The notes under the pieces are model-generated. The model worked only from the letters and a program-made list of their open reading frames with translations, searched no databases and had not been told where the DNA came from. Shown piece after piece: positions 1 through 64,000 of a stretch of 64,000 bases of DNA (positions are counted from its first letter, which is position 1; each line of letters starts with the position of its first letter). The position numbers and the translations under genes were made by a program. This stretch comes from a virus, in IMG/VR virus record IMGVR_UViG_3300037189_015081, positions 52,682 to 116,681 of that record; one strand, written 5' to 3'.

Positions 1-804
1 TACGTCGGTGGACAGGCCAGTTCGGTAAGTGACGGAAGCTCCGCTGGCGCCAGCAACCCTGACGAAAAGTCCGTCCAGCAGAGCCTGCAGAAGCTTGGAC
101 TCTACAGCGGTCCTATCGACGGTATCTTTGGTCCTAACTCGTGGAAGGGTGTACAGACGTTCCTTACACAGCAGAAGGTCAAGATCGACCACATCGACGG
201 TGTTCCCGACGCTGAGACCAACCGCGGTCTGCAGACGTACGCCAAGAAAGGTGGTTACACTGGTCCCGTTGACGGTATCCTTGGACCAAAGTCCTGGGCT
301 GGTTTTGCTGCCGCGTTGAAGAAGGCACCTGCACCTGCACCTGCTGCCGCTGCACCAGCCGCAACTCCTGCGCCAGCTGCAACGCCAGTTGCTGACGCAG
401 CAGCGCCTGCCCCGGTCGCCACACCAGTCGCTGACGCACCAGCAAAAACCGATGCGCCAGCAGCCGTGCCAGTCGCAAAAAAGACAGCGCCTAAAAAACC
501 AGCACCAGCACCCGTACCCGTATCCAAAGAAATCCTTGAAGAACAGGAGAAGGAAATCGCTACTCTAAACGAACAACCACAGAACCAGAACCTTGGCGCG
601 ATCCTTCCAAACCCGGAAAGCCGTCGCATCGCATACGCCGTTTACACTGGCGCGTCGGTACTCGTAACCAACGTCGCCATTGGCTACTCCGCTCTGCACG
701 CAGAGTTCCCGGGTTGGTTGACCGTCGCCATCGCGGTAATTGGTAACCTGGCAGTGCCATTCGGTGCACTCGCCATCGCGAACTCTTCACCCAAAAAGAA
801 GTAA
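1..804 (+). CDS. endolysin C-terminal part (5'-truncated): peptidoglycan-binding repeats, Pro/Ala linker, C-terminal 2-TM holin-like segment
   Basis: Frame 1 is open from base 1 into the 316..804 ORF: YSGPIDGIFGPNSWKGVQ and YTGPVDGILGPKSW PG-binding repeats, an APAPAA linker, then two hydrophobic helices ending in SPKKK. Confidence 0.8.
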   Translation, partial: YVGGQASSVSDGSSAGASNPDEKSVQQSLQKLGLYSGPIDGIFGPNSWKGVQTFLTQQKVKIDHIDGVPDAETNRGLQTYAKKGGYTGPVDGILGPKSWAGFAAALKKAPAPAPAAAAPAATPAPAATPVADAAAPAPVATPVADAPAKTDAPAAVPVAKKTAPKKPAPAPVPVSKEILEEQEKEIATLNEQPQNQNLGAILPNPESRRIAYAVYTGASVLVTNVAIGYSALHAEFPGWLTVAIAVIGNLAVPFGALAIANSSPKKK

Positions 805-819
805 CCACGCGAACAAATG

Positions 820-860
820 AAGAAACCTCCCTGGTGAAAACCGGGGAGGTTCTTCTTTTA
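820..860. terminator. intrinsic terminator between convergent genes
   Basis: AACCTCCCTGGT-GAAA-ACCGGGGAGGTT stem followed by CTTCTTTT. Confidence 0.8.
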
Positions 861-870
861 CGCGAGGAAA

Positions 871-1005
871 CTAAACCTGCTTAGTTACAAGGCGACCCTT
901 AGCGTGATCAAAAACCTTTGGGCGCTTCTTATACGCCTTGTGGTTGTTACGATCCGTGGTCTCCTTTGCGACAGGCTTACCGCCGCCACCCTTACCTTTA
1001 GCCAT
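871..1005 (-). CDS. small basic protein, 44 aa (MAKGKGGGGKPVAKE...)
   Basis: Hand-translated ORF below the track cutoff; directly follows 1023..1835. Confidence 0.6.
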   Translation of the reverse strand: MAKGKGGGGKPVAKETTDRNNHKAYKKRPKVFDHAKGRLVTKQV

Positions 1006-1022
1006 GAGTAGATCCTATCCGG

Positions 1023-1835
1023 TTAGTTTAAAACAATTGCCTTGGCAAACACGACACGTGACGCCATTTTTGACGCGCTAATAATCGCCAATGGTGCAGC
1101 AACACTTAGCATGGTACCGGCCCAGAGACGAGGTTCAGCCCAGTCAAAGTTCCAGTAGTTCAAGGTGTGGAACGCGTTGGCAACAACCGCTACCACGCCA
1201 AAGGCAAACATGCCAAGGACCGCACCAAAGGTTTTCTCCTTGCGACCATTATCGTCAACACGTGACGCTAAAACAAGGTACGCGATAAGGAACAACAGGT
1301 ACATCAACTCGATGAAGAAAAAGAACAACCCGCCCATCCAGGCTTGCGACAAGCCAACAAACTGGGCAACCGCGGTAATCCCGTTATATGAAACAATCGC
1401 CGATGAAACAAAGGCAAGTGAAATACCAGCAATCCATAACCAGAGAACAAGGCGCTGATCAATCTGCACCTTTGGTGCGCGACGCTCCTCCTGGTGTTGG
1501 TAACGACGCAACCTTTGCAAACGTGCCTCGTCACGAAGAAGATCGTGCTCCAATCGCGCGGGTTCATCAACACTGGTAGACGCAGACGGCGCCTGTACAG
1601 GGACCGGGATAGGAACCGTCACGGCGGCAGGTTCATACTCTGGAACCTGTTCCGTTGCGTCAGGTAACACGTCAACAAGCGGCACACGCTCCAGCGTCGC
1701 GATCTCATCAAGTGTTAGCACAGGGACATCGGAAACCACCTGTGCCGGGAATGAGGCAGGTGGCGGGGCCGGGGCTGGTTCCGGTACCTGTGCTTGAGGG
1801 TCAAACCCAAAAGGGTCAATTTGTCTTGCGTCCAT
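1023..1835 (-). CDS. membrane protein, DUF2637-like (4 TM)
   Basis: Pro-rich N-terminus then four hydrophobic helices; TATAAT 7 nt before the ATG. Confidence 0.6.
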   Translation of the reverse strand: MDARQIDPFGFDPQAQVPEPAPAPPPASFPAQVVSDVPVLTLDEIATLERVPLVDVLPDATEQVPEYEPAAVTVPIPVPVQAPSASTSVDEPARLEHDLLRDEARLQRLRRYQHQEERRAPKVQIDQRLVLWLWIAGISLAFVSSAIVSYNGITAVAQFVGLSQAWMGGLFFFFIELMYLLFLIAYLVLASRVDDNGRKEKTFGAVLGMFAFGVVAVVANAFHTLNYWNFDWAEPRLWAGTMLSVAAPLAIISASKMASRVVFAKAIVLN

Positions 1836-1894
1836 AGGTTTGATTATACCCTAAAACAGGATTAATGGATCACCAACTGTTATACAATCATTCC

Positions 1895-2083
1895 ATGGCG
1901 ATAAGCAAAAACGACCTGATCGAACACCTTGTAGAGGTGTTACTTGTCGACCATGGATACGACGATGACAATGAACTCGAATGGGACCCTGAGGACCCTG
2001 AAAGCCAGTATTCCATTATCCGCGACGACGTGGAACTAATCATCGAGGTCCTTGAAAACATCGGGTTACTCAGCGAAAACTAG
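1895..2083 (+). CDS. small acidic protein (leaderless start at 1895)
   Basis: TACAAT at 1883-1888 lies 6 nt before ATG 1895. Confidence 0.6.
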   Translation: MAISKNDLIEHLVEVLLVDHGYDDDNELEWDPEDPESQYSIIRDDVELIIEVLENIGLLSEN

Positions 2084-2307
2084 CGCTTAAGCAGCTTATC
2101 CGTTTCATCGACAATGTCGTCAATCAACGGTAGCAATCGCGCACTATACCTTGACCAGTGGTGACCACAAAACATCAAGGGCAGTTGTAGCGTTGCAATA
2201 CTCACCATTACATACGCCTGTGCCCCGCAGGAATCACAGCGATCCGAGGCGGTGAGAATCTCAAACGCCTGATCCGGGTTGGCATTAGGTAGGGTGTCAG
2301 TGTCCAT
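2080..2307 (-). CDS. actinobacterial-type small Zn-finger protein
   Basis: LTASDRCDSCGAQAYV...LMFCGHH...IVDETDKL resembles a conserved host protein family. Confidence 0.7.
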   Translation of the reverse strand: MDTDTLPNANPDQAFEILTASDRCDSCGAQAYVMVSIATLQLPLMFCGHHWSRYSARLLPLIDDIVDETDKLLKR

Positions 2308-2444
2308 TACAACAATCATACATAAAACAACCAATAGCGACTAGGCTAAACGCCAAAACTAGTGGCGCTCAGACACTCTCTAAGACACTTTCAACCCTGC
2401 GCCAGGGTAAATACATGCCGGAAAAACAGGCATATAGTCAATAT

Positions 2445-2681
2445 ATGAGCACCCTGGTCAAACCCGATGAAGCAGTAAACACTGACACTGGTGACCATGA
2501 CAAGTTCGCCCACTACGCGGAACGCGGCGAGGTCGTGCGCGCCTATATCGAAGGCATCCCGATCATCGCACTCTGCGGAAAAATATGGGTACCATTCGGT
2601 GACCCGACCAAGTACCCGGTATGCCAGACGTGTAAGGAAATAATGGATGCGCTATTCATCGGTGAAGGACATGAACAGTGA
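2445..2681 (+). CDS. DUF3039 family protein
   Basis: GDHDKFAHY...ALCGKIWVP.GDP.KYPVCQTCKEI signature; TATAGT 6 nt upstream of ATG 2445. Confidence 0.85.
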   Translation: MSTLVKPDEAVNTDTGDHDKFAHYAERGEVVRAYIEGIPIIALCGKIWVPFGDPTKYPVCQTCKEIMDALFIGEGHEQ

Positions 2682-2836
2682 TTAAATACGGTTACCAGTG
2701 CGAGCGACACCATATGATCTGGGAGGACGGTGAACACATCCCTGGAATGGAACTATCCTGCCCTAAATGTGGTGAACCAATGACACTGCTATACATGGTA
2801 AGTGAATACCAGCGGCAAGGTAAGGACAGGAACTAG
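2678..2836 (+). CDS. small Zn-ribbon protein, 52 aa
   Basis: GTG overlaps the upstream stop; YQCERHH...CPKCGEPM. Confidence 0.55.
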   Translation: MIKYGYQCERHHMIWEDGEHIPGMELSCPKCGEPMTLLYMVSEYQRQGKDRN

Positions 2837-3123
2837 TCCTCGTCGTCATCCCATTCAATGCCGTCATCGTCATCATCGGAAGACACGGAAATACCCACGC
2901 CGCCTTCCATGAAAAAATAACTGGTCAACCGTAAAGCCTGCTGCTCAGAAAAACCAGCCGACATGAACGTGATAAACAGTTCATGCATATAGAGCGCGTC
3001 CATTTGCAAGGACGTCAATGAGCTGCTCGTGAGTTCCTCGAGACTCTCAGTTTCACTGATCTCGGGTTCTTCAAACTCTTCACTATCCAAAGAGAGCACC
3101 TCCTGCAGGTTCACATACAACAA
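2833..3123 (-). CDS. acidic hypothetical protein
   Basis: ORF track; D/E-rich; start uncertain. Confidence 0.55.
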   Translation of the reverse strand: MLYVNLQEVLSLDSEEFEEPEISETESLEELTSSSLTSLQMDALYMHELFITFMSAGFSEQQALRLTSYFFMEGGVGISVSSDDDDDGIEWDDDED

Positions 3124-3224
3124 TACCGTGGGTACAACCTGGTTGAGCTTGATGACGCGCGCCTTTTAAATAACATAAACCCGCGAGGTAAACACCTACA
3201 CGGGTCTATATTAGTGCTTTGAGA

Positions 3225-3473
3225 CTAGTCCGAAACCTTACCCTCAGCGCGAAGTTTAGCCATGATCTGCTCACCGAGCGCAAGCATCTCCTGCGTAAAC
3301 GCGTCACCGTCATCGATACGCGAACGACGAACCGTGTGACCACCAGGCGCGTACCTGAGAGCGGTATCGCGGGAAACACCCAGATACTCCGCGATCCGGT
3401 CGTGCGACCAGCCATTCGCACGCAATGAGCGCATCTCGCGAATCATTCTTTCGGTAACCTTTACATACTTCAA
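3225..3473 (-). CDS. helix-turn-helix DNA-binding protein
   Basis: LRANGWSHDRIAEYLGVSRDTALRY HTH. Confidence 0.75.
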   Translation of the reverse strand: MKYVKVTERMIREMRSLRANGWSHDRIAEYLGVSRDTALRYAPGGHTVRRSRIDDGDAFTQEMLALGEQIMAKLRAEGKVSD

Positions 3474-3757
3474 AGTGAAGCCTCCTCGATACTTACGACC
3501 CTCGTGGTCCAGCGAAACGTTGTAATCTCTGGGTCAATCGCGATAGCACTCGACGATATACCCATAAGTTGATCAACGGAACAATCAATGGCGATGAAAT
3601 CAAACCAGTCATGATCCCCGCGAAGAGTAGACGCGTCAACGGCTCCAGGGAACCGTATCGCCCGGTAACTGTCAAGGTCAATGATGTATGTGCTACTCAT
3701 GGTTGTCACCTTGTACTTACCAGTCAGGCGATCATTCAATGTCGTAATGTCACTCAC
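3470..3757 (-). CDS. hypothetical protein
   Basis: 4-nt overlaps in the leftward operon. Confidence 0.65.
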   Translation of the reverse strand: MSDITTLNDRLTGKYKVTTMSSTYIIDLDSYRAIRFPGAVDASTLRGDHDWFDFIAIDCSVDQLMGISSSAIAIDPEITTFRWTTRVVSIEEASL

Positions 3758-3951
3758 TGAGAGTCTCCCTTAATAAGCGCAAGAGCAAAACAGGCCGCGC
3801 AATCATCAATGTACATTTTCTTATCCCCTTGATGTTGCGCCGTGAACTCGCTATGCTCAGAATCAAGCAGCGCGATAATACGCTCACGTTCCATCCACTC
3901 ACCAGTAGCAATCCCGAGCTGGTACGCGTCCTCGACGCTATCCCCTGTCAC
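3754..3951 (-). CDS. hypothetical protein (ERERI motif)
   Basis: Coupled overlap; AYQLG...ERERIIALLD. Confidence 0.6.
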   Translation of the reverse strand: MTGDSVEDAYQLGIATGEWMERERIIALLDSEHSEFTAQHQGDKKMYIDDCAACFALALIKGDSQ

Positions 3952-4346
3952 TTCTCCATCCCGTACTTTGAATGATCAATCGAAAGATCAATACCCGCCA
4001 GGCGAAGCTCATTGATAATCGCGTCAATGTTCCACTTAATCGCGTCACGCTGAACAGGCAGCATCAACCCGTAAAACTCTGGTTCACCAAACAACTCTTC
4101 AAGAACCCGGATCTCATATTCCCCGGTTTTCTTATCGATCAAAAGATTAAAGGTAATGTCCTTACCAACAGACCTGGACAAATACCAGTGTGTACCTCGC
4201 TGGTCAATAAACCCGAGATTGCGCATCTTATCCACTACCGGAGAATGCTTCTGTTGCTCAGCGTTCTCCCTTGTTTTCGCAAAAACACGAACCACGACGT
4301 ATACGAGAAGTATACCAATCGCTACAAAAATCATTTTCAGTCTCAC
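3948..4346 (-). CDS. N-terminally anchored membrane protein
   Basis: Hydrophobic N-terminus; coupled overlaps. Confidence 0.6.
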   Translation of the reverse strand: MRLKMIFVAIGILLVYVVVRVFAKTRENAEQQKHSPVVDKMRNLGFIDQRGTHWYLSRSVGKDITFNLLIDKKTGEYEIRVLEELFGEPEFYGLMLPVQRDAIKWNIDAIINELRLAGIDLSIDHSKYGMEK

Positions 4347-4567
4347 TTAAACAGGTTACCCGGTACTCGGCTACCAGTGTTCACAATCTCGATGACACGA
4401 GAAAGACTAACAAGAAGCCATTGCGCGTTTTCAAGCTCGAGTTCCTGTGCGTACTCGTCATTTAAATCCCGTACAATACGGTCACGCTCAAGCGCAACAG
4501 CGTCACAGGCGGGGCAGGTGTCCTCTTCCGAAAAGAAAACATTGTGTTTCTCGCAACTAGGATTCAC
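4343..4567 (-). CDS. hypothetical Zn-binding protein
   Basis: CEKH...CPAC; ERDRI motif. Confidence 0.6.
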   Translation of the reverse strand: MNPSCEKHNVFFSEEDTCPACDAVALERDRIVRDLNDEYAQELELENAQWLLVSLSRVIEIVNTGSRVPGNLFK

Positions 4568-4707
4568 TTTGGGTCGCCACCAATACGATCCTTGAGCGCG
4601 CTCTTCTCGTCATCGGTCAACCATTTAACAGCGTCAAGTATTCGTAAAACACGTTCGCGTTCATGTTGAATACCCTGGCGGTATGCCCTTGTGTTCTTGT
4701 TCTCCAC
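4564..4707 (-). CDS. small protein, 47 aa (ERERV motif)
   Basis: Hand translation MENKNTRAYRQGIQHERERVLRILD; GAGG RBS. Confidence 0.55.
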   Translation of the reverse strand: MENKNTRAYRQGIQHERERVLRILDAVKWLTDDEKSALKDRIGGDPK

Positions 4708-4765
4708 CTTACACCTCTTCTCCTTGGATCAATGTTTACCCGTTACGCGGGTGCGCAAAGGGAAC

Positions 4766-5038
4766 CTAGTCATCACCCTGTCGACGTGACAGGAGCAACA
4801 TTGCGTGTTTAAACCCTGCCTCAAATGAAACCTTGTCAACGTTCAAAGGGAGACAGTTATCGTCGTGCACATGCGCCTCGGTTTCCTCGAGAATATCGAG
4901 ACCACGTAGACGACCGCGAACAACACCCTGGTAGTGCGCGTAGTGTAATACCTCGTTAAACACGCTCTCAAGGAGTTCACGATGCGACCGGTCCAGGTTC
5001 TTAAACTTGAAACCGTACCTGTTCTTTTTCTTTGTCAC
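4766..5038 (-). CDS. hypothetical protein
   Basis: Operon position with 4-nt overlap. Confidence 0.6.
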   Translation of the reverse strand: MTKKKNRYGFKFKNLDRSHRELLESVFNEVLHYAHYQGVVRGRLRGLDILEETEAHVHDDNCLPLNVDKVSFEAGFKHAMLLLSRRQGDD

Positions 5039-5340
5039 TGGGTACCTGCCAGTTTTCGTTCAACGTACTCGATACCACGCTGATGAGCGGCAAGGGCGTC
5101 ATCGAGTGTGTGGGTGCGCTCAACCCAGTCGTCCTGGAAATCACTGTCGGGTGGGAAAACCATTGTCTCAAAGATCAATGGTTTCTTATGCTTACCCCAG
5201 TCGTCGATACCAAGCCAGACCGTTGAGACAAACCAGCCGTCGATCTTCTTGGATGCAACATGGCGATACTCCTGGTCACTGAACAACTCAAGGAGCTTTT
5301 CCCGGGTAATCGGTTTACCTGTTTTGTCGAAGTACTTCAC
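5035..5340 (-). CDS. conserved phage hypothetical protein
   Basis: VSTVWLGID...PLIFETMVF...ALAAH motif seen in phage proteins; AGGAAAGG RBS. Confidence 0.7.
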   Translation of the reverse strand: MKYFDKTGKPITREKLLELFSDQEYRHVASKKIDGWFVSTVWLGIDDWGKHKKPLIFETMVFPPDSDFQDDWVERTHTLDDALAAHQRGIEYVERKLAGTQ

Positions 5341-5361
5341 TGCGTCACTGCCTTTCCTATG

Positions 5362-5820
5362 CTACGCGTTTGCCCGAATAGCTGCGCGCTGTACACCGAA
5401 ATAGAGAGGTTGCGATGAGGACAGGCCGAGACCCTTCGCGATCTTTGCAAGGGAAACACCGTTCTCATACTCGAGTGCGAGCTGGTCGTGGTACGCCTCT
5501 GGTCCTTGAAGCTTTGCCTCGCGAATACGCTCAATGGCGAGCTCGGTTTCCTCCGGGGTTGCACGTGAACGTGAACGATTTGGCAGGGCGGGTAGTTCAC
5601 TTGTCATAACGCGCCGACGCAACCCAGCGTATGTTACGCCGAGTTCCTTTGCCATGGCGACAAGGCTACCACCCTTATCCGTGTATTCAACGAGAAGTCG
5701 AGTGTATTCGCGGCTGGCCTCATGCTCGGGTGTTACATGCGTACGTGAACCATACGCCCGTTTTGCGAGTGGGAGAAGACGCTCAAGCTGCGCGCCATAC
5801 TCGCTAACAAGGTCAGTCAT
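5362..5820 (-). CDS. double-HTH DNA-binding protein
   Basis: SLVAMAKELGVTYAGLRRR and VSLAKIAKGLGLS; GAAAGGA RBS. Confidence 0.75.
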   Translation of the reverse strand: MTDLVSEYGAQLERLLPLAKRAYGSRTHVTPEHEASREYTRLLVEYTDKGGSLVAMAKELGVTYAGLRRRVMTSELPALPNRSRSRATPEETELAIERIREAKLQGPEAYHDQLALEYENGVSLAKIAKGLGLSSSQPLYFGVQRAAIRANA

Positions 5821-5844
5821 TGTGTTGTTGTTCCTTTCAGTTGC

Positions 5845-6186
5845 CTAGTCGACGAGAATGTCAACAAGGATTTTCAGTGTTTTTACAGAGAATAGTTGCA
5901 CCGTGACAAGTGCGCGTAACGCGGTTTCGATCGAGGATATAAAGGTACCAGTTACCTTGTGGTTGACCGGGTCCTCAAGAGTGAACACACCGGTTGCGCC
6001 CCTAGCGGCGCTTGATGGTTCAAATGTTAGTGAACCAAGGTCAACACCGGCGCATGGTAGCGATAACCCGTCAATGGCGAGTGATATTGCCTGTTGGGCT
6101 ATTTCCTCGTCGACACCGGTAACGGTGACGTGTACAGTGTACAAGGGTGTCTCCTTTGTAATTGTCCTTACGTGATCCCCCTGCAA
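5845..6186 (-). CDS. hypothetical protein
   Basis: ORF track; TATAAT 5 nt upstream of the TTG. Confidence 0.5.
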   Translation of the reverse strand: MQGDHVRTITKETPLYTVHVTVTGVDEEIAQQAISLAIDGLSLPCAGVDLGSLTFEPSSAARGATGVFTLEDPVNHKVTGTFISSIETALRALVTVQLFSVKTLKILVDILVD

Positions 6187-6223
6187 AAACCATTATATAC
6201 GTGGTTTATGCTTTTTGGTACAA

Positions 6224-6490
6224 CTACCGGTACCTGTCGTCATCCTCGTCACGGTCATGAAGCGGGTCAGGGTCCATGAATGGTCCAACATCGCGCCAAG
6301 CGATCTCGCGGGTGCGCAGCGTAAGCTCCTGTGCCGCGGCGGTAATGTCCTCTGAAAGGAGCATCAGGTCAACCCGGTCATCAACGGTTTCAGGGTCGTT
6401 GACGCGTTCATTGAGTACATTGAGCGTGTTGAGTACCGTGCGCATTGCGCGCATGGTGCGTTCAGTGCGCACTTCTCGGTCCATGTCCAT
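6224..6490 (-). CDS. hypothetical protein (start re-called to 6490)
   Basis: TACGAT 6 nt before ATG; the upstream part of the track ORF runs through non-coding repeats. Confidence 0.6.
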   Translation of the reverse strand: MDMDREVRTERTMRAMRTVLNTLNVLNERVNDPETVDDRVDLMLLSEDITAAAQELTLRTREIAWRDVGPFMDPDPLHDRDEDDDRYR

Positions 6491-6531
6491 GTGTACATCG
6501 TACATTGCGGTGTAGAAACCGAGTGGTCTTT

Positions 6532-6612
6532 TCTTGCGTATCTTGCGTATCTTGCGTATCTTGCGTTTTGTCCGGCGTTCTGTCTTGCGTGTATCCTGCG
6601 CGTATCCTGCGT
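6532..6612. repeat. tandem TCTTGCGTA 9-mers plus variants
   Basis: Copies at 6532, 6541, 6550, 6559 (partial); TCTTGCGT/TCCTGCG variants to about 6612. Confidence 0.85.
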
Positions 6613-6725
6613 TTAGGCGCCGGGCGGGCACCCTGGAACACGGCGCGGCGGGGTGTGAAACTCTGGCGGGCAGGCTAAAAGCGGAGGCGGCGGAGGGAGA
6701 AAAGGGGAGAGTTTTTTGACAAAAA

Positions 6726-6870
6726 CGCTTAGTACCTGAAAGGTCATGCGAAAACACGGCGGGTCAGTACTAAGCGAAAAAGAGGGAGACGAAGAGAAAA
6801 AACGCTTAGTATCAAGGGCAAGGGTACTAAGAAAGAAGAGTGAAGAAAAAACAGTTTAGGCGCTTAGTAC
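6726..6870. repeat. five CGCTTAGTAC-type boxes in alternating orientation (iteron-like)
   Basis: 6726(+), 6767(-), 6803(+), 6824(-, partial), 6861(+), followed by an AT-rich tract to about 7030. Confidence 0.75.
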
Positions 6871-7050
6871 TATAAAAAAACTATACATGAATAGCTGAAT
6901 ACTGGATTATTTCTAGTTTACGTGTATACACCTAGGCAGGGGCCCTTAACTAAAAATAGTTCAGTATCCAACTATTGTGTATTTTAGGTATCTTTTTGTT
7001 CGTATAGTCTCAGCTTTCCTGTTACAGTATAAACAACCGAAAGGAACACC

Positions 7051-7506
7051 ATGACGCAAAACAACCCATTCTCAGCATTCGACTTCACACTCGAGGAAGC
7101 GCTCAAGATCGACGCTGAACTCACATCACGCAAACCAAGAGACGGACGCATCTGCAGCTGCGGTCACGCCGCTGCGCGACATGACGTCACAAGCGGAGTC
7201 GTCTACTGCAAACCATCAAGACTCGAATGTAACTGCCGCGCACTAAAGGTAGTACTCGAATCAGATGACGTACGACCCTTCCTGAGAAAAACCGAGGGCG
7301 CAGGTGCACTACACGCACTCGGTCGAGGAACAGCGGCAGCACTCAAAAAAGGTATCCACTTTGAGTGGGTCATTGAGCCAGTATGCGAACGCTGCAAAAC
7401 ACCAGGACCAATCAGCCCGGTACCAGTAACCAAAAACGGTATCGCCGCTCGCGAGGATACCGGGTACAATGTGCTACTCTGCGCAACGTGCAGAACAGAG
7501 GTCTAA
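7051..7506 (+). CDS. Zn-finger protein
   Basis: CSCGH, CNC, CERC, CATC; GAAAGGA RBS. Confidence 0.75.
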   Translation: MTQNNPFSAFDFTLEEALKIDAELTSRKPRDGRICSCGHAAARHDVTSGVVYCKPSRLECNCRALKVVLESDDVRPFLRKTEGAGALHALGRGTAAALKKGIHFEWVIEPVCERCKTPGPISPVPVTKNGIAAREDTGYNVLLCATCRTEV

Positions 7507-7724
7507 TGGTACATGAGATAAGAAAAATCCGTGACGGGTTATCCGCGTGCCCATGGTGGGTAAAAATCGTTGTCGCGCTCGGTATCCTGTACCTGCTAAA
7601 CCCGATCGACCTGATCCCAGACTTCATACCAGTAATCGGAGTAATGGACGACGTCGCACTCGTCCTGGTACTCTCAAACCTAGTGAGGAAATATGCTGAC
7701 ACCAAAGATGCAACAAAACTTTGA
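7506..7724 (+). CDS. DUF1232 (YkvA-like) membrane protein
   Basis: LYLLNPIDLIPDFIPVIGVMDD signature; ATG overlaps the upstream TAA. Confidence 0.85.
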   Translation: MVHEIRKIRDGLSACPWWVKIVVALGILYLLNPIDLIPDFIPVIGVMDDVALVLVLSNLVRKYADTKDATKL

Positions 7725-8367
7725 CGTGCTAATCGCAACACCAGGAAGAATGCTGCACGCCGAATACGTGCAGTCCCTTGTCGAAACCTGTGCAGCACTC
7801 GACCAGCAACACATCACATACAAGTTCCTGAACAAATACTCGAGCCTTGTTGCGTCCGCTCGTGAACTCACAATCCTGGACTCGTACTCACATGAGTACG
7901 GACGGGTCAATGAGGTTGCGTCCGGGAAATACAAGTACAAGAAGATCATGTGGATCGACTCGGATATCTCATGGGAACCGCACGAGTTTCTGAGACTCTA
8001 CCAGAGCGACAAGGACATCATCGGTGGACTCTATCAGACGGGTCCAGACGGAACGGTCGCCGTGTCAATGAACGACAAAAACGGGAACCCGAGATTTGTG
8101 AACAAGAGCGAGTTCATCCTTGACGCTGAACCGATCAAGGTAGACGGGTTAGGTTTCGGCTTCCTGTGTGTCGGTGCAGGTGTCTTTGAAAAGATGCAGC
8201 GACCATGGTTCAAGACGAGAACAATGCAGTGGCCGGACGTTCCATACGAGACTGATATGGGTGAGGACTACTCCTGGTGTGTTGGCGCCAAGGATGCTGG
8301 TTTCGATATTTGGCTCGACCCGCTTGTGAATGTTGAGCACCACAAGGAAACCATCTACATGATATAA
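7693..8367 (+). CDS. glycosyltransferase (GT-A fold, GT2-like)
   Basis: VLIATP, MWIDSDI (DxD), GFGFL, GEDYSWC. Confidence 0.8.
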   Translation: MLTPKMQQNFDVLIATPGRMLHAEYVQSLVETCAALDQQHITYKFLNKYSSLVASARELTILDSYSHEYGRVNEVASGKYKYKKIMWIDSDISWEPHEFLRLYQSDKDIIGGLYQTGPDGTVAVSMNDKNGNPRFVNKSEFILDAEPIKVDGLGFGFLCVGAGVFEKMQRPWFKTRTMQWPDVPYETDMGEDYSWCVGAKDAGFDIWLDPLVNVEHHKETIYMI

Positions 8368-8374
8368 TAGAATC

Positions 8375-8749
8375 ATGAATGACGAACAAGAGCTGACCGC
8401 TGAGGCGGAGGCAAAAACCGAACCGACAAAACCAATCAAACCACGACGCACATCAAATGACGACCCTGCCGGGTACAAAGGTGGACGACGCGTAACACGC
8501 CAATCCCGATGCGGATGGTGCATGGACGACCTGCACGAAAAATGCAAACACGAAATCGCGCACTTCGACAAGCTCAGCATTTGCGCCTGCGACTGCAACA
8601 ATGACTGGACACCACGCGACCTTGGTAGCGGTGAAATCATCGACACTCCACGACCAGCAGTCGAGGACTTGGACAGCGAAGACGATGATGAAACCCAGGA
8701 ACCAGCAGCATCCAAGCCACACACCGTGAGACGCAAGACGACGCACTAA
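8375..8749 (+). CDS. Cys/His-rich hypothetical protein (leaderless)
   Basis: CGWC...HEKC...CACDC; TGATATAAT 6 nt before ATG. Confidence 0.7.
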   Translation: MNDEQELTAEAEAKTEPTKPIKPRRTSNDDPAGYKGGRRVTRQSRCGWCMDDLHEKCKHEIAHFDKLSICACDCNNDWTPRDLGSGEIIDTPRPAVEDLDSEDDDETQEPAASKPHTVRRKTTH

Positions 8750-8926
8750 CGCGAGCAGTTATATACTTCTGTTTCTGAGGAGCCGAAACGGCCTCCCTGT
8801 CTCCCCTCTTTGCGCCAGAACCCTTGGAGTGTCCGCGTTTTTTCGTTTTGTACAACTCGGGTGTTTTCGTGGTGTGAGTGTCTTCTTACCCTCCTCACCT
8901 TCCCGTGACCCTGGTACACTGGTGGC

Positions 8927-9847
8927 ATGACAGAGCTGCGTAGTTTGTTTGGTGAACCTGAGGATGAGACCCCTGAGGTTCGCATTGATGAACCCGTGAA
9001 TCTTCGCCCTGATCTTTCGGAGATCGGGATCGAGGAGGTGGAGCGTGGCGTGTGTGAGGACACGTACGAGAACCGCGGGATTCTTCGTCGTGCGAAGATG
9101 GGTTGGGACACGGTGTACTCCACGAATGGTGTACCGACCGGGTTGATCATGGCTCGCAGTTACGCGATGAACAAGGAGCGTCGTCTTCTTTCGCTCGCGG
9201 AGAAGAAACCTTTGCTGGTGGACCCGGATCATTTGAACTCTGATTACCTGACGGGTCTTGACCTGGTAGCGGAGGAGGCATCGGATTACCTGGTTCCACC
9301 TTGGGTTATTGGTGCGACACGGATGTGGATCAAGGAGCAGGATGATCCGATCGCGACGGAGAAGCGGAAGCCAACGGCTTTACCTCATCGTTGTCGGGCG
9401 ATCAAGGATGACGGGATCCGGTGTATGCTCTGGTCATCTGGTCGTCCAAAGGATGATGGTTTGTGCCGGATCCATCTTCGCCATGTGAATAAGCGACCGG
9501 GTGATGATATTGAGCGTGCCCGTGCGCGTTTGACGCAGGCTGCGCCTCACGCGGTTGATACCCTTGAGGAGCTGATGATCTACGCGACCTCGGAGCCGGT
9601 GAAGTTGAAGGCGGCGACGGAGATCCTGGATCGTGCTGGTGTTCGCGGCGGTGTGGAGTTTGACGCGAACGTGAAGGTGATGGATGCTCGACCGGCGGCA
9701 CAGGTTATCGCGGAGCGTTTGCAGCGTCTTGCTGCTCCTGCCCTTGACGCGGCGGTTGATCTTGTCGGGGATGGAGTCACTGAAAACGGATCGGAACCTA
9801 ATATCATTGACGCTGTGGTCATTGACTCCACAGAGGAGAACGGGTAA
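8927..9847 (+). CDS. probable terminase small subunit
   Basis: RCRAIKDDGIRC...LCRIH Zn finger plus AVDTLEELM..ATSEPVKLKAATEILDRAG, motifs typical of actinophage TerS; leaderless TGGTACACT. Confidence 0.55.
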   Translation: MTELRSLFGEPEDETPEVRIDEPVNLRPDLSEIGIEEVERGVCEDTYENRGILRRAKMGWDTVYSTNGVPTGLIMARSYAMNKERRLLSLAEKKPLLVDPDHLNSDYLTGLDLVAEEASDYLVPPWVIGATRMWIKEQDDPIATEKRKPTALPHRCRAIKDDGIRCMLWSSGRPKDDGLCRIHLRHVNKRPGDDIERARARLTQAAPHAVDTLEELMIYATSEPVKLKAATEILDRAGVRGGVEFDANVKVMDARPAAQVIAERLQRLAAPALDAAVDLVGDGVTENGSEPNIIDAVVIDSTEENG

Positions 9848-10009
9848 ATGGAACTTGATGGTGTTATCGCGGCTGCGGAAAAGGTTGCTGCCGGGTTGGA
9901 ACGGGATGTTCAATTGGCGTCTACGCGCGAGGAGCATGTCCGGTTGACGGCTCGCTGGAACGAGGCCGTTGCCCTGGTGAATTTGCTCGTGGCGAATCAG
10001 CCGTCCTGA
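9848..10009 (+). CDS. small helical protein, 53 aa
   Basis: Hand translation MELDGVIAAAEKV...; abuts the upstream stop. Confidence 0.6.
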   Translation: MELDGVIAAAEKVAAGLERDVQLASTREEHVRLTARWNEAVALVNLLVANQPS

Positions 10010-10021
10010 TAGTATAAACGT

Positions 10022-10798
10022 ATGTTTAAAGTGACGAATCGCACGGCCGTGTCCTTTCTGGAAGAGGCACGGGCGCAACTCGGGTACGTGGCTCGCCCGA
10101 ACCGGGATAGTTTTTACGGTGGTCAGGTCGGGTATCAGAATCTCCCGTGGGACGGGTCGTTTATTGACGTTGTAGCACGGGTGGCCGGGGTATCGGACCG
10201 GGTGCCAGCGTGCGCGTATAGCCCGAACGGGCTTGCCGGGTTTGTACGGGACGGGCGAGTGTACCCGAATCCGCAGCCCGGGGACGTCGTGTTTTTTACC
10301 TTTTCAACGGGCGCGAATTTTGAGGCTCCGCATGTGGGGATCGTGTCCGATGTTTCAGCCTGGCGAACACACCGGGTGTTTAAATCCATTGAGGGCATGG
10401 TTGCGTCGGGTAACCCGAAGGGTATTCCGACGAATGACGGGGTTTATGAGCGTGTTCGCTACGCGCATGAGGTGCTTGCTTTTGGACGCCCAGCCTGGGG
10501 GCGCAAAATAAGCTACCGGGTGACGGGTGATGTTTTACCTAAACCCGTGAAGTTTACGCATGTTCAGCCCGGGAACCGGAAACCTTTGCGTGCTGTGCGT
10601 CTGGTTCAGGACGCGTTGGCCTTGACGGTTGGGCTTGAAGGTTTTAGTGACGGGGTGTTTGACCCTGTTACGCGTTCCGGGTACGCGTCATGGCAACGAT
10701 TGTTGGGGTATGTGGGTTCGGATGCGAATGGTGTACCTGACATGGAGTCATTGACCTTGCTTGGTTCGCGTACCGGGTTGTTTAGTGTTGCCCAGTGA
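10022..10798 (+). CDS. CHAP-like plus peptidoglycan-binding protein (catalytic Cys absent)
   Basis: PWDGSF (usually PWCAxF), PQPGDVVFF, HVGIV, SIEG; C-terminal VRLVQDAL...DGVFDPVTRSGYASWQ. Confidence 0.75.
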   Translation: MFKVTNRTAVSFLEEARAQLGYVARPNRDSFYGGQVGYQNLPWDGSFIDVVARVAGVSDRVPACAYSPNGLAGFVRDGRVYPNPQPGDVVFFTFSTGANFEAPHVGIVSDVSAWRTHRVFKSIEGMVASGNPKGIPTNDGVYERVRYAHEVLAFGRPAWGRKISYRVTGDVLPKPVKFTHVQPGNRKPLRAVRLVQDALALTVGLEGFSDGVFDPVTRSGYASWQRLLGYVGSDANGVPDMESLTLLGSRTGLFSVAQ

Positions 10799-10987
10799 AC
10801 TAGAACTGGAGTGGACTTATGGACAGCTTCTAACTTCCCTGTGGGGTTACTAGGAAGTTGGTTTCGTGTCGCTGGCGCGTGTTATATAAATCCATGATAT
10901 AACTGGCGCAAATTCCGCAAACACCTGATATAATTCTGTTATGGCGTTGCAACCCAGCATGCCTGTTGACGGAAGTGATATCACTAC

Positions 10988-11557
10988 ATGACAAATACCA
11001 AGATCGGATTCCACGAATCCCTTTTGAAGCGCAAGCGCGAGGCCGACGAGTTTCGCTCAATTGTTTTTGACGCGATCCTTGAGATCGGGCAGCCCGTGAC
11101 GGTTGCCGAGGTTCAGGCGTATGTCGGGCAGGAACTCAACCGTGAGTTCAATCAGCCTCGCATTCGCTACGCCTTTGACGCGCTTGTCCTTGAAGGGAAA
11201 CTTATTCACCGTAAGGAAACCGCACAGGAGCGGGTGCTCCGTTTCAACGGGCGTACCCCGGTTGCGGGTGCGGCTGAGCTGTACTATCCGGCGCACATCT
11301 CCGGGATTGTCCCAGCCCGCACGGCGGTGAGCGTGGTACCGGGTGTCGAGTTGACGGGTCCGCTTGGAGCCCGTGGTCGTAAGCCGGGTTCGAAAAACAA
11401 GTCGAAGCACGCGAAGCCCTCTGCGGGTTCGGTTTTTGACGGGCTTGCCTTTGATCTTCTCGTGGAGAAGCTTGTTGAAGCCCGCCACGCGGATCTCATT
11501 GCTGAGAACACCGGGTTGAAGAAGCAGCTCGCGGAAATCCGTAAACTCGTTTCATAG
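10988..11557 (+). CDS. winged-helix-like DNA-binding protein with C-terminal coiled coil
   Basis: QPVTVAEVQAYV...RIRYAFDALVLEGKL; first cassette promoter upstream. Confidence 0.6.
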   Translation: MTNTKIGFHESLLKRKREADEFRSIVFDAILEIGQPVTVAEVQAYVGQELNREFNQPRIRYAFDALVLEGKLIHRKETAQERVLRFNGRTPVAGAAELYYPAHISGIVPARTAVSVVPGVELTGPLGARGRKPGSKNKSKHAKPSAGSVFDGLAFDLLVEKLVEARHADLIAENTGLKKQLAEIRKLVS

Positions 11558-11651
11558 CCTGCCTAGCCCGGGGGAGCGTTTACCGGGCGGGTGACGGGTC
11601 GACTCCAGTGCCAGTGGCATTGGAGTCACACTCGTTTCTAAAACTGGTCAC

Positions 11652-11719
11652 TTTTTTGAAGTGTAGCCTGGGGAGTACTAATAAGCCCGACGGGCGCGTT
11701 TTTTGAAGTGTAGCCTGGG
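11652..11719. repeat. 21-nt direct repeat TTTTTTGAAGTGTAGCCTGGG x2
   Basis: Copies at 11652 and 11699. Confidence 0.9.
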
Positions 11720-11885
11720 CAGGGGTTTATAAGGCGCTGCCGGGCTGGTTTTTCAGGTCTGCTGCGAAGTCCTCGCAGGTTAAGCCAGCTTCCTGGTGGG
11801 TACACGGAAGAGGCTTGATGCTACCCCATCCCGATCCGAAACCGTGCCTGATATAATTGACACGTATCCAACCCAAGGAGGAAAA

Positions 11886-12059
11886 ATGGCAAAGTACAAG
11901 ATCTACGCAACCAAGACGATTACGCTTGAGGCGATCGTCGATGCTGAAAACGAATTCGAGGCATGGACTGCTTCGGATGAGCTCATCACCGATGACTTCG
12001 ATCAGGTCAACACCGTGTTCAAGATCGATGAGATCGTGTTCCAAGATCACCTGATATAA
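11886..12059 (+). CDS. small acidic protein (DpnD/PcfM-like)
   Basis: AAGGAGG RBS; MAKYKIYATKTITLEAIVDAENEFEA; its stop lies within the next promoter repeat. Confidence 0.65.
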   Translation: MAKYKIYATKTITLEAIVDAENEFEAWTASDELITDDFDQVNTVFKIDEIVFQDHLI

Positions 12060-12090
12060 TAGATATTGCTTCACAAGAGGCAAAATCCGA

Positions 12091-12309
12091 ATGACGAAAC
12101 GAAACGAGGACAACATGGATCCTTTTGAGTGTGAAATCGAAGGCTGCTTCAACTCAGCCATGCAGGACGCAACACTTTCCAGTGAAACCGAGGGCGATGA
12201 AACCCTGCAGCTCTGTGACGAGTGTCTCGAGTTCTTCAAGGAAGAGCTCGAGTATGAGATCGTCAAGATCGAACGCTACAACTCGACGTGGACAGGCGAC
12301 TCCGAATAG
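12091..12309 (+). CDS. small Zn-binding acidic protein
   Basis: CEIEGC...LCDEC; cassette context. Confidence 0.65.
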   Translation: MTKRNEDNMDPFECEIEGCFNSAMQDATLSSETEGDETLQLCDECLEFFKEELEYEIVKIERYNSTWTGDSE

Positions 12310-12381
12310 ATACCTGATATAATTAGATATATCAACGCGGAAACCCAAAATCCGCAATCCGAACGACGAAAGGAAACGCCC

Positions 12382-12696
12382 ATGGACGTTACCATCACCT
12401 CAGATAAAGAACGCGCCTGGTCCAAATTCAAGTCGACCAAGTACGACCACCCCTACCGTGAGAGCCGCGTGTTCGTCGACTTTGGCGAGAACGTGTGGGA
12501 ACACCTGCAGAACCGCAGGAACCGTCCCTACACGACGCTCAAGCCTCTCATCGCTGCCGCACTTCGTGAGCGCGGCATTCCCTTCACCAAGCTCTCATGG
12601 AACCGCTATGCGGGATGCGGCATGTGCCCCTGCTCCGGTGGGTTCATCATCGAGGGTGGACAGACTGGCCACGACCTCTGGGTCGCGGTCTCCTAA
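12382..12696 (+). CDS. hypothetical cassette protein
   Basis: Promoter plus RBS; WNRYAGCGMCPCSGGF. Confidence 0.75.
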   Translation: MDVTITSDKERAWSKFKSTKYDHPYRESRVFVDFGENVWEHLQNRRNRPYTTLKPLIAAALRERGIPFTKLSWNRYAGCGMCPCSGGFIIEGGQTGHDLWVAVS

Positions 12697-12799
12697 ACCA
12701 GGCGCCAGGTCGCGCATCCCCCCAGTGCGGCCTGGCACCTGATATAATTAGAACATAGCAACACCAACCCAATATCCGTAACGACGAAAGGAGTCCATC

Positions 12800-13228
12800 A
12801 TGGGCTACTACGTAAAGATCAAAGAATCCACATTCCGAATTCCCGCCGCAAACCTCGACGCAGCACTTGTCGAGCTCAAGGCACTCAACCACAAGCCAGA
12901 CGTCGAAAAGCACGGTGGCCACTTCAACAAGGATGGCGCCAAGGACGTTCGCTGGTTCTCGTGGATGCCGGAAGATTACGACAAGCACGTCAAGACCGCT
13001 GAAGAGGTTTTCGTTCTTCTCGGTTTCGAGTGCGAACAGGACCCGGCGACTGGTGATCTTCTCATCACCGACTACGACAATAAGACGGGTCAGGAGGAGC
13101 TCTTCCTTGACGCGGTCAAGAACCTGGTCAATCCAGACTCGTTCATCACCTGGATGGGTGAGGAAGGCGAGATGTGGCGCTGGACTCCTGAAGGAGTCTG
13201 GGAACCCGTCATCAGCTGGCGCAAATAA
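12800..13228 (+). CDS. hypothetical cassette protein
   Basis: Promoter plus RBS; MGY...KTGQE...WMGEEGEMWRW. Confidence 0.75.
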   Translation: MGYYVKIKESTFRIPAANLDAALVELKALNHKPDVEKHGGHFNKDGAKDVRWFSWMPEDYDKHVKTAEEVFVLLGFECEQDPATGDLLITDYDNKTGQEELFLDAVKNLVNPDSFITWMGEEGEMWRWTPEGVWEPVISWRK

Positions 13229-13320
13229 CCACGACAGGAGCGTCTGCCATGCGGCAGGCGCTCCACTGTCGTAGGCACCTGATATAATTAGCACATAGCG
13301 TAACGACGAAAGGACACGCC

Positions 13321-13728
13321 ATGACTACAAACCCAATCACCTACATCTACGACCCGGCTCAGATGGAAGCCATCTTCGAGGAGCTCACCCGTGAGGGTGG
13401 CGAGTACGAGGTAAACGCCATTTGGAACACCAAACGCATCTACGACGTTGACGCCCAGAAGTGGATTGACGTCGAGAACCAGACGCACGACACCTTCATC
13501 ATCAATGACGTGAGCTACCAGTGGTACCACGGTCACAACATGAAGCACCCGCAGACACCCACGCTCGTCGCGTTCTGGACGTCCAATCACCGCGAGGATG
13601 ACTGGGACGAGCACGAGGTCGAGATCGACGCGACTGCGGCTGAGGTCTACGCCTTCATGCGTAGCGTCAATGGCTACGACTTCTATGATGGTCCCGACAC
13701 CATCGCTGAGGCGCGAGGTGAGAGGTAA
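13321..13728 (+). CDS. acidic hypothetical cassette protein
   Basis: Promoter plus RBS. Confidence 0.75.
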   Translation: MTTNPITYIYDPAQMEAIFEELTREGGEYEVNAIWNTKRIYDVDAQKWIDVENQTHDTFIINDVSYQWYHGHNMKHPQTPTLVAFWTSNHREDDWDEHEVEIDATAAEVYAFMRSVNGYDFYDGPDTIAEARGER

Positions 13729-13907
13729 TGACACTGCGCGCGGTCATCGACGTCTACTGTGGATACTGTGATGGTGTCCATGAGACGCAGCCCGTCGAGG
13801 GAATCATCGATGGTGACAGTAAGTCCTTCAGCTGGATCGCGTTCTGCCCTGAATGTGATCTCCACATCGAGGGACAGGACTCGATCGAAAAGCTGAATCT
13901 CAAGTAG
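13728..13907 (+). CDS. small Zn-ribbon protein, 59 aa
   Basis: Hand translation; CGYC...CPEC; TAATG coupling. Confidence 0.65.
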   Translation: MTLRAVIDVYCGYCDGVHETQPVEGIIDGDSKSFSWIAFCPECDLHIEGQDSIEKLNLK

Positions 13908-13953
13908 GCACCTGATATAATTAGATATATCAAAACGACGAAAGGAAAATGCC

Positions 13954-14211
13954 ATGGGAATTTACTACCAGGACATCATCAAGGTCGAGGAGAAACTCTT
14001 CGAGGACCTGACCACTGCACTCGAGTGTGCACGCGCGGACTACGACAAGTGGTGCACGGTGAGCAAGAGCTACACCGAGCTGCGTGACGTTTTCCGTGAC
14101 GACGCGACTGGCGAGATCGTCATCAAGTACAAGTACGATGACGACCTTGACGAGTCGGAGCGAGAGGATCGCTTCAGCGTCGAGTGGATGGAAATCGCGA
14201 CCAGCGTCTAA
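13954..14211 (+). CDS. acidic hypothetical cassette protein
   Basis: Promoter plus RBS. Confidence 0.75.
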   Translation: MGIYYQDIIKVEEKLFEDLTTALECARADYDKWCTVSKSYTELRDVFRDDATGEIVIKYKYDDDLDESEREDRFSVEWMEIATSV

Positions 14212-14258
14212 GACCTGATATAATTAGATCATCAACAAAACGACGAAAGGAAACTGCC

Positions 14259-14723
14259 ATGGAAAATATCCAGAGCAAGATCATCGGAAAAGCTCTCTAC
14301 CTTGAGCTCCGCAACGGAAACTACACCAACCAAATCATTCTGATGCCGGAAGGCACCAGCGCGGAGGGAAAGTACGTGCCCACAACCACGTACCGTCGCC
14401 GCATCTCTGAGTCGACGCCGCGCAAAACCTGGCGCGTCATGTCCAGCCTGTTCCGCAGCGAGCGAACCATCGATGGAACCCTCGTTCCGCTCGGTCGCGA
14501 GCACGCGCTCGCCACAGTCACAGATCGCCTTGGCTACACCAAGGGACTGTTCGACCAGCTCGTCAGTGGAGGGTACAGCATCTACAAGCAGCCCATCACT
14601 GTCGAGGTTACTCCCGAGGACCTGGTCGACGTGTACAACGCGAAGACTCCCTACAAGGTCATCGCGCGAATCACCCGTTCGCGCCGTGCGCTTGGCTTTG
14701 GCGAAGACCTCTTCGTCAAGTAG
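14259..14723 (+). CDS. hypothetical cassette protein
   Basis: Start re-called to the ATG after ACGACGAAAGGA. Confidence 0.75.
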   Translation: MENIQSKIIGKALYLELRNGNYTNQIILMPEGTSAEGKYVPTTTYRRRISESTPRKTWRVMSSLFRSERTIDGTLVPLGREHALATVTDRLGYTKGLFDQLVSGGYSIYKQPITVEVTPEDLVDVYNAKTPYKVIARITRSRRALGFGEDLFVK

Positions 14724-14771
14724 CACCTGATATAATTACATTACCCAAACAAACGACGAAAGGACACGCCC

Positions 14772-15752
14772 ATGAATCCCACGGATTATGATGTGTTATA
14801 CCCAGGACTCGGAGAGATCCTGAACTCAGCTGCCACCCAGTCGGTGAACGACGACCTCGCGACACTGCTCGCGAAGTACATGGTCGACCAGGGCAAGGCA
14901 GTCGCAAAGACTCCCACCAAGAAGAAGGTTGTTCCAGTCGTGAACGCTGACGCACTGCTTGGCTCATCCAAGTACAAGCGCCCGAACGGCGACGACTACT
15001 TCACCCGCAAGTGGGGCGAGCACGATGACGTCGAGGTTGTGCGCAAGGCGCGCGACAAGTCACAGTTCATCCTTCTGTACGGTGCGCCAGGTTGCGGTAA
15101 GACCGCACTGGTCGAGGCCGCCTTTGGTGAAAACCTTCACACCGTTCTCGGTAGCGGTGACACCGAGGTCTCCGACCTTGTAGGTGGATACGTCCAGACG
15201 CCGTCTGGTGGATTCGTCTGGGAGGATGGTCCTCTGCTCAAGGCTGCAATCGCTGGTGAGCCGCTGCTCATCGATGAGGTTGGTCTCATCGACCCGAAGG
15301 TCCTGTCGATCGTGTACGGTCTGATGGATGGTCGCCGTGAGTACACTGTCACTGCGAACCCTGAGCGCGGTACCGTGAAGGCGAAGGATGGTTTCTACGT
15401 CATCGCCGCCACGAACCCGAACGCTCCTGGTGTTCGACTCAGCGAGGCGCTCCTGTCGCGATTCACCATGCACGCTGAGATGACGACTGACTGGTCACTC
15501 GCCAAGAAGCTTGGCGCTCCTGCCACCATCGTCACTGCGGCGCAGAACCTCGCGAAGAAGCAAAAGGAGGGCGAGGTAAGCTGGGCACCACAGATGCGCG
15601 AGCTTCTCGCGTTCCGTGACGTCTCTGCGGACTATGGCACCAAGTTCGCTATCGCGAACCTGCTGGCTGCTTCTCCTGAGATGGATCGCCCGGTCGTCGC
15701 TGACGTGTTCACTCGCGTCTTTGGCGAGGAGTGCCGTCCAGCCAAGATCTAA
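14772..15752 (+). CDS. MoxR/CbbQ/CobS-type AAA+ ATPase
   Basis: Walker A GAPGCGKT, Walker B LLIDE, ATNP, SEALLSRF. Confidence 0.9.
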   Translation: MNPTDYDVLYPGLGEILNSAATQSVNDDLATLLAKYMVDQGKAVAKTPTKKKVVPVVNADALLGSSKYKRPNGDDYFTRKWGEHDDVEVVRKARDKSQFILLYGAPGCGKTALVEAAFGENLHTVLGSGDTEVSDLVGGYVQTPSGGFVWEDGPLLKAAIAGEPLLIDEVGLIDPKVLSIVYGLMDGRREYTVTANPERGTVKAKDGFYVIAATNPNAPGVRLSEALLSRFTMHAEMTTDWSLAKKLGAPATIVTAAQNLAKKQKEGEVSWAPQMRELLAFRDVSADYGTKFAIANLLAASPEMDRPVVADVFTRVFGEECRPAKI

Positions 15753-15758
15753 CAAGCC

Positions 15759-15794
15759 CGGTGCCGCGGTTTCTTCGTCGTTCCCGCCGCACCG
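15759..15794 (+). promoter_or_regulatory. 3'-UTR hairpin with loop antisense to the AACGACGAA RBS leader
   Basis: Stem CGGTGC.GCGG/CCGC.GCACCG; loop TTTCTTCGTCGTTC. Confidence 0.65.
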
Positions 15795-15897
15795 TTCCCC
15801 AAGGAGGGGGCCTGATTTGGGTTCAGGCTCCCTCCATCTAAAACGACCTGATATAATTAGAACATAGCATAACGACATCTTGACGGAAGGACACGCT

Positions 15898-17682
15898 ATG
15901 GCACACATTCACTCTTCAAACACCCGCGCAGAGGCAACGCCATCCAAATGGCTCCGACTTGGCGCACAGCTCGGTGAACTCGTAAACACCTGGGCACATC
16001 GCACTGACCTGGTTGCCTACGTTGGTCCAGGCGCTGGTGGTCAAGCTCCCGCATGTTACAACCCGCGGCTCGCCGAGGTCGAGGTAAACGTAACCGTGGC
16101 ATTCGGTGCGGCAACCACTCCAGAGATGATTGACAACATCACCAAGCGCGACACGCAGTTCGAGTACCCCAAGGCAACAGGCGCCATCTACCACGAGGCG
16201 CTTCACGCCAAGTACTCACGCTGGTCGCTCGAGGATGCAGCACGCGAACTCAGCGAAAAGGAGCTCCAGGCAATCAACCTTCTCGAGGAAACGCGCATCG
16301 AGGCAAATGGCGTCAATGACGTCCCGAAGAACCAAGTGTTCCTTCGCGCCTGCGCACTGGAGATTGTTCTCGCTGACGCCGAGGAAGGACTCGGAAAGAT
16401 GACGTCCACTCGTGCGGCTGCCCAGCTCGCTGGACTCACACTCGCGCGCGTTGACGCTGGTGTCCTTGAGCGCAGCGACGTGGACATCATCGCTGACGTT
16501 CTCGATGGGATGCTCGGCGAAGACCTCATCATCAAGCTGCGTTCCATCTGGAATCGTTTCCAAATGCACGACCAGCACTATGACGCAACGCCGCTCTACG
16601 ACCTTGCCCGTGAATGGGTTGCGGTCGTCGAGGAAGCCGCCAAGGATGACGAGCCAGAGGGCACTGATGGCGAGGGTGACGAAGTACCCGAACACATCAA
16701 AGAACTTCTCGACGCTCTTGTAAATGATGCCGAGGCAACTGGGTTTGCTGCCGCAGACCAGGCTGCCGACCAGGCTGAAGGTGAGGCGTGGATCGAGATC
16801 GCTGGTGGAAAGTCGCGCGCGGCAAAGGAGCGTCAGGAAAACGCCAGGACTGCCACCACTGTCTTCAGCAAGGGCACTGGCCCGATGGCAACCAGCAAGT
16901 CAAGTTCGCGTCTCTATGAGAAGCGCAAGCCAACCTCTGAGGAGCGCGTTGCCGCGGTCAAGGTGGCGACCATGCTTGAGAAGGCGAAGTACCGTGAGCG
17001 CGACATGCACGAGATCCAGTCCGTGACTCCTCCCGGTCGCCTGCGCACTCGAGCTCTTGTTCAGGGCGCGGCACTCAAGTCTAAGGGAATCATGGCGCAG
17101 ACCGAGCCGTGGCGTCGTCACGTGCGCAAGCACACCGATGAGCCAACGCTCAAGGTTGGCGTGATGGTCGACATCTCTGGTTCTATGGGTTCCGCGATGG
17201 TTCCAATGGCTGTCACCGCGTGGGTCATGTCTGAGGCGTCTAAGCGCGTTCAGGCACGCGCCGCGATGGTGTACTACGGTAGCGACGTGTTCCCGACCTT
17301 GAAGCCAGGTCAGAGTCTCGACCAGGTGCACGTGTATACTGCGCCTGACGGAACCGAGAAGTTCGACAAGGCGTTCAAGGCGATCGACGGTGCGCTCGAT
17401 CTTCTGCACGGTGATGGCGCCCGCTTGCTCGTCGTGGTGAGCGATGGACACTACACCTACGAGGAGACCGCGCGAGCCGAAGCGTGGGTCAAGCGTTGTC
17501 ACGCTGAAGGCGTTGCCGTCCTGTGGTTGCCGTTTGACTCTGGCATGATGGCTCAGCGAGTCTGCAAGGGCACTGACGCGATTGTGCTCAGCGGTCGACT
17601 GGATCCCGCCGAGGCAGCAACCAAGATTGGTCAGGCTGCCGCGATGGCGCTGACCAAGGCAGGCGCACGCGCGGCTGCATAA
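15898..17682 (+). CDS. VWA-domain protein with HEXXH motif (CobT-like partner of the AAA+ ATPase)
   Basis: YHEALH; MIDAS DISGSMG...DGT...VVSDG; ATG 15898 follows GACGGAAGGA. Confidence 0.85.
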   Translation: MAHIHSSNTRAEATPSKWLRLGAQLGELVNTWAHRTDLVAYVGPGAGGQAPACYNPRLAEVEVNVTVAFGAATTPEMIDNITKRDTQFEYPKATGAIYHEALHAKYSRWSLEDAARELSEKELQAINLLEETRIEANGVNDVPKNQVFLRACALEIVLADAEEGLGKMTSTRAAAQLAGLTLARVDAGVLERSDVDIIADVLDGMLGEDLIIKLRSIWNRFQMHDQHYDATPLYDLAREWVAVVEEAAKDDEPEGTDGEGDEVPEHIKELLDALVNDAEATGFAAADQAADQAEGEAWIEIAGGKSRAAKERQENARTATTVFSKGTGPMATSKSSSRLYEKRKPTSEERVAAVKVATMLEKAKYRERDMHEIQSVTPPGRLRTRALVQGAALKSKGIMAQTEPWRRHVRKHTDEPTLKVGVMVDISGSMGSAMVPMAVTAWVMSEASKRVQARAAMVYYGSDVFPTLKPGQSLDQVHVYTAPDGTEKFDKAFKAIDGALDLLHGDGARLLVVVSDGHYTYEETARAEAWVKRCHAEGVAVLWLPFDSGMMAQRVCKGTDAIVLSGRLDPAEAATKIGQAAAMALTKAGARAAA

Positions 17683-17687
17683 CAAGC

Positions 17688-17738
17688 TCCAGTGCGGGGA
17701 CGGTTACCTTCCGTCAATCGTCCCGTCCCTGCACTGGG
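17688..17738 (+). promoter_or_regulatory. 3'-UTR hairpin with loop antisense to the TTGACGGAAGG RBS leader
   Basis: Stem of about 16 bp; loop TTACCTTCCGTCAATCGTC. Confidence 0.7.
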
Positions 17739-17794
17739 TTCTCTGTCAGGGCGACCTGATATAATAAAACTAACAACGACGAAAGGACAGCATT

Positions 17795-18034
17795 ATGGCT
17801 GAACAAATCTTCATCTCACACAACGGATCCGGAACCTTCTTCGGTCTGGACGACGACGTGCAGCTCATCAGCGCGACGGACGTCGAGAACAATGACAGCG
17901 AAGCACTTGTCTCCGGTGACATCTCCGACGTTGCGGTTGACTACGGGTACACGATTACGCCCGAGCTCGCACAGATTCTCTACGAGGTAGCAATGAACTA
18001 TCACGAAAAGGGAGTAGTACCCGTGATACAATAG
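17795..18034 (+). CDS. acidic hypothetical cassette protein
   Basis: Promoter plus RBS. Confidence 0.7.
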   Translation: MAEQIFISHNGSGTFFGLDDDVQLISATDVENNDSEALVSGDISDVAVDYGYTITPELAQILYEVAMNYHEKGVVPVIQ

Positions 18035-18160
18035 TATCTACGGCCGCGGAGGCTACCACTAGTTTCCGCGGCCAAACACATACAACTGAATACCCGCGGC
18101 TGATGCGGGACTGTGTGCAAGAAGAAGCGCGGGAAATACCCACGCAGGAAGGAGAACACA

Positions 18161-18757
18161 GTGACAAACAAGCAAACCAAAAAAGAACAACTAAACCAGC
18201 TCCGCGAAAAGTGGAACTGGGACTCCAAGGAAGCGATCGAAGACCGGGTCACTTTCATTCTCAACAAAGCCCGCCAGGATTACCTGCGGGTGTACGGCAA
18301 GGCGGACGGGATCGCACTGGCGCGGTATCAGTCCGAGCTACTGCACGAAGATCGTGCGGTCGGGACGCAGCGTGCGATCCGACGACAGGAGCGGGCACGG
18401 GCTCGTAACCTGATCCTTGAAACCTTCAAGGATTTCCCACGGGACACTGTCACTGGCATGATTGCAGCCGGGGTGGTAGACGAGATTACCGGGTCAGAGC
18501 CCGAGGACGTCTTCGCCCAGATTGAGCTCGATCCAAGCGTGGCACGCGTCGAGACAGGACCAATCAGCCTGCCTAGCCCGGGGGATATGACGGGTGCTGA
18601 CGGGTCACTATTTGACGACCTGACTAGCCCGACGAACCTTGGCGCGCTTTTTGGCAACCGGGTTGCCTTGTCAAGCAGGTCAGCGAAGGCTCGTGAGATC
18701 GTGCAAGCGGTTTCTGGATCTGTCCAGTACCCTACAACAGAGTACCTAGCCTCGTAG
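18161..18757 (+). CDS. hypothetical protein
   Basis: GTG after an AAGGAG RBS. Confidence 0.6.
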   Translation: MTNKQTKKEQLNQLREKWNWDSKEAIEDRVTFILNKARQDYLRVYGKADGIALARYQSELLHEDRAVGTQRAIRRQERARARNLILETFKDFPRDTVTGMIAAGVVDEITGSEPEDVFAQIELDPSVARVETGPISLPSPGDMTGADGSLFDDLTSPTNLGALFGNRVALSSRSAKAREIVQAVSGSVQYPTTEYLAS

Positions 18758-18865
18758 GTTCAAGCTACTCGTAACGGAAGTGGTCACCAGGTTACTGGTG
18801 GCCATTTCTGTCATAGGTGCCTGATATAATTAGATATATCAACGCAATGACGAAAGGAGCCGATT

Positions 18866-19084
18866 ATGGCTGCTAATGAAATCCCTGAAACTCTGGTCAT
18901 CAACCTCAAGTTCTCTGTCGATCGAGACTGGATCGAGGAATACATCGCCGATGGCGAGGAAGTCACCTTGCAGATGATGCTTGACGCTCTTCGCGAACAG
19001 GCACTCGAATGGCTCGCAGATGACGCGTACAACATGGTTCAGACCGCTGACGTCTTCGACGGAGACGGAAACCAGGTCTGCTAG
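18866..19084 (+). CDS. acidic hypothetical cassette protein
   Basis: Promoter plus RBS. Confidence 0.7.
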   Translation: MAANEIPETLVINLKFSVDRDWIEEYIADGEEVTLQMMLDALREQALEWLADDAYNMVQTADVFDGDGNQVC

Positions 19085-19240
19085 TTGATTGGGTGTCACA
19101 GGCACCTGATATAATTAGATACATAAGCCCAAACCAAACGGTTTGGATATCCGGAGCGAAAGCACCTGATATAATTAGATACATCAAGCCAAACGGTTTG
19201 GTAAACGACGCAAGACAAAAACCGAAAGGACGTGATGATT

Positions 19241-19567
19241 ATGGCTACTGTCGAGATCACCACTACCATTACCACCCAGACCGAGGTCGCTGACCTCACC
19301 GGAACGAACGCAGCGGCCTTGCTCGCCGAGTTCGAGGAAACCAAGGCTGCCATCAAGGCGCTCGAGGAAAAGAAGGATGCTGCTGAAGCTCTCCTTCGCG
19401 AGCTGCTCGGTGACGCGGAGGTTGCCACCATCAACGGCGAGAAGCTGTTCAAGCTCGTACACGGCATGAACACTAGTTTCGACCGCGAGCTCATGAAGAA
19501 GGCATTCCCTGAAGCCTTCAGCGCGACGCTCAAGAAGAAGGCTTACACCTACATCAAGGCGATGTAG
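19241..19567 (+). CDS. coiled-coil hypothetical cassette protein
   Basis: Promoter plus GAAAGGA RBS. Confidence 0.7.
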   Translation: MATVEITTTITTQTEVADLTGTNAAALLAEFEETKAAIKALEEKKDAAEALLRELLGDAEVATINGEKLFKLVHGMNTSFDRELMKKAFPEAFSATLKKKAYTYIKAM

Positions 19568-19709
19568 GTTCCCAGACTGGATACCGCACGTATGCAGAAT
19601 GTTGCACAACGCGTGCGGTATCCTCCGGCCCTGGTGAGAATCCCCCCTCTCATCAGGGCCATTTCCATTAGTGCGCGGTATCGTAGACACCAGGTCAACA
19701 AGGAGAATC

Positions 19710-19880
19710 ATGAACACAGTTGCTGAGTTACTCAGTGTGGTAAAGACACTCGCGCCTTACGCGCGGATTGAGCAATATCTTGATGGCAACATTGTCATCG
19801 TCCTCAATGCGCGGTTGGCAGATGACAACGCGCACCTTGAACCTCTGGACGCTGACGTTTTTGACGCGGCAGGAGAGTAG
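19710..19880 (+). CDS. small hypothetical protein
   Basis: AAGGAG RBS before ATG 19710. Confidence 0.6.
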   Translation: MNTVAELLSVVKTLAPYARIEQYLDGNIVIVLNARLADDNAHLEPLDADVFDAAGE

Positions 19881-19950
19881 ATACCGCGCGGTCATTTGAA
19901 GTCGCCTGATATAATCATTACAGCAATACAAAATGACGAAAGGAGTCCTC

Positions 19951-20163
19951 ATGGACGCTACCAAACACGACTGCGAAGACGCCGGTGGGAACCTTGACTA
20001 CTGGGCAGAGACCTTCACCTGTGAGGACTGCGGCGCGGTACGCGCGGCAACTCAGAGCGAGCTTGATGACTACCGTGCCATGCTCCAGGAGGACTTTGAA
20101 AGGGACATGGCAATCATCTACCAGCAAGAACTCCGTGACGCCTCTGACGCTCTGGAGAGCTAG
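19951..20163 (+). CDS. small Zn-ribbon acidic protein
   Basis: HDC...CEDCG; promoter plus RBS. Confidence 0.65.
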   Translation: MDATKHDCEDAGGNLDYWAETFTCEDCGAVRAATQSELDDYRAMLQEDFERDMAIIYQQELRDASDALES

Positions 20164-20241
20164 CGCCCCGAGACTCGAGTACCTGATATAATAGGTACTA
20201 GCAACACGGAAACACAAAGACAAATGACGAAGGGAGTTGCC

Positions 20242-20424
20242 ATGGCAATTCGACTGACAGACGGAAACGCGTTCGCCATCATCGGTGAGGGACGCGAGGA
20301 ACTCAAAAAGCAGGGACGCAGCGATGAAATCGCCCAGTTCACTGCTGAAATGACCGCAGGTGACTACAATCACCTTTTGCAGACCATGCTCCGCTGGTTC
20401 CCAGACGTAGAGGTTGGTGAGTAA
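20242..20424 (+). CDS. conserved small phage protein
   Basis: DGNAFAIIG...GDYNHLL motif; promoter plus RBS. Confidence 0.7.
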   Translation: MAIRLTDGNAFAIIGEGREELKKQGRSDEIAQFTAEMTAGDYNHLLQTMLRWFPDVEVGE

Positions 20425-20772
20425 ATGAAGACAGCGCTTCGCGTCAACGCGGATCTCACCACTGAGGTCCTCGACCTGACCAATGACGAATACGACCAGC
20501 TCAGCAGAGCGGTGGATGGCTGGATTCAGGCCGTCAACCTAAACCCAAATCTCACCATCTGGTGTAATGAGGAAGGCAAGCTAAACGGCTTGCCAGTCAA
20601 CATCGCGGGAACAGCGGTCTGGGAGGAATACTTCGGCCGCACGGACGTAATCGTCGGAAACGTCGTATTCACTGGCACACCAGATGAGAATGGCGACACT
20701 CTTCCGCTCGCCGACTTCCAGGTTGCACAACTCCAGAAGATCGTCGCCAGCGTTCGCGAGCTGACGCAGTGA
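20425..20772 (+). CDS. DUF3846 family protein
   Basis: VDGWIQAV...WCNEEGKLNGLPVN...DVIVGNVVFTG. Confidence 0.85.
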   Translation: MKTALRVNADLTTEVLDLTNDEYDQLSRAVDGWIQAVNLNPNLTIWCNEEGKLNGLPVNIAGTAVWEEYFGRTDVIVGNVVFTGTPDENGDTLPLADFQVAQLQKIVASVRELTQ

Positions 20773-20960
20773 CCGAGCGCAAGAAGGCGAAAGGTGCGGG
20801 CGTCTGGGAAATCCTGGACGCTCACACCGGCGCACGTCTGAACAAGTTTCGTGCGCGGCGTCAAGCAGATGTCGATCGAAACATGCAAATCGTTCTCGTG
20901 GGTCTCGGTAAACAGCCAGACGACGTCAAACTCGTGTTCGTCGCAGACTGGGAAGACTAG
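20769..20960 (+). CDS. hypothetical protein
   Basis: GTGA coupling. Confidence 0.6.
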   Translation: MTERKKAKGAGVWEILDAHTGARLNKFRARRQADVDRNMQIVLVGLGKQPDDVKLVFVADWED

Positions 20961-21021
20961 ACCGCGCGGTAACTAGAGTACCTGATATAATTAGAATATC
21001 AGCACGACGAAAGGACACCAC

Positions 21022-21192
21022 ATGAACACTGTAAAAGAAGTTCTGGAACTCCTGGAAACAAAAATAACCGAGACTCAGGAAGAAATCGACGCGGCAGACG
21101 CCGCAGGCGAAACTTCAGAGCTCGAGTACCTTGACGGTCTCATGGAAGCGTACACGCTTATCGAAACCGCAATCAAAACCAAGAGAGACTGA
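21022..21192 (+). CDS. small acidic helical protein, 56 aa
   Basis: Hand translation after promoter 20981 and its RBS. Confidence 0.7.
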   Translation: MNTVKEVLELLETKITETQEEIDAADAAGETSELEYLDGLMEAYTLIETAIKTKRD

Positions 21193-21199
21193 GGTAGCC

Positions 21200-21412
21200 A
21201 TGACAGAAAACATCTGCACGGACTGCGGGCTAACGCCAGGCTATGAAATAGCCCAGCACTCTCTCAACAAGGCCGCCTTTATCAAACTTGACTCTGTGAA
21301 AGGCGTCATGATGACCGCAAACCAGCCAGACTACGCTGCGGCCATTGAAAAGGTTCTCACGGAATGGCGAACGCACGCTCTTCCAGCCTGTGATCCGTTG
21401 GCAATATCGTGA
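21200..21412 (+). CDS. hypothetical protein
   Basis: GAGG RBS; MTENICTDCG. Confidence 0.6.
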   Translation: MTENICTDCGLTPGYEIAQHSLNKAAFIKLDSVKGVMMTANQPDYAAAIEKVLTEWRTHALPACDPLAIS

Positions 21413-21639
21413 AAGCCGTCTACTGGATCCAGGCCAGAATGAAAGGTGCCGTTTGGTACCTTGAACGAGGATACATACCAGTCTGGCTGTATGCGGCAAT
21501 CCACTTCACACTCTGGGCGATTGGGTTTACATTACTCGTTCTTCTCCAGCCGCTTATTCTTCTCGCCGACAGGCGCGAATCCCGGTCCCGACAGGGACTA
21601 GAAAATGAAACAATGACGAAAGGACAGGTGGTCGTATGA
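21409..21639 (+). CDS. small membrane protein
   Basis: Hydrophobic stretch; coupled overlaps. Confidence 0.5.
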   Translation: MKAVYWIQARMKGAVWYLERGYIPVWLYAAIHFTLWAIGFTLLVLLQPLILLADRRESRSRQGLENETMTKGQVVV

Positions 21640-21935
21640 CAACCGAAATCGAAACAGCAACTGCACCCACGGCAACAGCGAAGAAGCTCGTTCGCGTAAA
21701 ACCATACACGCGAACTGAAGAGCTCCCTGAACTTGCCGAGGGAGTGACCCTTCCCGCAGGATACACGCCCGCCTACTTCCGTAAGCGCAAGACCCTTGCG
21801 GTTTTGCGCGCGGTTGACCGAACGCACTACTTGGTGTTCGACACCTCAACTGGAAACAAGTTGAAGGTGGGAACCTGCAAGGAAGCGTCGTCCACGATGA
21901 GCGAGATTCGTCGAGGACTCAAGACCTTCGCGTAA
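21636..21935 (+). CDS. basic hypothetical protein
   Basis: TGACGAAAGGA upstream; terminator-like hairpin at about 21954-21992 downstream. Confidence 0.65.
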   Translation: MTTEIETATAPTATAKKLVRVKPYTRTEELPELAEGVTLPAGYTPAYFRKRKTLAVLRAVDRTHYLVFDTSTGNKLKVGTCKEASSTMSEIRRGLKTFA

Positions 21936-22064
21936 ATGCCTCCTCGCGAAGAAAAAGGAGAGACCCGGACTGGACCCCGGGTCTCTTCCTTTATGCGGCT
22001 GATGACCAGTCTGGAGTGCATGATATAATTAGAATATCACGGCAACCAGACGGAAGGAGATGCC

Positions 22065-22235
22065 ATGGCTAAAAACAAAAAGCCTAAGGGCACGGAGAAT
22101 AAGGCGTACATCGAAGGTATGCGTCAGATTCGCCGCTCCAATGCCGCGGGAACGCATGACAGCCGTCCCAACCGCGAACGCACTCGTTCCGCTGCGCGGA
22201 ACAAGGCAATTCACGAATATCGTGACATCTCGTAG
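22065..22235 (+). CDS. small basic protein, 56 aa
   Basis: Hand translation MAKNKKPKG...RRSNAAGTHDSRPNRERTRSAA after the variant promoter and GACGGAAGGA. Confidence 0.7.
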   Translation: MAKNKKPKGTENKAYIEGMRQIRRSNAAGTHDSRPNRERTRSAARNKAIHEYRDIS

Positions 22236-22311
22236 CAAATAGAGTAAATACTCCAAAGCACCTGATATAATAGATATATCAGCACAACGACGCATGACGG
22301 AAGGAACCATC

Positions 22312-22545
22312 ATGAATGAAAAACCAAAGTACATCATCCGACGAGCCATCATTGGACTCGCAAGCGTACCATTCATCGCCTCCATCTACACCATCGGATA
22401 CTCACTGCTCGTACTCGCAGGAGTAAACCCAACCAGCACGTTCGACGGTGTAATGGTGAACGGTGTCATCATCGGATTCGCGGTAGCAATCGTCTTCACC
22501 TTCATCAAGCAGGTAGTGCGATTCGCGGCATGGATCACGGAGTAA
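22312..22545 (+). CDS. 2-TM membrane protein
   Basis: Promoter plus RBS; two hydrophobic helices. Confidence 0.7.
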   Translation: MNEKPKYIIRRAIIGLASVPFIASIYTIGYSLLVLAGVNPTSTFDGVMVNGVIIGFAVAIVFTFIKQVVRFAAWITE

Positions 22546-22649
22546 CGACATGACAACCAGCACGTACGCAATCTTCGTATCAATTCCGTTCACCAAACTT
22601 CAACTCGAGATCGAGATCGATCTCCCGCTCTTCAGAAAGGCAGGACGCC

Positions 22650-22922
22650 ATGAGTCTTGAAAATCTACAAATCATCTCAACCGATCACCACCGCAACGGT
22701 GTCGGAGGACACCCGTTCCGCGTCGCACTTGTCGACGACCCGAACGAAGGCGACACGAAACTCGTCATCATGTTCGCGGAACCAGGTTACACCGCGGTGC
22801 TATCGCTCGACAAGCTGATTCAGGACGAGGACATCGCCTTTGGATCAAACTCGTGGAGAGGCGACAAATACGAAGACGCTCTCCGCGACAAGCTCTTCTC
22901 CAGCGATGACGAGGACGACTAA
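22650..22922 (+). CDS. conserved phage hypothetical protein
   Basis: HHRNGVGGHPF...NSWRGD. Confidence 0.7.
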   Translation: MSLENLQIISTDHHRNGVGGHPFRVALVDDPNEGDTKLVIMFAEPGYTAVLSLDKLIQDEDIAFGSNSWRGDKYEDALRDKLFSSDDEDD

Positions 22923-22924
22923 CC

Positions 22925-23254
22925 ATGACCTCGACAGTTTCGATCCGTACGATCCTTGACCAAATCGTTTCCGGTGAACACGATGACCATCTTGCGGTTA
23001 TCATGAGCACCGCGAGTACGCGGCTAACCAGAGTACGCGGCAGCGTTGAGTATGGAATCGGCGACAGGGTCAGATTCAACTCAGCCTGTGGAACCAAGTA
23101 CCTGATTGGACACACTGCCCAGGTCGTGGGCAAACGACGCACCAAGGTCGTCGTCAAACTCGACAAACCAACAGGTCGATTCATTCGCATGACATCCGAT
23201 GGACCAGTCAGCGCGGAAATCACTGTTCCACCTGCAATCATTGACCTCGCCTAG
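22925..23254 (+). CDS. SH3/KOW-like protein
   Basis: IGDRVRF...KYLIGHTAQVV...TKVVVKLD. Confidence 0.65.
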   Translation: MTSTVSIRTILDQIVSGEHDDHLAVIMSTASTRLTRVRGSVEYGIGDRVRFNSACGTKYLIGHTAQVVGKRRTKVVVKLDKPTGRFIRMTSDGPVSAEITVPPAIIDLA

Positions 23255-23307
23255 TCAATACAGCCATTTTCCACACCTTCTTGATACTATTCACCTAAGG
23301 AGTTACC

Positions 23308-23472
23308 ATGACAGAACCATTGATAAACGCCTGGTACCCTGACGGAACCTGGGTTGGCTCATTCGTAAGCGCGGAATACGCAAAGGAATGGCTAACCAAC
23401 GCGGGTTACAAGATCGACGAGTGCGAGGTTTCAAACCGTCGCTACGTTCGTCCTGAAAAGAAAGAAGAATAG
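23308..23472 (+). CDS. small hypothetical protein, 54 aa
   Basis: TAAGGAG RBS; hand translation. Confidence 0.6.
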   Translation: MTEPLINAWYPDGTWVGSFVSAEYAKEWLTNAGYKIDECEVSNRRYVRPEKKEE

Positions 23473-23476
23473 CAAC

Positions 23477-23626
23477 ATGGAACCATGGACAATTCTCGGT
23501 TGGATTCTCGTTTTCCTCGCCGTGTTCGTAGGGGTTGTGTTCTGTATCGCCGTTATCGCCGCGCTATGGATCTCGATCAAGGGTGCAGGCGCCGACCTTC
23601 GCGGTAAAAGCCACAATAAGAACTAG
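23477..23626 (+). CDS. small membrane protein, 49 aa
   Basis: MEPWTILGWILVFLAVF... Confidence 0.55.
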   Translation: MEPWTILGWILVFLAVFVGVVFCIAVIAALWISIKGAGADLRGKSHNKN

Positions 23627-23777
23627 CGCAATGGACAGCAAACTTTCCAGCGCGGTTATCGCCTTGGCCTGCGCGGTTGCCATCGTGATTATTCTTGCTA
23701 TCTCAGCAACAGGTGCCAGGTAAAATCTTCCCAACCTACCTGATATAATAAGTAATACAAGAGACGAAAGGACGCAC

Positions 23778-24053
23778 ATGGACAAAGAAAAAGTCATCTA
23801 CTCTGTGCCAGTCAATGTCAAGCGCGCCGTAAAAATTACCAAGGAAAAAAACGCGCAAGCCGAGGCACTAGCCAAGGCCGCTGTTGAGCCAGCGCCACTC
23901 GGGCCAATCAGATCCTGGATCAAGTATCACACGACCAAGGACGAATACGGTTTCGTACCAGTCGAAACCCGTGAAGCCTACATCATTGTAGGTATCTGCT
24001 ACATCATTTTCCTACCCGTTGCCATTTGCGGCATCGTAATTGCCTTAACCTAA
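23778..24053 (+). CDS. membrane protein (C-terminal TM)
   Basis: Promoter plus RBS. Confidence 0.7.
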   Translation: MDKEKVIYSVPVNVKRAVKITKEKNAQAEALAKAAVEPAPLGPIRSWIKYHTTKDEYGFVPVETREAYIIVGICYIIFLPVAICGIVIALT

Positions 24054-24062
24054 GGAGCAAAC

Positions 24063-24344
24063 ATGAAGGATTACTCAACATACTTCGCCGGATACCGCTA
24101 CCGTCGCTACGCGGCAGCCTTGTGGCTCGCTGATCTGCTTTGGGCGGCCGGAATAACAGTCATCGCGGTTTTTGACGCAAATGACTGGTTTGAAATTCTC
24201 GCAGCCGCTCTTCTGATCTTTGCGGGCATATCGTCAATCACGGTTGCCGCTCTACACTTCGTTCACCTTTCACGCGCCGAGTTTGCAAAGATTCGACCGC
24301 TTATCGGGGTGGTCAGCCCTTTCGACTGGAGGTACGGACAGTGA
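24063..24344 (+). CDS. 2-TM membrane protein
   Basis: TAAGGAG RBS. Confidence 0.7.
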   Translation: MKDYSTYFAGYRYRRYAAALWLADLLWAAGITVIAVFDANDWFEILAAALLIFAGISSITVAALHFVHLSRAEFAKIRPLIGVVSPFDWRYGQ

Positions 24345-24481
24345 AAAACGCAATACTGTTCAGTACCTACGGAATGACAGCCCCGTGTCACCATTGCGGC
24401 AGCCCGGTTCGCGAAGGAATAAAGTTCTGCGACCCGTACTGCAGCGTGAGCTACAAGGCGAAACAGCAAGGTGCCAAATGA
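24341..24481 (+). CDS. small Zn-ribbon protein, 46 aa
   Basis: CHHCG...FCDPYC; coupled overlaps on both sides. Confidence 0.55.
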   Translation: MKNAILFSTYGMTAPCHHCGSPVREGIKFCDPYCSVSYKAKQQGAK

Positions 24482-24786
24482 CACGCGGCACTGACCAGCG
24501 AGAAAAGATCTACGTTCGCCAAGCCTGTGAGATCTGCAAGGGTGACGAGGTTCTCGTATACGAGGCAGGCGACCAGCTGCTTTGCGCGGAACACACGCGC
24601 AAACATCTGCGCGCCAACCCGACCAAGCAAACCTGTGACACCTGCGGGTCAGATCAAAACGTGTTCCGCGACCCATCACATCGTCGCAATGAGTATCTCT
24701 GCATGAGCTGTCACAATGTGAACGGATTCAAGGTTCAGGACTCTGTCACGATGCGTGCGCTGCGTAACATCGCGGGAGGTTCATGA
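24478..24786 (+). CDS. double Zn-finger protein
   Basis: CEIC...LCAEH, CDTC...LCMSCH. Confidence 0.65.
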   Translation: MTRGTDQREKIYVRQACEICKGDEVLVYEAGDQLLCAEHTRKHLRANPTKQTCDTCGSDQNVFRDPSHRRNEYLCMSCHNVNGFKVQDSVTMRALRNIAGGS

Positions 24787-24968
24787 TGGGAGAAATCCAG
24801 CAGGTCGCCGAGTTGTATCTTGGCGGTAAATCACTCGTCGAGGTTGCAGCGGCGATGGACATAACGTACGGCAAGGCGAGAAAGTTGCTTGCCGCTTCAG
24901 GAACAGAGCTTCGCGACCCGTCGAAGCGACTAGTTGGGCGCACGCGCCCGGAAAAGGAAAAGAAATGA
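24783..24968 (+). CDS. HTH protein
   Basis: LYLGGKSLVEVAAAMDITYGKARKLL..SGTELR. Confidence 0.75.
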   Translation: MMGEIQQVAELYLGGKSLVEVAAAMDITYGKARKLLAASGTELRDPSKRLVGRTRPEKEKK

Positions 24969-25132
24969 GATTCACTCGTTTTATTCGCTCGATCGTTTGG
25001 CCCGCAGTACTTGCCGTCGCGTTTGGCATCGCGGCACTTGCCGTCGCGTTTCTTTCATCGGGCGATCTTGCCCAGGTAATCGCGCTTTCATCAGCCGCGG
25101 TAACATCTGCTCTTCTCGCAACGCGCGCATAA
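24965..25132 (+). CDS. small 2-TM membrane protein, 55 aa
   Basis: ATGA coupling; hand translation. Confidence 0.6.
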   Translation: MRFTRFIRSIVWPAVLAVAFGIAALAVAFLSSGDLAQVIALSSAAVTSALLATRA

Positions 25133-25257
25133 CCTGACAAAAAGGTTTCAAACTTTTTTGAACTTTTTTAGCAAAATGACTCCAAATGAGCAATTGACCT
25201 GATATAATAGATCTATCAACGCCAAACGGCTAGATAAAACGACGGAAGGACAATGCC

Positions 25258-25500
25258 ATGGAAAAGAAATTCTGCCTCCTCAAGATCTCGGACGGTACTC
25301 GCGGAGCGAGCGGCAAGAAGAAGATCTACGAAGTAACTGTCAGCGGTCGCAAGGTGACCATGAGCTGGGGAATGGCTGAGAAGCCAAACCGTCAGACCAA
25401 GGTCGAATACGGCTACACGGAAAACGACGCGATGCAGATCGCGACCAACAAGGTCGGCGAGAAGCTCATCAGCGGATACCAGATGGCGTACAGCGTCTAG
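25258..25500 (+). CDS. WGR-like domain protein
   Basis: KKIYEVTVSG..VTMSWG...A.......EKLISGY. Confidence 0.7.
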   Translation: MEKKFCLLKISDGTRGASGKKKIYEVTVSGRKVTMSWGMAEKPNRQTKVEYGYTENDAMQIATNKVGEKLISGYQMAYSV

Positions 25501-25512
25501 CAAAAAATCTCC

Positions 25513-25550
25513 AGGAGAGGAGACGCCGAAAGGCGTCTCCTTTCTCCATT
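25513..25550 (+). terminator. intrinsic terminator
   Basis: AGGAGACGCC-GAAA-GGCGTCTCCT then TTCTCC. Confidence 0.75.
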
Positions 25551-25617
25551 TGTCGCGCAACTCCAAAGTACCTGATATAATAGATACATCAGCAAGCCAA
25601 ACAAACAAGGAGTCAAT

Positions 25618-25740
25618 ATGAAGCGATACATCGACATCGAGGAAATCCAACTCATCGCAGGAGTAACTGCAACCATTCTCGCCATCGCCGGATTCGTCAC
25701 CTTCGTGGTAACCATCGCTTACCTGGCAAGCGTGCGCTAG
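25618..25740 (+). CDS. small membrane protein, 40 aa
   Basis: Promoter 25571 plus AAGGAG RBS. Confidence 0.6.
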   Translation: MKRYIDIEEIQLIAGVTATILAIAGFVTFVVTIAYLASVR

Positions 25741-25809
25741 TAGGCGCGCCGCTCCAAAGGCACCTGATATAATTACATACATAACGACGCGACGACCAGA
25801 GGAGACGCC

Positions 25810-26388
25810 ATGACATCAACACTCATCACCAACGCGGCAAGCGAAAAACAAATCAACTTCATCAAGACACTCGTCGACGAACGAGAAATGACGCAGGACG
25901 AGCGCGACGCACGACGCATGACCACCCACCTGCTCACCAAGAAAACCGCGAGCGACCTCATCGACACCCTGCTCAAGCTACCAAAGCGCACGGACAAGGT
26001 CGCCTTCACTTCAACCGCGACAGGTTCACTGCAGGAGGCGTTAGCCAAGGCGCCCAAATCCAAGTACGCGATACCCGTCGATGAAATCGACATCGTTGTC
26101 GAAAACACGCCGATGCATGGTGACCTGCTCTTCATCGAAATCCGCGAATACATGAACCGCCTGTTCATGCGCCGCCTGACCGGAGCACCCGGCGGATTCA
26201 GCCGCTGGCACGTAAACCCCAAGGATGCAACCACCATCGTGGAACACATCGCCAAGGACCCATACCGTTACGCAAAAATCTTCGGTAAGCACTACAGCTG
26301 CTGCGGAAGTTGCGGCGCAGAACTAACCGACCCGGTAAGCCGCGAGCTCCAGCTCGGCCCGGAATGCCGAAAAAAGTTCGGAAAATGA
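25810..26388 (+). CDS. DUF6011-like Zn-finger protein
   Basis: ASEKQINFI N-terminus; CGSCGAELTDPVSRELQLGPEC. Confidence 0.75.
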   Translation: MTSTLITNAASEKQINFIKTLVDEREMTQDERDARRMTTHLLTKKTASDLIDTLLKLPKRTDKVAFTSTATGSLQEALAKAPKSKYAIPVDEIDIVVENTPMHGDLLFIEIREYMNRLFMRRLTGAPGGFSRWHVNPKDATTIVEHIAKDPYRYAKIFGKHYSCCGSCGAELTDPVSRELQLGPECRKKFGK

Positions 26389-26429
26389 AACCATGGTGAT
26401 AAAATCACCAATAACGAAAGGAGCCAGAC

Positions 26430-26639
26430 ATGGCCGACGTAATCGCACACAAAATCACAGCAACAGACTCAACCGGTGAAATCCTCATCCAGTACGTTCA
26501 ACCAGCATTCCTTCGACAGGTACGCAACATCCTCCAGGAGGAAGGTTACGACATCGTCAACGAGGAAGAAGTAACCGAACTACCAAGCGGGGTAGACTTC
26601 GACGTCACACCAGTAGAAAACACTGACGCCGTGGAATAA
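26430..26639 (+). CDS. acidic hypothetical protein
   Basis: TGATAAAAT variant promoter and ACGAAAGGAG RBS. Confidence 0.7.
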   Translation: MADVIAHKITATDSTGEILIQYVQPAFLRQVRNILQEEGYDIVNEEEVTELPSGVDFDVTPVENTDAVE

Positions 26640-26698
26640 CACGCACCCGTCCGGGGGGACATCAACCAATGACACAATGACGAAAGGAATGATGCCCT

Positions 26699-27082
26699 AT
26701 GTGGATCTTCACTGAAACCGGATTCGTATCCGCCGTACAACACCGCGACAACCCCGACCTGCTCGTCGTCCGCGGTCGAGACATGCTCTCACTCGAACCA
26801 ATCACAAACAAGTTCCCTGAACTCGACATCACCAGCAACGCGACAAGCGACTACCCGCACCGAATCATCATGCCCAAAACAAAGTTCAACGACTGGGTAG
26901 GCGAAAGCATCACGGACCTGAACTACCCCAACTTCAAAAACCAGGTAGCCAAGGTACGCGGAAACGCGTTCGCAGGACTACTCGGCAAGGTCTGGGGTAT
27001 CATGCTCGGGGCCGAGGACGAGGAAGCCCGTCGCGTACGCGCCGCGTACGACCGCAAACACGGATTCGCGGAATACCGCTAA
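26699..27082 (+). CDS. conserved phage hypothetical protein
   Basis: MWIFTETGFVSAV...DYPHR...YPNFK; TGACGAAAGGA RBS. Confidence 0.75.
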   Translation: MWIFTETGFVSAVQHRDNPDLLVVRGRDMLSLEPITNKFPELDITSNATSDYPHRIIMPKTKFNDWVGESITDLNYPNFKNQVAKVRGNAFAGLLGKVWGIMLGAEDEEARRVRAAYDRKHGFAEYR

Positions 27083-27116
27083 CCACAAAACCACTGACCA
27101 GGACACCCGGCCAGTA

Positions 27117-27190
27117 CGGGACGTAGCTCAGCTTGGTAGAGCGCTCGGTTTGGGACCGAGAAGTCGCAGGTTCAAATCCTGTCGTCCCGA
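27117..27190 (+). tRNA. tRNA-Pro(UGG), CCA not encoded
   Basis: CGGGACG/CGTCCCG acceptor, GCTC/GAGC D stem, CTCGG-TT TGG GA-CCGAG anticodon arm, GGTTCAAATCC T loop; followed by CAA. Confidence 0.95.
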
Positions 27191-27220
27191 CAATAAAAAC
27201 AAACCCGAAGGAGCAGTATC

Positions 27221-27697
27221 ATGGGAACACTTATCATTCTGCGAGGACTACCCGCCAGCGGGAAAAGCACGTGGGCAAAACAATGGGCCGACGAGGAACC
27301 CAACCGCCTGCGGGTAAACCGTGATGACCTGCGCTACGCGCTATTCGGTCGATACATCAACGTAGACGAAAACCTGGTAACCAAGGTACAAAAAGCCGCC
27401 ATGCAGGAGGCAATGCGCCATGGCTACGACATCGTACTAGACAACACCAACCTGAACACGATCCACGCCTACGCGGCAATGGACCTTGCCATACGTGCGG
27501 GGTACCACATCCAGGTTAAGGACTTCGAAATCACGCTCGAGGAATCCATAACCCGTGACGCCCTGCGACCAGACCGAAACGTAGGCCAGGACGCCATCAC
27601 AAAAATCTACAAACGGTACATGCCTGCGGGTAAACTCCCGTACCTGAAGATAAAACAGCCAGAAAACAAAACACATAGAACAGAAAATCAGGTATAG
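27221..27697 (+). CDS. P-loop polynucleotide-kinase-like protein (AAA_33)
   Basis: LRGLPASGKSTWA, VNRDDLR, VLDNTNL; no HAD phosphatase domain. Confidence 0.85.
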   Translation: MGTLIILRGLPASGKSTWAKQWADEEPNRLRVNRDDLRYALFGRYINVDENLVTKVQKAAMQEAMRHGYDIVLDNTNLNTIHAYAAMDLAIRAGYHIQVKDFEITLEESITRDALRPDRNVGQDAITKIYKRYMPAGKLPYLKIKQPENKTHRTENQV

Positions 27698-27704
27698 TAC
27701 AAAC

Positions 27705-28166
27705 ATGGAAAACGAAAAACCTGACTTCACGCCAATTGACGAACCCGTCGAGGTCGTCAAGCCTGCGGCTACTCCAAAACCAGCAGCACGCAAGATGCCA
27801 GTACCCGACATCGCGTTCATCGAGGACACTGAGTCCCCGAACGTCAAGGTAACAAGCATCTCCAACCCTGTCGCCGAACACGTCGTATCCGGTGGTGACC
27901 ACGACGAGGTACACCTCGCCAGTTGCGTGTTCAAAAACAAGTACGCACGTAAAAGCCTTACGGTACACCACCTTCAGCGCCGTCTAACCGAACTCGGCTA
28001 TGGCGAAGCATCCGTGGACAGTGACGGTTACTTCGGGGACTACACCCTGCAAGCCATCGAGGCTTTCCGCAAGGACAAGAACATCAAGGGAACAGACCCG
28101 ATCGATGCGGCAACCTTCGAAGCCATCTTCATCGGTGACCCTAACGTCAAGGTAGTCATCAAGTAA
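27705..28166 (+). CDS. peptidoglycan-binding-domain protein without evident catalytic domain
   Basis: VHHLQRRLTELGY...DGYFGDYTLQAIEAF. Confidence 0.75.
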   Translation: MENEKPDFTPIDEPVEVVKPAATPKPAARKMPVPDIAFIEDTESPNVKVTSISNPVAEHVVSGGDHDEVHLASCVFKNKYARKSLTVHHLQRRLTELGYGEASVDSDGYFGDYTLQAIEAFRKDKNIKGTDPIDAATFEAIFIGDPNVKVVIK

Positions 28167-28183
28167 CCTGCGGGTAACCAAGT

Positions 28184-28219
28184 AGACAGGATCCTCTTGT
28201 GGGGATCCTGTCTTTTTTC
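28184..28219 (+). terminator. intrinsic terminator
   Basis: AGACAGGATCCTC-TTGT-GGGGATCCTGTCT followed by a T tract. Confidence 0.85.
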
Positions 28220-29003
28220 ATACCAAACCCTTGCGGGTATGCGGGAAACCCTTTCACACAACCAACACGACCCTAGTACATCGCCACGACACCCGAACAA
28301 ACCCCGCACTTACAAACAGCCAAATACCACGTGCCACATAGCGCTCGGGCGCCCATAGAGTCACTTTCACGTCACCAACACCATAACCATTGTTGCCCTA
28401 AAAAGCCCACCAGAACAGGCAACCAGGCTACATAAGCAACAGCCAGGCCCCCCGGGGAGCCCCTAGACGCCTGCCAAGACCTGCACCAACCAGCCAGACA
28501 GGCACCAGGCATACCCGTCAACCATCCCGAAAGCCCGGAACCCCGGGACACCATGGCAACCTAGCAGGTATCAGACCAGGACGATACCCAGGCGATCGAC
28601 AGGGACACCACAGGATACCCAGCATACATCAGCAGGGAACCCAGCACAACAACCCATGGAACCCCTGGAAACCTAGATAGGTTACACAGGCTATACCAGC
28701 CTGTCTACCAGGTTTTCCAAGGCCAACACATTGACCTGTCTACACCAACCTACAAAGCCAGCAACAACTAGAGTACAACATGGTGCCATTGACGCTCGCA
28801 GAAGTGTAACCCTGAAGGAAAAATGCAAATGGTTGCCACCGTCGGAAAAGTTCCTCGAGACACCTAGGAAAGGGCCTCTCGTATCCCGTAGCCTTCTCTC
28901 GCGTCCAAGCGAGTTTACCTTAAGGTACTACTTCTTCTCCGTCTGTACAAAAGTCTGCTGCCCTTGCTGGTACATCTCCGGATTGGAGTGATACAATAAC
29001 TAA

Positions 29004-30407
29004 ATGGCAAAGAGCATCATGGAACAGCTCGCCCTCCTCTCTGAAGAGGAGCGACGTGAAGTCTTGGCGGGCATGGATCCCGAGATGATCCTGTGGGACT
29101 GGTCCCTGTGGGGTCGACCTGAGCAGCACCAGCCCGTGGATAAGGACTGGAACATCTGGCTCGTGCTTGCTGGTCGTGGTTTTGGTAAGACACGTCTTGC
29201 ATCGGAGTGGGTTCGCGAGGAGGCAAAGTACACCACTACCGGTCAGCGTCGTTTCGCGCTTGTTGCGCGTACCGCCGCGGACGTGCGTGACGTTATCGTT
29301 GAGGGTGAGTCCGGGATCATCAATGTCTCTCCCCCGAGCGAGAAGCCGCACTATGAGCCGTCGAAGCGTCGTCTAACCTGGCCGAACGGTAATACCGCGA
29401 CCCTGTTTACCGCGGATGAGCCTGACTCATTGCGTGGTCCGCAGTTTACGCACGCCTGGGGTGACGAGATCGCCGCCTGGCGTCAAACACCTGACGCGGC
29501 TGGTATGACCGCGTTCGATAACCTTCGTGTGGGTACGCGTCTCGGTGATAAGCCAAAGCTCGTGTTGACAACGACCCCTAAGCGCGTGCCGATCCTGTAC
29601 CAGTTGATCCGTGAGTCTGAGAAGGGTAGTGACGTGCGGATCACCAAGGGTTCGACCATGGATAACGCTGGTAACCTGTCTAGCGCGTACCTGAACGCGA
29701 TCACGGGCGTGTATGAGGGTACGCGTCTTGCCCAGCAGGAGCTTATGGGTGAGATGTTGTCTGACGTTGAGGGTGCGTTGTGGACCCCGGAGCTGATTGA
29801 CGCTGCCCGTGAAAGCGCGCTCCCGCCGTCGACGCCTTTGCGTTTGATTGGCGTTGACCCCTCGGTCGCGGAGAATCCGCGTGACGAGTGCGGTATCGTT
29901 GTTGTTGCGTCGACGGGTGACCATGATCTGTATAAGCGCCACGCCTGGGTTCTCGAGGACGCCTCGGTGCTTGGTGCCCCGAATGTCTGGGCGCAGCGCG
30001 TTGTTGCCATGGCGCGTAAGTGGGGTTGCCCGGTTGTTGCCGAGGTGAATCAGGGTGGTGCCCTTGTTCGGAACGCGATTAACGCGATTGACCCGTCGGT
30101 GAAGGTTCTCGAGGTTCACTCGAAGTATGGTAAGGCTTTGCGCGCTGAGCCCGTGACTCTTGCGTATGAGCAGGGGCGTGTTCACCACGTGGATTACCAT
30201 GCGCAGCTTGAGTCGCAGATGATTTCCTGGATCCCGGGTGAAGGTAAGTCCCCGGACCGTGTTGACGCGCTGGTTCACGCCTTGACCGCTCTCTTGATTA
30301 AGCCGCCTGCCGGGTTTACTGGCGGTAAGGTCCGTGCGTCGTCACCGTCCGCCGCGCGTCTCCCGAATATGCGTGGCTCGGCTGGTCGAGTGTTTAAGGC
30401 GCGCTAG
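29004..30407 (+). CDS. terminase large subunit
   Basis: AGRGFGKT Walker A, LRGPQF...WGDE, IGVDP nuclease motif, SPDRVDA; leaderless TGATACAAT. Confidence 0.95.
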   Translation: MAKSIMEQLALLSEEERREVLAGMDPEMILWDWSLWGRPEQHQPVDKDWNIWLVLAGRGFGKTRLASEWVREEAKYTTTGQRRFALVARTAADVRDVIVEGESGIINVSPPSEKPHYEPSKRRLTWPNGNTATLFTADEPDSLRGPQFTHAWGDEIAAWRQTPDAAGMTAFDNLRVGTRLGDKPKLVLTTTPKRVPILYQLIRESEKGSDVRITKGSTMDNAGNLSSAYLNAITGVYEGTRLAQQELMGEMLSDVEGALWTPELIDAARESALPPSTPLRLIGVDPSVAENPRDECGIVVVASTGDHDLYKRHAWVLEDASVLGAPNVWAQRVVAMARKWGCPVVAEVNQGGALVRNAINAIDPSVKVLEVHSKYGKALRAEPVTLAYEQGRVHHVDYHAQLESQMISWIPGEGKSPDRVDALVHALTALLIKPPAGFTGGKVRASSPSAARLPNMRGSAGRVFKAR

Positions 30408-30466
30408 TTTTTATTTTTCACTGATACCTGATACGGTATAAATAACGCAAGAACGACGGTTCGAGC

Positions 30467-30617
30467 GGAGTGATGGCTGAATGTGACCTTCCAGTAGGGT
30501 CCTAAGGCACGGCTGGCCCTAGCGGGTTTCCTTAGCGGGAGTAACGGCTGGTCGGGTGCGGTACATACTAATGTTCTGCTGGAAACCCGTGGTGGTAAAA
30601 CGCAATCCACCCACTCA
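30467..30617 (+). ncRNA. putative structured, tRNA-like ncRNA
   Basis: Four nested stems in the terL-GT intergenic gap, followed by a terminator (see findings). Confidence 0.5.
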
Positions 30618-30621
30618 CACT

Positions 30622-30666
30622 AAACCCCCGGAACAAGTTCGAAAGAGCGCCGGGGGTTTTATTTTT
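30622..30666 (+). terminator. intrinsic terminator
   Basis: AAACCCCCGG...CCGGGGGTTT then TATTTTT. Confidence 0.75.
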
Positions 30667-30678
30667 CCTGAATGAAAG

Positions 30679-31287
30679 GTGGTTCCCGTGTTGGTTAATG
30701 TTCCTACCGTTGACACGGTGTATATCAACCTTGATGATCGACCTGATCTGGACGCGCGGATGCGTGAGTTGCTCAGGGAATACAGGAGCGTGACAAGGTT
30801 ACCCGCCACGGTTTGGTCGTTACCAGCGGCGGTTTCGATGAGTCACCGTCGTGCCCTTGATCACAATGCGGATGATAAACCATTGTTGATCCTGGAGGAT
30901 GACTGTGTGCCTTTTGAGCCGCGCGCCTTGATCGAGGTTCCGGATGACGCGGACATTGTTTATCTCGGTATTTCGAGTATCCCGTATCTTGGTAACCCGG
31001 AGCGCAAGGAGGATTTTATTAAACCGTATGAACCTGTTGACGCGTCCCGTGATGTTTGGCGGGCGTATGGTTCACTGCTTACGCACGCGGTTTTGTATTT
31101 GACGCCTCGCGGGCGTGAGTATATGCGCGCGGTGTGTGATTTTGCGATCAAGGTGAATGGTCCGCATGATTTTTATGTCGCGGAGTCATTGTTCACGGTC
31201 AAGGCGTACGCATTGAATTCCCCCTTTTTTGCGCAGTCCTCGCAGTTTGAGGTGTCGAATGGTACGCTCGATTTTTTCTATGACTAA
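30679..31287 (+). CDS. glycosyltransferase family 25-like
   Basis: VYINLDDRPD, SHRRAL, LILEDD, DIVYLG, THAVLY. Confidence 0.75.
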   Translation: MVPVLVNVPTVDTVYINLDDRPDLDARMRELLREYRSVTRLPATVWSLPAAVSMSHRRALDHNADDKPLLILEDDCVPFEPRALIEVPDDADIVYLGISSIPYLGNPERKEDFIKPYEPVDASRDVWRAYGSLLTHAVLYLTPRGREYMRAVCDFAIKVNGPHDFYVAESLFTVKAYALNSPFFAQSSQFEVSNGTLDFFYD

Positions 31288-31322
31288 CATAACGGTGTAC
31301 ACTTCCCCGATATATTGAATAA

Positions 31323-31823
31323 ATGAGTTCAACTGAGCGCCGCCCCGCGTATCGACAGGCGCTACCACCGCAGGAGGCGGAGCTGTTGAACACGCTTTTT
31401 GACGAGGAACTCTACACCCGGGTTCGCAGCCTGTTTGATGCTGGCTGGACGTTGCAGGCTATCGGTGACGCCTTTACACCGCCGCGCACAAGGTCAACGG
31501 TACGGTACTGGGCTACGCGTCGCCATTCACCGTCAACGCTGCCACAGGAGCTTCCTGCACCCAGGTACAAGGCTCGCGGGTATGTTTCACGTCGACCCAA
31601 GTCGCCTGGTATCCCGCAGGATGTTCGCGACCGGATCCTGAACCTGTCAAATGTTGCCCGTCGCTACCGGGCGAAGATGAACCCTTTGTCCCGCGAGGCT
31701 TTGGCCAATGAGGAACTAACCAATCTTTGCACGTCACTGTACGAGGCAAATGTACCAGTCCGCGAACTTGCCGAGGCTGCTGGTGTCACCTATCGTGCAA
31801 TGGCACGTCGGCTTGGGAGATAG
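31323..31823 (+). CDS. double-HTH DNA-binding protein
   Basis: WTLQAIGDAF...RSTVRYW and VPVRELAEAAGVTYRAMARR; leaderless TATATT. Confidence 0.75.
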   Translation: MSSTERRPAYRQALPPQEAELLNTLFDEELYTRVRSLFDAGWTLQAIGDAFTPPRTRSTVRYWATRRHSPSTLPQELPAPRYKARGYVSRRPKSPGIPQDVRDRILNLSNVARRYRAKMNPLSREALANEELTNLCTSLYEANVPVRELAEAAGVTYRAMARRLGR

Positions 31824-31825
31824 AA

Positions 31826-32188
31826 ATGCAGATCATCTATGACGTGTTCCCGGCGCATGTCGCTGTTGCACCCGCTGGTTTATGCGAGCTTTCAGAGATG
31901 ACCGCCTTTCCGCCACCGGAAGGGGCGTACCGCGTTGACAAGGCTCGCGTTGTTGTCACGGCAACGCATGTCATGGTCGCCAAGGACATGGATGGCGGGC
32001 CGGCGGTTATTTTTCGCGAGGAGTACAGTGAACTCGTGAAGAACAGCAAGGATAACGATTCATTTGTGAAAACGAGCTCCGGGAAGATGCTCGCGTTCCG
32101 AAAGGACACGACCTGTGGCTGTGGTTCGCGTCTTCGCGGCTGGAACCCGTTTACCGTGTTACACTCGTCAAGCGACCCGGCGCAGTAA
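31826..32188 (+). CDS. hypothetical protein
   Basis: ATG after GGGAG; C-terminal CGCGSRLRGWNP. Confidence 0.7.
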   Translation: MQIIYDVFPAHVAVAPAGLCELSEMTAFPPPEGAYRVDKARVVVTATHVMVAKDMDGGPAVIFREEYSELVKNSKDNDSFVKTSSGKMLAFRKDTTCGCGSRLRGWNPFTVLHSSSDPAQ

Positions 32189-32197
32189 GGTAGAGCA

Positions 32198-32491
32198 ATG
32201 CCACAGGTTGATTTTTTAACGGTTATCGTTCTCGCACTCGCCGTGTACCGGTTGTGCCGACTTGTCATCGAGGACACGGTGTTTAACGGCCTGCGTAACC
32301 TGGTCTGGTCAAAGTTTCCGCCGTCCACGCTGGTTGGCTACTGGTTTACCTGTTACTGGTGTACGAGCGTCTGGTTCGCATCACTTGTTGTGATTTCATA
32401 TATGATTATTCCAGTACCTACTTTTGTGGTTTCGCTTATTTTAGCGTTGTCCACGATTGTTGGTATTGTTGCCGCGCGGATTGACAACTAG
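32198..32491 (+). CDS. DUF1360 family membrane protein
   Basis: LAVYRLCRLVIED...TCYWCTSVW. Confidence 0.85.
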   Translation: MPQVDFLTVIVLALAVYRLCRLVIEDTVFNGLRNLVWSKFPPSTLVGYWFTCYWCTSVWFASLVVISYMIIPVPTFVVSLILALSTIVGIVAARIDN

Positions 32492-32526
32492 TCACCCGTT
32501 CCGTATACAGAGACGAGGAGAGTATC

Positions 32527-34284
32527 TTGGGAGTTTTTCGCCGCGAGGATGAGCCGGTTAACCGCGCCGCTCGCCGTGCCGCTGGTCAACGTTCGCAGCA
32601 GCCTAGCGTTCCAATTGTTCAGTCATTCCCGAACTACAACACGGCTAATTCCGCCGCGTTCTCTACCCCTCGTGCACTGACCGCTGCCGCGGCACAGATC
32701 AACCTTAATGATAAGGGTGAGGCTGAGCGGTTCCGTAATCGTCGCAATGGCGGTGGCGACTCCTGGCAGGATGAAGCCTGGGAGTATTACGACGCGATTG
32801 GCGAGATCAAGTACGCCTTTACACTTGTTGCCTCGGTTGTTTCGCGTATTCGTCTTTTCGCCGGGTACGTCGAGGACCCGAGCCAGCCTCCTATCCCTAT
32901 CCGTGCATCTACCATTGACGATGCGCGTCTTGCTTCGGCGGCTGAGCGTGCGATTGTGCGTCTTGACTCCGCCTATGGCGGCCAGGCTGGTCTTCTTCGT
33001 GACGCCGCCTTGAACCTGTCGGTTGCTGGCGAGTGTTACCTTGTTCAGATCCCTGAGCGTCTCGGTTCGGGTGTCCCTGAGTCATGGGATATTCGTTCAA
33101 TTGACGAGCTTCGCGTTGACCCTCGCGGCACGTACACCGTTGTTCCTCGCGGCGATGTTCAACAGGGTAGCGGCCAGAAGGGTAATGGCGGTTTCCCGCT
33201 TCCTAAGGGCGCATTTGTTGGTCGTATCTGGAAGGCTCACCCGCGTTACTCGGACGACCCGGATTCGTCGATGCGTGGTATCCTTGATCTCTGCTCGGAG
33301 CTGCTGCTGTTGAACCGTACGTTCCGTGCAACGGCGCGCTCGCGTCTTAACGCTGGAGCCTTGTATCTGCCTGACGGCCTGTCCGTGGCAAGTGACGCGG
33401 GACCTGACTATCCTTACGCTGATGACGCCATTAACCAGGATTACACCCCGGAGGAGGCCGAGGACGAATTCGAGGAGCAGCTCATCGACGCGATGACAAC
33501 TCCGATTCGTGACGAGGACTCTGCGGCCGCGGTTGTGCCATTGATTATCCGCGGTCCAGCTGAACTCGGGGATAAAATAAAGCAGTTCAAGTTTGAGCGC
33601 TCATTTGATGAGGCGCTGGTTGCTCGTGCTGACCGTGTCCTTGAGCGTATTCTTCAAGGTATCGACGTTCCAAAGGACGTTGTTACTGGTCTCGCGAACG
33701 TTAAGTACTCGAACGCCTTGCAAATTGACGAGTCCTTGTACAAGGCGCACATTGAGCCATTGATGCTTTTGATCGTTGATGCTCTTACCGTTGTTTATCT
33801 TCGCCCGTACCTCTTGGCCAATGGTTTTGACCCAGCGCATGTCGAGCGTGTATGCGTCTGGTATGACCCGTCGCAGGTCGCGACGCGCAATGACCGCGCG
33901 GCTGACGCTGATTCGGGCTTTGACAAGATGGCTGTGAGCTTTGACACCTGGCGTCGCGCACATGGCTTCACTGACGCGGACGCACCGCAACCAACGGAGC
34001 TTGCGTTGCGTCTGCTTATCGAGAAGGGCATGATCACTCCTGAAACGAGTGAGGCGATGCTCAAGGCGTTTGCTCCTGAGGCAATGGACGCGGCACGTGG
34101 CGCATCGCAGGCTTCCTCGGTTGCCCCGATCCCGTCTGCCTTGCAGGATTTGTTGAAGGGTGGAGCACCGGCTGCCCCGGTGGCTGAACCCGCGTCTGCG
34201 CCGGTTGAACCGCCTGTTCTCGCTGAACCTACCGCTCCTGCTGCACCGGAAGGGGATCAGGGTGAGCAGCCTGCAGGGTCATAA
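32527..34284 (+). CDS. portal protein
   Basis: WQDEAWEYYDAIGEIKYA, LNLSVAGECYL, SRLNAG; lies after the terminase. Confidence 0.85.
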   Translation: MGVFRREDEPVNRAARRAAGQRSQQPSVPIVQSFPNYNTANSAAFSTPRALTAAAAQINLNDKGEAERFRNRRNGGGDSWQDEAWEYYDAIGEIKYAFTLVASVVSRIRLFAGYVEDPSQPPIPIRASTIDDARLASAAERAIVRLDSAYGGQAGLLRDAALNLSVAGECYLVQIPERLGSGVPESWDIRSIDELRVDPRGTYTVVPRGDVQQGSGQKGNGGFPLPKGAFVGRIWKAHPRYSDDPDSSMRGILDLCSELLLLNRTFRATARSRLNAGALYLPDGLSVASDAGPDYPYADDAINQDYTPEEAEDEFEEQLIDAMTTPIRDEDSAAAVVPLIIRGPAELGDKIKQFKFERSFDEALVARADRVLERILQGIDVPKDVVTGLANVKYSNALQIDESLYKAHIEPLMLLIVDALTVVYLRPYLLANGFDPAHVERVCVWYDPSQVATRNDRAADADSGFDKMAVSFDTWRRAHGFTDADAPQPTELALRLLIEKGMITPETSEAMLKAFAPEAMDAARGASQASSVAPIPSALQDLLKGGAPAAPVAEPASAPVEPPVLAEPTAPAAPEGDQGEQPAGS

Positions 34285-34981
34285 CGCTGACGAGGACGCC
34301 GTTGTCACGGCTGCTGGTTCCAAGCCTGCGCCAAAGAAGGACCGGATTCACGGATCAAAGGTAAATAAGCCTGGTTCCGCTGAGACTGGCACAAAGGTGA
34401 AGTTTTCCGCACGCACCGAGGATCTGCTCCGTAAGAAACTCGAGGATCACAACAAAAAGGCGTCACCTGGTCGCAAGGCGACAATGGCGCAGCTCAAGGC
34501 TGTTTACCGTCGTGGCGCTGGTGCGTACTCGTCGAGCCACCGTGCTGGTGTTGGTCGTGACCAGTGGGCGATCGCTCGCGTTAACGCGTACCTTCACCTG
34601 TTGAAGAGCGGTAAACCAGCGAACTCTAACTACGTGCAGGATAATGATCTTCTCCCTGCGACCCACCCGCGCTCGACAAAGAACGAGGCGCAGGTTCTTA
34701 TCGCGTCCGGTGTTCTCCCCGAGGAGCACGCGCTCGAGATCGAGATTCTCCCCGAGGAGGAGTACGCATCCTCCGAGGACGCCTTGCTTGCCATGGCGGA
34801 GATTTCTGGTGCTGGCTATGAGATTATCCCGGCGCTACGCGCCGCGTGGCTTCGCGGGGTTCACGCAAAGGAATCACCTTTTGATCGTGCCATGTTGCTC
34901 GCGTCCGCCTTGTACGCCAGCGAGGACGCTGATCTTCTTCCACTAGTAAATGATGACACACGGGAAGGTTTTTACCTGTGA
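34262..34981 (+). CDS. DUF5824-like head-associated protein
   Basis: LKAVYRRGAGAYSSSHRAG..RDQWAIARVNAY...DNDLLP; GTG 34262 has an RBS. Confidence 0.65.
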   Translation: MSSLQGHNADEDAVVTAAGSKPAPKKDRIHGSKVNKPGSAETGTKVKFSARTEDLLRKKLEDHNKKASPGRKATMAQLKAVYRRGAGAYSSSHRAGVGRDQWAIARVNAYLHLLKSGKPANSNYVQDNDLLPATHPRSTKNEAQVLIASGVLPEEHALEIEILPEEEYASSEDALLAMAEISGAGYEIIPALRAAWLRGVHAKESPFDRAMLLASALYASEDADLLPLVNDDTREGFYL

Positions 34982-37900
34982 ATGAGTTCCTGAACGCGCT
35001 GATCACGAAGATCGATGGCGAGCCAGTTAAGTCTACGGTCAAGCCACACGATTCTGCCTCGCTGCGTAAGGCTATTGCTGAGCTTGCCGCGTCAGAGAAC
35101 ACCCTGGTGCCCGCTGAGCGCCGCGTTACCGCGCGTGATATTGAAACCGTTGCTGCGCGTTCATTGACCGCGACGGCTGGTATGGAGCGCCAGGTTAGGT
35201 TCTTCCGCGCGTACCGTGACGTTGCCGCATTTGTGTCAATGGCGATCCACGGCAAGGTTCGCGAAGGTGACGTGCGTAACCGTGATCTTCTCCCGGTTGG
35301 TCACCCGTTGTCTGAGCGTCGTCACGCCATGACCGCCTCCGCCCACGCCACCGCGTACGCGCGCTGGGTCGCGGCTGATCCGCGTATCGCTGAGTCCGCG
35401 CGCGAGCTTGTTACCTCGGCGTATCTTGCCCCGGTGTCGTCAATTGAGTACACACACGCGACGACGCGTTTGCGCGCGATGACGGCTGGAGCTGTTCCTC
35501 AGGATGTTCTTCTTGCCTTGTCCGAGACGGTTTTACCGATCATCGCGGTTGGTAACCCGTTTACAGGAAATAACTCGAGTCTTGCCCGTTCTCTTCGCGC
35601 GCGCATGCAGCACCGCGATCGCCACGGCCAGTTTGCCTTCGAGGGCGGAGGTATCCAGTTCTTCCTGAAGTCGCCAAAGGGTGTCACATCGGTGACTGGT
35701 CGTTTTGCTGGTAACTCGTCAACGAGCAACGCGTTTATCGTCGAGGTGCACAATGACCCCGTGTTGAAGAACGGCTTGTATGCTGTTCCAGCGGCGGATT
35801 CCGAGGCAACAAAGGCGTATCTGCCTTTACCTGGTGGTGCTGAGAACCAGGCGACATATGTGACACCTCCAAGCGGTGTAAAGGTTGCTGAGCTTGGTGA
35901 TCTTACACCAATGCAGGCTCCGGATGGCTGGACGCTTATTCATGAGAAGAAACCCGGCGAATCTGGCCCTGACCGAGTGTATAAGACGGAGGACGGGTAC
36001 AGCGTTGCTGTTTTTGACGCCGGTGCGAACAAGGACGAGGTCAACGGCTTTATTAAGGACGGAGCCAATCCGTACTTTAAGAGTGTAACAAACACTAAGT
36101 ACAAGAAGGCGGAACCTGACGCGGCAAGTGTCTGGTACAAGCCATTTGATCAAAACGCCGTGCAGGTACCTCAGGCAGCGGCTGGCAAATGGTCTTCGGA
36201 CGAACCGTTCTACTTTACCTTCCGCGACGCGACGGATCACACGGATAAGCAGTGGGTCGGATTGTCGCAGTCCTGGGCAGACGTGAACGACCTGGTCCAG
36301 GCTGATCAGCCTAAGTTTGAAAAAGCGTATGGCGACATTGTCTCTGGTAAGGAAAGTGCCGCTCAGAAAAAGATCGAGCAGGACAAGCTTGACGCTGAAA
36401 ACGCGAAGAAAAAAGAGGCAACAACCGCTGAAGTACTCGCACACAATGACGCGGCACGCGCGCAGATTGCTGCCAATCTCGCTGACGGTAAGGACGCCGT
36501 AGGAAATGATCTTCCTGGCGGTTGGACGCCTGTCGCAAATGACGCGGTGTTGAACCCGACCCCTAGTCAAACATGGACTAAGCCGGACGGGTCGCAAGGG
36601 GCGTACTTCCTTGAATCGGCAAAGATCGACCCGTCAAAGGCGTACTCGTACGAGTACACCAGCAATGGCGTAAAGTTCACTGTCACTAACAATGAGGACG
36701 GGTCGCTGCAGATCAACGGTGCGGACGCGCCTGACTGGAACGCGGCAATAAAGATGGCAAGCGAGGCTGCTGCTGGTAAAAAGGCCGCGGACATCTACGA
36801 GGCAAAGAAGGCTGTTGCCAGCTTTGATCCAAATGGCGATATCGCCGCCGCGATTGACGCTGGAGCGTCGCCATCAGAGATCAACGCGATGCTCGATGAA
36901 AGTCCGGAATATAAGCAGTTCCTGACGGGTCTTCACGGCGCCGAAATGGCAGATTTCCCTAATGCCGGGGACAAGGCGCTGATCGAGCAGAGCAAGCAAC
37001 TGGGAGCCGCGATCCAGGCTCTCGGCACCCACGACACTGCACCGGGGCTTGATCCTGCATACGCCGACTACTCCGACGAGCAACTGCTAAAGGCGCTCAA
37101 TGCTCGAATTGCTGAGGGTACGTCAAGCGACAACCTAAAGAAGATCGAAAATCTTACCAATGAACTGAAGGCCCGCGGCGTAGAGAACATTCCTTCGCTC
37201 CAAACGGACGAGGAAAAGGCACAGGCAAAGGCTGAAGCCAAGGCGGCGGCGCAGGCAGGCGAGCCAGCGTGGAACATTCCTGACGGCGCATTCAAGCTCG
37301 TTCACCCAGAGGACTATCAACCCGAGGGGCGCATTGACGAGGTTGCCAGTGACTACACTGATGACCCGAAGGTTCTTGCCAATAAGTTTAATGCAGCCGA
37401 GCTAAAGGACGCCCTCGCCGAGGCTGTTCTCGGTGTCAACGATAGTTTCATCGAGGACATCATTAATTCTCCTGTAGACGAGAACATTGACGAAGAGGCT
37501 GCACCGCAGAAGGGTAAGCCTGGTCCTAAGAAGAAGAAACCAGAAACCCCCGTCGAGGGGTCCGGTTTCGGTAAACTAGCGTTTAAGGGTGGAGACGAGT
37601 TTGTCCCAGCAGACGCACTGTACAACGCGCTCATTGAGCAGGGTGTCGATGCACAGATGTACCTGGCTGAACTGTACGACTACAACACTGGTGAAAATAA
37701 GAACGTCAGCATTCTTGACGCATTCCGCAACAATAAGCCCGAAGAGGTCAAGGCCGCCGAGCCAAAGGCCGTAATTGACAACTTTGATCAGGGTGTTCCT
37801 CCTGCAGAGGATGTCGTGGCTAACCCCGATGCAGCGGCGAGGGTGGCTAATCTTTCGCCGGCCGCAGTTGCCCAGCTCGAGGAACTTTCAAAGCAGCCGG

Positions 37901-40900
37901 ACTCTAATCCACATATCAATGAGATCGCTGACTACGTTAAGAGCATCGAGGACAACAATGCGCCAATAAACCACTTTATTGGTATTATTGACAAGTTTGC
38001 CCCGTGGGCTATTGATGGTACGCCAGAGCAAAAGGACGCCTTCCGCGCTCTGTGGGGTGTCATGCTTTCACTTGACGGTGGATACGGTAGCCAAGAGAAT
38101 TACCAGGGCAGCGACTTCTACATGACACTGCATGACGCGATCATGAAGTACCAGGGTAGTAGCCCGACTAGTGCGGAGTTTAGAAAGCTTCTTGCAGAGC
38201 TCGGGTCATTCGCGGACTGGAAGAAAGATAAGACTGCCATCGCGAATGGTAGCGTCGATGCTGCCAATAGCGACGGTATTGCCGCTCTCTCGTACCGACT
38301 TATGGCGCAGCTGAGTTCTCCAAACACCACCGATCTGTATCGCGGGATCCAAGCAAATGTTGGATCCGATAAGCTTGCCGCTTATACTGGTGAAGGAAAC
38401 ATTCTGTCCTTTGACCCTCGCTCATTTAGCACCGGTAGAAACACCGCCGCTAGTTTTGCTGGCGTTTTCGGTAATAGTGGCGAACTGGCTGCGGTTATTT
38501 TCCATATTCCTACAGGTGACGGTGTCTCTGTAGGTGTTAGCGACATTTCTCCGTACCAGGAGGAGGGCGAGCAGCTCGCCTGGGGAAACTATAAGGTTGT
38601 CAGTGTAAAGAAGACGATGAATGGCGATAAGCCAATCTACGAGGTTACACTTGGCAAGGTTGACGAAAACGCCGCTGTTCTTAACGGGCAGTCAAGTGAC
38701 TACTCGAAGCTTTTGACGCCAAATGAGGACGTCAGTCTTCCAGAGTTCGCGTACACACCCAACCCTGAACCGTACACGCCGCAGGGTATCAATGTCGACG
38801 GTGTGCCTGCTGGTGTAACCGATAATCCTGCCGATATCGCTAAGCAGTTCGACGTGACCGAGCTCGAGCATGCCTTTGAGTCTGGTATCATCGATGGTAG
38901 CGGAAAGGCGATCCTGGAGTTCCCCGCCGATGGCGGATACATGGCCGTTGTCGATGTCGAGGCAATTCGCGACGCTCTGCAGATTCACGGCGTTGATACT
39001 AATGAGATCTTGAAGAGTATCTCAAGTGACGAACTAATGGCTGACACCGCGCAGAGCCCCGTGAGTGCCCCTGAGAACAAGGAAGCCGTCACAGCTCCTG
39101 GAGTTGTTGACGTTTCTGGCTGGACAAAGATCGGCAACCAGGCTGGTTCTAACCCGGGAGGGTTCTACCAGGACGAGAATGGCAATAAGTACTACGTCAA
39201 GTATCCTTTGACTGATCTTCACGGCGAGAACGAGGCGCTTGCCTCGGAGCTGTACAAGCTCGCTGGCGTAGATTCTGCACAGCAGCTTATTGGTCGTGAC
39301 GGGCAGGGAAATCTTGTCACCGTGTCGCCGCTTATTCCAGACGCGAAGGCTGACATGGCTGATCGTTTGAAGAACCCGGACTACAAGAAGAAACTTCAGG
39401 ACGGTTTTGCCATTGACGCATGGCTCGCGAACTGGGACGTCGCTGGTCTAGGGTTTGACAATGTTGTCACTGACGCCAATGGTGATCCTGTTCGCGTTGA
39501 CCCCGGTGGGGCTCTTCTGTTCCGCGCTATGGGTAACCCCAAGGGCGGTGCATTTGGCGATACCGTCCCTGAGCTCGATTCACTGCGTGACCCGAATAAA
39601 AACTCGAAGTCAGCCGCGGTGTTTGGTGACATGACCACCGAGCAGCAGATCGACTCTGCCCGCAAGTTGCTTGATATCACCCCGGATCAGATCGATCAGC
39701 TTGTTGACTCCATGATCACGGATCCTGCCGCCCGCGACAAGCTCAAGTCGACTCTAAAGGCGCGTCGTGATTATATTCTGGATCGCTATGGCCTAAACGG
39801 TAACGCGCCTGAAGCGGCACCGAGCGCGCCTGAGACAAGCGTACCCGAGACTCCTGCCGGTGAGGTAAAGCGTATCACGTCCGATGGTGCAGAGATTTCG
39901 ATCGGCATGCAGGTTGGTCACAAGAAGTCTGGCGAAACTGGAACCATTGTCAAGTACGACAAGGGTAACCCCAAGTACGTGTACGTACAGTACCCTGACG
40001 GCACAATAAAGAACACGTCAACAAACCAACTCGTATCCAAGAACAGCGGAGGTGGTGGTGGTAACGGCGGAACAGAGACCCCGTCTGCTCCTGAGACGCC
40101 ATCAGTTGGTGAACCAAACGCTGTCGAGACGCTGGCTAACCCAACCTCGACGCCTGATCTGCAGAAAACCCAAGGCGAGGAAGCGCTGACTCCTCCTCCT
40201 GGAGCGATGACGATCAAGGACAGTACCGGCGGGGACGTTTGGGCTGGTCTTGAGGTTACCGATAAGAACGGTGCAACTGCAACAGTCGTAAGGGTCAATA
40301 AGGACAACTACGCAGAGGTTCAGTTCCCTGACGGTAAAAAGGCTTGGCGCTCTGGTAAGACTCTTACAGCCACAGGAAACCAGGGCAAGGCTGCTATCAC
40401 GCCAGCAAAAATTAAAACAGGAAAAGTAACGCCGGCTGGAACAGCGCCAGTTGTTGTTCAGGAGCAGCTCGACTGGAACACGCCTCAGATTGATGGAACG
40501 CCCTCACTTGGTACTATTCTTTCCGATGTTGTAAATGGCACGGGTCCAAATCGCGGCATGGCCGGTGCATCCGCCGCTGTCGACAGTGACTCGATCGAGG
40601 ACCTAGATGTTCGCGTCATGCACGTCAAGGATGTAAATGGCACCGACGGCGTTCGTCTAAAGTTCAAGCTCACCGCGTGGGCTGGAAACAACAAGGTCAA
40701 GGAGCTTTTGAAGATGTCGGACGCGGAACTTGCCGCGGCCGGTGTCCAAAAGTTCAATGGAATTAAGATTGAAAAGATCATGGTAGACGCCAATGGCGTC
40801 GGCCGCGTCGTGCCCAATGAGTACGGATTCCAGGACTACGCGGGACAGGCGTTTAAGATCACGACACCCGACGGGATCACGATTACGCTGTATCGTGCAA

Positions 40901-41817
40901 ACACCACCTCGGGATCAGCGATAAGTAGCGGATCGCCAAAGGCGTTCCACAACCTGGTGCAGATCCAGGCTCCAGCCGGGGCGACACAGGAGCAGATCGC
41001 AGACGCGATCCACCGGGCTGGTGTTGTCGACACGCGACCGGCAACTCCTGCGGACGCAAGAATTCTTATCGAGAATCGTCTAATGAGCATCTTTGACTCA
41101 AAGGTAGACGCCACGAAGAACCTGTCTGGCGCAGAGCGCGAGGCAAGCCTGAAGCGAATTGCTGACAAGTACGGTATCACACCGGACGACGTCGTCATGG
41201 CAACCGGCGCAGCTGGTCGCATCGAGACGCGCCTGAGCCCCGAAGGAGCGCAAAAGATTGTCCAGGCAACTGGAAACCCGACGGCGATTCAGCACAATGT
41301 TACTGTTCCGTTCTTTGGTAGCAACATTTCCGATGAAGAAAAGGCGCAGAAGCTGGCCGAGTGGATCGCAAATCTATTAGCTACTCCTCAAGGTGGTCTT
41401 CTGTCTACGACAGTTCGCTGGACTGAGGGAGTCGGTGGAAGTGGAATGTCAAGTCAGAAGGACGTAACCACTGGCGGAGCTGACTACGTGTTCACCAAGC
41501 CAGTCAAGCACATCTGGGACAAGGTTGGTTATGGCGTAGTTGTCTACTTCGATCCAGCCAAGTTGTATGAGCGCCTAGACTTCTACGCCAACTACAGTGA
41601 CAACTTCGGTAAGCGCCATTCCTCGCAGGACATTCTAAAGGCCGCGAATGTTGGAGCGTATGAGTTGATGTTTAAGAACCGCGTGTCCTTTGACGCGGCA
41701 ACAAAGATTCTTGTTCCAAGTCAGGATATTCGCACCAGAATTATTACTATTCTTCGTCAGAGGGGGATCACCGAGATCGGTGGTATGCCTCTTGAGCAAG
41801 CAATTATCGCAGGTTAG
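34978..41817 (+). CDS. giant multidomain virion protein: R-S-E ADP-ribosyltransferase, atypical kinase, SH3-like repeats, C-terminal DarT-like ART
   Basis: LYRG...RSFST...QEEGE; GSNPGG..YYVK..NEALA..DAWLANWD..DN..RVDPGG; GGLLST...GGADYVF...YELMFK. Confidence 0.75.
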   Translation: MNEFLNALITKIDGEPVKSTVKPHDSASLRKAIAELAASENTLVPAERRVTARDIETVAARSLTATAGMERQVRFFRAYRDVAAFVSMAIHGKVREGDVRNRDLLPVGHPLSERRHAMTASAHATAYARWVAADPRIAESARELVTSAYLAPVSSIEYTHATTRLRAMTAGAVPQDVLLALSETVLPIIAVGNPFTGNNSSLARSLRARMQHRDRHGQFAFEGGGIQFFLKSPKGVTSVTGRFAGNSSTSNAFIVEVHNDPVLKNGLYAVPAADSEATKAYLPLPGGAENQATYVTPPSGVKVAELGDLTPMQAPDGWTLIHEKKPGESGPDRVYKTEDGYSVAVFDAGANKDEVNGFIKDGANPYFKSVTNTKYKKAEPDAASVWYKPFDQNAVQVPQAAAGKWSSDEPFYFTFRDATDHTDKQWVGLSQSWADVNDLVQADQPKFEKAYGDIVSGKESAAQKKIEQDKLDAENAKKKEATTAEVLAHNDAARAQIAANLADGKDAVGNDLPGGWTPVANDAVLNPTPSQTWTKPDGSQGAYFLESAKIDPSKAYSYEYTSNGVKFTVTNNEDGSLQINGADAPDWNAAIKMASEAAAGKKAADIYEAKKAVASFDPNGDIAAAIDAGASPSEINAMLDESPEYKQFLTGLHGAEMADFPNAGDKALIEQSKQLGAAIQALGTHDTAPGLDPAYADYSDEQLLKALNARIAEGTSSDNLKKIENLTNELKARGVENIPSLQTDEEKAQAKAEAKAAAQAGEPAWNIPDGAFKLVHPEDYQPEGRIDEVASDYTDDPKVLANKFNAAELKDALAEAVLGVNDSFIEDIINSPVDENIDEEAAPQKGKPGPKKKKPETPVEGSGFGKLAFKGGDEFVPADALYNALIEQGVDAQMYLAELYDYNTGENKNVSILDAFRNNKPEEVKAAEPKAVIDNFDQGVPPAEDVVANPDAAARVANLSPAAVAQLEELSKQPDSNPHINEIADYVKSIEDNNAPINHFIGIIDKFAPWAIDGTPEQKDAFRALWGVMLSLDGGYGSQENYQGSDFYMTLHDAIMKYQGSSPTSAEFRKLLAELGSFADWKKDKTAIANGSVDAANSDGIAALSYRLMAQLSSPNTTDLYRGIQANVGSDKLAAYTGEGNILSFDPRSFSTGRNTAASFAGVFGNSGELAAVIFHIPTGDGVSVGVSDISPYQEEGEQLAWGNYKVVSVKKTMNGDKPIYEVTLGKVDENAAVLNGQSSDYSKLLTPNEDVSLPEFAYTPNPEPYTPQGINVDGVPAGVTDNPADIAKQFDVTELEHAFESGIIDGSGKAILEFPADGGYMAVVDVEAIRDALQIHGVDTNEILKSISSDELMADTAQSPVSAPENKEAVTAPGVVDVSGWTKIGNQAGSNPGGFYQDENGNKYYVKYPLTDLHGENEALASELYKLAGVDSAQQLIGRDGQGNLVTVSPLIPDAKADMADRLKNPDYKKKLQDGFAIDAWLANWDVAGLGFDNVVTDANGDPVRVDPGGALLFRAMGNPKGGAFGDTVPELDSLRDPNKNSKSAAVFGDMTTEQQIDSARKLLDITPDQIDQLVDSMITDPAARDKLKSTLKARRDYILDRYGLNGNAPEAAPSAPETSVPETPAGEVKRITSDGAEISIGMQVGHKKSGETGTIVKYDKGNPKYVYVQYPDGTIKNTSTNQLVSKNSGGGGGNGGTETPSAPETPSVGEPNAVETLANPTSTPDLQKTQGEEALTPPPGAMTIKDSTGGDVWAGLEVTDKNGATATVVRVNKDNYAEVQFPDGKKAWRSGKTLTATGNQGKAAITPAKIKTGKVTPAGTAPVVVQEQLDWNTPQIDGTPSLGTILSDVVNGTGPNRGMAGASAAVDSDSIEDLDVRVMHVKDVNGTDGVRLKFKLTAWAGNNKVKELLKMSDAELAAAGVQKFNGIKIEKIMVDANGVGRVVPNEYGFQDYAGQAFKITTPDGITITLYRANTTSGSAISSGSPKAFHNLVQIQAPAGATQEQIADAIHRAGVVDTRPATPADARILIENRLMSIFDSKVDATKNLSGAEREASLKRIADKYGITPDDVVMATGAAGRIETRLSPEGAQKIVQATGNPTAIQHNVTVPFFGSNISDEEKAQKLAEWIANLLATPQGGLLSTTVRWTEGVGGSGMSSQKDVTTGGADYVFTKPVKHIWDKVGYGVVVYFDPAKLYERLDFYANYSDNFGKRHSSQDILKAANVGAYELMFKNRVSFDAATKILVPSQDIRTRIITILRQRGITEIGGMPLEQAIIAG

Positions 41818-41828
41818 GAAAAGACACA

Positions 41829-42497
41829 ATGGCTGACAATCGCAAATTGACCCTGGTTCCAGTAGACAATCGTCTCACGGATGGCTTCGTCCAGGGACCC
41901 TGTGTGTTCGTAACCGAGGATGACGAAGGAAATGTCGCGTATGTTCCGATCTATGCGGTTACTCTTGAGATCATTGACGGGCAGTACCATGTCGGCGCCG
42001 CTGAGGTTTCTGGAACACGTTACTACCCGATCGACAAGGTCTCGGACGTGAAAATCAGTGACGCTCGCGGGACACTAACCTTCTCGAGCTACGGTAATAT
42101 CTATAAGGTACGTGCGTTCCAAGAGTCAGACGGTTCCTGGGCCTCACGGTTTGGCGCTGTTGTGCCTGTAGAATCATTAGAGGAGCGATACATGGCCGAG
42201 GTCGAGAACGCGTTTTCTCCCAACGCGCCGGCGGATGATGAAAATCTTTACGCCGCTATTGACGAGAACACCAATGAGGTAAAGTACCTCGTGTACTCCT
42301 GCGCAAGCGGTCTTTACATTCGCTCAAATGGCGGATGGTTTGCTCTCCCGTCAGATGACGAATCCCTGGACAATCTCATTGTTGACGAGATGGACCCCAA
42401 GGTTATTAAGATTTTTGACCTCGCCGAGGCGGAAAACGAAACACTCATGTCGGACGACGTGCAGAAGTACGCGGTCGCATTTCGGAATGGACAGTAA
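41829..42497 (+). CDS. acidic hypothetical protein
   Basis: AGGA RBS; lies between the giant protein and the protease. Confidence 0.75.
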   Translation: MADNRKLTLVPVDNRLTDGFVQGPCVFVTEDDEGNVAYVPIYAVTLEIIDGQYHVGAAEVSGTRYYPIDKVSDVKISDARGTLTFSSYGNIYKVRAFQESDGSWASRFGAVVPVESLEERYMAEVENAFSPNAPADDENLYAAIDENTNEVKYLVYSCASGLYIRSNGGWFALPSDDESLDNLIVDEMDPKVIKIFDLAEAENETLMSDDVQKYAVAFRNGQ

Positions 42498-45400
42498 TGG
42501 CTGAGTTTCTTGGATCGCAGGGTTCATATGTTCTATTTAGCAATGGAGCAAATGGCGCAATCGTCGATACCGCGCTGAACATCGTTGTAGAGACAGGCGA
42601 CGCTCGTACTATTTTTTCTGCTGGAGAGTGGAGTCTGTCTCCTGTAGAAGTAAGTCAAGCTGCCCGCGATCTCGCCGATGCGGCCATGTCGTCGCTTGAC
42701 ATCCGCGTAATCACTGCTTCTGGTCGCATGTACACGATCCCTAAGGGTGTACAGGCCGAGGCACAGCGCGCACTTGACTGGCACAAGGAATTTAATCGCG
42801 GCGGAACCCCTGTAGGTCTAGGCATGGCACGCACTCTTGCCGAGGGCGGACAGATTGGTATCGAGCGTGTTCGTCACATCGCGAAGTATTTTCCACGTCA
42901 CGAAGTTGACAAGAAGGCGACAGGTTACCAGCCTGGAGAGGACGGGTTCCCTTCAGCTGGCCGTATCGCCTGGGCTCTTTGGGGCGGGGACGCCGGGTGG
43001 CGCTGGGCTAGCGTAATCGTTGATCGCGAAAATAAGAAGGCCGTGACAGCTGATGGACTCGGCTATGAGCCGTCACCAGCAGTAGACTTTGACTATGACG
43101 CTGATCTTGACGCATTCCACGCGGCTAATGAGCTCGATGAAGGTGTTGGACCAGAGTTCATCGCCCGTGTGCGCATGGACGGTTCAGGTATCGACCGTCT
43201 GTACCGCGTTGACATCGACGGTCAGGTTTACGTATGGGACGACCTTTCCTGGGACGATCTCGGGCACGTCAATGGCGACATCTATACCTATGACCGTGCG
43301 CTCGACGACCCGTACGACATGGTCGAAAAGGACTACGTCATTATTGACCCGGCATCGGCCGTTGTTATCTCCGCGTATATGCAGCAGAATCCGTATGACT
43401 ACGTTTCTATTGACCAAATCGACTCCGTAGAGGCTCAGATGGTCGCTGATGCCCTGGCCGAGATCGACTGGGAGCTTATTGACCGCGCCATTGTCTCGGC
43501 TGGTGCGCCTGTCGCCGATCCTTCAGCGACTGACGGCCAGTATACGCCAGAGGAGCGCGCAGCTAACGCCTCGAAGCAGGTTCGCGACGCTGGAGGCAAG
43601 TTTGCCGCCGCTGGTAACCGTGTAACCGTTGGCGGTGACTCGAGTAGGACCGGTGAGGTTACCCAGGTAAACCAGAGCGACGGCTCGGTTGTTGTCAAAA
43701 TGGACGCAGGCGGATCGGTGACTGTTCCAGCGAACACTACCCGCCAGATTAACGCTGAAGCCATTGGCACCGAGTCGCTCGGGACAACCGCCCCGAGCGC
43801 AACAGCCACCGCACCTGCTGGTCAGCCCGTTGACCGCGGACAGGTTCTCGACACCTCTGGTATTCTTGGAGAACCACGCGTACCGATCAATCAGCCAAAC
43901 GCTCGTATCCCTGGAACGCTCCCTGCCATGACCGCGGCTGACCTTAAGCAGGTCATGTACAACTATCCTGCCTGGGTGAAGTCGCAGCGTGACCAGTTTG
44001 CTCCGCAGAAGCAGATGGCACCAGTCGAGGTGCAGTCTAAGGGAAGCCTCGACGTTGGAGCACCGGCAAAGGCGCTGGAAAAATCATCTGGTAAGCAGAT
44101 CATTCTTGATGCGTACAACCACCCGCTGATTCAGAACTGGCTGCACGGTCGGGACAAGCAGACCGGAACCCCTAACGCGCTATGGTATCACCCGGTAACC
44201 GCTGATGCGTCACCGCAGGGTGAAACCGTTGTCCCGGGTGCGACCCCGGAACCGGCACCTTCAACCGACGCGGCATCGGTTTCCGCTGAACCAATGACCC
44301 CGGAAACATCCGATGTTCAGCCACTGTACTTCGCGGTTGTTTCACCAGATGATCCTCGCGCGGTTCTTGACCTTGTCGCCATTGTTCCAGCAAGCGCCAC
44401 ATCCAATCTTCCTACAGCGTACAAGCGTGTTAAGGGAGACTGGCAACAGGACGAGGGAATTCTTGGAGATCTAAACTCTGCAACACCTCCGCCTGTCGTT
44501 CCTCTTGACACTGACACGTTGAACAGCGTTCTTCAGCAGATCGACGGTCTTGCGCCTATTGCTGCTGGTGGAACACTTCTATCCCACGCGCTCATGGTTC
44601 TATGGAACAGTGATATTGAGACCATTATCGCCGCTGGCGGCCTGGACCGCAACCGTGGTAACGCAGAACGCCTGCGTCGCTACTGGGTACACGGAGAGGG
44701 TGCCGCAAAGATTCGCTGGGGTAAGGGTGGAGACTGGAAGCGCTGCGTGCGCTATCTGTCGAAGTATCTGGGTGTTCGCGCAAAGGGCTACTGCCAGTTG
44801 CGGCACAAGGAGGCACTTGGCTTTTACACCTCTACCCACCGTAAGATGCTCAACAAGGCTAAGGGTCGTAACAACTCGATTATCGAGGAGTTTAGCGGCG
44901 GAACTGGAATCGCTGAGCCAGTGTACGAAGTTCCAGTACCTGAAGAGTACAAGGACGTCCCTGACATTGATCTTAAGATGGATGTCGACGCCATGCACGC
45001 GGAGCACGACGATCTGTACGATGAGTCGTGGCAACCCGACGAGGAAATTGCTGCCGCAATGGACGAGTTGTCCAAGTGCAGTGACGAGGACTACCTTGTT
45101 CTTATTGCCGCTGGCGGCCTGGACCGCAACCGTGGTAATGCTGAAAAGCTTCGCCGTTACTGGACCATTGGTAAGGGCGGGGCGAAGATTCGCTGGAACA
45201 CTAAGGGCGACTGGACACGTTGTGTTCGTCACCTTGAAAAGTACCTTGGTCCTCGCGCCAAGGGTTACTGCGCACTGCGACACCACGAGATGACTGGAAT
45301 GTGGACAGGCGATCGTGCCCACGCCGCATTGTACGGTCGAAAAGGTCGTCGAAACAACATGTTTAGTTCAGATGTTCTTGTCTCGACCGATGAGATGATC

Positions 45401-47719
45401 AATCTGTCAACAAGCACGCCGGAGACAATCACCGCTGACGCTGGACTTGACAACGGAGCGCGCTTCTTTATCCCGCTCGTAATCCCCGAGAACCTGGAGT
45501 CTGGTGACGGACGCAGCTTTGAGGAAGGATCGATTGATATTCGCGATCTTCCTCTCCCGCTCCTTTGGCAGATTAAAACTGGCGACGGTCACATGGGTTC
45601 GGTTGTTGTTGGTCGCATTGACAACATGGAGCGAACCGATCAGGGTATTGGAAATGCCCAGGGAGTGTTCGACACTGGCCACTTTGGCGCCGAGGCAGAG
45701 CGCCTTGTTCGAAACGGCTTCCTGCGCGGAGTTTCCGCTGACATGGACAAGTTTGAGGCGGAAGAAGTTACCGCTGAAGTTGACGGTGAAGACGGTCAAA
45801 CCATTGAAAAACAAAAACTAAAGATCACTCATGCCCGAGTGATGGCAGTTACTATTGTACCTAAGCCCGCATTCCAGGAATGCACAATCCGCATTGTCGA
45901 CGACATTCCGGAGATTGAACAACAGGAGGAAAACGTGATTCCTGACGGAGTCTATGTAGAAGACGTCGACCCGACGGAGGCAGCCGCAATTGTTGCATCT
46001 GGTATGATTGCTGGAGCAATCCCAGTTGTACCGCCGACATTGTGGTTTGCTGATCAGAAACTCAACAAGGCAACGCCACTCACGGTAACGGATGAGGGTC
46101 AGGTATTCGGCCACATTGCCGCGTGGCACGTTGACCACATTGGCATGGCATTTGGCACCAAGCCTCCCCGCTCGCGCAGCAAGTACGCGTACTTCCACAC
46201 TGGAGTTGTTCGTACCGAGGATGGAACGGACGTTCCAGTTGGTCAGCTCACGCTCGCTGGTGGACACGCCTCGCTCGAGGCAAGTGCACTCGAGGCGGCG
46301 CGCCACTACGACGACACCGCGTCTGCAATCGCTGACGTTCACGCTGGCGAGGACGCCTACGGTATCTGGGTCGCTGGATCTCTTCGCCCGGGAGCTACTC
46401 CTGAGCAGGTTCGCGCGCTTCGCGCATCGGCACCGTCTGGTGACTGGCGCCCGATCAAGGGTGGTCTCGAACTCGTAGCCGTTTGTCAGGTAAATGTTCC
46501 CGGCTTCCCGATCGCACGCGCACGCGTTGCATCCGGCCAGGTAATGGCTCTGGTCGCGGCCGGCGCGAACACACTCGCTCGTATGAAGAGTGACCCAGTA
46601 ACGGAACTCGCTGCACGCCTGGAGCTGCTCGAGCGTAAGCAGAATGAGAGTGGTATGGAAGACATCCGCGCACGTTTCAACTCGATCAAGGCTGACTTGA
46701 ACATCGAGCCTGTCACCGCAGACGCTGGTTACGAGGAGATCGAGCCAGCCGAAGTCGCCGAGACGGTTGACGAGAACGAGTCCCACCTTGTCGAGGAGCT
46801 TGAAGCTCTTCTTTCAAATGTTGTCTCGGTCTACTTCCGCGCGCACGGCTACCACTGGAACGTAAAGGGCCAGGACTTCTCGCAGTACCACGAGCTCTTT
46901 GGCGAGATCTACGAGGACGTGTACAGCTCGATCGACCCGATCGCCGAGAACATTCGCAAGCTTGGTTCGGACTCGCCATTCAACCTTGGCGCATTTGCGT
47001 CGTCGGACAGCATCGGTGACTCAACAATTGACACCGCTACCGCGACTGGAATGGCATACGACCTTTACAGCGCGAATGAGGAACTCGTCGAGCAGCTTAA
47101 GAGCGTGTTCCGTTGTGCCAATGAGTACGACGAGCAGGGTATCGCGAACTTCATCGCGGAGCGCATCGACATGCACCAGAAATGGTCATGGCAGCTGAAG
47201 GCTTCGGTCACACCGGAACAGATGCAGATCCTTGACAATGAGACTGGCGAGCCTGCCTATGAGGACGAGGACGCGGAGACCGAGATGGTCGGCGGACACG
47301 AGATCGAACCAGTGTACGCCTCGGGCGGAGAAGAACTCGAGCAGTTGAGCGCTTCAGAGTTTAGCGCAGCTCAGAACCTGTCAATTCAGGTTGAAGAGAT
47401 GCGCGCACGCATCGCCGAGTTCAGCAGCGTAACTGAGTTTAAGAACTTCACCCCGGAGGAGCGCAAGGCTCTCGCTGAAAAGGGATTTGCTCTCCCGGAC
47501 GGTTCCTACCCGATCCGTAACGTCGACGATCTCAAGAACGCGATCCACGCGTATGGTCGCTCACCTCTCAAGGGACGCATGGAGGTGCGCAAGCACATCA
47601 TCAAGCGTGCCAAGGCGCTTGACTCCCGCGACCTGATCCCTACCGCCTGGGCAAACCCGACCAACTCGCCAAGCCACTACGCGGCTGACAGCGAGGACAC
47701 AAGCCTGGGAAAAGCGTAA
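42497..47719 (+). CDS. capsid maturation protease polyprotein containing a Dps ferritin domain
   Basis: Protease motifs LPLPLLWQ..GDGHMGSVVVGRI...RGVSAD...VTIVPKPAF; second domain ending SGDWR; Dps HWNVKGQDF..YHELFGEIYE...DPIAENIRKLG. Confidence 0.85.
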   Translation: MAEFLGSQGSYVLFSNGANGAIVDTALNIVVETGDARTIFSAGEWSLSPVEVSQAARDLADAAMSSLDIRVITASGRMYTIPKGVQAEAQRALDWHKEFNRGGTPVGLGMARTLAEGGQIGIERVRHIAKYFPRHEVDKKATGYQPGEDGFPSAGRIAWALWGGDAGWRWASVIVDRENKKAVTADGLGYEPSPAVDFDYDADLDAFHAANELDEGVGPEFIARVRMDGSGIDRLYRVDIDGQVYVWDDLSWDDLGHVNGDIYTYDRALDDPYDMVEKDYVIIDPASAVVISAYMQQNPYDYVSIDQIDSVEAQMVADALAEIDWELIDRAIVSAGAPVADPSATDGQYTPEERAANASKQVRDAGGKFAAAGNRVTVGGDSSRTGEVTQVNQSDGSVVVKMDAGGSVTVPANTTRQINAEAIGTESLGTTAPSATATAPAGQPVDRGQVLDTSGILGEPRVPINQPNARIPGTLPAMTAADLKQVMYNYPAWVKSQRDQFAPQKQMAPVEVQSKGSLDVGAPAKALEKSSGKQIILDAYNHPLIQNWLHGRDKQTGTPNALWYHPVTADASPQGETVVPGATPEPAPSTDAASVSAEPMTPETSDVQPLYFAVVSPDDPRAVLDLVAIVPASATSNLPTAYKRVKGDWQQDEGILGDLNSATPPPVVPLDTDTLNSVLQQIDGLAPIAAGGTLLSHALMVLWNSDIETIIAAGGLDRNRGNAERLRRYWVHGEGAAKIRWGKGGDWKRCVRYLSKYLGVRAKGYCQLRHKEALGFYTSTHRKMLNKAKGRNNSIIEEFSGGTGIAEPVYEVPVPEEYKDVPDIDLKMDVDAMHAEHDDLYDESWQPDEEIAAAMDELSKCSDEDYLVLIAAGGLDRNRGNAEKLRRYWTIGKGGAKIRWNTKGDWTRCVRHLEKYLGPRAKGYCALRHHEMTGMWTGDRAHAALYGRKGRRNNMFSSDVLVSTDEMINLSTSTPETITADAGLDNGARFFIPLVIPENLESGDGRSFEEGSIDIRDLPLPLLWQIKTGDGHMGSVVVGRIDNMERTDQGIGNAQGVFDTGHFGAEAERLVRNGFLRGVSADMDKFEAEEVTAEVDGEDGQTIEKQKLKITHARVMAVTIVPKPAFQECTIRIVDDIPEIEQQEENVIPDGVYVEDVDPTEAAAIVASGMIAGAIPVVPPTLWFADQKLNKATPLTVTDEGQVFGHIAAWHVDHIGMAFGTKPPRSRSKYAYFHTGVVRTEDGTDVPVGQLTLAGGHASLEASALEAARHYDDTASAIADVHAGEDAYGIWVAGSLRPGATPEQVRALRASAPSGDWRPIKGGLELVAVCQVNVPGFPIARARVASGQVMALVAAGANTLARMKSDPVTELAARLELLERKQNESGMEDIRARFNSIKADLNIEPVTADAGYEEIEPAEVAETVDENESHLVEELEALLSNVVSVYFRAHGYHWNVKGQDFSQYHELFGEIYEDVYSSIDPIAENIRKLGSDSPFNLGAFASSDSIGDSTIDTATATGMAYDLYSANEELVEQLKSVFRCANEYDEQGIANFIAERIDMHQKWSWQLKASVTPEQMQILDNETGEPAYEDEDAETEMVGGHEIEPVYASGGEELEQLSASEFSAAQNLSIQVEEMRARIAEFSSVTEFKNFTPEERKALAEKGFALPDGSYPIRNVDDLKNAIHAYGRSPLKGRMEVRKHIIKRAKALDSRDLIPTAWANPTNSPSHYAADSEDTSLGKA

Positions 47720-48261
47720 CGGCTGAGTTTGCCGAGCAGTCGGTCGATACTGGCCGGTACACTGCAAAAACTCAGCCGCGGGATATAAAAGGTAAATTCC
47801 GCGAGGTCCTTGCAAGAATCAAGGTTGACGCTGGCGTATCCGGTATTCAGGACGTTCTTACCAAGGTAAAAGAGGCTGAGAACTACGACAACACCGGTAA
47901 CTATGTCGAGGCAACAAAGTCCGCAGCTGATCTGATCGGCCTTATCGACCGTATTGATTCAAAGGCTGTTACACCTCACACGCTTGAAAGCGTGCGCCAG
48001 GCGTCAAAGGACCTGGGTAGCGCGGTTGCCAATCTCCCTCTGCCATTTGGTAGTGAAAATGAAAAGGTTCGCTTCAGCGATCTCCCTCCAGCGTTGCAGA
48101 CGCTTATTGGTGACATGATGAAGCGTGTAACAAAAAAGATTGGCGCGAAGGACGCGGCTGAGGCTACGGCAAAGCTTAGCAACTTCAAGTCAGGCGGTGA
48201 TTACTTCACCCAAAGTGAAGTAAGTGCTGAATTGAGCAAGATGCTCAGATTACTTACCTAG
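47707..48261 (+). CDS. -1 frameshift extension of the protease polyprotein (about 180 aa)
   Basis: G GGA AAA at 47707-47713; 11-bp stem 6 nt downstream; -1 frame open 47689-48261 with no start codon before 47992. Confidence 0.8.
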   Translation, partial: GKSVTAEFAEQSVDTGRYTAKTQPRDIKGKFREVLARIKVDAGVSGIQDVLTKVKEAENYDNTGNYVEATKSAADLIGLIDRIDSKAVTPHTLESVRQASKDLGSAVANLPLPFGSENEKVRFSDLPPALQTLIGDMMKRVTKKIGAKDAAEATAKLSNFKSGGDYFTQSEVSAELSKMLRLLT

Positions 48262-48391
48262 TAGGTAATGTAATATCTAGATTAGGTGGAGTGCCTCCAA
48301 CGCCTTGCGCGGGCAGAGTCCCTCAGCCTTGACTAATCAACTAGATCATCGGGAAATACTCGATGATCCTGACTGGCCCGGAGGAGGGACA

Positions 48392-50437
48392 GTGGACCAC
48401 ATCAAAGAAATGCTCGACACACTGACCGAGCTCAGCGACGACCAGGTCGCAGAGCTTCAGTCGGCAATCGTCGGCGAATTTGAGACGGTTGAGAAAGAAG
48501 ATCCTACTCCGCAGACAGTAGATGCCATGACATCGCTTGCTGACATGCTTGACACCGTGCGCGGTGAAGTACAGCGTCGTGAGGCCGCAGCTGAAGAGCT
48601 TGCGTCGCGCGCCGCCGAGGCTGCTACCCGCGTTGCGGAAGCCAAGGACGCACAGCCTGCCGATGCCGTGAGCGGTGATAACAAGGAAGAAGGGGCAATG
48701 GATAAGCCTGCAGATGCAGAGACCCCCGAAGCCGATGTGACCGAAACAGCCAAGTCAAACCCGGCTGAAGCATCGTCTGCTACGGAAGAGGGTTCTGAAC
48801 TTTCGACCACAACTGACGTCGAGGCTGCTGTTGAAGCAGAGTTCGCCGTCGAAGAGGCAGCTACCGAAGAAGAGATCGTCCCAGTTGACGCTCCTGAAGA
48901 GGTTCCTGCTGTAGAGGAACAGCCTGCAGCTCCCGCTGAAGGCGAGCCCGTCGTTGAAGGCGAGCCTGCACCCGAGGGTGAAATCGCCCCCGAGGTCGAG
49001 CCCGTCGTCGAGGAAGAGGTTGTTCCAGTTTCAGAAGAGGAAGTCAAGCCAGCTGCCGCTGAAGCAGCTATTGACGCCGACGCTGAGGCAGAAGCATCAA
49101 ACACACCATCAATCGCTCAAGATGAGCAGAAGGAGCAGGAGGCCCCAGTGACCGCCGCAGCAGAACAGCCTTTCGAGGCACCCGCTGACCGTCAGCCTGT
49201 CGCCCAGGTAACAGAAGCAGCAGCAGTGGCAATCACCGCTGGTGCTGACATCCCTGGCTACACCGCCGGCAGCACCGTATCCGACATGCAGGAAGTTGCA
49301 ACGCTTATGTCAAAGCGTCTGCACGGCCTGCGCAACGTCAACGGTGGAAACGGAGAGCAGCACATCGTTGCCTCCATCACCACCTCTTTCCCAGAGGAGC
49401 GTGTCCTTACTCAGGATGCAGAGTCCAACTGGGCAAAGATCCGCGAGGTCGTTTCGCCTGAGGCAATCGTTGCTTCTGGTGGACACGTCGCTCCGTTCGA
49501 GAGCCGCTACGACGTCTTCGGCATCGGCACCACAGCACGCCCAGTGCGCGACTCGCTCGCTCGCTTCCAGGCTGACCGCGGTGGTATCCGTTTCATCACC
49601 CCGCCGGTGCTTTCGAGCTACGACTCGGCTGTAAGCGTTTGGACCGCTGCTAACGACGCAGCAACCACCCCAAACCCTTCGGCAAAGTCAAGCCTGACCG
49701 TCGCTGCCGCCCAGGAGAACACCGTCGCTACCGACGCTGTTACCCTGCAGCTCCAGTTCGGTAACCTCGCTACTCGCGCCTACCCCGAGCTCATCGCTCG
49801 TCACAACGAGTTGGGTCTCATCCAGCACGCTCGTGAGGCTGAGCAGTACCTCGTCAGCAAGATCAACGCTGCTTCGACGGCAGTCACCTCGACCAACCTT
49901 ATTGGTTTCGGTCGCGACTTCCTCGTTCAGATTGGTCGCGCCGCCGCTGCGTACCGTTCGCGTCACCGCATGGAGACCGATGCACCGCTGCGTGCAATCG
50001 TTCCCGGCTGGGTAAAGGACGCCATGGCTGCTGACCTCGCGCTCAACATGCCTGGTGACAACCTGCTCAACGCTTACGCTGAGATCGACGGCTACGTCGC
50101 CGCTCGTGGCGTAAACCTGACCGTTTCGCTTGACAACACCGTTTTCGGTGCTCAGGGCGCAACTGCTCTGGTTGAGTTCCCGGACTCGTTCGTCTGGCAG
50201 CTGTTCGCTGAGGGCTCGTTCCTCTTCCTGGACGGTGGCACGCTGGACCTCGGTATCATCCGTGACAGCACGCTCGTCGGTACCAACGACTACAAGATGT
50301 TCGTGGAAACCTTCGAAGGTATCGCCTTCGTTGGTGTCGAGTCCCTCTCGATCACATCGACCATCTCGGTCAACGGTGTCGCAGCTGCTCTTCGCGACAC
50401 AACTGGTGGCGCTACCGCCGCTGCTATCGAGCTCTAA
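48392..50437 (+). CDS. major capsid protein with N-terminal acidic scaffold region
   Basis: GTG after GGAGGAGG; E/A/P-rich N-half; IVASGGHVAP..RYD, RGGIRF, LDLGIIRDSTL..TNDYKMFVETFEG. Confidence 0.85.
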   Translation: MDHIKEMLDTLTELSDDQVAELQSAIVGEFETVEKEDPTPQTVDAMTSLADMLDTVRGEVQRREAAAEELASRAAEAATRVAEAKDAQPADAVSGDNKEEGAMDKPADAETPEADVTETAKSNPAEASSATEEGSELSTTTDVEAAVEAEFAVEEAATEEEIVPVDAPEEVPAVEEQPAAPAEGEPVVEGEPAPEGEIAPEVEPVVEEEVVPVSEEEVKPAAAEAAIDADAEAEASNTPSIAQDEQKEQEAPVTAAAEQPFEAPADRQPVAQVTEAAAVAITAGADIPGYTAGSTVSDMQEVATLMSKRLHGLRNVNGGNGEQHIVASITTSFPEERVLTQDAESNWAKIREVVSPEAIVASGGHVAPFESRYDVFGIGTTARPVRDSLARFQADRGGIRFITPPVLSSYDSAVSVWTAANDAATTPNPSAKSSLTVAAAQENTVATDAVTLQLQFGNLATRAYPELIARHNELGLIQHAREAEQYLVSKINAASTAVTSTNLIGFGRDFLVQIGRAAAAYRSRHRMETDAPLRAIVPGWVKDAMAADLALNMPGDNLLNAYAEIDGYVAARGVNLTVSLDNTVFGAQGATALVEFPDSFVWQLFAEGSFLFLDGGTLDLGIIRDSTLVGTNDYKMFVETFEGIAFVGVESLSITSTISVNGVAAALRDTTGGATAAAIEL

Positions 50438-50460
50438 GCCCGATACAAACCCAACTGGGA

Positions 50461-50488
50461 TCTCCCGGGGACTTCGGTCCCCGGGAGA
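50461..50488 (+). terminator. strong hairpin after the MCP gene (no U tract)
   Basis: TCTCCCGGGGAC-TTCG-GTCCCCGGGAGA. Confidence 0.7.
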
Positions 50489-50521
50489 CAACCCGGGTAA
50501 TCACAGACTTTAGGAAATCAA

Positions 50522-51625
50522 ATGGCGTTCAAAGGAAACTTCCCGGCACCAGACCTCGAGCCAACCGAGTTCGGTCTGTTCGCTGTTGCCAAGCCTAACG
50601 CGCACCTGACCGGTGCGGAAGATGAGTCCTGGGTTCGCGGATTCTCACAGATTTACGACACACGTCCGAACTACGTTCGCGCGTGGGACGAGACGTCGCT
50701 GGTGTCATACACTGCTTATTCAAACCCGACGTCAACACTGTATGAGCGTCTCACCCCGATCTTCCTCGAGGTTGACGACCAGCGCTCGACATTTGGCCTC
50801 AACGGAGAAGACCGCATGGTGCGTGTTATCCGTCAACTCGAGGGAACGTCACAAAAGGCTCTTGAGTATGAACTCTGGAACGGAGAAATTGCTCTCGCTA
50901 AGGGTCTTTCAAACCCGTTCCTTACCAAACCGACGGTGACAGTGATTCACGACGAGGCAGCGCATGGTGCTCCTTACACGGCGCGTCGCGCGCTTGCTCT
51001 TCTCGAGCACTACACTGGTGAAATGTCAGCCGCCGGTGAACACGGCGTCGTGCACCTGACACGCGATGTGTTCGTGCTTATGACAAGTAACAACAACCTG
51101 TTCCTTGACAACAAGGACAAGCAGCACATGCAAACCGCGACCGGTACACAGGTTGTCATCGGCTCCGGCTACTCAGGAGACGGTCCTCACCGTCTTATCT
51201 CCACACTGGCAGTATCCTCTGGAGTAGGAACAGTCGTCACAACGGATGCGCACTACATGAAGGTAGGAGAGACGGTTTCTCTCGTCACTGACGCCGGTGG
51301 AACTGCGTACGACGGAACTTGGGTTGTTGCCTCTGTAACCAACACGACTACCTTCACTCTTACAATGACGGGTGTTGCGAACCGTTCCGCGGCCGCTCTC
51401 GCTGGAAACGTACAGATGCAGGGCAACGACAACACTAAATGGATTTACGCCACCGGCCGCTGCGATGTTATGCTCGGAGAGTCTGTTGTCGTGAACGAAA
51501 ATCTGGCACAAGGCTACAACGTGTCGGGTAACAAGAATGACATGAGGATCAAGGCTACACGACCTGCAATCGCGTACTTTGACCCTTCAATCCACCTCGC
51601 AATCAAAGTCGACCTAACGGCTTAG
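50522..51625 (+). CDS. second capsid protein (pentamer-type) with inserted beta domain
   Basis: Follows the MCP gene as in two-capsid-protein actinophages; FGLFAVA, ALEYELW, GTQVVIGSGY, WIYATG. Confidence 0.65.
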   Translation: MAFKGNFPAPDLEPTEFGLFAVAKPNAHLTGAEDESWVRGFSQIYDTRPNYVRAWDETSLVSYTAYSNPTSTLYERLTPIFLEVDDQRSTFGLNGEDRMVRVIRQLEGTSQKALEYELWNGEIALAKGLSNPFLTKPTVTVIHDEAAHGAPYTARRALALLEHYTGEMSAAGEHGVVHLTRDVFVLMTSNNNLFLDNKDKQHMQTATGTQVVIGSGYSGDGPHRLISTLAVSSGVGTVVTTDAHYMKVGETVSLVTDAGGTAYDGTWVVASVTNTTTFTLTMTGVANRSAAALAGNVQMQGNDNTKWIYATGRCDVMLGESVVVNENLAQGYNVSGNKNDMRIKATRPAIAYFDPSIHLAIKVDLTA

Positions 51626-51667
51626 ACTGTATAATTAGATCAAATCAACCCAAAGGAGAATAGCTCA

Positions 51668-52732
51668 ATGGCTACTCAAGAATATGCCGCAAGCATCCAG
51701 GGTGTCGCCATTCGTGTCACCCGCCTCGACGCTTCCGGTAACCTGCAGAACGGCCCTGGTGACAGCTACACCACCTCGGCTTTCATGCGCATCTCGTTCA
51801 CACCAGAGTACGAGGAAGGCGACGAAATCGTTGAAAAGTCGGCTAACGGCTCGATCTGCGTTTCGTACAAGGCTCCTGACACCCTCAAGCGTGTAACCAT
51901 GGAGCTCGCCATCTGTGAGCCTGACCCTGAGCTTACAAACCTCATCTCCGGCGGTCTTCTTCTTCGCAAGAACCTCGGAACGTTCTCGACAAAGGACACG
52001 ACAACCAAGTCGGTCGGTTGGGCTTCGCCAAACGTCGGTGACGACCCCGCCGGTTACGGTGTTGCCATCGAGGCATGGTCGTTCGCCGTCAAGGACGGTA
52101 AGCGCGCCGCTACGCTGCCTTACTTCCACTGGGTGTTCCCGTACGCTCGTCTCCGCCAGTCGGGTGACCGCGTCATCGAGAACGGCATGCTCGCCACGAC
52201 ATTCGAGGGCTACGCACTTGGAAACGGCCTGTTTGACAGTGGCCTTGACGAGCGCTGGGAGTTCCCGCTTGCTACCGAGCGTCCATACTCGTACGCACGT
52301 ACCACATGGGCACCGACTGGTCGTCACGGTTTCTACACCTGGCACGGCGAGCTCACCGCATCGGTCAACAACAAGGCTCTTGCCAGCAACGTCGCGACTC
52401 TTACAACTGCAGCCGCTCACGGTTTTGCTGCTGGAGAGACCGTAACGATTTCCGGTGTTGACGCCACGTTCAACGGAACATACACGATCGCCTCGGTCCC
52501 GACAACCACGACGTTCACCTACGCCAAGACCGCTACTGACGTCACGTCAGCCGCTGTCTCGCCGGTCGGTGCCGCATCGGTTGCTGCTGGTAGCCGCGAG
52601 GTTGTTACCCTTCTTGACCCTGCTACAACGAAGACGTCGGCTGACGGATTCAACGTACCTGGTGCGGTCGAGTTCAACGCTGATCAGACAATCGACTTCG
52701 TCCTTACATCTTCGGCGGATCCGACTAACTAA
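51668..52732 (+). CDS. major tail (tube) protein with C-terminal beta domain
   Basis: IRVTRLDASG, EEGDEIVEKSANGSIC; upstream TATAAT and AAGGAG. Confidence 0.8.
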   Translation: MATQEYAASIQGVAIRVTRLDASGNLQNGPGDSYTTSAFMRISFTPEYEEGDEIVEKSANGSICVSYKAPDTLKRVTMELAICEPDPELTNLISGGLLLRKNLGTFSTKDTTTKSVGWASPNVGDDPAGYGVAIEAWSFAVKDGKRAATLPYFHWVFPYARLRQSGDRVIENGMLATTFEGYALGNGLFDSGLDERWEFPLATERPYSYARTTWAPTGRHGFYTWHGELTASVNNKALASNVATLTTAAAHGFAAGETVTISGVDATFNGTYTIASVPTTTTFTYAKTATDVTSAAVSPVGAASVAAGSREVVTLLDPATTKTSADGFNVPGAVEFNADQTIDFVLTSSADPTN

Positions 52733-52748
52733 TCACTCAGCAACTATA

Positions 52749-52787
52749 ACGAACGGGTGGCATGCAACCGTGTGCCACCCGTTTGTA
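52749..52787 (+). terminator. intrinsic terminator
   Basis: GAACGGGTGGCATGC-AACC-GTGTGCCACCCGTTT. Confidence 0.75.
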
Positions 52788-52803
52788 CATAGGAGGACAT
52801 TAA

Positions 52804-53856
52804 ATGGCAGGATTGTGGGTTACACCAGCGGACCTTGGTGCGCAGTGGGAGAACTCAGAGTACGCCGATGACGCGTGCAAGGCTGCGTCGTATCTTCTTT
52901 GGGTTTTGTCCGGTCGCCGATACACTGGCACTACTACGGTAACCGAACACTATATTCGCTTTGCGCCTTTGATCAACACCCACCTGATCCGTGAAGCGGC
53001 GATCATCTATTCGCACATCGACGAGACTCTCCCGCTGGTTAAGCCGTGGGCCACCAATGAGACTCGGATCCGTCTCCGCGGGCAACCAGTGCAGGAAGTA
53101 CACGCTGTTCGTAACGCGAATGGTGGAATTGTGTCGCCGGACACGTACTATGTTGTCGACCACTCCGCCGTATACTTTTATCGCCCGGCACTCATCATTC
53201 CCGCCGACATCGAGATCACCTACACGTACGGCACCAATCCACCTCTTCTAGGTAAGATGGCTGCACGCCGTATCGCGACCGAGTTCATCAAGCTGTGGAT
53301 GGGTCACGAAGACTGCGCGCTACCAGAGCGCGTAACATCCGTAACCCGCCAGGGCGTGTCGTACACCGTGCTTGACTCGCAGGACTTCCTTGAGGAAATG
53401 CGACTCGGTATCTATGAGATCGACCTGTTCCTTAAGACAGTGAACCCGAACAAGGCGCAGAAGCGCTCAAAGGTTTACACTCCTGACCTGCCACATGCGC
53501 GACGCTACAGCCCGCCATCATACGCCTACAGCCGTAGCTCATTTGATTTTACGGTATCAAAGCGCGGAGGAACAAAGACTCTTGCTCTCTCAGACATTGA
53601 CGCAGAGTACCTTGGAACGGAAAGTGGCTGGACCCTTGAGCTTATTTTGCGAAGCAACGGTGCGACTCGCTCGGTGAGTGTTCCGGGTGGAGCTGTAGTA
53701 GACGGAACAGAAGTTGTTTTTACCGTGTCGTATAGTAATGTATATGACGCGCTGAAAATGATGTCAGCCGGCGTGTGGGATCTATACGCCACAAACAATG
53801 CCGGTCAAAAGACGCTCGTAGCGTCCGCGAACTTGATCCTGGACATGTCGGTCTAG
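52804..53856 (+). CDS. head-to-tail adaptor
   Basis: ASYLLWVLSGRRY, CALPERVTSVTRQGVS. Confidence 0.75.
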   Translation: MAGLWVTPADLGAQWENSEYADDACKAASYLLWVLSGRRYTGTTTVTEHYIRFAPLINTHLIREAAIIYSHIDETLPLVKPWATNETRIRLRGQPVQEVHAVRNANGGIVSPDTYYVVDHSAVYFYRPALIIPADIEITYTYGTNPPLLGKMAARRIATEFIKLWMGHEDCALPERVTSVTRQGVSYTVLDSQDFLEEMRLGIYEIDLFLKTVNPNKAQKRSKVYTPDLPHARRYSPPSYAYSRSSFDFTVSKRGGTKTLALSDIDAEYLGTESGWTLELILRSNGATRSVSVPGGAVVDGTEVVFTVSYSNVYDALKMMSAGVWDLYATNNAGQKTLVASANLILDMSV

Positions 53857-53888
53857 AATCAATATCAAATAACCACAAGGAGAACAGA

Positions 53889-54077
53889 ATGTCAATCATG
53901 ACAAACTTCCGCGCCGAGGACATGCCTGGCGCTAAGAAGCCTGCAGCGAAGCCTGTTGCAAAGAAGTCTGCGCCTGCAGCTGCTGCAAAGAAGGTCGCGC
54001 CTGTCGTTGAGGCACCCGTTGAGGTCGTCGAGGTTACCGAGCCTGTCGTCGAGGAAGCACCAGTAGTCGAGGACTAG
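53889..54077 (+). CDS. small Ala/Lys/Pro- then Glu/Val-rich protein
   Basis: AAGGAG RBS before ATG 53889. Confidence 0.65.
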   Translation: MSIMTNFRAEDMPGAKKPAAKPVAKKSAPAAAAKKVAPVVEAPVEVVEVTEPVVEEAPVVED

Positions 54078-54080
54078 TCG

Positions 54081-54593
54081 ATGGTCGACATCATCAATCT
54101 TGACGCGTATGACGTGGATCCAGACGTCTTCAGTGTATCAAATACACTGCAAGGCGTGCTGGACCGTGTCGTAGCGGTTTACACCTCGTACGGTGTGCCG
54201 CTTCCTACGCGTCAATACTGGACTATGGGGGCACCTGCCGTTGATTGCGAGCAGGTCGTCGTGTCCTTTATCCAGATGTACCTTGGTCCTCCCGGGGACG
54301 AGGCAACAAAGCCGCAGCGGTGTAACCAGCCGCGCACAATCGTGATGAACATTACGATTAGTCGCGCCATCCCGATCGTTGGCCAGTCTGGCCGTGCACC
54401 GTCCGCTGAGCGTATTCAAGACGGGTCAGTCATTTCCGCCGTTGACGCGTGGATTCTCATGGCGTCAATCAACCAACTTGACCAGTGGGAAGACGGCTCA
54501 TTTGGTCTAGGCGTTATCGCCACATTGAACACTCCGGATCCGCAGGGCGGTTTCCAAAACGTGAACATGCAGATCACGATGGCTGTCCCGTAA
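54081..54593 (+). CDS. tail terminator-like protein
   Basis: Position; PAVDC, PDPQGG. Confidence 0.55.
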   Translation: MVDIINLDAYDVDPDVFSVSNTLQGVLDRVVAVYTSYGVPLPTRQYWTMGAPAVDCEQVVVSFIQMYLGPPGDEATKPQRCNQPRTIVMNITISRAIPIVGQSGRAPSAERIQDGSVISAVDAWILMASINQLDQWEDGSFGLGVIATLNTPDPQGGFQNVNMQITMAVP

Positions 54594-54988
54594 TGCCAAA
54601 CTATTCTGTAGTTTTCCGGCAGCCAGTCTTCAATGACTTCCTTAACAGCCCTAAGGGAGAGGTTGGCGAGAAACTCGATAAATGGGCTAAACTCATGTTG
54701 TTCCAGGCAAAGCGCCAGGTAGGGGTGAGAACCGGCGCGCTAAGGGCGTCAATTCACATGACCCATGAGCGCATGATCAATGGTCAAGAGTTTCGTATTG
54801 GCTCTGATCTAAACTATGCTCTTGTCCATCACCAGGGCAGCAGGCCGCACCTGATTACCCCTGACCGGGCAGAGATGCTCAGGTTTACGTCGCGCGGGCG
54901 AGTAGTGTACAGTCACCAGGTTATGCACCCGGGGACAAAGGCGAATAGGTACCTTTCAGACCAGCTCGCCGTTGTCCGCGTGATGTAA
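54593..54988 (+). CDS. HK97 gp10-like neck protein
   Basis: VRTGALRASI, YALVHHQG, HPGTKANRYL; TAATG coupling. Confidence 0.7.
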   Translation: MPNYSVVFRQPVFNDFLNSPKGEVGEKLDKWAKLMLFQAKRQVGVRTGALRASIHMTHERMINGQEFRIGSDLNYALVHHQGSRPHLITPDRAEMLRFTSRGRVVYSHQVMHPGTKANRYLSDQLAVVRVM

Positions 54989-55042
54989 AATAAAAACGAT
55001 ACACACCGTATCAATGACAAAGAAGAAAGAGAAATAAACAAC

Positions 55043-55378
55043 ATGACTGCACGCTTCAAAGACTTTGGATCTGGTGCCGCTGGTAACCAGGAGCCGATCT
55101 CGTTCAAGCTCTACGATGAAACCTTTGACTGTGTAAAGCAGGTTCAGGGGCACGTTCTTCTTGAGCTTGTTGCTGACTCAAGCAGCACCGACCCCGCAAA
55201 GGCTTCCGCTGTTGTTACCAAGTTCTTTGAGTACGTTTTGACGGACGAAAGCTACGCCCGTTTTGACCTGCTCGTCAAGGACAAGGAGAAGATCGTTTCC
55301 GTTGAGACACTCGCTGACATCACGAGCTGGCTTGTTGAGGAGTACAGCGCCCGCCCGGAAACGCAGCCAGAGGTCTAG
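55043..55378 (+). CDS. tail assembly chaperone (G)
   Basis: Lies upstream of the tape measure gene; ends EEYSARP. Confidence 0.75.
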   Translation: MTARFKDFGSGAAGNQEPISFKLYDETFDCVKQVQGHVLLELVADSSSTDPAKASAVVTKFFEYVLTDESYARFDLLVKDKEKIVSVETLADITSWLVEEYSARPETQPEV

Positions 55379-55803
55379 CAAACTGGGCAATTGACCTCTG
55401 GCCATACATAAATGGTAAAGCCCTTGTTCACGGATTGAAGCTAATGGAAATGGAAGTGAGTGACATGCTAGACGTTATCCACTTCTTCTTCGAGGAAGAC
55501 CTTAACTTCACATCCGGTGAACAGGCGGAAGCCCAGTCCAAGATGCGCACGGAAATGTACCAAACAATGTACGGGGTGGAGTACAAGTACCCCATGGCGC
55601 AAAGCAACACCAAGCAGGGTTTTCAGACGAGCGCGACATCGAACTTCGACTTTGAACCTGAAGATGAGGCGACAATGGCCGCCCGTGAGATTAAACCATT
55701 TGACCCGTTGAAACCACCGACAAAGGCGTTCGTACCAGCGACCGACTTTGACGTGGACTCGGCTAAACCGTTTGGCACCGCGCTGGACGCGCCTCTAGGA
55801 TAA
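55354..55803 (+). CDS. tail assembly chaperone second ORF (probable -1 frameshift product)
   Basis: -1 frame open from 55339; 10-bp stem 55366-55402. Confidence 0.6.
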   Translation, partial: PGNAARGLANWAIDLWPYINGKALVHGLKLMEMEVSDMLDVIHFFFEEDLNFTSGEQAEAQSKMRTEMYQTMYGVEYKYPMAQSNTKQGFQTSATSNFDFEPEDEATMAAREIKPFDPLKPPTKAFVPATDFDVDSAKPFGTALDAPLG

Positions 55804-55816
55804 CAAGGAATACACG

Positions 55817-58800
55817 ATGGCTGTTGTCGGTGATGCATATATCATCGTTCGTGCCCTGACCGATAAGGTCGAGGGCGACATCCGTCGTGGATTCAGCGGG
55901 GTTGACAAGATCGGTGAAAAGGCCGGTAAGGACCTGGCGACAGTTTTCTCTGACGCGTTTAGCAACAATAAATCCAATGGCGATTTCTTCGGGAATCTTG
56001 CCAGCGGTCTTGAGGCTATTGCTCCAGAGGCGCTCAATACGCGCAAGGCGGTACAGGATCTGACAGCTAGCGGAAACGTCTTTGGTACTAGCGTTGCTAC
56101 TCTCATCGGCTCCGTATCGGCTCTTATCGGTGGTCTGGTTGCTCTTGGTGGTAACGCTATCGGAGCAGCGGCCTCGCTTGCCGCGGCTGGAAACGTCCTG
56201 GCAAGTTTTGGTCTTGGCATGGTCGCGGCAAAGATCGGTCTGGGGGGTGTCGGTCAAGCCTTTACCGCGCTAAACAAGATCGCCAATGGTGGAGGCGCGT
56301 CATACTCCGCCAGGCTCGCCGCGGTGAACCGCGTGCAGGACGCCGAAGCCAATCTTGCCAAGACTATCGAGCAGAACCGTAACAAGCTCGCTGACGCAAA
56401 TGAGGCTGTTCGCCGCGCACAGATCGCGCTAAACCAGGCGATCATCAAGGGTCGCGAAGAGATCCAGCAGCTCGGGTTTGACGCTGAAGGTGCGGCTCTT
56501 TCTGAGAAGAAAGCCGCACTCGAGTTAGACAAGGCACGCGCCAATCTCGCCGCGGTTCAGGATCTTCCGCCAAACTCGCGAGTGCGCAAGGAGGCCGAGC
56601 TCGCGTACCAGGAGGCTGAGCTCAACCTGCGCAAGGCTAAGGACAAATCGGCGGATCTAAACAAGGAGCAGAACCGTCTTGCAAAGACTGGCGTTGCTGG
56701 AACCGCTGGCGTTATCGAGGCAACACAGCGATTGTCCGACGCGGAAAAGGCGCGCGCGCGTGATGGTGTAGAGGCGCTGCGTTCACAGGCGGCTGCTGAA
56801 CTTGAGCTTGCCCGTGCGAAAGCCGCCAATGACAGGGTAGGTAGTGGAAGCGGTGGTGCAAATCCATTAGCGGGTCTCACCGCCGCGCAGGTGACATTTG
56901 TACGGTTCCTGCAATCGATCAATCCTAAGCTTAAAGAAATCCGCCAGAACATCTCTGAGGCGTTCCTGGTACCGCTGCAGCAAGCCATTACTCTTCTAGT
57001 TAATCGCGCGTTCCCGACAATTAATGCCGGGATGACAAAGATCGCTGGCGCCATGGGCGGTGTCGCCGTGGAGATCGCCAAGTCGGTGACAAGCAGCCAG
57101 AATCTTTTAGCTCTTGGTAAGTTTTTCACGTCATCCTCAAAGCTTCTTCGCACATTTGGTGGAGCTCTCGGAAACATCTACGGTATCGCACTGACATTGC
57201 TAAACGCTCTTGCCCCGACGGCGCAGCGTTTCGCGGACTGGCTTAAAACAACGACGGGTCGCTGGGATACCTGGATGAAGAGCGCCCAGGGTAGTGCGGC
57301 GGTTACAGACTTCTTCACCAAGTCATCGGACGCTGCCGCGAAGTTTGGCAAGGTCTTTGGAAATATCTTTAAGGGTATTGGCGCTATTATCTCCGCCAAC
57401 CTTGGACCAGGCACTGGCGGAGACTATCTATTAAACTGGCTCGTTACCGCAACTGACGGTTTCGGTAAACTAGGCGATTCTGCGAATGGTAAAGGAAACC
57501 TTAAACAGTACTTTAATGATGTCGCGGTAAACTCACAGAAGATCTTCTCGTCGGTCGGTGCTCTTATTGGTCAACTCGTGAAGCTTGGCGCTGATCCGAC
57601 AATCGGTAAAACATTTGACATTCTAAAGCAAGGTGCACCGGCTCTTGGCGAGTTACTTAGTAAGGCGCAAAAGGCCGGACCGTCACTGGCCGGTCTGGTC
57701 ACGTCGCTTATCGGTATCGCAAACAAGATGGCCGATACCGGTGCGATAAAGATATTCTTTGACACGCTTAAGATCGCGGCTGATACCGTAAGAGCGTTCT
57801 TAGACAACCCAGTTGTTAACGCTATTCTTACGGTAACAGGGCGACTCTTCGGCATTGGTGTAGCCTTGAACATGCTTATCAAGGTAAGCAAGTTTGCCTT
57901 TAACTTTCTTATCGGTGACCTGATCGCGTATCTCAAAAAGATCTCGTTTGTTGTTAGTGGTATTGGCGACATGGCCAAGGCGTTTGGCGAGCTTCAAAAG
58001 GCCGGGTCTGGTGTTGAGGGAATGCTCATTAAACTTGCTGACTCAAACAATAAGTTTGTTTCAACACTTGGCAACGCCGGCATCAAGGCATATGACACAT
58101 GGGGAAAGATTGGTCCGTCTGTTGGAAAGATGGGCACGGCTATCGGCGGCACATTTGCTGGTATCGGTAGAAGCCTTGGAACGTTCTTCACCGGCCCTGT
58201 CGGTATTGCTCTCGGGGTAATTGCTCTTCTTGTCGGAGCATTCATTCTCCTTTACAAAACATCCGACACGTTCCGCGCGCAAATGGACGCAGTGTTCGCC
58301 CAGCTCATGGCTGTGTTCGCCCAGGCGGGTCAACAGATCATGGCCGCGATCCAGCCGCTCATCCCTGTCCTCATGGGCGCGTTCACGCAGATCATGAACG
58401 CGGTTGCTCCTCTAATTCCAATACTACTAAACTCACTTGTTCCAGCATTCCAGAGTATTGTCACCGCGCTCATTCCTGTCGTGACAATGCTTCTGTCCTC
58501 ACTTGTCCCGGTAATCGGACAGGTTGCCTCGGCGATTATTCCGCTTATTGGTACGATCATCACAGCTCTCGTTCCGGCCATTGTCGCGATTGTTAACGCG
58601 GTTGTCCCGGTTGTCGTGACACTTATCAACATACTGGTGCCAGTGTTTACGACGATCATCAACGCGATGATGCCATTGATCACGATGATCATTAACATGC
58701 TTGTCCCGGTTATCACGCAGATCGCGACAGCGTTTACGCCTGTGATCACGATGATTGTTCAACAGGTCGTTCCAGTCTTCACGCAGATCATGAACACGCT

Positions 58801-59524
58801 CATGCCATTGATCACGATGATCATTAACATGCTGGTGCCTGTTATTTCACAGATTATCACCGCGTTTATGCCAGTGATCACAATGATCCTGCAGTTGCTC
58901 ATGCCAGTTTTGACGGTTCTGATCAACATTTTCTCTGGTATCATTACTGTCGTGATGAACGTTGTCATGGCGCTCATTAAGTTCCTTATGCCAATCATCA
59001 CGACCGTTATCGGAGCATTCGCCGGGTTCATTAAGTTCCTCCCGCAGATCGGCACCGTGTTCGCGGGGGTATGGAACGGTATCGTAAGTTTCTTCAAGGG
59101 TATCGCCAACTGGTTGATCGGCCTAGTTGAGGGAATGGTCAATGGCATGATTGACGCGATCAACAGGTTCACTAAACCATTCAAGGACGCTATTCAAGCT
59201 GTTGTAAAGTTCTTTGGTGGCAACATTCAGATCGGTATCATCCCTCACGTGTCGCTCCCCCGTCTCGCTAAGGGTGGCGTTGTTGCGCCGTCGCCCGGCG
59301 GTTCACTCGTGAACGTCGCCGAGGCTGGTCGCCCTGAGCGTATCGAGCCGCTCGACGCAAACGGTATGTCAAAGCGCGACAAGGCGATGCTTGACGCCAT
59401 GCGAAACAGCGGCGCCAGTGGTATTCAGATCAATGTTCACCCTGCTCCAGGAATGAACGAACAGGAGCTTGCCGCGAAGGTCGGTCGCGAACTCGCGCTC
59501 CAGATGCGTAAGGGTGCAATCTAA
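55817..59524 (+). CDS. tape measure protein
   Basis: MAVVGDAYIIVRA; long helical protein; 11-residue-period I/L/P repeats; LPRLAKGGVV...AEAGRPE. Confidence 0.9.
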   Translation: MAVVGDAYIIVRALTDKVEGDIRRGFSGVDKIGEKAGKDLATVFSDAFSNNKSNGDFFGNLASGLEAIAPEALNTRKAVQDLTASGNVFGTSVATLIGSVSALIGGLVALGGNAIGAAASLAAAGNVLASFGLGMVAAKIGLGGVGQAFTALNKIANGGGASYSARLAAVNRVQDAEANLAKTIEQNRNKLADANEAVRRAQIALNQAIIKGREEIQQLGFDAEGAALSEKKAALELDKARANLAAVQDLPPNSRVRKEAELAYQEAELNLRKAKDKSADLNKEQNRLAKTGVAGTAGVIEATQRLSDAEKARARDGVEALRSQAAAELELARAKAANDRVGSGSGGANPLAGLTAAQVTFVRFLQSINPKLKEIRQNISEAFLVPLQQAITLLVNRAFPTINAGMTKIAGAMGGVAVEIAKSVTSSQNLLALGKFFTSSSKLLRTFGGALGNIYGIALTLLNALAPTAQRFADWLKTTTGRWDTWMKSAQGSAAVTDFFTKSSDAAAKFGKVFGNIFKGIGAIISANLGPGTGGDYLLNWLVTATDGFGKLGDSANGKGNLKQYFNDVAVNSQKIFSSVGALIGQLVKLGADPTIGKTFDILKQGAPALGELLSKAQKAGPSLAGLVTSLIGIANKMADTGAIKIFFDTLKIAADTVRAFLDNPVVNAILTVTGRLFGIGVALNMLIKVSKFAFNFLIGDLIAYLKKISFVVSGIGDMAKAFGELQKAGSGVEGMLIKLADSNNKFVSTLGNAGIKAYDTWGKIGPSVGKMGTAIGGTFAGIGRSLGTFFTGPVGIALGVIALLVGAFILLYKTSDTFRAQMDAVFAQLMAVFAQAGQQIMAAIQPLIPVLMGAFTQIMNAVAPLIPILLNSLVPAFQSIVTALIPVVTMLLSSLVPVIGQVASAIIPLIGTIITALVPAIVAIVNAVVPVVVTLINILVPVFTTIINAMMPLITMIINMLVPVITQIATAFTPVITMIVQQVVPVFTQIMNTLMPLITMIINMLVPVISQIITAFMPVITMILQLLMPVLTVLINIFSGIITVVMNVVMALIKFLMPIITTVIGAFAGFIKFLPQIGTVFAGVWNGIVSFFKGIANWLIGLVEGMVNGMIDAINRFTKPFKDAIQAVVKFFGGNIQIGIIPHVSLPRLAKGGVVAPSPGGSLVNVAEAGRPERIEPLDANGMSKRDKAMLDAMRNSGASGIQINVHPAPGMNEQELAAKVGRELALQMRKGAI

Positions 59525-62500
59525 TGGCTAGACGTAATCTAATTTCCAACCCGAGTTTCACGACTGGAATCTCCGGTTGGGGCGGTCGCCAGGGCGCGAC
59601 GCTGCTGCCGTTCAGTGAAGACGGCAGAGCATGCGTCAAGGTTGTAAAGACTATTCTGCTCAACTCCGGTGCGATAACCGCTGACTACATCGCGGTAACA
59701 GGCGGAGCCTCACACTCAATCTCCGGGTACTTCTATATCCCTGTCGGTCAACCTACCAGTAGTCTTACCATATCCGTTATCTGGTACAACTTTACCGCAC
59801 CGGACGTTTACGAGGAGGTCGGCGTACTCGCGGCCACCCCGGTTACCGTGTCCACCGGTGACGGATGGGTGCGCATTACGCAGATTGGAACCGCGCCTGC
59901 CACTGCGACGCACGCCAAGGTTAGCGCGTACCAGCCGGCGACTGGAACGGCTGACTCCTTCTTCCTTCTTGACTCTGTTCTCTTCGAACAGTCAGACTAT
60001 GTCGGTTCATTTATCGACGTTATCAATCAGGCGCAGGAGACAGAAATTGTCAACCGCGCACTGAGCAAGTACCATGACCTGAACTACATCACCGGGTTGC
60101 AGCTTAACGCTGATGTTCAACTTGGTGATCTAGTTTTTAACACGATTGACGAGAACGATATTGTCTGGATGTGTACCGATATTGAGGGATGGTGGACAGT
60201 CGCTGAACCGTCACTACCAGACATTCCTCGTGGTTTCCAGGATGGCTCCTACGACGTCTCAGGACGCTACCAGGCGCGTGTTTTAACGCTTACTGGCGTA
60301 TTTATTACCCAGCACCCGAGCGACGTCGGTATCGCCCGTGAGAAGCTTCTAACCGCCGTTGACTTGGTACGTAAGGGCGCCTGGTTGCGCACCAGTGAGA
60401 ACCCGACGCGCGCCTCCTTTGTGCGCCTTAGCGGTAAACCAACGATCACAACGGTTAACGCCCGCGGGCGCACCGAGTTCTCGATTGGCCTAAAAGCGGC
60501 TGATCCTATTAAATACAAATGGGATGACACAAAGGTAGACGGTGTCACTGTTTCATCATTTGATCTCGCGGAACAGGCTCCAAATGAGTACCAAACCACG
60601 GACGTAACAAATGAGGGAACCGCTACTGTAACCGCTAAACTGGTTTTCACTGGCCCACTCGGTGCCGGGTCAACCCTTGACGTGTATCACGACGTTGATG
60701 GTTCAACCGAGAAAATGACGATCATCGATGAACTACGTGGGGCTGGAGCTGTTGCCACTATTACCTATGTGGAAATGACTGAGGGGGTCGTGACAGTTAC
60801 GACCCTTGAACAACACGGGTTGTCGATCGGTGAAACCGTTTCGGTTTCTGGAACATCAACAATTGTTGACACGACCGCTGCCTTGATAACCGCGGTAACC
60901 GATACTCTGCCTTATAGTTTCAACTATGTTTTGAACACTACAGCCTCTATTGCAAAGACAGCCTCGTCCGGTGTCGTGTCACTTAACGCGCCAGATGAGA
61001 TGATCGTTGACACGTATCACCGCAATGTGAGCGTCAACGGTAGCACGGCTGGTTATCGCTCAAAACTTGAAACACTCACTGATTGGCCTACTCTCACCCC
61101 GGGTGTTAGCACGGTAACATTTACCGATAGTATTGACCCGTCTCTTGTCTCGCTTAAAGAGTACAACCCGATAAACAACATTGTCACATTGACAACTAAC
61201 TCTTCCCACTTTTTAACGCCAGGGCAGAATATAACGGTTAATTTTCCAACAACGGCTCAGATCGCATATAAGTCCATGGCGTCATCCGTTGCGACAATAA
61301 CAACGAAGTCCGCGCACGGGTACTCTGACGGGGATATTGTCACGGTTGCCACTACGCTTGACAAAACAATCACAAATAAGCAGATGACGTCAGGCGTGGC
61401 CACGCTCAAGGTCAGTCTCGCGTCCGGTGAAACTCTGCCATTCTCGTCTGGTGACTCGGTACTTGTCGCACTTAACACCTCTGCTTCTATTATCTCCAAG
61501 AGCCGAGTCGGCACAACGGTAACCCTTACAACGGCTGGTGCACACGGTTTCTCAAACGGCGACCTCGTGACCGTGCCATTTTCCGTGTCAAACTATGTTG
61601 GCACAAAGGCGTATGACAAAAACGTTGCAACAATTACAACGCAAACGCCGCACAACTACTCGGTTACCGACCAGGTCACGGTAGCGCTACCAGTGACAAC
61701 AACGGTTACCACAAAAACTATTACTGGAACGCAGGTTGTTCTCACAACGAGTAGCACCCACAACTATTCACTCGGGGATAAAATATCCGTGTCACTTCCT
61801 GTCACGGCAACACCAACGAGCACTAAAACGTTCTATGGTTCATCAAGGTTTACGGTTACCGCGCGTAGCGCGGACACGGCAACATGCACCTTGACAACGT
61901 CCGCGGCACATAACATTAGTGTCGGTAACACGATCACCGTGTTTGGTGTAGGTGCCCGCTATGACGGCGTGTCGCTTGTCGCCAAGACCGGCACAACAGG
62001 GACAACGGTCGTGTATGACCGGGATGGTTCCGCTGAGTCATCAATCTCTTCAATTGGTGCCGTAACCAATACGTCGCTAAGCCACAAGGTGCTCGTTGAG
62101 ACAACATCAGCCCACGGGTATGTGGTTGGTGATCAGGTGACAATTAACCCTGGTATACCGTCAACAGTGAGTATCGCGACGCGCTCAGCAACGTCATCCG
62201 CCTGTACTTTAACCGTGGCGAACCATGGTTTCGTGGCGGGTGAACATATCACTGTTACCGGTGTTTCAGCGCGCTATAACATTGCTGACGCGGTTATTAC
62301 CAGTGTGACAACGAACACGTTTACGTATAGTAATTCTGGTACCGCGGAAAGCTCGACGTCATCTACTGGTACAGTTGTTAACAATACTCTAGCCAATGGT
62401 TACGGTGGAACCAAGATTGTCGAGGCTGTTCCAAGCTCAACGACGTTTACGTGTTACTACTATGGTCAGGAAAACGCTGTAGTGAACAGTAATGCCGGGT

Positions 62501-62601
62501 CGTCCCCGAGTATCACGAATGACACGAACACGTCGCTAAATGGAACGGTAACATTGACCGCCGTGTCAACTAACACCATGACGTATACAAAGGGAGCATA
62601 G
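59524..62601 (+). CDS. distal tail (Dit-like) protein with N-terminal CBM-like domain and many beta repeats
   Basis: NLISNPSF, IEGWW, ARVLTLTG, LKAADPIKY, TNEGT; repeated TT..HG...GD.V.V. Confidence 0.75.
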   Translation: MARRNLISNPSFTTGISGWGGRQGATLLPFSEDGRACVKVVKTILLNSGAITADYIAVTGGASHSISGYFYIPVGQPTSSLTISVIWYNFTAPDVYEEVGVLAATPVTVSTGDGWVRITQIGTAPATATHAKVSAYQPATGTADSFFLLDSVLFEQSDYVGSFIDVINQAQETEIVNRALSKYHDLNYITGLQLNADVQLGDLVFNTIDENDIVWMCTDIEGWWTVAEPSLPDIPRGFQDGSYDVSGRYQARVLTLTGVFITQHPSDVGIAREKLLTAVDLVRKGAWLRTSENPTRASFVRLSGKPTITTVNARGRTEFSIGLKAADPIKYKWDDTKVDGVTVSSFDLAEQAPNEYQTTDVTNEGTATVTAKLVFTGPLGAGSTLDVYHDVDGSTEKMTIIDELRGAGAVATITYVEMTEGVVTVTTLEQHGLSIGETVSVSGTSTIVDTTAALITAVTDTLPYSFNYVLNTTASIAKTASSGVVSLNAPDEMIVDTYHRNVSVNGSTAGYRSKLETLTDWPTLTPGVSTVTFTDSIDPSLVSLKEYNPINNIVTLTTNSSHFLTPGQNITVNFPTTAQIAYKSMASSVATITTKSAHGYSDGDIVTVATTLDKTITNKQMTSGVATLKVSLASGETLPFSSGDSVLVALNTSASIISKSRVGTTVTLTTAGAHGFSNGDLVTVPFSVSNYVGTKAYDKNVATITTQTPHNYSVTDQVTVALPVTTTVTTKTITGTQVVLTTSSTHNYSLGDKISVSLPVTATPTSTKTFYGSSRFTVTARSADTATCTLTTSAAHNISVGNTITVFGVGARYDGVSLVAKTGTTGTTVVYDRDGSAESSISSIGAVTNTSLSHKVLVETTSAHGYVVGDQVTINPGIPSTVSIATRSATSSACTLTVANHGFVAGEHITVTGVSARYNIADAVITSVTTNTFTYSNSGTAESSTSSTGTVVNNTLANGYGGTKIVEAVPSSTTFTCYYYGQENAVVNSNAGSSPSITNDTNTSLNGTVTLTAVSTNTMTYTKGA

Positions 62602-62607
62602 CATAGC

Positions 62608-64000
62608 ATGGCTGGTACAGTAAACGTTGGTTCGGGTGGAACAAGCAATAATGGTGCTTCCTGGACTGGTGCATCCTGGATTCGTACAGGGTACTCTATG
62701 CCAACAGGTAACCTTGCCTGGGATGGTAGTCGCCCGGTAAGGATCAACTCCGCGAGCCTGTCCGGAACAAAAAGCAATGTTAAAAGTGTTTCCTTTAACG
62801 GCTATCTGTACGCGTACAAGGGTAGCGGTAGCATGTACTTCAGCCGTTACACCGGTGACGGCAGATCCGTAACGGACTCCACTGGATACACGTGGAGTAA
62901 CGGTGGTATACACGGTTCATATAACTGGTCGACGTGCCCGGCCCAGATGTCACCACCATCAGTGTCGGCAAGCAGTACCGTTAGTGGCCGCATTGATTTC
63001 TCATGGTCCGCGCCGGACAGTGGTAATGACGGTATTTTTTATTACTACATTTTTCAAGACGGAAACCCCGTTGTAGGTACCAGTAATACGTCAGGGTACG
63101 TTGACGGTCTAACCGTTGGTTCAAGCTATCAGTTTGCGGTCTCAGCGATCAACGGTGTCGCTGTTGCAACCCCGTCTGGCTACTCAAACTGGGTTACCGT
63201 TCGAGGCGTGTCCTCCGAGCCACGGAACCTGCGTGGTTCAACGGCGACAACCGGCTGGTCTCTCGGGCGCGTTGACCTTTATTGGGACGCACCCGCGATA
63301 AGCGGTGACGGCGGCTCTTTCATGTACGTCATTAAGACTCTCGTAGACGGCAACTGGTATGACTGGGCGACGACGTCTAATACGTCACTTCAGGTAGCGA
63401 ACCTTACACCAGGGCGGTCGTACACGTTTGCGATATCGGCGATTAACTCATTTGGTCAAAGCGGCTGGTCAAATCAAATTGACGTGACAGCGTCATATGC
63501 GCCATCAGCGGTACAATCGCCGACAGCCGCCCAGACCGGCGGGGTTGGTGAGGTGTACCTTACCTGGGCGCCACCAGCGGACACCGCGGGTGGTATCGCC
63601 AATTACTACATCTATCAGTCAACGAGTCCTGACACGGTTTACGCCACGGTTTCCGGGTCAACAACAACGTTCACGGCGACAGGTCTAACACCTGGTGGCT
63701 ATTTTGGTTTCTTCATTCGCGCCGCGAACGACGCCGGCAACAGCGCGAACTCGTACGGTCCAGCATCGTCAACGGTTTACGCGACCGCACTCGGTCTGCC
63801 ACTGGCACCAACAAACCTAACCGCGTACAATGATTCGCATGTTGCCGGGGCTTTGACCCTGTCATGGGCACCGGCCGCTGGTTCACTTAAAACAAACATC
63901 TACTACAACACGAACCCTCCGACATACATCACGTCAGTTGACGCGACAAGTTACCGTATCTACGGGTTGACACCTGGCCAGGAATACTCATTCATTGTTA
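62608..64000 (+). CDS. minor tail protein with at least 4 fibronectin type III repeats (3'-truncated)
   Basis: Hand translation from ATG 62608: FSWSAP..GLTVGSSYQFAVSAIN, LYWDAP..LTPGRSYTFAISAIN, LTWAPP..GLTPGG, LSWAP..GLTPGQEY. Confidence 0.8.
   Translation, partial: MAGTVNVGSGGTSNNGASWTGASWIRTGYSMPTGNLAWDGSRPVRINSASLSGTKSNVKSVSFNGYLYAYKGSGSMYFSRYTGDGRSVTDSTGYTWSNGGIHGSYNWSTCPAQMSPPSVSASSTVSGRIDFSWSAPDSGNDGIFYYYIFQDGNPVVGTSNTSGYVDGLTVGSSYQFAVSAINGVAVATPSGYSNWVTVRGVSSEPRNLRGSTATTGWSLGRVDLYWDAPAISGDGGSFMYVIKTLVDGNWYDWATTSNTSLQVANLTPGRSYTFAISAINSFGQSGWSNQIDVTASYAPSAVQSPTAAQTGGVGEVYLTWAPPADTAGGIANYYIYQSTSPDTVYATVSGSTTTFTATGLTPGGYFGFFIRAANDAGNSANSYGPASSTVYATALGLPLAPTNLTAYNDSHVAGALTLSWAPAAGSLKTNIYYNTNPPTYITSVDATSYRIYGLTPGQEYSFIV

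Follow-up and report, generated by a model that had tools for sequence, protein, structure and literature searches.

A conserved gene module in an uncultured lake phage

The ATPase and VWA genes studied here are two adjoining early genes of an uncultured lake phage, and both were analyzed within a stretch of 64,000 nt (the window) of its 116,681-nt genome. The genes and promoter-like elements of the locus are listed below.

14259 to 14723, + strand: gene U, an ORF of 154 aa, first gene of the conserved U-ATPase-VWA module
14726 to 14736, + strand: promoter-like element CCTGATATAAT before the ATPase gene
14772 to 15752, + strand: AAA+ ATPase gene (CobS/MoxR-like), 326 aa; Pfam AAA_5, 1.2e-20; PHROG ATPase, 3.6e-52
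15847 to 15857, + strand: promoter-like element CCTGATATAAT before the VWA gene
15898 to 17682, + strand: VWA-domain gene (CobT-like), 594 aa; Pfam VWA_CoxE, 4.5e-4, below the curated cut-off

Gene U gave no Pfam or PHROG match and was assigned to no family; a U homolog lies immediately 5' of the ATPase gene in 102 of 127 loci, and the order U-ATPase-VWA is fixed across relatives. The homolog of the VWA protein in DSL-LC01 is annotated as a cobalamin biosynthesis protein. Within the window, CCTGATATAAT is present in 24 copies with at most one mismatch, against 0.32 expected. The ATPase and VWA genes sit within a cassette array.

Large-loop hairpins behind the ATPase and VWA genes

Three hairpins lie behind the two genes.

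15759 to 15794, + strand: hairpin 1, with a 14-nt loop (15770-15783) that carries the anti-leader TTCGTCGTT (15774-15782)
15803 to 15835, + strand: hairpin 1b, a predicted fold with a 13-bp stem and the 7-nt loop TTTGGGT (15816-15822)
17689 to 17737, + strand: hairpin 2, with a 15-bp stem and a 19-nt loop (17704-17722) that carries the anti-leader CCTTCCGTCAA (17707-17717)

Hairpins 1 and 2 had been proposed in a preliminary description of this DNA, and both folds stand out from shuffled sequence (z of -4.45 and -5.41, respectively, with an equally good fold in 0 of 200 shuffles each). Both elements also open with TAACAAGC, the shared start that had been noted behind the two stops, and the TAA within it is the stop codon itself. 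Hairpin 1b is a third hairpin, absent from that description, and its position corresponds to that of a GGGTG-type anti-leader hairpin in relatives.

A simple pattern scan of the + strand found no terminator-like site at hairpin 1 or 2. Judged by the features of an intrinsic terminator (a GC-rich stem, a loop of 3 to 8 nt and a U tract), the stem is present, the loops of 14 and 19 nt are too large and the T run is absent; terminators of actinobacteria may differ from the simple pattern. An Rfam scan of positions 10000 to 27000 on both strands returned 0 matches at E values up to 1. The positions of the hairpins and the promoter-like elements at 14726 and 15847 merely suggest that each leader and its hairpin would be carried on one transcript. 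Among the sequencing runs listed as containing this stretch, none is recorded as RNA. Placement of the hairpins in a 3'-UTR is an assumption, and we treat them as candidates for such elements only. In many relatives no promoter precedes the next gene, which would put the hairpin in an intercistronic position, and our flag for TATAAT in the gap is not a promoter test.

Complementarity between loops and leaders

The leader segments that face the loops, and the leaders of other genes that share an RBS class with the VWA gene, are as follows.

14743 to 14749, + strand: ACCCAAA, 5' end of the ATPase leader, candidate target of loop 1b
14752 to 14764, + strand: ATPase leader, candidate target of loop 1; AACGACGAA occupies 14752-14760
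15872 to 15890, + strand: VWA leader, candidate target of loop 2; TTGACGGAAGG occupies 15880-15890 and spans the SD, and a second helix of 4 bp is predicted at 15872-15875
22049 to 22057, + strand: GACGGAAGG-class leader of another gene, a possible trans target; further ones at 22296-22304 and 25241-25249

The preliminary description had read each loop as antisense to the RBS of its own gene, and the coordinates proved exact in both cases. Loop 1 contains TTCGTCGTT, the exact 9-nt complement of AACGACGAA, and the duplex with the ATPase leader is predicted at -13.2 kcal/mol and continues over the SD AAGGA, with the G-U extension proposed earlier also appearing in the duplex calculation. Loop 2 contains CCTTCCGTCAA, the exact 11-nt complement of TTGACGGAAGG, with a predicted duplex of -21.6 kcal/mol. 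The 7-nt loop of hairpin 1b complements, over its entire length and exactly, the ACCCAAA with which the ATPase leader begins. Both anti-leader complements sit in loops (mean unpaired probability of 0.90 for loop 1 and 0.85 for loop 2), and the leaders on their own have unpaired probabilities of 0.77 and 0.52.

When the loops were shuffled, a duplex matching the real one arose in 0 of 2000 trials for the VWA gene and in 72 of 2000 for ATPase loop 1, which makes loop 1 by itself only modestly significant. Among 5700 pairs of leaders and 3' flanks from different genes in the window, a match of at least 9 nt was found in 61 and one of at least 11 nt in 7. The anti-leader 9-mers each occur once on the + strand of the whole genome, both of them in these loops, and among 144 crudely called genes of this genome only the ATPase and VWA genes have an own match in a hairpin loop.

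Within the window, the specificity of the loops reaches the level of the RBS class only. The recurrence of GACGGAAGG in further leaders was borne out, with 4 copies in the genome, every one of them in a leader (15882, 22049, 22296 and 25241). Loop 2 forms predicted duplexes of -17.5 to -24.3 kcal/mol with the three other leaders of this class, the best of which exceeds its own, and loop 1 reaches -16.7 kcal/mol with another leader in the window. The motif complementary to loop 1 is present in 8 window leaders and that complementary to loop 2 in 4. It had been suggested that such pairing would explain why the RBS is conserved well beyond the SD. We rejected this as a general explanation, because 31 of the 49 loci taken as representatives have a generic GAC[GA]AAAGGA leader, but only 10 of those 31 have a TTCGTCGT loop and 21 have no such loop in the fetched stretch.

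Covariation among related phages

A megablast search of positions 14600 to 18100 against a phage collection gave no match, and relatives were gathered by protein searches, with gene starts assigned by a crude caller. About 125 related contigs, all from freshwater actinophages, keep the pairing of loop and leader, each clade with sequences of its own. Our first set, from IMG/VR, comprised 17 VWA and 16 ATPase clusters at 80% amino acid identity, with representatives that we chose. The summed own matches reached 156 for the VWA gene versus 120.2 +- 7.3 after permutation (observed sum reached in 0 of 20000) and 116 for the ATPase gene versus 100.3 +- 4.5 (9 of 20000). A hold-out set of 31 new metagenome clusters, 27 of them with a complete ATPase gene, gave 254 versus 198.6 +- 7.1 for the VWA gene and 208 versus 171.3 +- 6.4 for the ATPase gene, and the observed value was reached in 0 of 20000 permutations for either one. 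Disjoint sister pairs, scored as own minus cross match, were positive in 14, negative in 0 and zero in 8 cases for the ATPase gene (p = 6e-5), and positive in 9, negative in 2 and zero in 13 for the VWA gene (p = 0.033). Across 49 representative loci, an own match of at least 8 nt was found for 58% of ATPase genes (43 loci) and 61% of VWA genes (49 loci) versus 3.7% of 383 other genes; the own match was shorter than 8 nt in 18 of the 43 ATPase and 19 of the 49 VWA loci. The permutation, hold-out, sister-pair and neighboring-gene tests thus agree, and the covariation that the preliminary description had put forward as a check is observed. That loops and leaders stay complementary because of RNA pairing is strongly supported by these comparisons.

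Compensatory changes can be followed in individual relatives. One two-sided difference is CACCCACA/TGTGGGTG versus CACCTACA/TGTAGGTG, and the two-part VWA pairing shows GGACAA/TTGTCC and GGGACA/TGTCCC as well as TGACACACG/CGTGTGTCA versus GGACACACG/CGTGTGTCC. In 15 relatives, the loop of hairpin 2 has an unvarying core of 10 nt, and both sides have changed in 5 of the 11 pairs of its stem; covariation at the positions flanking this core in the main VWA clade, judged by eye, is mixed. Loops of the hairpin 1 family are found on unrelated stems in L047, L021, the L003/5/11 clade and phage A3Wally, the last with an own match of only 7 nt. The L003/5/11 clade carries two tandem hairpins with the same loop, and a large-loop hairpin behind its VWA gene is absent. 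Some relatives have a tRNA or additional ORFs between the two genes, and there the hairpin stays with the ATPase gene. Among cultured phages, a similar match of 11 nt is seen in Microbacterium phage Pumpernickel (host M. paraoxydans NRRL B-14843), between the hairpin at the ATPase tail and the leader of gene 226. In the Gordonia phages Forza and GodonK, the sequence behind the ATPase gene gave no own match of at least 7 nt.

Position of the targets and competing leaders

Most targets lie over the SD zone (VWA, 27 of 33 clusters; ATPase, 16 of 25), and 4 extend to the AUG. The remaining ATPase targets (9 of 25) are wholly upstream of -14 and would not necessarily block the SD. The distance from the stop codon to the start of the hairpin is at most 12 nt in many clusters (ATPase, 16 of 25; VWA, 21 of 33), and in 8 of the 25 ATPase clusters the stem closes around the stop codon; these hairpin-start figures are noisy.

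The VWA gene's own leader is the sole best target in 24 of 33 clusters. For the ATPase gene, where the ranking took in 24 clusters and left out 21 with an own match below 8 nt, its own leader was the sole best in 9, tied in 8 and outmatched in 7. The competing leaders are mostly those of gene U in the same unit, and ATPase tails match the U or the ATPase leader in 32 of 42 clusters, sometimes by means of two distinct loops, one per leader. In 27 of 33 VWA and 12 of 25 ATPase clusters, the complete matched segment occurs only once in the fetched locus.

Discussion

The preliminary description had offered two routes by which the loops might act, end-to-end pairing within an mRNA or silencing by 3'-derived sRNAs. 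Covariation upholds RNA pairing as such, and as to the route the comparative data lean toward pairing within a single message over action in trans. An intra-message logic follows from the VWA gene's own leader being the sole best target in most clusters and from ATPase tails matching leaders of their own unit. Our preferred explanation, to which we give somewhat better than even credence, is that intra-mRNA pairing of loop and leader limits translation initiation in a manner like that of icaR and hok. This explanation infers a shared transcript for the two partners, contact between them in vivo and a repressive effect. The two hairpins behind the ATPase gene and the one behind the VWA gene would be RNA elements with open loops complementary to the initiation region of their own message. 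With transcription of a gene complete, its loop would pair with the leader of the same RNA in a loop-to-linear contact of the kissing type, spanning 1 to 1.8 kb. This would hide the SD or the start codon, or else the standby region, reducing further 30S loading and probably the life of the mRNA too. As a side effect, leaders of other genes in the same RBS class could become targets in trans.

A possible but doubtful elaboration is a clasp gated by ribosomes: with the anti-RBS at the stop codon or shortly after it, a terminating ribosome would melt or cover the hairpin and thereby free the RBS of that gene for a single further round of initiation. Initial loading of ribosomes would take place during transcription, before the clasp forms; afterward one ribosome would enter for each one that leaves, and a message stripped of ribosomes would lock itself and then be degraded. 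If this were true, the U-ATPase-VWA module would give a fixed output from each mRNA.

A trans-acting RNA remains a rival to single-message pairing since specificity within the window does not go beyond the RBS class. Here, 3'-derived sRNAs or mRNA tails would pair with all leaders of one class and silence a set of early genes, and the match to a gene's own leader would be a by-product of class membership. The 8 and 4 window leaders with motifs complementary to loops 1 and 2, other window leaders whose duplexes are as good or better, and the 15 of 24 scored ATPase clusters in which another leader ties or beats the gene's own would all fit such an RNA, and the tandem same-loop hairpins of the L003/5/11 clade resemble multi-loop sRNAs. 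We nevertheless think it unlikely, at about one chance in five, because it leaves unexplained why the gene in front of every loop has the leader that matches it, many loops match gene-private segments that occur once in the fetched locus, the rival leaders belong mostly to gene U of the same unit, the + strand pattern scan found no terminator-type 3' end, and the generic leader persists in the 21 loci whose fetched stretch has no such loop.

Improbable too is a contact that protects or activates the message, either by shielding the leader from RNase cleavage or 5'-end attack or by placing the stop next to the start, where terminating ribosomes could reload. The ATPase targets upstream of the SD would suit this, as would loop 1b, which in the window pairs with the first bases of the presumed transcript. 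There is also a precedent in hbs mRNA of Bacillus subtilis, where a 14-bp contact between leader and 3'-UTR modulates RNase Y cleavage in the leader (PMC5737220); the hbs contact resembles ours in joining leader and tail but does not occlude the SD. Most targets here span the SD or AUG and would compete with the 30S subunit, and the leaders, largely unpaired even by themselves, would offer such a contact little local structure to relieve. We regard as highly improbable that the hairpins are ordinary ones of gene ends, serving as terminators or processing sites and complementary by chance or composition, or that they are DNA inverted repeats marking mobile cassettes. Pyrimidine-rich loops facing purine-rich RBSs do raise the number of random matches, loop 1 alone was equaled in some shuffles, and the genes lie in a cassette array; chance is nonetheless opposed by the hold-out permutations, the sister pairs, the neighboring-gene control and stems that covary around a fixed loop. 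The DNA-level reading was rejected, as one arm is a working SD and the gene order is fixed. A minus-strand reading, with the loops as RBS, was also rejected: judged by eye, the spacing to any ATG in the window is wrong, and L015 has no ATG.

Long-range pairing within an mRNA has been met before. The fold-back of hok mRNA was originally backed by comparative analysis, and the T7 gene 1.2 / RNase III case belongs to the same background. The precedents of icaR, hok tac/fbi and long-range aSD-like sequences make the preferred mechanism workable. In icaR mRNA of Staphylococcus aureus, a pyrimidine-rich 3' segment pairs with the mRNA's own SD region, hinders initiation and creates an RNase III substrate (PMC3868564). 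The phage elements likewise place a segment complementary to the gene's own SD region at the 3' end, and compensatory change is found here. Unlike icaR with its long 3'-UTR, they display the anti-RBS in the loop of a predicted hairpin 0 to 60 nt past the stop codon, occur on two or three adjacent genes and have repeatedly altered their sequence in step with their target. The tac/fbi pairing of plasmid R1 closes the full-length hok mRNA over a long distance from 5' to 3' and keeps it untranslated (PMC9841398). That system concerns a small toxin mRNA, which 3' trimming activates, which has an antisense partner and whose SD is hidden indirectly, whereas the phage loop faces the RBS directly. Membership in the hok type was rejected, as its criterion is a type I toxin mRNA and the genes here encode an AAA ATPase and a VWA protein.

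In B. subtilis, the RBS can be paired by aSD-like 8-mers that lie several hundred nucleotides downstream; these promote decay as well as blocking initiation, and they are reported to be depleted from genes (Gill et al. 2025 preprint, PMC12697547). In contrast to these, the phage sequences are positively kept, displayed in loops and extended past the SD to gene-private bases. The SAS/ESAS of Cluster K mycobacteriophages are phage-private conserved RBS sequences of many non-structural genes, for which an RNA or a protein binder was left open (PMC3203893). The available part of that report covers the leader side only, with no complementary RNA, whereas the phage studied here has a complementary loop for some leaders, its generic class being unaccounted for. 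Our literature search, limited in coverage, returned no description of anti-RBS loops behind dsDNA phage genes, and the words "UTR" and "hairpin" are both absent from the DSL-LC01 paper.

Communication between the ends of bacterial mRNAs is represented by a few single-gene cases (icaR, hok and hbs) and one recent synthetic screen. The phage case is natural and gene-specific, and both of its sides have been rewritten many times over dozens of lineages, which provides comparative proof of pairing together with a ready series of matched loop and leader variants. A bench test is feasible because of the 11-nt match in the cultured phage Pumpernickel. For part of the phage-private extended RBS motifs, a concrete RNA partner can now be offered. 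Each message probably has its translation held down by its own tail, and phages may be able to equip single early genes with a private translational brake.

The early-gene array and its two longest genes

The full genome of this phage comprises 116,681 nt, 64 kb of which lie in the window. Among named phages, Actinomycetia phage DSL-LC01 (74%) and Microbacterium phage Pumpernickel (60%) are nearest to it by ATPase amino acid identity. An early-gene array spans about 10.9 to 25.8 kb of the window, and each of its genes is headed by CCTGATATAAT (24 copies with at most one mismatch, 0.32 expected), after which an A/C-rich leader terminates in ACGACGAAAGGA or, in four genes, in GACGGAAGGA. The ATPase and VWA genes, which are longer than any others in the array, are a CobS/CobT-like pair. 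The gene upstream of them, here called U, lies 9 to 50 nt from the ATPase gene in the loci of related phages. The features concerned are the following.

14259-14723, + strand, gene U, about 155 aa, directly upstream of the ATPase gene and conserved in 102 of 127 loci
14772-15752, + strand, AAA+ ATPase gene (Pfam AAA_5, 1.2e-20)
15759-15794, + strand, hairpin 1 with a 14-nt loop (loop 1; fold z -4.45, 0/200 shuffles as good)
15803-15835, + strand, second ATPase-tail hairpin with the 7-nt loop TTTGGGT
15898-17682, + strand, VWA-domain gene (VWA_CoxE, a weak match under the curated cut-off)
17689-17737, + strand, hairpin 2 with a 19-nt loop (loop 2; fold z -5.41, 0/200 shuffles as good)

The RBS classes GACGAAAGGA and GACGGAAGGA differ by one base, the second occurring at window positions 15882, 22049, 22296, and 25241 against eight generic leaders; in main-clade relatives the two are equally frequent. 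Fewer bases of the GACGGAAGGA class pair with the standard 16S tail. Elsewhere in the array, the 10-nt palindrome ACCGCGCGGT (about 19883-19892 and 20961-20970), possibly a protein site, abuts the stops of two genes and closely precedes the promoter element that follows.

Loops complementary to the leader of the preceding gene

The preliminary description had placed words complementary to the ATPase and VWA leaders behind the respective genes, and the coordinates of both loop words and both leader words were exact on re-checking. The two anti-leader words sit in the loops, with predicted unpaired values of 0.90 (loop 1) and 0.85 (loop 2), and neither anti-leader 9-mer has a second copy anywhere on the + strand of the genome. 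The predicted duplex of loop 1 with its leader (-13.2 kcal/mol) extends across the SD with one bulge, and that of loop 2 (-21.6 kcal/mol) consists of 11 bp plus a second helix of 4 bp; shuffled loops equaled these energies in 72/2000 and 0/2000 cases, respectively. Among 5700 leader/flank pairs of different window genes, matches of at least 9 nt were found in 61 and of at least 11 nt in 7. The complementarity of loop 2 alone is thus far beyond chance, and that of loop 1 alone only modestly so. The second ATPase-tail hairpin, absent from the preliminary description, has a loop exactly complementary to a word from the start of the ATPase leader, ACCCAAA (14743-14749). Genome-wide, only the ATPase and VWA genes among 144 crudely called genes had a match of at least 9 nt in a hairpin loop. 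Neither hairpin 1 nor hairpin 2 fitted the terminator pattern in a pattern scan, and Rfam returned no match.

Co-variation of loops and leaders in related phages

Loci of relatives were drawn from IMG/VR (44, by VWA protein search) and from metagenomes (the best 80 of 152, by profile search). Most have a hairpin immediately after the VWA stop whose loop is complementary to the VWA leader of the same phage, in a clade-specific sequence. The main clade has CCTTCCGTCA / TGACGGAAGG and the DSL-LC01 clade TTGTCCTTT(A) / (T)AAAGGACAA; further variants include TCTTCTCC / GGAGAAGA, CCCCTTTG / CAAAGGGG, and TCGTTTCC / GGAAACGA. DSL-LC01 itself has a 13-nt match located further upstream in the leader. 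In one large group the pairing is bipartite and in antiparallel order, with a GGACAC-type word near the leader 5' end and the SD facing two words of the 3' element, and leader and 3' element have changed in concert (GGACAA/TTGTCC, GGGACA/TGTCCC, and TGACACACG/CGTGTGTCA versus GGACACACG/CGTGTGTCC). The 10-nt loop core does not vary among the 15 main-clade sequences compared, and both partners have changed in 5 of the 11 stem pairs. No large-loop hairpin was found behind the VWA gene in the L003/5/11 clade of loci. Loci L026, L027, and L029 contain ACACAGACCCTT as a 12-nt direct repeat, with one copy in the VWA leader and the other in the first 25 nt past the VWA stop, adjoining the anti-RBS element.

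The ATPase tails follow this pattern, with still greater variation. Loops of the TTCGTCGTT type are borne on unrelated stems, two of them in tandem in the L003/5/11 clade; pairing variants include TGTGGGTG / CACCCACA versus TGTAGGTG / CACCTACA, as well as, over the start codon, CATTGGGTG(TC) / (GA)CACCCAATG. The loops CTTCCTTTC, GGGTGTCCT, CCCTATGTC, and CTCCCTGTG, among others, each face their own leader. In cultured Pumpernickel, the apex of the ATPase-tail hairpin matches the gene 226 leader over 11 nt. The annotated TTG start of its gene 228 may be misplaced, since it falls inside this strong hairpin (4811-4860). In the distant cultured phage A3Wally, the ATPase-tail hairpin (about 4300-4345) has the loop TTCGTCGTTG, the same word as in window loop 1; its match to the gene 242 and gene 244 leaders is only 7 nt (CAACGAC).

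Many relatives (L004, L009, L017, L026, L028, L030, and others) also have a stem of the GCCAAG...CTTGGC type around the ATPase stop codon, with compensating changes between clades (GCGAAG/CTTCGC, GCGAGAA/TTCTCGC, GCAAGGA/TCCTTGC), and in some the loop surrounding the stop is the anti-SD itself. This stem is absent at window positions 15740-15760 and in the window's TTCGTCGTT-loop relatives.

Own-leader matches exceed permuted pairings

Loci were clustered at 80% VWA identity, and the first set consisted of representatives that we chose from 17 (VWA) and 16 (ATPase) clusters. Each leader (-45 to +3) was compared with each 3' flank, and the summed own matches, those between a gene's leader and its own 3' flank, were set against permuted pairings. 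The procedure was then fixed and run on clusters of new metagenome loci only; a complete VWA gene with flanks was available in 110 of 127 loci, giving 49 clusters, 31 of them new, of which 27 were usable for the ATPase gene.

Summed own matches (nt) against permuted pairings
First set, VWA: 156 vs 120.2+-7.3, reached in 0/20000
First set, ATPase: 116 vs 100.3+-4.5, reached in 9/20000
Hold-out, VWA: 254 vs 198.6+-7.1, reached in 0/20000
Hold-out, ATPase: 208 vs 171.3+-6.4, reached in 0/20000

The loop-leader covariation for which the preliminary description had proposed a check is strongly supported for both genes. Because relatives inherit both sides by descent, we also formed disjoint nearest-neighbor pairs. 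For the ATPase, the own match exceeded the cross match in 14 pairs, equaled it in 8, and never fell below it (p = 6e-5); for VWA it was larger in 9 pairs, equal in 13, and smaller in 2 (p = 0.033). Mean own match was 8.37 nt for VWA (at least 8 nt in 61% of 49 loci) and 7.74 nt for ATPase (58% of 43 loci), against 5.53 nt (3.7%) for 383 other + strand genes of the 49 representative loci, whose few hits were promoter palindromes or lay outside loops. Own matches stayed below 8 nt in 19/49 VWA and 18/43 ATPase loci.

Targets and specificity

Own matches of at least 8 nt all lay within a predicted hairpin, mainly unpaired in 27/33 VWA and 18/25 ATPase clusters, and their leader targets overlapped the SD zone in 27/33 and 16/25; among the 25 ATPase targets, 4 extend to the AUG, and the 9 outside the SD zone are upstream of it. 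Compared with the other targets of its locus, the VWA leader was the unique best in 24 clusters, tied in 6, and beaten in 3, and the ATPase leader in 9, 8, and 7. The leaders competing for ATPase tails were mostly those of gene U: of 42 clusters, 24 had a tail match of at least 8 nt to the U leader, 23 one to the ATPase leader, and 32 one to at least one of them, and tails such as those of L073 and L087 have a loop for each. In loci with a tRNA gene or extra ORFs inserted ahead of the VWA gene, the hairpin remains with the ATPase gene. Taken together, these matches, separate loops, and the constant position of the hairpin indicate that the ATPase tail bears putative anti-RBS loops for cistrons of its own unit. 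The insertions themselves include a tRNA gene (L017, L019, L034, L041), small ORFs, and a 697-nt insert with an ORF (L021), each with its own promoter element.

The loops had also been offered as the reason why the RBS is conserved beyond the SD. This does not hold for the generic extended RBS, as the leader occurs in 31/49 loci and the TTCGTCGT loop in only 10 of these 31. The GACGGAAGG leader and the CCTTCCGTC loop, by contrast, occur together in 13/16 loci, with no case of the loop lacking its leader.

Mechanism and significance

We lean towards a reading, drawn from the sequence comparisons, in which pairing within one mRNA would limit initiation once the gene is fully transcribed: the tail loop of a gene transcribed to its end would pair with the leader of the same mRNA, and initiation at the covered SD or AUG would be limited. 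The leaders alone are largely open (predicted unpaired 0.77 and 0.52), so a loop covering the SD or AUG can only lower access. Contacts of this kind are repressive in the solved cases of icaR (PMC3868564), hok tac/fbi (PMC9841398), and long-range aSD-like words (PMC12697547). A protective 5'-3' contact by analogy with hbs (PMC5737220) seems quite improbable.

The loops might instead act in trans on leaders of the same class, which we regard as unlikely. Loop 2 is predicted to pair with the three other GACGGAAGG leaders of the window at -17.5 to -24.3 kcal/mol, and loop 1 with generic leaders at up to -16.7 kcal/mol, and within the window loop specificity reaches the level of the RBS class only.

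The type of mechanism, pairing within one mRNA, is already known. The closest described private RBS motifs are the SAS elements of Cluster K phages (PMC3203893), for which the authors left the binding partner open, and the body of literature searched contained no description of anti-RBS loops in a dsDNA phage. What is new is an anti-RBS in a loop directly after the stop codon, its occurrence on a conserved three-gene phage module, and the apparent repeated co-evolution of both sides. The 11-nt match in cultured Pumpernickel makes bench testing feasible.
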